Part shown: piece by piece, positions 1-17,020 of the stretch | Layout: each line of letters starts with the position of its first letter | Numbering within the stretch: position 1 is the stretch's first letter | Assembly (NCBI RefSeq): GCF_004365815.1 | Contig: NZ_SODD01000050.1 | Span: forward strand, 1-17,020 | Direction: 5' to 3' | DNA from: Breznakia blatticola | GTDB lineage: Bacteria; Bacillota_I; Bacilli_A; Erysipelotrichales; Erysipelotrichaceae | Length of the DNA stretch: 17,020 bases | Notes under the pieces: model-generated | The model's database searches: none | Told to the model about the DNA's origin: nothing | The model's input: only the letters and a program-made list of their open reading frames with translations | Program-made: the position numbers and the translations under genes

Positions 1-124
1 ATTCGTAACAATCAAGATGAGAATTCATAATAATATAACAAAAACACTAACAAATATGATGACTATGACAGTTGCATTAAGAATGCCATTCTACAATCTT
101 TGAAGAAACATGGAGTGTAAAAGT

Positions 125-325
125 ATGATAGTTGGAATATTGATGAAAATAAATGGAAATATTGGTTCTTTTCTTATTAAAAAGGAAAAGAAGGAAGTTG
201 TTGTTGAATTGCCGGATAAACATGAACTAAGGTTAGGAGCAATATGTAAACTCTCTACACATGAAAATGGCAATTATGAATTAAAAGATTACACAGATTA
301 TTTGAGACGGAAAGGAACAGGATAA
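125..325 (+). CDS. Hypothetical small protein (66 aa from the ATG at 125), ending 1 nt before the primase start
   Basis: The ORF is bounded by an in-frame TGA at 101-103. GGAG at 113-116 lies 8 nt upstream of the ATG at 125, a better SD than for the ATG at 110. The stop at 323-325 abuts the primase ATG at 327. No recognisable motif. Confidence 0.4.
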   Translation: MIVGILMKINGNIGSFLIKKEKKEVVVELPDKHELRLGAICKLSTHENGNYELKDYTDYLRRKGTG

Positions 326-326
326 A

Positions 327-2126
327 ATGATTCCACAAGATAAAGTACAAGAGATACTAAACAAGGCGGATATTGTTGATGTCATATCAAGCTACATTCC
401 ACTAACGCAAAAAGGAAAAAATTTCGTCTGTGTTTGTCCGTTTCACGATGATAGTCGTCCATCGATGTCGGTGTCACAAGATAAACAAATCTTCAAATGT
501 TTTTCATGTGGTGCTGGCGGAAATGCAATAACATTTGTACAAAAGTATAACAACATCTCGTTTCAAGAGGCGTGCAAGATTGTTGCAGATAAAGTTGGAG
601 TCAATTTTGAGATTAGAGGACCAAGACAACAAACATACAGTAAAGATGTTGTTGATCAACATGCATTGCTTAAAGATGTAAAAGAATACGCTGTAAATGA
701 GTTAGCTGCTTCGACAAATGAAGATCTAAAATCGTATGTTGCTAGTAGGTTTGATACGGAAAGTGTAAAGAGTTTTTATATTGGATACGTAGGAGATTCA
801 CAAGCTTTATTACGCTTTCTGCAAGCAAAAGGACATAGTGAAGAAGCTATTGCACAGTCAAATGTATTTAACGTTGAAGGAAGGTCGTTTTTACAAGATA
901 GGATTATTTTTCCACTTAATGATACAAAAGGGAATACAGTTGGCTTCTCTGCACGTACATATAAAGTTAATGACAATATTAAGTATATTAATTCAGCAGA
1001 GTCGGAAGTATTTAAAAAAGGCTCTATATTATTCAACTATGATAGAGCTTTTCAAGTCGCAAGACAGTCAAAAGAGGTCATTGTAGTAGAAGGGTATATG
1101 GATGCAATAAAGTTAGCGAAAGTTGGCCATGAAAATGTAGTTGCTTTGATGGGGACCGCAATGGCCAAAGACCAAGTGTATGCGCTTAAGCGAATGAATG
1201 TACCAGTAAATCTATGTCTTGATGGAGATGCTCCTGGAAAGGAAGCAGCATTAAAACATTATTGGACGCTAAAAGATGCAGGACTTGATGTGAAAATGAC
1301 TGCATTGCCTCTTGGCATGGATCCTGATGAATTGATCAATAAGCAACCTGAAGTATTTGAGCAGGAACTTCAAAGAGCTTCGAATATTATTGATTTTAGA
1401 TTAGCTGATGTTCCAACACTTGAAGACTTTGAAATTAAACACACATGGGCTATCAATTGCTTGAAAGATTTAAAAGGACTGGATAATCCACTAGCAGAAG
1501 ATCATTATTTTGCACTTATAGGGGATAAAGTTGGCTTTTCCAAGGAAGCTCTTCAAAGGAGTTATGCACAGCTACAAGCTGTAGAAAAAGAAGCAACAGT
1601 GAAAGTTCAAAAACAACAATCTAAAAATCGCATTACCCGTTGGTCTCCAAAGCAAGTAAAAATCAACTTGGCAGTGAAAGATAAAATGAATTACCGCCAA
1701 GAGCTGCAAAAGAATTTTGACCGACTTAAGGGTGATGAAAAAGTTGTTGCATTTAATGCACGACAAATTTGTGATCGTAAAGATGTGATGTCACAGTATT
1801 TAGATCAAAAAGGTAAAGTGTTGGAGACAACAATAACATTAACTACAAATGATGATGTTACATGTCTTGCGCAAGGAATTGCGGAAACTGCAGCTATGCA
1901 AATTTCGAAGGAATTAAGTATTCCTAAAAGCAATTTAGAATATATTGCGTTTTTACATAAAGATACAAAGTTTCCACATATACATTTGCAGTGTTATCAA
2001 AAGGAAACATTTAAAGATAATTATGAGTTGTCTACAAAACTAGTTGAATCATTACAAAATGAGATCAGCAAAGAAATCACAAAAACAATAACGCAACCAC
2101 AAGTGGTAGCGTCAGTGAAAATTTAG
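327..2126 (+). CDS. DnaG-type DNA primase (CHC2 zinc finger plus TOPRIM) with a C-terminal relaxase-like (HxDxxxPHxH) domain
   Basis: 599-aa ORF. Zinc finger: CVCPFHDDSRPSM...FKCFSCGAGGNAITF. TOPRIM acidic motifs: VIVVEGYMDAIK and CLDGDAPGKEAA. The C-terminal ~170 aa carry LHKDTKFPHIH (nt 1956-1985), preceded by ITLTTND and candidate Tyr motifs. Confidence 0.9.
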   Translation: MIPQDKVQEILNKADIVDVISSYIPLTQKGKNFVCVCPFHDDSRPSMSVSQDKQIFKCFSCGAGGNAITFVQKYNNISFQEACKIVADKVGVNFEIRGPRQQTYSKDVVDQHALLKDVKEYAVNELAASTNEDLKSYVASRFDTESVKSFYIGYVGDSQALLRFLQAKGHSEEAIAQSNVFNVEGRSFLQDRIIFPLNDTKGNTVGFSARTYKVNDNIKYINSAESEVFKKGSILFNYDRAFQVARQSKEVIVVEGYMDAIKLAKVGHENVVALMGTAMAKDQVYALKRMNVPVNLCLDGDAPGKEAALKHYWTLKDAGLDVKMTALPLGMDPDELINKQPEVFEQELQRASNIIDFRLADVPTLEDFEIKHTWAINCLKDLKGLDNPLAEDHYFALIGDKVGFSKEALQRSYAQLQAVEKEATVKVQKQQSKNRITRWSPKQVKINLAVKDKMNYRQELQKNFDRLKGDEKVVAFNARQICDRKDVMSQYLDQKGKVLETTITLTTNDDVTCLAQGIAETAAMQISKELSIPKSNLEYIAFLHKDTKFPHIHLQCYQKETFKDNYELSTKLVESLQNEISKEITKTITQPQVVASVKI

Positions 2127-2138
2127 GAGGAAATACAA

Positions 2139-2459
2139 ATGTTAAAAACTTTAAAATATAAAGCATTACTAGTTATGTTTTATGTAACACCAATTTTAGC
2201 AGATACTACATTAGATGATGCAATTAAGTCTGCAGGAACAAAGGGACAAGAAACTATTAAATTGATTGGAGCTACACTAGCAGGAGTTGTTAGTGTGCTA
2301 ACTGGAGTAGCAGCACTTGCAATACTACTTAGTGCGCTATGGGATTCGTGGAAAAATAACGGTGCAGGTGAAGTTTTCCATAATCATGGTTCAAAATTCA
2401 TTGTACTTGCAGTTGTAGCTGTATTTGCTGGGGTTATTACGGCGTCATACTTTAGCTAA
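2139..2459 (+). CDS. Small secreted/membrane T4SS component with VirB2/TrbC-like topology (signal peptide plus two hydrophobic helices)
   Basis: GGAGG lies 8 nt upstream of the ATG. The N-terminal signal-like segment is ...VTPILA/DTT. Two long hydrophobic stretches follow (LIGATLAGVVSVLTGVAALAILLSALW and FIVLAVVAVFAGVITASYF). It sits directly upstream of the VirB6-like and VirB4-like genes, and its stop overlaps the next ATG (TAATG). Confidence 0.5.
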   Translation: MLKTLKYKALLVMFYVTPILADTTLDDAIKSAGTKGQETIKLIGATLAGVVSVLTGVAALAILLSALWDSWKNNGAGEVFHNHGSKFIVLAVVAVFAGVITASYFS

Positions 2460-3262
2460 TGGGTTTAATACTACGTTGGCTACTAGGAAAAATGGTAGAT
2501 CTAATTGCAGGATGCGTTGATCTAGCCATTGGGATGTCAACAAATGCATTCGATAATGCAATAGTTAAGGCTTTTTTAAACGCATTTCAAATTGTTGGAC
2601 TTCCTTTAGTGGGAGTCTCGGCATTGGTGGTATGTATAAAAGCTATTATTCAGATTGCAGATGGAGATGGTGTTTCGTTTGCTGATATTATGAAACGCTT
2701 AGTAGTTGGTACGTTAATGTACTCGTACGGTGTGAAAATCTTTAAGTATTTATACTTATACATTTTAGAAATTACAAATGAAATGATAACGATTCTAGCT
2801 GGAGCAGATGTTACATCTTTCTCCACTGAAGACTTAACTGGAGGAGCAAATGGATTGTTCTCTCTTATTCTAATGATTGTTGCTGTGTTCTATATGTTAA
2901 AGACAATTATGAGTATTCTTGAGAGATTTTGGTTGCTTCTTATGACACTCTGTATGATGTATTTCTATATACCAGGTTACATTGCTGGAAATGATGAGTC
3001 ATTAATACTATGGGGAAAACAAGCTATAGGTTTTGCGTTAACACAACTATTTCAAACCTCAGTACTTGTGTTGGGTATTACCTTCTTTGTGCAAGGTGGA
3101 GGATTTTCAAACTTTGGATTGGCAATTGGAGCCATAATTGCAGCAAGTAAAGCTGATATGATACTAGATAAATTTGGACAATCGTCTGGTGGAAAGTTAT
3201 CAAATGTAGGACGTAATGCAATGTCTAGTGTATATTCAGCAAAAATGATTTTAAAGAAGTAA
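2459..3262 (+). CDS. Polytopic membrane protein, VirB6/TrbL-like T4SS channel component
   Basis: 267 aa with multiple hydrophobic helices throughout. It is translationally coupled to the upstream gene and lies between the VirB2-like and VirB4-like genes, as in other Gram-positive T4SS loci. Confidence 0.6.
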   Translation: MGLILRWLLGKMVDLIAGCVDLAIGMSTNAFDNAIVKAFLNAFQIVGLPLVGVSALVVCIKAIIQIADGDGVSFADIMKRLVVGTLMYSYGVKIFKYLYLYILEITNEMITILAGADVTSFSTEDLTGGANGLFSLILMIVAVFYMLKTIMSILERFWLLLMTLCMMYFYIPGYIAGNDESLILWGKQAIGFALTQLFQTSVLVLGITFFVQGGGFSNFGLAIGAIIAASKADMILDKFGQSSGGKLSNVGRNAMSSVYSAKMILKK

Positions 3263-3275
3263 GGAACGAAAAAAT

Positions 3276-6017
3276 ATGAATCAAAAAAAAGATACTAAGT
3301 ATTATTATTACCCAAAATATGTTCCACCAACAATGATGGTGAAAGGAATCTATTTCTATGAATGGATAATTGCAGTTGTAATTTTCTCCTTGTGTTTATG
3401 GATTCTTGGATATATAGGATTATTATTTGGACTAATATTTGGATCGACGGTATTGATACTTACTCATCGAAGCGATGGGAGAGAGAATTTTTTAGGACAA
3501 TTAAGTTCTTCCGTAAAATATATTTTTAGTCAAAGAGTTTTGATTAAACGGCCAAGAGAGGATGTGGTTGAAATCGAAGAAACAAAGGTTGATATGAAAT
3601 CAAAAAAAATAAGAAAAAAGGATAAGAAGAAAAAGCCATCAAAGAATAAACAAGAATTTATGCAAGATAGTTTTCCTTTTCGTTCAATAGAGGATGGATA
3701 CATCCGTATGAATGATGGAAGAGTAATGATCTTCTTACGAGTGAATGGTAATAATCTAGATTTCTTGAGTTTTCGCGAAATAGAAGAAATGAACAAAAAC
3801 TTATCTAAAGAGTTTGACAGAAATAAAATGAAGATCTCGTTTTTTATACAAGACTCTACATTTAATATCAAACAAAACATTAATTTTGTAAGATCAGTGG
3901 CAGAAAAAAGTAAAGTAGCGTTTCTACGCCGACTTGGAAATGAGACTGCTAGTTTCATGGATGTTCAAAAGAAGACAGCAACCAAGAAAGCAAACTTTCT
4001 TAGAGTTGTAGTTACACAAAAACAATTAGCTACATCAAGTGTAGATGACATAGTTGATAAGACGATTAAATTATTTAAAGATTCTTTAGGCTTAGAAAGA
4101 ACAACACAGTTGGAATTAAAGCAAATGTTAGCAATTTATGCGCAACGATTATTTGCAGAGAAACTGCCTGACACAGAGTTAGAACTTGAAGAAAGATATG
4201 AAGAATTCTTATTGGTGAAGAAAAAGCGTGAGGAGAAAAAGATTCAGCTTCCAGGAGTTTATGAATTCAAGGATTTCATTACTCCAGTCACGACAAATTT
4301 TAAATCAGAAAAAGTGTACTTAGGTAGTAATGTCTTAAAAACATATGGAGTATCAAGTTTCTTAGCAAGTACCGAATACAATAACTTATTTGCTAAGATC
4401 TCTACATTAAAAGGAGTAACAACTTCAATCCATATGGACGAATTGTCTTTATCTAGATTTAGATCGAATGTTTCACTTGATGTAAGAGCAAAGGGGAATA
4501 CTACAAATGATGTGGTTGATGCTATTGATGCAGAACTGGATAAAGAAAGTGTATTAGATTCTTATAAAAGAATTAGAACAAACAACCAAAAGATGTTTTA
4601 CATTACTGTATACTTTCAACTTGTTGCTTCAAGTGATGATGAGTTTGATATACTTGAGGCACAATTTAAAGAAGAGTGTGACAATGTAGGAGTAACTGTA
4701 GATCCTTTACAAACAAAACAAAAAGATGCATGGATATCGGTGAATCCAGTAGGAAAGAACATGTTGGATAAGTATATCAAACAAAATATTCCTTCGGAAT
4801 CAGTAGCGAATCTTTATCCATTTAATGATCCATCAGTGTTAGAAAAGAATGGGTTACCTCTTGGGAATATCACGGACCGTTCAGAAATCGTGTTGTTTAA
4901 TCCTTTCACAAATAGGGGAGCAAATAACAATATTCTTATCTTAGGTTATTCAGGAGTTGGGAAAACTGTTCTGATGTGGTTACTTATGCAGAATGCAGCT
5001 CTATCTGCCTATTATATTAGAAACATAGATGTTGAGGGTATTTGTGTCGACTTCATTCAAAAAATGGGTGGTATTAACATTGACATGGCAGGTAACAATG
5101 AATATGCAATTAACCCTCTTCAGATACGTACACCAGATGAAGTGGAAAATGGAATTGTTGATGATTATATCTCAGAGGTGAAAAACTTCATGAGGATCTA
5201 CAAACCGGATTGGACGAATAGAACGCTAGATATTTTTGAAGAGTTTTTGAATAAAACGTATCGTTCAAAAGATATATACAACTCTTCAGATTTAAAGTTG
5301 TTAAAACCAAGTGATTATCCAATCTTTAGCGACGTTGTAAAAATTGTATCAGAGGCGAAGTCTAATTGGACAGAAGAATCTATTGGTACAAAAGATGATT
5401 ACGATGAAATTATTATCGGTTTACGTTCATGTACAGAAGGTGCAGATGCTAAGTTGTTTAATCGACACACGAATTTAGGTGGATATGATGTTGACGAACT
5501 GCAGTTAATAAACTTCGATATTTCTAAAATGCTAAACTCAGATCTAAACCGAAAGTTAGCACAATGGTCAAATGTCTTTACGTACATCTCTCAGTTTGTA
5601 AATGACAATATGAAGCGTTCGAAAGAAATTATGGTATTCATTGATGAACTACATACATTTTTGAAGAAACAGTATATGTCGGTTGTAGAAATACTTGAGA
5701 CGTATGAGCGTCGTTTCCGCAAGTATAACGCGTCTTTTGTTAAAGCTACACAAACGGTAGAAGAACTTGATAACGATGATGACGACATGAAAGAGAAGGT
5801 AAAAACACTATTCTCTCAACCAGCAACAAAGTTTATGTTTCACTTAGGTGATATTAAGTATGAACAAGTCGCTTCAATGATGAAATTGAAATCAACAGAA
5901 GTAGAAAAGCTCCAAGAAAAACGACAAGGAAAATGTTTGATGCGTATCGGAAGTAGTACATATGATTTGTCTGTAATGATGCCAGAATGGTTTAAGGAAG
6001 TTAAGGCAGACGCATAA
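3276..6017 (+). CDS. virB4: VirB4-family T4SS ATPase with an N-terminal VirB3/TcpE-like transmembrane module (fusion)
   Basis: 913 aa. The N-terminus (YYYYPKYVPPTMMVKG) is followed by two hydrophobic helices and a Lys-rich linker. Walker A is GYSGVGKT (nt 4944-4967). Walker B-like is IMVFIDELH. Confidence 0.92.
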   Translation: MNQKKDTKYYYYPKYVPPTMMVKGIYFYEWIIAVVIFSLCLWILGYIGLLFGLIFGSTVLILTHRSDGRENFLGQLSSSVKYIFSQRVLIKRPREDVVEIEETKVDMKSKKIRKKDKKKKPSKNKQEFMQDSFPFRSIEDGYIRMNDGRVMIFLRVNGNNLDFLSFREIEEMNKNLSKEFDRNKMKISFFIQDSTFNIKQNINFVRSVAEKSKVAFLRRLGNETASFMDVQKKTATKKANFLRVVVTQKQLATSSVDDIVDKTIKLFKDSLGLERTTQLELKQMLAIYAQRLFAEKLPDTELELEERYEEFLLVKKKREEKKIQLPGVYEFKDFITPVTTNFKSEKVYLGSNVLKTYGVSSFLASTEYNNLFAKISTLKGVTTSIHMDELSLSRFRSNVSLDVRAKGNTTNDVVDAIDAELDKESVLDSYKRIRTNNQKMFYITVYFQLVASSDDEFDILEAQFKEECDNVGVTVDPLQTKQKDAWISVNPVGKNMLDKYIKQNIPSESVANLYPFNDPSVLEKNGLPLGNITDRSEIVLFNPFTNRGANNNILILGYSGVGKTVLMWLLMQNAALSAYYIRNIDVEGICVDFIQKMGGINIDMAGNNEYAINPLQIRTPDEVENGIVDDYISEVKNFMRIYKPDWTNRTLDIFEEFLNKTYRSKDIYNSSDLKLLKPSDYPIFSDVVKIVSEAKSNWTEESIGTKDDYDEIIIGLRSCTEGADAKLFNRHTNLGGYDVDELQLINFDISKMLNSDLNRKLAQWSNVFTYISQFVNDNMKRSKEIMVFIDELHTFLKKQYMSVVEILETYERRFRKYNASFVKATQTVEELDNDDDDMKEKVKTLFSQPATKFMFHLGDIKYEQVASMMKLKSTEVEKLQEKRQGKCLMRIGSSTYDLSVMMPEWFKEVKADA

Positions 6018-7450
6018 TGGCATGGCAAGCAAAAGTAGCTGAAGCTGCAGGGAAAATTCTACTCGGAAAATCAATAGAAAAAGATGGAGCTATGGGACCG
6101 ATCATAATGATTGCGACTGCAGCTCTAATCCCAGTGATATTTATAGTAGCGTTATTCTCTGGGGGGAATGGGACTGGTCAAGATATATACGAGAAGGCAT
6201 TCAACAATATTGAGTGTAGTCAAGATTATTACTACTATCTTGAGGATATACGTTTTTTTGATTCATACACATATCCTGATGGAGTAGAGGCTACGGATGA
6301 AAAGAAAATAGAAGAACGTATGCAACAAGATTATTTTCAAATTACTACTCCTCCAGGTAATACATCAGCAAATACTTTTCCTGGACAAAATAATCAAGCA
6401 CGGCCATTAAATGTATGTATCTTGCAAAGTGATGAAACAATTGTAAATACACTTATAATAAAGTATGGAGTAGATGAAAATCTTAAACAAGAAATTTTAG
6501 AGTCTGTGCAACAAATGAGAAATGGAAGAAACAACTTCATCTTACCCGTTGCAAATTCTCCTAAGGTTTTAGGTAAATACGGACAAGATAAGAAGCTGAA
6601 AGGAATTGAGTTAGAGGCACCTGAAGGAACGGAAGTGGTTGCTGTTCATGATGGAGTGATAGAAGATATCGTGACATCTAAAGATACCTACTATGGCGTG
6701 AATGAAAAAGGTGATGTTGTTGAAAAGACTAAAGGTCTAACAATTGTAATTAAGCATGACACAATTCTTGGTTTAAATAAATTTGGTGAATATGACACAA
6801 GAATAGTTTATTCTCATATTCCGAATTTACAGAATGTTAAATGGAATGTAGGAGACAAAATATCTCAAGGTGAAGTGATTGGAACAAATGCTAAAAAGAC
6901 AGTATATTTTGAATTAAGAAAAAATGAAGATACAGCATTTGATCCAGCAACAATAATGTTCATTGAATCAAGTTTAGCAAGTAAAGGAGATCTAGGGTTA
7001 CCACTGGAAAATCCATTTACGATAACTTCAGAGTATGGAAAACGTGAGTATGCAGGAATGTCATTCCACCATGGAATTGACTTATCAAAGAGTGAAGGTT
7101 CATCAATTTACTCGGTAAGTGAGGGGGAAGTGATTGAAGCAAATAACACATGTGACCCATTGAAAGGAGAGACTCTTTGTCCTTCTGGTGGATATGTACC
7201 ATGGGGTGGAAATTATGTACTTATAAAATCAACAATAGACAACCAGGACTATTACATAGCATATTGTCACATGAGTAGGTCACTCTTAAAAATAGGTGAT
7301 AAAGTTCATAAAGGACAGATCGTTGGTTACCAGGGCAACAGTGGAAATTCCTATGGTTCACATCTCCATTTGGAAGTGAGGAAAGAGCCAGGTAAACAGG
7401 AAAACAGTACGGTTAATCCGAGAGAGATTATCAACTTTGGAGAACAGTAA
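6017..7450 (+). CDS. Membrane-anchored peptidoglycan hydrolase (VirB1 functional analogue) with one degenerate and one intact M23/LytM domain
   Basis: 477 aa with an N-terminal TM helix (IIMIATAALIPVIFIVALF). The C-terminal domain has HHGID (H351, H352 and D355; nt 7067-7081) and HLHLE (7361-7375). The upstream domain (~6584-6940) has the M23 fold signature (EAPEGTEVVAVHDGVIEDIV ... GDKISQGEVIG) but lacks the metal ligands. Confidence 0.9.
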   Translation: MAWQAKVAEAAGKILLGKSIEKDGAMGPIIMIATAALIPVIFIVALFSGGNGTGQDIYEKAFNNIECSQDYYYYLEDIRFFDSYTYPDGVEATDEKKIEERMQQDYFQITTPPGNTSANTFPGQNNQARPLNVCILQSDETIVNTLIIKYGVDENLKQEILESVQQMRNGRNNFILPVANSPKVLGKYGQDKKLKGIELEAPEGTEVVAVHDGVIEDIVTSKDTYYGVNEKGDVVEKTKGLTIVIKHDTILGLNKFGEYDTRIVYSHIPNLQNVKWNVGDKISQGEVIGTNAKKTVYFELRKNEDTAFDPATIMFIESSLASKGDLGLPLENPFTITSEYGKREYAGMSFHHGIDLSKSEGSSIYSVSEGEVIEANNTCDPLKGETLCPSGGYVPWGGNYVLIKSTIDNQDYYIAYCHMSRSLLKIGDKVHKGQIVGYQGNSGNSYGSHLHLEVRKEPGKQENSTVNPREIINFGEQ

Positions 7451-7468
7451 GCTGTTGTTTCAATGCGA

Positions 7469-7490
7469 GGGTGACAGTCACTGTCACCCT
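7469..7490. repeat. 22-nt GC-rich palindrome GGGTGACAGTCACTGTCACCCT, copy 1
   Basis: 9-bp arms GGGTGACAG/CTGTCACCC around TCA. It lies 19 nt after the hydrolase stop. An identical copy is at 7739-7760. Confidence 0.9.
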
Positions 7491-7507
7491 ATCTACGAAA
7501 TATCAAA

Positions 7508-7722
7508 GGTTGCCAAAATAATACGTAAAATAAGAGGAATATGAAGAAAATGTATAGATAGTTGCTATTTTATCGATTGATGTACAACAAAAGTTGCCAA
7601 AAATGGCAACTCGAAAAATCAATGTTTATCATGGTTTTTAGTAGCCGGCTCTGCCGGATGCTGTTAAATGGCAACTTAGAGTTGCCATCCTTTATCCTGC
7701 ATAACCACCAAATATGGTGGTT
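7508..7722. other. Candidate origin of transfer (oriT): cluster of six (A/G)GTTGC(C/T)A 8-mers and three further hairpin-forming inverted repeats
   Basis: 8-mers at 7508-7515 and 7560-7567 (degenerate). Inverted pair AGTTGCCA-aaaa-TGGCAACT at 7592-7611, and the flipped pair TGGCAACT-tag-AGTTGCCA at 7669-7687. CCGGC-tct-GCCGG at 7645-7657. AACCACCA-aata-TGGTGGTT at 7703-7722. The region is non-coding, lies between convergent genes, and is about 1 kb from the relaxase operon. Confidence 0.5.
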
Positions 7723-7738
7723 GGGGTAAAAATTGGGG

Positions 7739-7760
7739 GGGTGACAGTCACTGTCACCCT
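7739..7760. repeat. 22-nt GC-rich palindrome GGGTGACAGTCACTGTCACCCT, copy 2
   Basis: Identical to 7469-7490. It is preceded by extra G residues, giving a G7 run at 7735-7741. It lies 10 nt beyond the stop of the minus-strand gene 7770-8171. Confidence 0.9.
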
Positions 7761-7769
7761 TACCAATTT

Positions 7770-8171
7770 TTACTCGGTGTCGGCTTCAGGAATTGCTCCT
7801 GTGGGCGAGTTCAGTTCTTTATACTGAATTAATAGGCTAGCCATTTCCGGGTCTTTACCTGCATATTTTTCAAGCGTATCAAGCATCTTAATGTCTGCAA
7901 TTTTTTCTTGCATTTTATCATTAAGGACACGCTTGCGAATAGATGCGTCTTGGCGTTCGCGAAACGATTTCATATCAACCACATCAATGATTTCAAGCGG
8001 TTGGTGATACTTAGTGATTGCTTCGTATTGGTTGATTAGTTTTACAACTTGAACGCATACAGGCTCATTATCGTAGTTAGGGATAACAACCCAATCTTTC
8101 TCTTTTACGGATTTGTCAGTTAAGTAACAGTCAATTCCTTCATAACGGTTTTCTACTAAAATATAGTTCAT
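7770..8171 (-). CDS. Acidic hypothetical protein (133 aa), second gene of the SSB cassette
   Basis: GGAGAG lies 7 nt upstream of the ATG on the minus strand. By my count there are about 25 Asp/Glu against 18 Lys/Arg. No recognisable motif. It lies downstream of ssb and next to the oriT-like region. Confidence 0.7.
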   Translation of the reverse strand: MNYILVENRYEGIDCYLTDKSVKEKDWVVIPNYDNEPVCVQVVKLINQYEAITKYHQPLEIIDVVDMKSFRERQDASIRKRVLNDKMQEKIADIKMLDTLEKYAGKDPEMASLLIQYKELNSPTGAIPEADTE

Positions 8172-8207
8172 GATTTTTCTCTCCGTGTGCTATGGTTGGC
8201 ACTAATT

Positions 8208-8522
8208 TTAAACTTCTAAGTATTGAACTCTTTCGGCAACGAATTCATAGTTTGTGTAAGTCTTGTTTTCTTCACTCGTGTAGAAACTTGTAATCACGCG
8301 ACCCCTAATTGCCAGTAAGGTGTCTTTATCGCAAGTATCAATTACTTCTTCTGCAATGCCACGCCAAAGAGTGATTTGGAATATGTCACGTTCATAAACG
8401 CCGTCAGCATTTTTAAAATTGCGTTTTACGGCAAGTGATAAAAATGTGTACTTAATATTTACGCTTGTGAGTTGCAGGATTGGTTTTTCTACTATGCGAC
8501 CTACTAATATAAATTGATTCAC
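8208..8522 (-). CDS. ssb: Single-stranded DNA-binding protein, OB-fold core only (104 aa, no C-terminal acidic tail)
   Basis: MNQFILVGRIVEKPILQ...LAVKRNFKNADGVYERDIFQITLWRGIAEEV...AIRGRVITSFY...EFVAERVQYLEV aligns by eye along its length with the bacterial SSB OB fold (MNxVxLxGRL...LAVNRxFKN...DFxxxxxW...AExV...GRxxTRxY...VxAxxVQFLE). The SD AAAGGAG lies 6 nt upstream of the ATG. Confidence 0.85.
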   Translation of the reverse strand: MNQFILVGRIVEKPILQLTSVNIKYTFLSLAVKRNFKNADGVYERDIFQITLWRGIAEEVIDTCDKDTLLAIRGRVITSFYTSEENKTYTNYEFVAERVQYLEV

Positions 8523-8546
8523 ATGTCTGCTCCTTTCTCGGATGTA

Positions 8547-8666
8547 TCTTCCATCCGCACCCGATGAGTAACATCTGCGTAAGCAATCTTTGCAAGGGCG
8601 ACGAAGGAGTGCATTTACCCTTGCGAAGTTGCTGCAGGTGTTATCTTGTCGGTGGGGATGGAAAGA
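8547..8666 (+). promoter_or_regulatory. Long imperfect hairpin (~46 bp stem, 19-nt loop) upstream of ssb; candidate ssDNA promoter or single-strand origin (Frpo/sso-like), or alternatively back-to-back divergent promoters
   Basis: The left arm 8547-8598 pairs with the right arm 8618-8666. The stem has four G-T wobbles (8591/8625, 8574/8638, 8566/8647, 8565/8648) and bulges at 8587, 8579-8581, 8644, 8560 and 8664. On the minus strand the wobbles become A-C mismatches. The right arm carries TTGCGA (8621-8626), a 15-nt spacer, then TGtTATCTT (8639-8647). Confidence 0.45.
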
Positions 8667-8732
8667 AATTATAAAAAAGAAAATATTGGAAACGAAAAAT
8701 GATTTGATAAGAATTATTAGAAAAGAGGTTAT

Positions 8733-9179
8733 ATGAAAAAAGAAACATGTTTTGTTCGCGATCTAGACAAACAATTGTTAGATGAAGCAACAGAGATTGT
8801 TAGAAAAAAAGGAATAACAATCAAAACAGCAAAAGGAAACTTGGAATATATTTTGAAAGACTATGTCCGTTTACAACAAATGGGCATCTTAGAAAATCCA
8901 TATTTCTTGAAACAAGTAGAAAATATAATTGACAATAGATGTAATCGAATGGAGCGAACACTTGGTGGTAGATTATATACACTAACTGGAGAGCTTGCAA
9001 TTCAGACAGGAATTACAAACCGACTTGTTGCTGATTCAGTAGCTACCTTCTCAGAAGATGCTCCAGAAGAACGTATTAACAACTATCGAGTATTAGCTGT
9101 AGATGATCTAAGAAATAAAAAGAAACCAAGTACCTATATAGAACTTATAAAAGACGAGACTGAGGACTACGATGGCTAG
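8733..9179 (+). CDS. Putative relaxosome accessory protein with an N-terminal ribbon-helix-helix-like segment
   Basis: 148 aa. The N-terminus ETCFVRDLDKQLLDEATEIVRKKGITIKTAKGNLEYILKDYV fits the RHH strand-helix-helix pattern. The gene overlaps the relaxase start by 8 nt (ATGGCTAG). Confidence 0.5.
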   Translation: MKKETCFVRDLDKQLLDEATEIVRKKGITIKTAKGNLEYILKDYVRLQQMGILENPYFLKQVENIIDNRCNRMERTLGGRLYTLTGELAIQTGITNRLVADSVATFSEDAPEERINNYRVLAVDDLRNKKKPSTYIELIKDETEDYDG

Positions 9180-10842
9180 GCTGATTATGTATTCTGACTT
9201 TCTTTCGAACAAAGAAAAACCGCAGATATTAAATTCCCTGGAATATATCGCTAAACGTGAAGGAGTAGAAATTAATGGAAAGCAGAAGTTAATTGAACAG
9301 AAATATGATTTAAAAGGATTAGTAACAAAAAAACAAGAAGAGCTAATTACTGAAGTTGTAACTAAATATCCTGATACCAAAGAGTTGTTAGAATATCAAG
9401 AATACACAAATCAATCAACAAAACAAAACGCTAGTAACTTTATAACAATGGCAACACAAAGACTGGAAGAACTTGCATTCACTAATGCAGATTACATGAA
9501 ATACATTTCAGAACGCCCAGGAGTAGAAATTAACGAAAATGATACACATGGATTGTTCAATAAGGATGGAGTTGCTGATCTAAGTCATGTGAAAAGTACA
9601 TTTGCTGATCATCAAGGAGTAGTTTGGCGTGATGTTATTTCTTTACGAAGAGAAGATGCAATAGAGGTGGGTCTTGACTCTCGCGAAGCATGGCAAAAAA
9701 TGCTTTCTTCACATATGAACAAAAAAGCAGAATTGTTAGGTATTCCACAGGATGAATTTCATTGGTGTGCAGCGTTTCATGATGAAAGTTTTCATCCGCA
9801 CGTGCATGTAATGTCATGGTCGGATAATTTAGCAGCAGGTTATCAGGATGTACATGCAATAGAAAAGTTTAAATCAGTGCTTGCGAACGATATTTTTGAG
9901 AATGAAATGTGGTTAGCTAAAGAACTGAAAAATGAAGTTCGTATAGATCTAGAAACTGAGTACAAGAATAAATTAGATGAAATTGTAAAGGATGCAAGCA
10001 TTGCGTTTGTTGGAAAAAGTGAAGATGAAAATATTAATCCGATAGTAATGAATGTAGAAAACAAACTTGTTGATTTGTCTTCAGTCCTGAAAGAGAAAGG
10101 TTCTCGTGTCTATGGTTATCAAACTGCAGAGGCAAAAGATAAAACTGATGATCTTGTTTCATATTTGCTACATCAAGAAGAACTTAGACCACTACTTAAA
10201 GAATATGTTGAATCGAATCAAAGGCTTGTTGAATTTTACAAAAAGGATACATCTCAGTTTGCAGAAGAATTCTTAAATAAAATGATCCATCCAGAAAAAG
10301 GCGATCGTAAAGTCCTACATAATGCAGTTGTAGCTGCAGCATATGAAATAAAAGATGCGAATTATTCGAAGCAAATTGTTTATGGTGAACAATTGCATTC
10401 TTTAAATCAAAAGTTGTCTGAATATACAGTTCCTCATGATGTGAAAGACAAAGAAAAATTAGCACTTGCTATCAGCAAGGTTGGATTCCTTCAGGAGAAG
10501 AACTTGCATGAGATTGTTGAAGATTTAAAACCTCTTATTGATGATGAAGAAAAGGCTATGGAAATTATGCTTGATGCAAAGGACAATAGCTTATTAACGA
10601 AAACTGAAACACGTATGATCAATAACGCTTATGATGAGCGTATTGATGAAAAAGTAGATTTTGAAAATTATGAAAAAACAAATGAATCAATCAAACAAAA
10701 TGTAGCTGAAAGTTTAATCATGAGATTTATGACATTTTTATCTAATGACACGAATGAACATAATCATGAGTTGAAACGTATACAGTCAATTAAAGCGGAA
10801 GATCGTATGTTGATACGACATGCTCAAAAGCAAAGGAGATAA
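9172..10842 (+). CDS. Conjugative relaxase, MobA/MobL (MOBQ/MOBL-like) type
   Basis: 556 aa. Y25 sits in LEYIAKREGV (compare the YIQREG context of RSF1010 MobA Y25). VISLRRED is motif II-like. The His triad is FHDESFHPHVHV (nt 9778-9807). GAGGA lies 5 nt upstream of the ATG. The coupling protein gene follows. Confidence 0.85.
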   Translation: MARLIMYSDFLSNKEKPQILNSLEYIAKREGVEINGKQKLIEQKYDLKGLVTKKQEELITEVVTKYPDTKELLEYQEYTNQSTKQNASNFITMATQRLEELAFTNADYMKYISERPGVEINENDTHGLFNKDGVADLSHVKSTFADHQGVVWRDVISLRREDAIEVGLDSREAWQKMLSSHMNKKAELLGIPQDEFHWCAAFHDESFHPHVHVMSWSDNLAAGYQDVHAIEKFKSVLANDIFENEMWLAKELKNEVRIDLETEYKNKLDEIVKDASIAFVGKSEDENINPIVMNVENKLVDLSSVLKEKGSRVYGYQTAEAKDKTDDLVSYLLHQEELRPLLKEYVESNQRLVEFYKKDTSQFAEEFLNKMIHPEKGDRKVLHNAVVAAAYEIKDANYSKQIVYGEQLHSLNQKLSEYTVPHDVKDKEKLALAISKVGFLQEKNLHEIVEDLKPLIDDEEKAMEIMLDAKDNSLLTKTETRMINNAYDERIDEKVDFENYEKTNESIKQNVAESLIMRFMTFLSNDTNEHNHELKRIQSIKAEDRMLIRHAQKQRR

Positions 10843-10847
10843 AACAA

Positions 10848-12857
10848 ATGATATTAGGAGCAGTAAACTCATTTGAAGAACTATTAACAAATCTTGGTCC
10901 AGTAAAAGTAGTGTTTTATGCTTTTCTATTGTTGTTTGCAATAATAGGAACAATTTACTTGAACAAGCGTAATCGACTTGATCAGTTGAAATCAAAAAAA
11001 GTTGGGGACGGCCAACATGGAACAGATAAGTTTTTAAACCTAAAAGAAATGGAAAAACTATACAAAACGATTAAAATTCCAAACGAGATGACAGATATGT
11101 CATCAGAATGGTTGCCAGGTAGAATATTGCATTTTAATCCACAAACAAGGGAAGCTATTATTGATACCTCTTATACACATGCTGCAGTTGAGGCTCCAAC
11201 AGAGACTGGGAAGACTACTACTTATGTTGTTCCAAATGCTCAATACAATTTGATGGCTGGAACATCAATGGTGATTCCTTGTATTAAACCAGAGCTTATT
11301 GATTTATTGGCACAAGATGCAAAGGAGTTGGGGTATGAAGTAGGGATTATTGATTTTAACAAGCCTGCAAAATCGATAGGTTTCGATTTCTTTGCCGATA
11401 TAAATGAATACATAGATAAATACAAAGAAGATCCAACAGATTTGATGGCCAAAGCTGAAGCAGAGTCTCTTGCTGGTCAACTTGCAAAAGATATAGTTAC
11501 TTCACGCGATCGATCTAATAGCGAAAACTCTTTCTTCCTAGGTTCATCAGAAGGACTTGTGCATGCTACAGTCTTACTTACGTCACTGTATGGTACTGCA
11601 AGTCAAAAACACTTAAGTAGTGTACGTTCACTTGTTCAAAACATAATGATGATGTCTCCTGAAGAAAATGAGGGAAGAGGCAATACATTTACAAGTAAAA
11701 TCCAAAGATTAATTGGACATATGCCTGAAGATTTCGGGCCGAGAAAGCATGTTGGTGCAGCTTTTGCATCGAATCAAGAGACTGAAGCCAATATTTACTC
11801 TTCAGTTCTAAATGACCTAAAGCCAATCAATAACTCACAAGCTGAACAAATTGTATCTGTGCCAGGTAAAAAAGACTGTTTTCAATTTATGGATCTAATT
11901 AATAAAAAATACGTATTATTTATTCACATGCCGGAGACTAAACCGGAGTTTTATATATTTGCAAAACTGATAATAAAAAAAATATGTATGCAATTATCTA
12001 ATTATGCAAATACAGAATGTAAGGGTGTTCTTCCTAAACCAGTGAAAATTATTTGGGATGAATTTGGTTTGTCGCCAAAGATTGATAAATTTGATGAAGA
12101 AATGGCAATTGATAGAGGTAAGCATATTTTGTTTGATTTAATTTACCAGGACACATCACAATTAGTGAAAATATATGGTGAAGAAGACAAAGATGTCATT
12201 TTGCATCAGTGCGCATCAGAGATTATCCTTGGTATTTCTCCAACAAATGTAGATCGTGCTGAAGAACTATCAAAAGCAATAGGTAAAAATACAATACTAT
12301 CTGGTTCTGTTACGCGTAGTCATAATACTGGACGTGGAGGGACAGGTGATTCGATTACACACCAAATGATGGAACGTGAGCTTATGACTGTTGGTGAAAT
12401 TCTTCGCATGGAAAAGAAAAATCAACGGTTAGTATTTAGACGTGGTGAATATCCATTTCTTGCAAATTTTCCTTCTTACTATAAAGAAGAATGGGGTTTA
12501 ACGCCTAAGCCATATATGGAAGAAAATTCCGATCCACAATACTATGGAGTAGATTACCTGTCATTTGATCATGTTATTGAAGTTTTGGATGAAAATAAAG
12601 ATATGACAGTTACTACTCATACTGGAGTTATCACCAATTTCTCTCCAGCCACAAAAAGCACTGGAGATGATGCGTTGGCAGAGTTAGCAATGAAATTATA
12701 CGAGCTATCAAATAATGATGAACATGTAAAACAGCTGTGTTTAGAAAAACAGTGGCCAAAGATTATGAATGCAATGAAACCATACTACAACAAAATTACT
12801 AAAATGGAATTACAGGCATTAATGATTGGCTATCAAGAAAGAATTGAAAGGAGCTAA
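10848..12857 (+). CDS. virD4: Type IV coupling protein (VirD4/TraG family ATPase)
   Basis: 669 aa with an N-terminal TM helix (VVFYAFLLLFAIIGTIYL). Walker A is APTETGKTTT (nt 11193-11216). Walker B is KIIWDEFG. AAAGGAGA lies 8 nt upstream of the ATG. Confidence 0.9.
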   Translation: MILGAVNSFEELLTNLGPVKVVFYAFLLLFAIIGTIYLNKRNRLDQLKSKKVGDGQHGTDKFLNLKEMEKLYKTIKIPNEMTDMSSEWLPGRILHFNPQTREAIIDTSYTHAAVEAPTETGKTTTYVVPNAQYNLMAGTSMVIPCIKPELIDLLAQDAKELGYEVGIIDFNKPAKSIGFDFFADINEYIDKYKEDPTDLMAKAEAESLAGQLAKDIVTSRDRSNSENSFFLGSSEGLVHATVLLTSLYGTASQKHLSSVRSLVQNIMMMSPEENEGRGNTFTSKIQRLIGHMPEDFGPRKHVGAAFASNQETEANIYSSVLNDLKPINNSQAEQIVSVPGKKDCFQFMDLINKKYVLFIHMPETKPEFYIFAKLIIKKICMQLSNYANTECKGVLPKPVKIIWDEFGLSPKIDKFDEEMAIDRGKHILFDLIYQDTSQLVKIYGEEDKDVILHQCASEIILGISPTNVDRAEELSKAIGKNTILSGSVTRSHNTGRGGTGDSITHQMMERELMTVGEILRMEKKNQRLVFRRGEYPFLANFPSYYKEEWGLTPKPYMEENSDPQYYGVDYLSFDHVIEVLDENKDMTVTTHTGVITNFSPATKSTGDDALAELAMKLYELSNNDEHVKQLCLEKQWPKIMNAMKPYYNKITKMELQALMIGYQERIERS

Positions 12858-12859
12858 AG

Positions 12860-13669
12860 ATGTACCATTATATTAGACAAAGACTGCTAGAAGTCTTGAG
12901 AATTGCGTATAAAGATAATTTCGATACATACAGCAAGTTTCTAGTAAAGCTTTCTTTTAAAGAAAGTAAAAAAACGAGTAAATATATATTTGAGAAAAAA
13001 ACGATATTGATCAACAATCTATCTTATAAACCTGCAGATATTTTCATTGCTGCTTTGTTATCTCTTACGGAACACATTGACATAGTTAATAGAAGCGAGT
13101 CTCATCTTGATCGTGATTATTTCCTGGTGTTTAGAAAACTAATTAATGTTGCTATAGGAAGAAATATCATAACATTAGAAGATCTAACAAAGTATTCTGA
13201 TGAAAAAATGCGTAGTAAACTTCAAGCAGAATTTTCTACATTTAAGAATTGGGATATCAAAGCTCATGATTTTATCCCAGAGTATACGTATGTATATGTC
13301 TTTGAGAGTTTTATGATCAAGAATGTTTTGAAAACAAATGGTTATCAATATGATAAAGACCAAGGTTTATGGATTAAAAGATTAATAAACTCACAAGCAC
13401 AAGAAGAACAACCATTCATTGAGATGTATAAAAACCAAGCTGTTTTTAAAGTGGTTAATGATAACTCATTTTTTATTCGTCCAGTGTACTTGTTAAAAAT
13501 CAAAACTTATGCAAAAGAAGAAGCACCTTTATTAAATGCGTTAGAATATGGTTACAATCCAAAAACAAATATATGGGTTAAATTGATCGAAACTTCTAAT
13601 ATTGCTCAAGAGATGAATAATATCGAAAAAATTCCAAAACAAAAAGTATTTATCACTGAGAATAAGTAA
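12860..13669 (+). CDS. Hypothetical protein (269 aa), last gene of the relaxase/T4CP operon; contains an internally duplicated strand-helix-(G/E)YxY(D/N)-W motif
   Basis: GAAAGGAG lies 6 nt upstream of the ATG, which is 2 nt after the T4CP stop. No TM segment. Repeat 1 is YVYVFESFMIKNVLKTNGYQYDKDQGLWIKRL. Repeat 2 is YLLKIKTYAKEEAPLLNALEYGYNPKTNIWVKLI. Confidence 0.75.
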   Translation: MYHYIRQRLLEVLRIAYKDNFDTYSKFLVKLSFKESKKTSKYIFEKKTILINNLSYKPADIFIAALLSLTEHIDIVNRSESHLDRDYFLVFRKLINVAIGRNIITLEDLTKYSDEKMRSKLQAEFSTFKNWDIKAHDFIPEYTYVYVFESFMIKNVLKTNGYQYDKDQGLWIKRLINSQAQEEQPFIEMYKNQAVFKVVNDNSFFIRPVYLLKIKTYAKEEAPLLNALEYGYNPKTNIWVKLIETSNIAQEMNNIEKIPKQKVFITENK

Positions 13670-13997
13670 ACAATTAATGTTGAGTAAACATTAGAAATAA
13701 GATGCAGGTAAAAACGGAGTAATGGTGAAATTTCATATAGAGTTTAAGAAACTGGGTGATAAGCAACGAGATACTAGTGATAATGAATGCTAAAACTAAG
13801 TGGCGAGGTGTCATTATTTTGTGCGTTATCAAATATTTACTAGTATCATATGATTATAATGAATGTTAACAAGTACAGGTGCAATCTAGTTTCTGTATAA
13901 TGACTTGTGTATTCAAATAGATGTGGAATGTAGAAGATTGTTTCTTTGTTTGTTTTAAATTAATACATAGAATTAAACGAAAAACATAAAAACAGTC

Positions 13998-14016
13998 AAA
14001 ATCATTGAATGATTTT
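13998..14016. promoter_or_regulatory. 19-bp perfect palindrome AAAATCATTGAATGATTTT, candidate operator upstream of the cargo promoter
   Basis: 9-bp arms around a central G at 14007. It lies about 60 bp upstream of the -35 at 14075. Confidence 0.35.
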
Positions 14017-14074
14017 ATGGGTTGATAAAAAAAGCAAAAATTCTTCGAAAATCAAAGTATTTTTATGAAAGCGC

Positions 14075-14103
14075 TTGCATGTAAAATATAGAAATGCTAT
14101 ATT
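14075..14103 (+). promoter_or_regulatory. Sigma-70/SigA-type promoter for the cargo pair
   Basis: TTGCAT (14075-14080), a 17-nt spacer, TATATT (14098-14103). It is about 45 nt upstream of the ATG at 14149. Confidence 0.55.
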
Positions 14104-14148
14104 ATGATTATAAATAGCTATTTATACAATATTGAAGGGAAGAGGAAA

Positions 14149-14778
14149 ATGAAAAATAGAAAAACAATAATCGCAATACTTTGTGTGATTTCTCTAGGTT
14201 TTGTCATGATTCCTAATAATGTAAAAGCGCATGAGAAGTTAGCTGTTCCAGTAGTGACTGAAGAAACGCAACGCGTTTATGTAGACAGTGATATGAGTGA
14301 CGAAGAATTGCTAAAAGAAATGGAAAGAATTGAAAATGAAAAAGTTCAAGCCCAAGCAGCAAAAACTAGAAGCAGTACAGGGTATACAGTAAAACTTGAA
14401 TTTTATAGAAATGAATATAGGAAAACAGGAATAAAAGTTTGTGGAAATCAACCGGATGGTGGTACAAATTTCGGTGACACAGGTGGTGCATTTGGTTATC
14501 AGGATGGTTCTGCACATGGTGCTGTTTCAATGTCATTTGGTTTGTCTGGATATATGACAAGCGCAAGTGTTGGTGTAGGAACTAAACAAGCAGCTGGAGT
14601 AAATGGTATTTACGTTAACGCCCCACCAAACAAAGCAGTAAAACTGTACGTAAACAAAACTGTTAGAGCGGTCACATATAAGAGATATAAAGTTTACAAT
14701 ATTAATGGTGTTAAAGAACCGTACGGATATACGACTTCTTGGCCGAGTACTTATTATCTTGATTTCTCTGTAAGATAA
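14149..14778 (+). CDS. Secreted Gly/beta-rich protein of unknown function (Sec signal peptide)
   Basis: I start it at the ATG at 14149 (MKNRKTIIAILCVISLGFVMIPNNVKA/HEK), which has GAAGGGAAGAGGAAA just upstream. The track start at 14104 abuts the -10 box. The mature part is rich in G, Y, T and V. No motif recognised. Confidence 0.7.
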   Translation: MKNRKTIIAILCVISLGFVMIPNNVKAHEKLAVPVVTEETQRVYVDSDMSDEELLKEMERIENEKVQAQAAKTRSSTGYTVKLEFYRNEYRKTGIKVCGNQPDGGTNFGDTGGAFGYQDGSAHGAVSMSFGLSGYMTSASVGVGTKQAAGVNGIYVNAPPNKAVKLYVNKTVRAVTYKRYKVYNINGVKEPYGYTTSWPSTYYLDFSVR

Positions 14779-14796
14779 AGGTTGGAGGTTTCTCTT

Positions 14797-15117
14797 GTGA
14801 GTAATAGATCAAAAGCTATAGGACTAGGATTGTTTGTATTAATATTAATTATATTTACTTGCTTCATTTTTGTGAAACCAAATACTAATCGAAATATTAC
14901 AAAAATCGACAATACTGTTCGGTGGGAGTATAAAGAAAGTGAAACAATTGAGTTGAAAAATACTGATCTGCTTTATGATGATAGTAATATGTTAATTAAA
15001 CCAAGTTCAAGTGATGATCAAAGCTCATATTATAATTTAGTAAAAGGCGAGTACAAGTTAAAAACAAGAGTAATACTAAATGATGAACCGGTTGAAATCA
15101 AAATTATTGTTTATTAA
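14797..15117 (+). CDS. Small single-pass membrane-anchored protein of unknown function
   Basis: I start it at the GTG at 14797, with GGAGG at 14784-14788 (8-nt spacing). The N-terminal TM helix is AIGLGLFVLILIIFTCFIFV, followed by a ~75-aa extracytoplasmic part. It starts 19 nt after the stop of the secreted-protein gene. Confidence 0.6.
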   Translation: MSNRSKAIGLGLFVLILIIFTCFIFVKPNTNRNITKIDNTVRWEYKESETIELKNTDLLYDDSNMLIKPSSSDDQSSYYNLVKGEYKLKTRVILNDEPVEIKIIVY

Positions 15118-15160
15118 GGTGCTTTAAAAAAATAAGGGGTTTTACTAAAACCTATAAATA

Positions 15161-15195
15161 ATCCGTGGGGCGCATTTACCCCACGGATATTTTAT
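15161..15195. terminator. Rho-independent terminator, probably bidirectional, between convergent genes
   Basis: 10-bp GC-rich stem ATCCGTGGGG/CCCCACGGAT with the 8-nt loop cgcattta, followed by ATTTTAT on the plus strand. An A-rich tract upstream gives a U-rich tail on the minus strand. Confidence 0.8.
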
Positions 15196-15234
15196 AGCTT
15201 AATTTATAAGTATTGCTACGTCACTTTAATTATT

Positions 15235-15423
15235 TCAATTATTCTGACTTTTTCTTTTTGGATAATCTTTCACATACATAGTGGGGTGATCATATTTTGG
15301 ATAGTAATGAATTTTCTTCTTTAGTGTTAATTCAAAATCATAATCATTAATACTGTGCATATCTGCAATTTGATTGTATAGGTTCTCATTAAATGCTAAA
15401 GCTTTCATAATAAATTTTTTCAT
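15235..15423 (-). CDS. Hypothetical small basic protein (62 aa) carrying a copy of the VirB4 N-terminal YYPKY..PTM.VK motif
   Basis: The ORF lies between the terminator and the integrase. The SD is weak (AGGA 13 nt upstream). The C-terminus HYYPKYDHPTMYVKD resembles YYYPKYVPPTMMVKG of the VirB4-like protein, with about 32/42 nt identical by hand alignment. Confidence 0.4.
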   Translation of the reverse strand: MKKFIMKALAFNENLYNQIADMHSINDYDFELTLKKKIHYYPKYDHPTMYVKDYPKRKSQNN

Positions 15424-15578
15424 TTTATTTATTTCATCCTATAATTAAAATGAAGTAACTGTGACTAGTATAATCATAATGAAAAAAATGATGTACTCAT
15501 ACTCCATGATTTATTTAAAGCTAGATTGACTTCACGATTTTTTTATACCTTTATTAATAATACTTTTATTTATGAGGA

Positions 15579-15605
15579 ACCAAAAAAAGTGTCCTTTTTT
15601 TTGGT
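15579..15605 (-). terminator. Weak A/T-rich hairpin downstream of the integrase gene (possible terminator)
   Basis: ACCAAAAAAA (15579-15588) pairs with TTTTTTTGGT (15596-15605) around a 7-nt loop. It lies about 70 nt past the integrase stop on the minus strand. The stem is nearly all A-T, so support is weak. Confidence 0.25.
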
Positions 15606-15672
15606 AGTTGTTTGACTTGCGTATAAATAGCAGATGATATAGAAACGATAAAAATTAGAACTAGTAATATTA

Positions 15673-16677
15673 CTAAAAATATCTTTTTGTTAGAGAATTG
15701 AGTAAATTTGATACTTCCAAAGAACTCTCTGGAAGCAAATGTGCATATGTTTTCATCACTTCATCAATCGAATCGCCTATACGCATTGCAATAGCTATTA
15801 CGGGTATTTTGTTATTGATAAGTAAAGACACATGTGAATGTCTTAAATCGTGAAGACGAATATGTGAAAGCCCTGCAGATTCTTCATAGCGTATTTTTGC
15901 CTTTCTTAAAGTTTCAAAAGCCATAGGCCTTGTCTGTCTTCCAAAAATAAAGTTATCCTTTCTATATTTATCAGATTGAATAGCAATTGTGTGAAGTGCG
16001 GTAAGTATCTTTTTGGTACTATCGTCTATTTCTATAAGGCGATACGAATTAAGGTTTTTAGGTCCTTTAACTTTTTGCTTTCCATGAACGTTCGCAACGG
16101 ATTCATCTATCTCAATGTAGTTATCTCTAAAATCATTCCATTTTAGAGCAAGTAATTCACCTCTTCGAAGACCGGCAAAATAAAATAACATAAAAATTGC
16201 TTTGTGTTCTAGATCAGTAATTTGGGAGAAAAACTTATAAAATTCTACTTCTGACCATATTTTCATTTCTTCTTTCTTTGTTGTTCTGCGTGGCATTCCT
16301 ACACGAGAAACAGGATTCCACTTAGTATCGTAAATTTTGTTGATCCAATTAAAAAATTTATTAAATACTTTATATCGATTAACAAGTGTAGTGTAGAAGC
16401 AATTGTTTTTCATCTCTAATTGCCACTGTATAATATGATCAGGTTTTATATCGTATAATCTCCATGTGCCAAAGAAGGGTTTAATGTGAAGACGATAAAT
16501 TGAGTCGTCATTTTCACATGTAGTAATTTCTTTGTTAAGGAGCGAGTGCTCCATATATTTCTCCCAATAAAAATCTAATACTTTATTTAATTCCTTGTTG
16601 ATGTGAGTTTTTTGAAGTAAACCAGGGTTTTCTTCAATTAGTTCTATCATCATTTCCTTTAGTAATTCTTTATGCAT
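15673..16677 (-). CDS. int: Tyrosine site-specific recombinase (phage integrase family) with an N-terminal SAM-like core-binding domain
   Basis: 334 aa. Box I Arg is in AGLRRGELLALKW. HDLRHSHVSLL supplies the H-x-x-R. The catalytic Tyr is in VMKTYAHLLP. The SD GAGGTGA lies 7 nt upstream of the ATG. Confidence 0.93.
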   Translation of the reverse strand: MHKELLKEMMIELIEENPGLLQKTHINKELNKVLDFYWEKYMEHSLLNKEITTCENDDSIYRLHIKPFFGTWRLYDIKPDHIIQWQLEMKNNCFYTTLVNRYKVFNKFFNWINKIYDTKWNPVSRVGMPRRTTKKEEMKIWSEVEFYKFFSQITDLEHKAIFMLFYFAGLRRGELLALKWNDFRDNYIEIDESVANVHGKQKVKGPKNLNSYRLIEIDDSTKKILTALHTIAIQSDKYRKDNFIFGRQTRPMAFETLRKAKIRYEESAGLSHIRLHDLRHSHVSLLINNKIPVIAIAMRIGDSIDEVMKTYAHLLPESSLEVSNLLNSLTKRYF

Positions 16678-16727
16678 CCCTTTATCACCTCAAAAGTTAA
16701 TTATTGCATTAAGTTGCAAAATTTCGT

Positions 16728-16756
16728 ATTATAATATTAGGTGAAATTTAGAATAA
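16728..16756 (-). promoter_or_regulatory. Candidate integrase promoter
   Basis: Minus-strand TATAAT (16728-16733), a 17-nt spacer, and a weak -35 TTATTC (16751-16756). It is about 50 nt upstream of the integrase ATG. Confidence 0.4.
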
Positions 16757-16771
16757 CTGCCTTTATTCTAA
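16748..16771. promoter_or_regulatory. 9-bp inverted repeat TTAGAATAA-n6-TTATTCTAA overlapping the integrase -35; candidate operator
   Basis: Arms at 16748-16756 and 16763-16771 are perfect complements. The left arm coincides with the putative -35 of the integrase promoter. Confidence 0.35.
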
Positions 16772-16807
16772 GTTTTATAAAATGTTTTTACAAATAAGAT
16801 TTTTTTA

Positions 16808-16836
16808 TTGACTTTATGTTCTTTTGAGAATATAAT
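16808..16836 (+). promoter_or_regulatory. Near-consensus SigA-type promoter pointing away from the integrase
   Basis: TTGACT (16808-16813), an exact 17-nt spacer, TATAAT (16831-16836). Confidence 0.7.
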
Positions 16837-16842
16837 ATAGAT

Positions 16843-17018
16843 ATAAATAGAAAGCCAGGGTGCTCAAGTCCCCCCCGGCCCGACCATTTTTAATGCTTCG
16901 GCATATAGGTTAATCTATTTATATAGGCACACCGCAGAAACTTGGGGTGAGCAGAAAAAACACAAGTAAATAAGTTGGGGTGAAAAGTACCCCAAACTTC
17001 TTAAGAGGACTAACCCAT
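16843..17018 (+). ncRNA. Structured, ORF-less transcript region downstream of the consensus promoter (5' leader or small RNA of unrecognised class)
   Basis: No ORF is listed here. There is an ATGC-TTCG-GCAT tetraloop hairpin (16893-16904) and an 11-bp A/T inverted repeat (16841-16851 with 16914-16924). There is a C7 tract (16870-16876), two TTGGGGTGA direct repeats (16942-16950 and 16975-16983), and a hairpin at 16972-16999. AGAGGA (17004-17009) looks like an SD for a gene starting at the window edge. Confidence 0.35.
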
Positions 17019-17020
17019 AT

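Follow-up and report, generated by a model that had tools for sequence, protein, structure and literature searches.

oriTs are rarely annotated in the integrative conjugative elements (ICEs) of gut Firmicutes, and for MobL/MobP3 relaxases our literature search found a single mapped oriT, that of pLS20 (PMC5313138). The nick consensus of the MOBP group is (C/T)ATCCTG(C/T), and both RP4 and H. pylori tfs4 carry the octamer TATCCTGC; the tfs4 oriT was recognised by sequence logic and then confirmed by cleavage (PMC3772185). Leading regions have been reported to carry genes that have the transferred strand as their template (PMC11541004).

Here we analysed a window of 17,020 nt from Breznakia blatticola (the whole stretch of DNA under study, contig NZ_SODD01000050.1, positions 1-17,020 of the forward strand), in which a conjugation cluster that includes a MobP3/MobL relaxase gene surrounds a non-coding module of 319 nt (7451-7769). 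We conclude that this module is very probably the oriT of an ICE from an Erysipelotrichaceae bacterium and that the element is, as judged from its sequence, of an ordinary kind and no new kind of system, with a layout that can be read in detail through its relatives. An earlier sequence-only reading had proposed the module as an oriT candidate, a proposal that is supported by a nick octamer with its inverted repeat, by the MobP3/MobL relaxase and by conservation of the module in relatives.

The conjugation cluster and its relatives

The module lies between two convergent genes, 6017-7450 (+), which encodes an M23 hydrolase, and 7770-8171 (-), which encodes a 133-aa protein; the sequence-only reading had likewise described convergent flanks, and the coordinates agree. 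Folded as single-stranded DNA, the module is far stabler than shuffled sequences (z = -9.35). The relaxase gene (9172-10842, +) belongs to MobP3 in NCBIfam (NF041499, 332.9 bits with a cutoff of 150) and to MobL in Pfam (PF18555, 53.6 bits with a cutoff of 28.5, E 2.4e-14). Its Tyr and HxDE..HxH motifs are intact, and Y25 and H203-D-E..H208-P-H-V-H212 (HDExxHPHVH) are invariant in a three-sequence relaxase alignment. A type IV coupling protein (T4CP) is encoded at 10848-12857 (+; PF02534, 3.9e-42), and the start of the relaxase gene is overlapped by that of a 148-aa relaxosome accessory-protein candidate (8733-9179, +). This candidate has a homologue in the accessory protein whose gene precedes that of canonical MobP3 relaxases (hhalign 93.2%, E 3e-7). 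The candidate itself had no match in Pfam, NCBIfam or PHROGs, a PDB profile search gave chance matches only, and Foldseek with its AlphaFold2 model (pLDDT 78.8) returned nothing below E = 2.6. In the monomer model, coil at residues 1-12 precedes helices at 13-25 and 33-49, and the model would allow an RHH fold; weak RHH_1 matches were seen in the canonical accessory family (2 of 15 members, E about 0.009).

DNA similarity searches with the module and the surrounding 5 kb gave no match in plasmid and phage collections or in 60 related genomes, and all comparisons were therefore anchored on proteins. An Rfam scan returned sub-threshold chance matches only (MicX, 26.5 bits versus a gathering score of 75). 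Relatives were found by a profile search of genome contigs with the three-sequence relaxase alignment, a search with the single relaxase having found nothing. Eight other distinct elements (L055, L141, L037, L140, L038/L142, L135, L138 and L139) carry the module in the same order and place, and in the N-terminal 360 residues their relaxases are 41-48% identical to the one studied here.

A covariance model of the module's core was built from 17 sequences and detected the core in 85 of 94 loci that had been anchored on relaxase homology alone. The matches keep a near-fixed distance and orientation, in most cases 530-900 nt upstream of the gene for the relaxase and just upstream of the accessory gene. 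The model also matched the unrelated conjugative plasmid pBMB68 of B. thuringiensis and an Oscillospiraceae plasmid, both outside the training set and both with the core upstream of accessory and mobP3 genes. The genome of the window encodes one such relaxase and contains one match, at 7640-7704 (50.2 bits), a score that is not independent given that the window's own sequence was included in the model, as opposed to the scores of the other loci, which are. The core here shares its strand with the coding sequence of the T4SS and relaxase genes, and it lies 1.0 kb upstream of the accessory gene, from which it is separated by two minus-strand genes. We read this placement as a probable inversion of the block of oriT plus leading genes relative to canonical loci.

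The predicted nick core, its hairpins and the repeat array

The MOBP (RP4-type) nick octamer TATCCTGC occurs at 7693-7700 (+), where it fits the consensus. It is part of the nick core CCTTTATCCTGCAT (7689-7702, +), which lies in the covariance-model match and within which TTTATCCTGC (7691-7700) is invariant across the 17 aligned cores; in all eight other elements TTTATCCTGC is unchanged while the repeat motif varies. The features listed in the sequence-only reading are present, among them the inverted repeats at 7645-7657 and 7703-7722, but TTTATCCTGC, the most diagnostic element, had been overlooked. We predict that nic lies between G7699 and C7700 on the + strand. The core is preceded by a nick-proximal inverted repeat of 9 bp, ATGGCAACT-tag-AGTTGCCAT (7668-7688, +), made from the same 8-mer as the more distal sites described below. 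Its end is 11 nt from the predicted nick (9-14 nt in relatives), and every relative has an equivalent repeat made from its own motif. Directly 3' of the predicted nick, the hairpin AACCACCA-aata-TGGTGGTT (7703-7722, +) has a different counterpart in the same place in the nearest relatives, L055 and L141 (ACTCAC-aaa-GTGAGT), and none in the more distant of the eight other elements.

A family-wide GC hairpin, CCGGC-tct-GCCGG (7645-7657, or 7640-7664 with its flanks, +), lies about 45 nt 5' of the nick and is followed by GCTGT, where relatives have GATGT. Each of the eight other elements has a covarying GC hairpin of its own (GGCTCTGCC). In an alignment of 18 sequences, 91.7% of cells pair and six of the eight pairs show compensatory changes, the covariation score being 0.563 versus 0.154 in shuffles (0/500).

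The repeats of the module belong to an RGTTGCYA family with six matches, at 7508, 7560, 7592, 7604(-), 7669(-) and 7680. Seven matches occur in the whole window versus 1.9 expected, a number that none of 200 shuffles reached. The sequence-only reading had counted the six copies in the module correctly; outside it, where it had reported just a 7/8 match near 9448, there is an exact GGTTGCCA at 11110 in the T4CP gene. Two of the six are single copies (7508-7567, +), GGTTGCCA at 7508 and AGTTGCTA at 7560, and the next two form the dyad AGTTGCCA-aaaa-TGGCAACT (7592-7611), whose half-sites are 12 bp apart and which is a predicted binding site of the accessory protein. The inverted repeat at 7668-7688 makes up the last dyad, and the four dyad positions together cover about 190 bp (7508-7687). 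A dyad spacing of 11-12 bp and the layout of the array are conserved among relatives, with whose dyad-to-dyad layout the 8-mer spacings of 52 and 32 agree. By this comparison the single copies at 7508 and 7560 occupy the relatives' two distal dyad positions, their partner half-sites having apparently degenerated. Each relative carries its own 6-9-mer in the dyads, the repeated motif being TGCGCA, TTGGGCAAG, TAAGCAAG, GTGCGCA or TACGTAA. That each relative has a motif of its own, with dyad spacing and layout unchanged, supports the earlier suggestion that the 8-mers are accessory-protein binding sites, and the 148-aa protein is a plausible candidate for their binder.

Between the core and the accessory gene, the 133-aa gene encodes an acidic protein that matches phrog_3489 (function unknown) and has a homologue directly after the module in all nine elements. 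The second leading-region gene (8208-8522, -) encodes a short SSB of 104 aa (Pfam SSB, 1.7e-15; also NCBIfam). Both genes lie just 3' of the predicted nick and have the nicked strand as template, an arrangement consistent with assignment of the nick to the + strand. Also consistent with it is the folding of a long imperfect hairpin upstream of ssb (8547-8666, +), outside the oriT core, which is more stable on the + strand (-34.5 kcal/mol, z -7.4) than on the - strand (-26.9); with the analogous hairpins of L037, L038 and L055, this makes four of four elements in which the nick-bearing strand gives the stabler fold. Visual inspection shows TTGCGA-15-(TGT)TATCTT in the right arm, a motif absent from the output of the consensus scan. 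The hairpin is a candidate single-strand (Frpo-like) promoter or priming site by analogy, and its hexamers could also be an ordinary double-strand promoter of the accessory-relaxase operon.

The bounding palindromes and rival readings

As the sequence-only reading had stated, two identical palindromes 270 nt apart, at 7469-7490 and 7739-7760, bound the module; no occurrence of the sequence GGGTGACAGTCACTGTCACCC(T) is expected by chance. The left one, GGGTGACAGTCACTGTCACCCT (7469-7490), begins 19 nt past the stop of the M23 hydrolase gene and has no clean U-tract, and the right one lies within a terminator-like hairpin of 48 nt (7726-7773) that abuts the stop of the 133-aa gene. Elsewhere in the genome, a different contig carries a third identical copy (G000:C16:42154), which lies 4 nt past a gene stop. 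Palindromes with the conserved centre CAGTSACTG bound the module in L055, L141, L038/L142 and L135, and in all elements the palindromes are a few to about 20 nt from a gene end. In L038/L142 and L135 they have A- and T-tracts on both sides, like canonical bidirectional terminators. Of the window's palindromes, the consensus scan flagged as terminator-like only 7737-7761 on the + strand (tail ACCAATTTTT), leaving the first palindrome and both minus-strand readings unflagged. The earlier claim that neither palindrome is followed by a clean U-tract holds for both copies; the longer hairpin of the second scored as terminator-like on the + strand. The CAGTSACTG 9-mer shows no genome-wide enrichment (7 sites versus 5 for the control), and only the full palindrome is special. 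We read the palindromes as putative terminator-type insulators, gene-end hairpins that appear to be used elsewhere in the element family; most likely they keep transcription of the two convergent units out of the relaxosome site.

The palindromes could instead be operators for an element-encoded dimeric regulator acting at several intergenic sites, like the KorB sites of RK2. Such a role would suit the retention of the CAGTSACTG centre across elements with a changing outer stem, the central base that is C or G whatever the strand, the lack of clean U-tracts in the window, and the related L037 palindrome ATGTCAACGGTTGACAT, which shares bases with a -35 box just upstream of the accessory gene. 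We nevertheless consider operators rather unlikely, given the canonical terminator appearance in L038/L142 and L135 and the proximity of the palindromes to gene ends in all elements, and we found no candidate regulator; the oriT reading would be unaffected in either case. The two identical 22-nt sequences 270 nt apart had also raised the idea, voiced in the sequence-only reading, of a small inserted MITE-like unit with the palindromes as terminal repeats, an idea that the third copy elsewhere in the genome might favour. A search for dispersed copies found none: the 341-nt unit occurs once in its own genome and was not found in the 60 related genomes or the plasmid and phage collections, and the third palindrome stands alone as a hairpin behind a gene and is no copy of the unit. 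There is no target-site duplication, in agreement with what had been noted before, and homologous modules fill the same syntenic slot in nine elements. With a single copy, no target-site duplication and a fixed syntenic position, MITE identity was rejected as extremely improbable.

Two further readings concern the function of the module itself. In pLS20 (PMC5313138) and most canonical loci the oriT is directly upstream of the accessory gene, so that the true oriT might be the structured segment 8523-8732, upstream of the accessory and relaxase genes and the site of the very stable 8547-8666 hairpin, with 7451-7769 serving as a regulatory or terminator region. The covariance model, however, gave no match in this segment even with filters off, the only significant match in the genome being 7640-7704, and what the long hairpins of four elements have in common is structure and a promoter-like motif, with no nick-like core. 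A nick between 8523 and 8732, an outcome for which the sequence-only reading had allowed, is very improbable on this evidence, the long hairpin being of a different kind. If the module were instead an origin of replication of the iteron type for the excised element, or its centromere-like partition site, a Rep- or ParB-like protein would be the ligand of the 8-mers. Element-specific repeat arrays with helical-turn spacing, confined to one intergenic region, would suit this, and the element has its own DnaG-type primase gene. We regard this as very improbable: no Rep or ParA/ParB gene was seen in the window, the last dyad abuts the conserved nick core, and 85 of the 94 loci show the core in association with a relaxase gene. 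Relaxase-driven rolling-circle replication from the oriT would be compatible with our main reading and is no rival to it.

Proposed mechanism, specificity and known systems

With 7451-7769 as the oriT, an element-encoded accessory protein, likeliest the 8733-9179 product, would bind the AGTTGCCA dyads as paired dimers, and the dyads together with the GC hairpin (7645-7657) would position the MobP3/MobL relaxase on the core CCTTTATCCTG|CAT. The relaxase would then cut the + strand between G7699 and C7700 and remain linked to the 5' end, and the T4CP would guide the + strand into the recipient cell. First to arrive would be DNA with the 133-aa gene and ssb, both of which have the transferred strand as their template.

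The model that emerges, a GC hairpin plus a variable repeat plus TTTATCCTG|C, is compact and testable and gave candidate sites over a range that extends from Erysipelotrichaceae and Oscillospiraceae as far as plasmids of Bacillus thuringiensis. Possible uses are the annotation of oriTs, the orientation of leading regions, in which anti-defence genes lie, and the search for site-only mobilisable elements. The model predicts that the Gram-positive MobP3/MobL relaxase clade uses an IncP-type nick site and that specificity resides in the variable dyads. By pairwise identity, the leading protein, the N- and C-terminal parts of the accessory protein and of the relaxase, the T4CP and a 270-aa protein share one phylogeny, and none tracks motif class. 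It is conceivable, if doubtful, that the module is a swappable specificity cassette, in which an invariant core (GC hairpin and TTTATCCTGC) is combined with arrays whose motif would have switched at least five times among the nine related ICEs (AGTTGCCA, TGCGCA/GTGCGCA, TTGGGCAAG, TAAGCAAG, TACGTAA), in discord with the phylogenies of all conserved proteins, and with CAGTSACTG palindromes as recombination or insulation boundaries. If so, the MobP3/MobL ICEs of gut Firmicutes would form discrete cross-mobilisation groups that are readable from the repeat motif alone, as in pWBG749 plasmids.

The staphylococcal pWBG749-family oriTs, which are bound by SmpO, resemble the module in that a conserved core and variable repeats form specificity classes incongruent with element phylogeny (PMC8136818). 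Relaxase family and nick core differ between the two, and SmpO binding is experimental there, whereas the binder is predicted here. The oriT of RP4 (IncP), which works with TraI, TraJ and TraK, has the identical nick octamer, TATCCTG|C (PMC3772185), and, as here, an inverted repeat on the nicked strand about 8-11 nt 5' of nic; in both systems a small accessory protein is expected on the nick-proximal repeat and the relaxase has the MOBP Tyr and HxDE..HxH motifs. Unlike RP4, the element studied here has a Gram-positive host, a MobP3/MobL-clade relaxase, four dyads built from a single 8-mer in place of distinct TraJ and TraK sites, and an additional conserved GC hairpin 45 nt 5' of the nick, and its module is palindrome-bounded and lies between convergent genes, whereas that of RP4 lies between divergent promoters. 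The tfs4 oriT of H. pylori, with its VirD2-like relaxase, also has TATCCTGC directly 3' of an inverted repeat (PMC3772185), but it is immediately upstream of the relaxase gene, lacks a repeat array and belongs with an unrelated relaxase lineage.

Beyond the nick, the leading region is reminiscent of that of the F plasmid, where ssb likewise lies just inside with the T-strand as template and is preceded, at Frpo, by a long imperfect hairpin with promoter-like hexamers (PMC11541004, PMC9849209), although the host is Gram-positive here. The relaxase of pLS20 (RelLS20, MOBL, acting with Aux1/Aux2) is in the same MobL Pfam family, and its system shares a small accessory gene directly upstream of the gene for the relaxase, as well as an oriT with many direct and inverted repeats (PMC5313138, PMC5675868). 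There are two accessory RHH genes in pLS20 but one accessory gene here, and the mapped nick of pLS20, after GAATCGGGGGCCGG and beside GGCTTTTTGCtgccGCAAAAAGCC, has no counterpart in the module; 'ATCCTG' is absent from the text of the paper (PMC5313138). Most canonical relatives show the pLS20 arrangement; the window does not, as its oriT lies on the coding strand and is separated from the accessory gene by a leading cassette of two genes.

The conjugation cluster and its intergenic module

The window is an entire 17-kb contig of a 2.46-Mb genome and carries a conjugation cluster, in which + strand genes for a DnaG-type primase (327-2126), a TrbL-like protein (2459-3262), a 913-aa ATPase (3276-6017) and an M23 hydrolase (peptidase; 6017-7450) are followed by a non-coding module (7451-7769), a convergent 133-aa gene (7770-8171, -), a short SSB gene (8208-8522, -), a highly structured spacer (8523-8732), a 148-aa gene (8733-9179, +) overlapping the start of the relaxase gene (9172-10842, +), the T4CP gene (10848-12857, +) and a tyrosine integrase gene (15673-16677, -); the related elements L135, L137, L140 and L141 carry serine recombinases. 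The relaxase retains Tyr25 and HDExxHPHVH and scored 332.9 bits against NCBIfam 'MobP3 family relaxase' (cutoff 150), far above its 53.6 bits against Pfam MobL. Sequence comparison gives good support to reading 7451-7769 as the oriT of a MobP3/MobL-type ICE, a known kind of system: the oriT proposed by the sequence-only reading is backed by an RP4-type nick core, by conservation of the module and by recurrence of the core at relaxase loci.

Within the module, the palindrome GGGTGACAGTCACTGTCACCC occurs twice, starting at 7469 and 7739, where chance predicts none, and RGTTGCYA matches six times between 7508 and 7687. The motif, called essentially confined to the module in the sequence-only reading, has a seventh match at 11110, the whole-window count being 7 against 1.9 expected. 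The GC hairpin (7645-7657) and the AACCACCA/TGGTGGTT hairpin (7703-7722) were recovered as first described, single-stranded DNA folding of the module gave z = -9.35 relative to shuffles, and none of the known RNA families in Rfam matched in it. Immediately 3' of the inverted repeat at 7668-7688 lies CCTTTATCCTGCAT. The nick octamer in the oriTs of RP4 and H. pylori tfs4 is TATCCTGC (PMC3772185); the window's copy fits the MOBP consensus (C/T)ATCCTG(C/T) and has a repeat 5' of it, as in both systems (PMC3772185), and by analogy the nick is predicted at G7699|C7700 on the + strand.

A second conserved motif, the A-rich (G)ATRAATAAAGGG, lies 5' of the GC hairpin and of some dyads in relatives (L135 1530-1545 and 1680-1692; L138 5082-5095 and 5203-5216; L141 4503-4515 and 4612-4624; L055 3252-3264), and the window has just a weaker form, CGTAAAATAAGAGGA, at 7522-7540. 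A host bending protein may bind there.

The core, its relatives and the rival readings

A strict pattern search, done first, found the same core (GC hairpin, inverted repeat and nick sequence) in eight Oscillospiraceae loci. A covariance model trained on 17 cores matched 85 of 94 loci that had been gathered by relaxase similarity only, nearly always on the strand opposite the relaxase and 530-900 nt upstream of its start. At L101, the sole canonical MobP3 locus with ORFs read, the match lies just upstream of a small accessory gene, and accessory genes extracted from other loci start at comparable positions. Outside the training set, the model matched upstream of accessory and mobP3 genes in the B. 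thuringiensis conjugative plasmid pBMB68 (32 bits) and in an Oscillospiraceae plasmid (40 bits). The window's own genome has a single match (7640-7704) and a single relaxase of MobP3/MobL type. That the site goes with the relaxase gene across loci is our strongest argument that it is the oriT. The pBMB68 core (L144, NZ_CP010581.1, 3200-3260, - strand; …GGCTTTGCC…CTTATCCTGCAT) lies 115 nt upstream of the small gene preceding mobP3, the model itself being derived from gut Firmicutes ICEs; pBMB68 offers a tractable system for the predicted nick.

DNA similarity searches gave no relatives, and loci were therefore fetched via the relaxase and the 148-aa protein. The same gene order was found in eight further distinct elements (from Breznakia, a Traorella MAG, a 4.7-Mb genome and several metagenomes), each with an intergenic module of 280-630 nt at the equivalent position and, always next, a minus-strand homologue of the 133-aa gene. 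The order within the module is kept throughout: first an array of dyads of a short motif specific to the element, then a GC hairpin built around GGCTCTGCC, with GATGT after it, then a last inverted repeat made of that element's own array motif, and finally (C)CTTT(T)ATCCTGC(A/G)T. The array motif is AGTTGCCA in the window and TGCGCA, GTGCGCA, TTGGGCAAG, TAAGCAAG or TACGTAA elsewhere, with constant half-site spacing (11-12 bp) and with dyad-to-dyad distances kept (~54, 20 and 78 in several elements; 52, 32 and 65 in the window, two of whose dyads are reduced by decay to single sites). Across 18 sequences, pairing in the GC hairpin reaches 91.7%, with double changes in 6 of 8 pairs; its covariation score is 0.563, whereas shuffles gave 0.154 (0 of 500 reached 0.563) and slid controls did not exceed 0.145.

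Homologues of the 133-aa protein (L037, L038, L055, L135 and L138-L142; 125-146 aa, 20-79% identity) occur in all nine elements. This protein, encoded directly after the oriT, matches phrog_3489 alone, a family without assigned function, and is a candidate for a role in establishment or anti-defence.

A MITE-like inserted unit, entertained by the sequence-only reading, was rejected, the unit being single-copy in its own genome and syntenic, without target-site duplication. The same reading had named 8523-8732 as a place to which the nick might map instead; we give almost no credence to an oriT there, since the covariance model finds no core in this spacer even with its filters off. It is highly improbable, too, that the module is an iteron origin or a centromere, as no Rep or Par gene is seen in the window and the nick core directly abuts the last dyad.

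Orientation, leading genes and bounding palindromes

In the window's subgroup the core lies on the coding strand and a minus-strand cassette (133-aa gene and ssb) separates it from the accessory gene, whereas in canonical MobP3 loci (e.g. L101 5372-6001) it lies mostly opposite the relaxase strand, 530-900 nt upstream. The subgroup arrangement (7451-8732) is as expected from an inverted 'oriT plus leading genes' block. A + strand nick would bring the 133-aa gene and ssb into the recipient first, both templated by the transferred strand, an arrangement described for leading regions (PMC11541004); with core and cassette inverted, entry would be early for the relaxase and T4CP genes and last for the T4SS genes. 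A 120-nt imperfect hairpin upstream of ssb (8547-8666) folds with -34.5 kcal/mol on the + strand versus -26.9 on the - strand, and equivalent hairpins upstream of the leading genes in three relatives (120-170 nt across the set; L037 11575-11724, L038 ~10020-10180, L055 ~4433-4603) are 2.0-2.9 kcal/mol more stable on the nick-bearing strand. This bias, seen in 4/4 elements, agrees with the nick-strand assignment, of which it is a weak test. By eye, the right arm of these hairpins carries promoter-like TTGCGA/TTGACA/TTGTAA, 15/16 nt and (TGT)TAnnnn; they may be single-strand promoters of the Frpo kind or no more than the operon promoter for the accessory and relaxase genes.

Cargo near the relaxase in relatives (L135, L139, L140, L142, L138 and L038) comprises defence and anti-defence genes: ArdC-ArdA fusions, or ArdA and ArdC separately, between hairpin and accessory gene, a gene for the toxin ToxN separating relaxase from T4CP, and AbiEi/AbiEii, NTase/HEPN pairs and a Fic protein. 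The window's element lacks all of these.

Palindromes with a CAGTSACTG centre and differing outer stems flank the module in L055, L141, L038/L142 and L135 and occur at other gene ends of these elements; those of L038 and L135 are flanked on either side by A- and T-tracts and resemble intrinsic terminators that work in both directions. In the window, the distances from the palindromes to the stop codons of the two flanking genes are 19 and 10 nt, and a third exact copy in the same genome (G000:C16:42154-42174; L001 1501-1521) lies 4 nt past a stop. The window's two copies indeed have no clean U-tract, as first remarked, and a terminator scan flagged just one reading. Because of these gene-end positions and the terminator-like copies in relatives, we read the palindromes as gene-end hairpins that would shield the relaxosome site against convergent transcription. 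They are less likely to be operators of an element regulator, an option favoured by the conservation of their centre irrespective of strand and by a related palindrome overlapping a promoter in L037. The gene ending at the third copy encodes 230 aa and adjoins an LPXTG surface protein; contig C16 probably belongs to the window's ICE as its adhesin part. L037 (9797-9813, 11727-11743 and 12173-12189) and L140 (~4171-4187) have a related palindrome of 17 bp, ATGTCAAC(G/C)GGT(T)GACAT, whose outer half-sites are also those of the Breznakia palindrome ATGTCAGTGACTGACAT; one copy, just upstream of the accessory gene, overlaps a -35 box and looks operator-like.

A candidate dyad binder and known systems

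In position and in sequence (hhalign 93.2%, E 3e-7), the 148-aa protein is homologous to the ~133-aa canonical accessory protein, whose N-termini look RHH-like (e.g. RFALWV...CKTQSEYIEKA) and whose RHH_1 matches are weak (2 of the 15 members, at E ~0.009). Its AlphaFold2 model (coil, two helices, long helix) is compatible with an RHH needing a partner strand; Foldseek and PDB profile searches returned nothing for it. In identity matrices the motif class follows no protein, L135 (TACGTAA) being closest to L142 (GTGCGCA) in every protein.

Of interest in this system are the IncP-type nick core within a Gram-positive relaxase clade, the four-dyad architecture conserved while motifs switch, the bounding palindromes and the inverted oriT-plus-leading block. 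Because motif class tracks no protein, it is position and analogy that point to the 148-aa protein as the putative dyad binder, analogous to RP4 TraJ, pLS20 Aux1/Aux2 and SmpO, and the incongruence between motif and protein recalls the specificity switching of pWBG749-family oriTs (PMC8136818).

Follow-up and report, generated by a model that had tools for sequence, protein, structure and literature searches.

It is through single-strand promoters that F- and I-type plasmids can express protective genes minutes after entry. To our knowledge, such promoters have so far been demonstrated in Gram-negative plasmids only. In Bacillota, strand-specific folded single-stranded DNA (ssDNA) is found in ssoA, ssoU and ssoT, the single-strand origins of Gram-positive rolling-circle plasmids, and in sso1 of ICEBs1. 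Some sso types (ssoA and ssoU) are recognized by host RNA polymerase. An ssoA-type origin carries RS-B and CS-6 (TAGCGT-like), with primer synthesis ending in the loop. The sso elements make short primers and are not positioned to read into genes. In ICEBs1, sso1 is located downstream of oriT and aids establishment (PMC4595007). The described single-strand promoters are Frpo1 and Frpo2 of the F plasmid and ssi1-3 of ColIb-P9/pESBL, where the transferred strand folds, within the leading region, into a long stem-loop that restores -35 and -10 elements (PMC9849209, PMC11541004, PMC12672017). Frpo2 lies directly upstream of ssb and is needed for early ssb expression (PMC9849209). Frpo is stimulated by SSB (PMC11541004).

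The need to express establishment genes quickly and briefly once DNA has been transferred is common to the locus described below and to pLS20 and p576, the other studied plasmids with MobL-family relaxases. The establishment genes of p576 are controlled by the repressor Reg576; for pLS20, the authors explicitly argue that ssDNA promoters are not used, on the ground that the strand being transferred is not the template (PMC6294495, PMC8708921). pLS20, the prototype of this relaxase family, nicks the strand opposite to the one predicted for the locus described below (PMC5313138). The MOBP nick consensus is (C/T)ATCCTG(C/T), with an inverted repeat 5' of the nick and the relaxase on the 5' end (PMC3772185).

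The window analyzed here is a stretch of 17,020 nucleotides from Breznakia blatticola and is an integrative conjugative element (ICE). Its relaxase matches Pfam MobL (E = 2.4e-14) and scores 332.9 bits with the NCBIfam MobP3 model, for which the cut-off is 150. A 148-aa gene and then the relaxase gene occupy 8733-10842 on the plus strand. The 148-aa gene is kept directly upstream of the relaxase, has homologues in L001 and L003, and likely encodes an accessory protein. The element also encodes a CHC2/Toprim (DnaG-type) primase (327-2126). Upstream of a minus-strand ssb gene, bases 8547-8666 form a long hairpin. We regard this hairpin as probably a Frpo-like but non-homologous single-strand promoter of a Bacillota ICE, a candidate that may double as a primer source and, in double-stranded DNA (dsDNA), as the promoter of the relaxase operon. 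Such a promoter had been proposed from the letters alone (hereafter the sequence-only reading). Structure, conservation and covariation, invariant promoter positions, strand-specific features and the oriT motif were examined in silico; every checkable element of the proposal held and was strengthened by the comparison of relatives.

The comparison set comprised nine relatives from about seven lineages, with relaxases 34-45% identical to that of the window. A hairpin is present at the equivalent position in all nine (L001, L003, L084, L085, L086, L089, L091, L093 and L094). Region 7590-8700 had no match among 72,556 PLSDB plasmids by blastn (word size 11) or megablast, which extends to sequence homology with Frpo/ssi, and the Breznakia hairpin is by its predicted structure an analogue of Frpo/ssi, not a homologue. 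The region and a 41-mer of the hairpin had no nucleotide match in PLSDB plasmids or GTDB genomes, and exact look-up of the SSB protein sequence returned no record. A metagenome scan with the apex motif GCTTGATAGRAAAWTT gave 120 matches, and the hairpin architecture was seen in none of the best-folding ones inspected. Against Rfam, the hairpin had no hit at gathering thresholds and only far-sub-threshold noise at E <= 1. The relaxase-alignment search of genomes returned only distant Clostridia loci, which carry no homologues of ssb, p133 (the 133-aa gene beyond ssb) or the 148-aa gene and no comparable hairpin upstream of the relaxase. These loci helped to define the nick motif of the MobL family.

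Folded as DNA, the plus strand of 8540-8675 reaches -34.5 kcal/mol (z = -7.1, with 0 of 200 shuffles as good) and the minus strand -26.9 kcal/mol (z = -5.8). The plus-strand fold is thus 7.6 kcal/mol more stable, in agreement with the strand preference claimed earlier. At minimum energy, the plus strand forms 46 pairs, the outermost being 8547/8666 and the innermost 8598/8618, with a loop of 19 nt, which reproduces the imperfect stem of about 46 bp seen by the sequence-only reading. The left arm spans 8547-8598, the apical loop 8599-8617 with C-GAA-G at 8602-8606, and the right arm 8618-8666. Unpaired stem bases are 8557, 8562, 8579-8581, 8587, 8644, 8655 and 8662, those at 8579-8581 and 8587 being extra bulged bases of the left arm. 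G·T pairs in the stem number exactly four (8565/8648, 8566/8647, 8574/8638 and 8591/8625). All of the bulges (8579-8581, 8644) and wobbles (8565/8566) to which the proposal had assigned a role are therefore present in the computed structure. Comparable folding potential occurs at only two places in the window, the hairpin and the oriT region 7626-7775, and the hairpin is present in a single copy per element.

The excess of G·T pairs on the plus strand had also been offered as a mark of strand specificity. This part stands for the window and its nearest structural relatives, L003 and L085, with 12 G·T pairs on the plus strand and 2 on the complement. As a family-wide signature it was dropped, since a symmetric count over the ten hairpins gave 16 vs 9 (p = 0.11). 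The wobble asymmetry is lineage-limited.

The ten homologous hairpins fold with z = -6.4 to -11.2 on the plus strand and -5.5 to -12 on the minus strand. Most relatives show an energy difference of only about 2 kcal/mol between the strands, and in L091 it has the opposite sign. Each hairpin has 46-64 complementary pairs over 120-180 nt. MAFFT and RNAalifold could not align the basal stems because these share no sequence, and their covariation was therefore read from a structure-anchored table. This table, biased as such tables are towards the structure they were built on, has double changes in 16 of 16 basal-stem columns, with 156 of 160 cells paired. Invariance is confined to the right arm, where C-TTG (-35), T-G (-15/-14) and T (-12) never change. 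In the upper part of the hairpin, RNAalifold found compensatory changes at 12 of 25 pairs. The alignment called for by the sequence-only reading thus came out in its favor: the stem is kept by compensatory changes in the nine relatives. The combination of a promoter-bearing right arm with a bulged, out-of-register left arm is likewise conserved and is not an accident of one sequence. The distance from the hairpin to the first called minus-strand gene is 24 nt in the window, 28-49 nt in eight of the nine relatives and about 138 nt in L089, and that to the next plus-strand gene ranges from about 10 to 508 nt.

The right arm carries, as had been claimed, a -35 element TTGCGA (8621-8626), a 15-nt spacer and an extended -10 with the -16 motif, TGtTATCTT (8639-8647), and is the predicted non-template strand of the folded promoter. 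The TTG with its preceding C is invariant in all ten hairpins, as are the T-G and the first T of the extended -10 across relatives, and right-arm spacers are 15-17 nt in 10/10. The reverse complement of the left arm, the predicted template strand, reads TTGCAA, a 19-nt spacer and TACTCA. This is the poorer promoter that had been described with a spacer of 18-19 nt. Over the ten hairpins, this spacer measures 19, 16, 21, 19, 19, 27, 27, 19, 19 and 20 nt. The extra bulged bases of the left arm thereby bring it to 19-27 nt in nine of ten and spoil the mirror-image leftward dsDNA promoter. The -10 lies inside an internal loop of 6-10 nt in eight of the ten hairpins. In the window, the -10 is mostly base-paired and not in a bubble, and the spacer is 15 nt, which counts against the promoter reading. 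In the relatives, the -10 hexamers (such as TAGAAG, TCAAAA and TAGAAC) are weak, and the last T, usually important, is present in the window only. No leftward consensus dsDNA promoter was found upstream of ssb in 8523-8800. On the minus strand, 8523-8546 is a short leader with a ribosome-binding site (RBS; GGAG, the complement of 8531-8534), and a separate promoter has no room there.

The left-arm GTA bulge coincides with GCGTAAGC (8577-8584, plus strand), which has the GCGNNAGC form of a DNA mini-hairpin motif. The GCGN(N)AGC motif occurs in 10 copies on the predicted transferred strand of the ten hairpins and in none on the complement. In seven relatives, the apex is expanded to a mini-hairpin plus an A/T-rich hairpin. 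GCGN(N)AGC mini-hairpins are known at ssDNA initiation sites, namely those of phage G4, RSF1010 ssiA and the phage N4 promoters (PMC13037366). Published descriptions of the GNA-loop mini-hairpin treat it as a motif of DNA (PMC13037366; PMC3201870). Primase-recognized sites of the G4/RSF1010 ssiA type carry, within the folded signal, a stable mini-hairpin that is either GCGN(N)AGC or CCGAAGG-like, and the window has both GCGTAAGC at 8577-8584 and C-GAA-G at 8602-8606.

The ssb gene (8208-8522, minus strand, GTG start) encodes 104 aa ending in RVQYLEV. The product matches PF00436 (E = 1.7e-15, 57.3 bits against a cut-off of 26), and the NCBIfam model that fits it best is that of a short SSB of 112 aa. 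Its earlier description as tail-less is correct, since the domain is present and the acidic C-terminal tail is absent at residue 104. ssb is optional in the module. It is also found in L084, and an unrelated small protein replaces it in L001, L003 and L091. p133 (7770-8171, minus strand, 133 aa) is the sole gene kept in every version and would be the first gene into the recipient. Its product combines a small beta-barrel with a long helix and has an acidic tail. In structure comparisons, the fold resembles the 3'-end-binding domain (3'BD) of PriA and phage proteins, two of them named primosomal. The PriA-3'BD-like family of p133 numbers 188 clusters at 50% identity and has phage members besides. 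The acidic protein gives no sign of being an anti-defence DNA mimic, and the fold is PriA-3'BD/primosomal-like. The candidate identity of an ArdA-like DNA mimic was rejected, without Pfam or NCBIfam support and with the structure pointing elsewhere. Given the PriA-3'BD-like fold of p133, the ssb-p133 module looks like a set of tools for turning ssDNA into dsDNA.

Within the predicted oriT (7591-7700, plus strand) are TGGCAAC/GTTGCCA repeats, a GC hairpin (CCGGCTCTGCCGG), an inverted repeat close to the nick (ATGGCAACT-tag-AGTTGCCAT, 7668-7688) and the nick motif. The layout is the same in L001, L084, L085, L086, L089, L091, L093 and L094. The letters of the inverted repeat differ per relative, but eight relatives and at least 25 distant loci all have such a repeat. 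In the window, it stops 11 nt 5' of the predicted nick. The nick motif, TTTATCCTG followed by C (7691-7700), has its predicted cut between G7699 and C7700, consistent with the plus-strand nick at about 7500-7750 guessed by the sequence-only reading. The 10-mer occurs once in the window, where chance alone predicts 0.05 occurrences, and TATCCTGC at 7693-7700 matches the MOBP core nick sequence. As in RP4/Ti-type oriT regions, the (C/T)ATCCTG(C/T) core has an inverted repeat immediately 5' (PMC3772185). The predicted cognate relaxase is encoded nearby and differs from the RP4/Ti type in belonging to the MobL/MobP3 group. The left side of the region is bracketed by a 22-nt palindrome, GGGTGACAGTCACTGTCACCC (7468-7489), directly after the M23 peptidase gene, which may act as a terminator or insulator. 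A second copy (7739-7760) lies in a terminator-like hairpin (7726-7773) flanked by AAAAATTGG/CCAATTTTT, just beyond the p133 stop codon.

The inverted repeat followed by TTTATCCTGC is on the plus strand in all nine elements in which the region is captured (the window and eight relatives). This placement of the motif suggests that the plus strand is transferred and is the template for p133 and ssb. In at least 25 distant MobL loci, about 640 nt separate the nick motif from the relaxase downstream of it. A second nick motif near the relaxase was searched for in the Breznakia clade and none was found. By the position of the motif, the oriT orientation of the window is a clade-specific inversion when compared with other members of the MobL family. 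With oriT inverted, transcription from ssDNA becomes possible in the Breznakia clade, unlike in pLS20. The reversal relative to the relaxase operon also means that this operon would enter after the leading module and not last.

The locus therefore compares with Frpo/ssi in several respects. It has a leading-region position, a stem-loop that rebuilds -35 and -10 elements, and a transferred strand that is the predicted template of the genes downstream, with ssb following directly. Silence in double-stranded DNA is predicted for it, and a priming role may be shared too. It differs in belonging to an ICE of Bacillota (Erysipelotrichaceae) with a MobL/MobP3 relaxase. The window family has a Gram-positive -16 TRTG and a -10 bubble that is pre-melted in most members, and its apex is capped by the GCGN(N)AGC mini-hairpin and an A/T-rich hairpin. 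It also has one copy per element serving a two-gene operon, not a large anti-defence island, and in the duplex its promoter strand probably serves the relaxase operon as well. The sso elements differ in another way, as the window promoter points from apex to base and then into an RBS and a coding sequence. Direct reading of 8547-8666 found no TAGCG (CS-6-like) motif, a weak test of ssoA-type identity.

We infer the position and strand of the nick, recognition by polymerase, the start site and the timing in the following account. The MobL/MobP3 relaxase would nick the plus strand after TTTATCCTG (7699/7700), and this strand would enter the recipient 5' end first, bringing in p133, ssb and the hairpin in that order. 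Once inside, bases 8547-8666 would fold back on themselves. The right arm would provide the non-template -35, -16 (TRTG) and -10 of a sigma-A promoter, and the left arm the template. Host RNA polymerase would start near the top of the basal stem, at a predicted site opposite about 8557, and read leftward on ssDNA. The ssb-p133 mRNA would be made ahead of any complementary strand. Since the stretch from -10 to +1 is an unpaired bubble in most relatives, the promoter would already be 'open'. The transcript may prime complementary-strand synthesis, a role demonstrated for Frpo of the F plasmid. This synthesis would abolish the hairpin and leave a leftward spacer of 19-27 nt in nine of ten elements, by which ssb and p133 would be switched off. 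The right-arm sequence would then probably be an ordinary relaxase-operon promoter. That one sigma-A promoter strand works in two directions, leftward into ssb-p133 when folded and rightward into the relaxase operon when duplex, is a tentative proposal that we stop short of calling probable. In relatives, the rightward reading would also drive their ArdC-ArdA anti-restriction genes.

Several of these observations can be read in another way. The hairpin may be only an sso/ssi priming signal, its primer made by RNA polymerase or by the DnaG-type primase of the element, with the adjacency of ssb being incidental. This explanation is kept because the element encodes its own DnaG-like primase. A mini-hairpin apex together with such an enzyme fits a primase-recognized signal equally well, and GCGN(N)AGC is typical of the primase-recognized ssDNA origins of G4 and RSF1010 ssiA (PMC13037366). 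In ICEBs1, a functional sso follows oriT (PMC4595007), and the PriA-3'BD-like fold of p133 suggests a replication-oriented module. However, a primase site leaves the invariant -35 TTG, -16 TRTG and -12T/-11A, the spacing of 15-17 nt and the bubble from -11 to +1 unexplained. The hairpin also lies 24-49 nt from the RBS of the gene in nine of ten elements, whereas the opposite flank is variable. The template of the gene is the transferred strand, and ssb/p133 have no other leftward promoter. Moreover, priming and promoter roles are compatible, as with Frpo. A signal for priming only is thus unlikely in our judgment. Still less likely is a structure acting as RNA, such as a plus-sense leader of the relaxase operon transcribed from within ssb and used for attenuation, processing or stability. 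RNA tolerates G·U pairs, and with RNA parameters the plus sense folds to -65.2 kcal/mol and the minus sense to -52.7 kcal/mol. A weak plus-strand promoter-like site is present at 8391-8419 inside ssb, and pLS20 is reported to use a long structured leader (PMC13401043). Nevertheless, no Rfam family matches, no U-run follows the hairpin in either sense, and terminator-like palindromes around oriT oppose read-through from upstream. The promoter-spaced invariant motifs and the bubble would be unexplained and the ssb/p133 operon would be left promoterless, while the GNA-loop mini-hairpin noted above is, in those sources, a motif of DNA.

The position of the region between two divergent operons raises the question of ordinary back-to-back dsDNA promoters with a palindromic operator, of which the hairpin potential would be a by-product. 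TTG...TGnTA-like sequences do occur on both arms, and L003 has 16-nt spacers on both. Yet 46-64 pairs over 120-180 nt, covarying freely outside the promoter positions, go far beyond the needs of an operator, and leftward spacers of 19-27 nt in nine of ten elements would disable the leftward promoter. Non-complementary bubbles and an apical three-way junction are meaningless in a duplex, and the mini-hairpin motif is strand-specific. We consider this arrangement highly improbable. The least weight of all is given to transfer of the minus strand as in pLS20, in which case a minus-strand hairpin would drive the relaxase operon or serve as an sso. Distant MobL loci have their nick motif on that strand, and the minus strand folds well too (z = -5.5 to -12). 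Against this, the nick motif and inverted repeat are on the plus strand in 9/9 elements with the region captured, with no second nick motif near the relaxase. The arm that would carry the minus-strand promoter has the 19-27 nt spacers, and the mini-hairpin motif is absent from the minus strand.

A single-strand promoter with ssb and p133 under its control is therefore the reading that we prefer. If true, it would be the first of a Gram-positive conjugative element. A non-homologous example in gut Bacillota ICEs would show convergent evolution of single-strand promoters. It offers a search template, in which a nick motif on the genes' template strand is combined with a hairpin that has a conserved -35/-16/-10 on its 3' arm, a -10 bubble and a mini-hairpin cap. 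It also offers a testable rule, that bulges in the template arm silence the duplex form. The PriA-3'BD-like p133 family, which is uncharacterized, becomes a candidate for an early-acting factor in second-strand synthesis. If the two-direction promoter is real, it would constitute a built-in developmental switch, enabled by the inversion of oriT with respect to the other MobL systems.

The window carries an array of plus-strand genes that is broken by two minus-strand genes, p133 (encoding a 133-aa protein; 7770-8171) and ssb (encoding a 104-aa SSB without an acidic tail; 8208-8522). The plus-strand genes encode a DnaG-type primase (327-2126), a TrbL/VirB6-like protein, a VirB4-like ATPase, an M23 peptidase (6017-7450), a 148-aa protein (8733-9179), a MobL/MobP3 relaxase (9172-10842; 333 bits for NCBIfam MobP3, cut-off 150) and a VirD4-type coupling protein. 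Because a tyrosine integrase is encoded on the minus strand (15673-16677), the element is classed as an integrative conjugative element (ICE). At the nucleotide level, neither PLSDB nor the GTDB representative genomes contain a match to the region. Related loci were collected by protein look-ups, as the neighbourhoods of relaxases with 34-45% identity and of p133 homologues: L001 (Breznakia pachnodae), L003, L084, L085, L086-L088, L089/L090, L091, L093 and L094. Where the contig is long enough, the common order is the M23 peptidase gene, an oriT-like region, between one and three genes on the minus strand, a long hairpin and the relaxase operon, with variable cargo after the peptidase gene in several relatives. 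The gene adjoining oriT is always a p133 homologue where the contig reaches it.

The hairpin of the window occupies 8547-8666. Folded as DNA, the plus strand of 8540-8675 reaches -34.5 kcal/mol (z = -7.1) versus -26.9 kcal/mol for the minus strand. Its 46 pairs, four of them G·T, run from 8547/8666 to 8598/8618 and enclose a 19-nt loop. When the whole window was scanned in sliding steps, no site other than this hairpin and the oriT region stood out. The hairpin proposed in the sequence-only reading is thus real, and its bulges lie exactly where that reading had placed them. The accompanying argument that the G·T wobbles favour folding of one strand holds for the window's lineage but not family-wide, since the count on the transferred strand (16, versus 9 on the complement) is not significant (p = 0.11). 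The plus-strand fold is the more stable one in eight of ten hairpins, and its advantage is large in just two of them, those of the window (-7.6 kcal/mol) and L003 (-4.4 kcal/mol).

All ten hairpins, the window's and those at the same place in nine relatives, are much more stable than their shuffled controls (z = -6.4 to -11.2, plus-strand equivalent). Their sequences have diverged, with a mean column identity of 55% and basal stems that cannot be aligned, and the comparison was anchored on each sequence's own fold. Anchored in this way, the basal stem shows compensatory double changes in 16 of 16 columns, with 156 of 160 cells paired, and compensatory changes are found in 8 of 13 columns around the -35 and 8 of 12 upstream of the -10. 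An independent RNAalifold run on seven relatives recovered the upper helices, where 12 of the 25 pairs have changed in a compensatory way.

Read 5' to 3', the right arm of every hairpin (8618-8666 in the window) contains TTGnnn, 15-17 nt and (T)RTGnT(A/C)nnnn, which we take to be a sigma-A -35, the Gram-positive '-16 TRTG' motif and a -10. C-TTG at the -35, T-G at -15/-14 and the first T of the -10 are invariant, and this T is followed by A in 8/10 hairpins. By these motifs, the conserved hairpin contains a predicted promoter on its right arm. A purine-rich internal loop of 6-10 nt holds the rest of the -10 and the discriminator in eight of the ten, and the promoter would therefore be pre-melted from about -11 to +1. 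The same stretch is mostly paired in the window and L094.

The two arms are not equivalent. A leftward promoter in duplex DNA would read the reverse complement of the left arm (8547-8598), where the spacers measure 19, 16, 21, 19, 19, 27, 27, 19, 19 and 20 nt in the ten hairpins, lengthened by 3-10 extra bulged bases. Promoter-compatible spacing is present on all ten right arms and lost on nine of ten left arms. A consensus scan upstream of ssb found no other leftward promoter. In nine of ten elements, the hairpin base lies 24-49 nt from the start codon, with only a ribosome-binding site between them. In L089 (5220-5350), the hairpin is ~138 nt from the first called gene, a p133 family member, and a second ribosome-binding-site-like sequence, AAAGGAG, adjoins the hairpin, which points to a very small ORF that was not called. 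By contrast, the next plus-strand gene lies ~10 to 508 nt away. The gap between the divergent operons is almost filled by the hairpin in L084, L089 and L086, and from this layout the right arm must also be the duplex promoter of the relaxase operon.

A cleaner strand signature than the G·T pairs is the mini-hairpin motif GCGN(N)AGC, which occurs ten times on the transferred strand of the ten hairpins (seven carry it) and never on the complement. Elsewhere in the 17-kb window there is only one further copy, also on the plus strand. The motif has been described as exceptionally stable as DNA and poorly bound by SSB, and as present at single-strand initiation sites, namely the phage G4 origin, RSF1010 ssiA and the phage N4 virion-polymerase promoters (PMC13037366; PMC3201870). 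In the window hairpin, the left-arm 'GTA bulge' is part of one such motif, GCGTAAGC (8577-8584), which could project from the template arm as a side hairpin. C-GAA-G (8602-8606) lies in the loop, and both may be underestimated by the ViennaRNA DNA parameters. Seven relatives have an apex that forms a small three-way junction, in which the mini-hairpin is followed by a conserved CTTGATAG and then by an A/T-rich hairpin just upstream of the -35; this last hairpin could mimic an UP element.

The transferred strand is predicted from oriT. Plus-strand positions 7668-7700 read ATGGCAACT-tag-AGTTGCCAT-ccTTTATCCTGC, and the nick-motif 10-mer occurs once in the window versus 0.05 times expected by chance. 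Eight relatives (L001, L084, L085, L086, L089, L091, L093 and L094) likewise have, on the same strand and just beyond the 3' end of the p133 gene, an inverted repeat of variable sequence with (C/T)TTTATCCTGC after it. The window motif fits the MOBP nick consensus (C/T)ATCCTG(C/T). In MOBP systems, an inverted repeat lies immediately 5' of the nick, and cleavage leaves the relaxase joined to the 5' side (PMC3772185). The nick motif is a family trait: of 80 distant MobL loci from Clostridia, at least 25 carry it as inverted repeat-CTTTATCCTGC on the minus (template) strand, ~640 nt upstream of the relaxase (among L006-L079, at ~5340-5420 in most). In the Breznakia clade it lies on the opposite strand, 1.5-4.6 kb upstream of the relaxase, and oriT would therefore be inverted. 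With the oriT-p133-hairpin unit wholly inverted relative to the usual MobL arrangement, the relaxase operon would enter early, not last. From the predicted nick at G7699/C7700, the plus strand, which is the template of both ssb and p133, would enter 5' first, in the order p133, ssb, hairpin. The leading regions of F and ColIb-P9 have the same geometry (PMC11541004, PMC9849209).

The oriT region holds further repeats. TGGCAAC/GTTGCCA occurs five times within 7510-7688, including the palindrome GTTGCCAAAAATGGCAAC (7594-7611), and a GC hairpin, CCGGCTCTGCCGG (7646-7658), shares its core, CGGCTCTGCCG, with L001; relaxosome accessory proteins probably bind at these sites. A 22-nt perfect palindrome, GGGTGACAGTCACTGTCACCC, brackets the region, with one copy after the M23 peptidase gene (7468-7489) and another after the p133 stop codon (7739-7760). 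L001 has its own version, GTCAGTCACTGAC, three times around oriT (~3975-3995, 4080-4098, 4362-4380). These palindromes could be bidirectional terminators, insulators or protein-binding sites.

We consider it probable that the hairpin is a single-strand promoter resembling Frpo, the ssDNA promoter of the F plasmid. It could instead be a pure priming signal, recognised by RNA polymerase or the element's own primase; we regard this as a much less likely but plausible alternative, and priming could coexist with promoter function, as in Frpo. An RNA leader is improbable, and a pair of ordinary divergent duplex promoters with an operator slightly more so; both leave several observations unexplained. 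The same is true of transfer of the minus strand, which we regard as very improbable.

The analysis shows the fold, how it is conserved and where its motifs lie. With the hairpin as a single-strand promoter, we infer the following course for every step that involves a protein. The relaxase would nick at 7699/7700 and the plus strand would pass into the recipient, where 8547-8666 would fold, nucleated by the SSB-resistant mini-hairpin. The rebuilt -35, -16 and -10 would be bound by the host sigma-A polymerase. Transcription would start opposite ~8557, near the top of the basal stem, and run leftward through ssb and p133 to a terminator-like hairpin (7726-7773) or the 5' end of the strand. Second-strand synthesis would then erase the fold. 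In duplex DNA the right arm would read rightward into the relaxase operon, and the ssb-p133 operon would shut off because leftward reading is out of register.

By its predicted function the hairpin is an element of the Frpo/ssi type, not a homologue. It differs from these elements in host phylum, relaxase family, -16 motif, pre-melted -10, mini-hairpin apex, single copy and probable bidirectional use. The literature consulted describes single-strand promoters for Gram-negative plasmids only, and other mechanisms for the Gram-positive MobL-family plasmids p576 and pLS20 (PMC6294495, PMC8708921, PMC12672017). The titles and abstracts searched mention no Frpo-type element in Gram-positives, a coverage that is incomplete and does not guarantee priority.

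An SSB is encoded only in the window and L084. In L001 (5044-5394, minus), L003 (21-350, minus) and L091 (2932-3282, plus), the slot next to the hairpin is filled by a 109-116 aa protein unrelated to SSB, without a Pfam or NCBIfam match, which may be a functional replacement. An ArdC-ArdA anti-restriction fusion lies just past the hairpin in L086 (3625-5535) and L093 (3632-5539), oriented so that the transferred strand cannot serve as its template. Other defence-related cargo, ToxN toxins and a nucleotidyltransferase/HEPN pair, adjoins oriT in L084 (3469-4167) and L085 (3225-4169). On the 2304-bp contig L092, a p133 homologue (1048-1449) has neighbouring genes on its own strand and lacks a clean long hairpin on its upstream side, and the nick motif occurs nowhere on the contig. 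The p133 family is thus not always tied to the hairpin/oriT module, and L092 may represent a phage context.

At 50% identity the p133 family falls into 188 clusters, some with members carrying N-terminal extensions of 80-230 aa; it is unannotated and has no Pfam domain. A confident AlphaFold model (50 homologues, pLDDT 93.3) predicts a small beta-barrel, a 37-residue helix, a short helix and an acidic tail. The predicted barrel resembles the N-terminal 3'-DNA-end-binding domain of PriA, to which all the best PDB matches belong, at a level that is not significant (E = 0.026-0.8). The structural search also matched thirteen phage proteins at E <= 0.001, and two weaker matches are annotated as primosomal (E = 0.0015 and 0.0032). 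Taken with the short SSB, this predicted fold suggests that the early operon would help in protecting the incoming strand and in its conversion to duplex DNA, as opposed to counteracting restriction.
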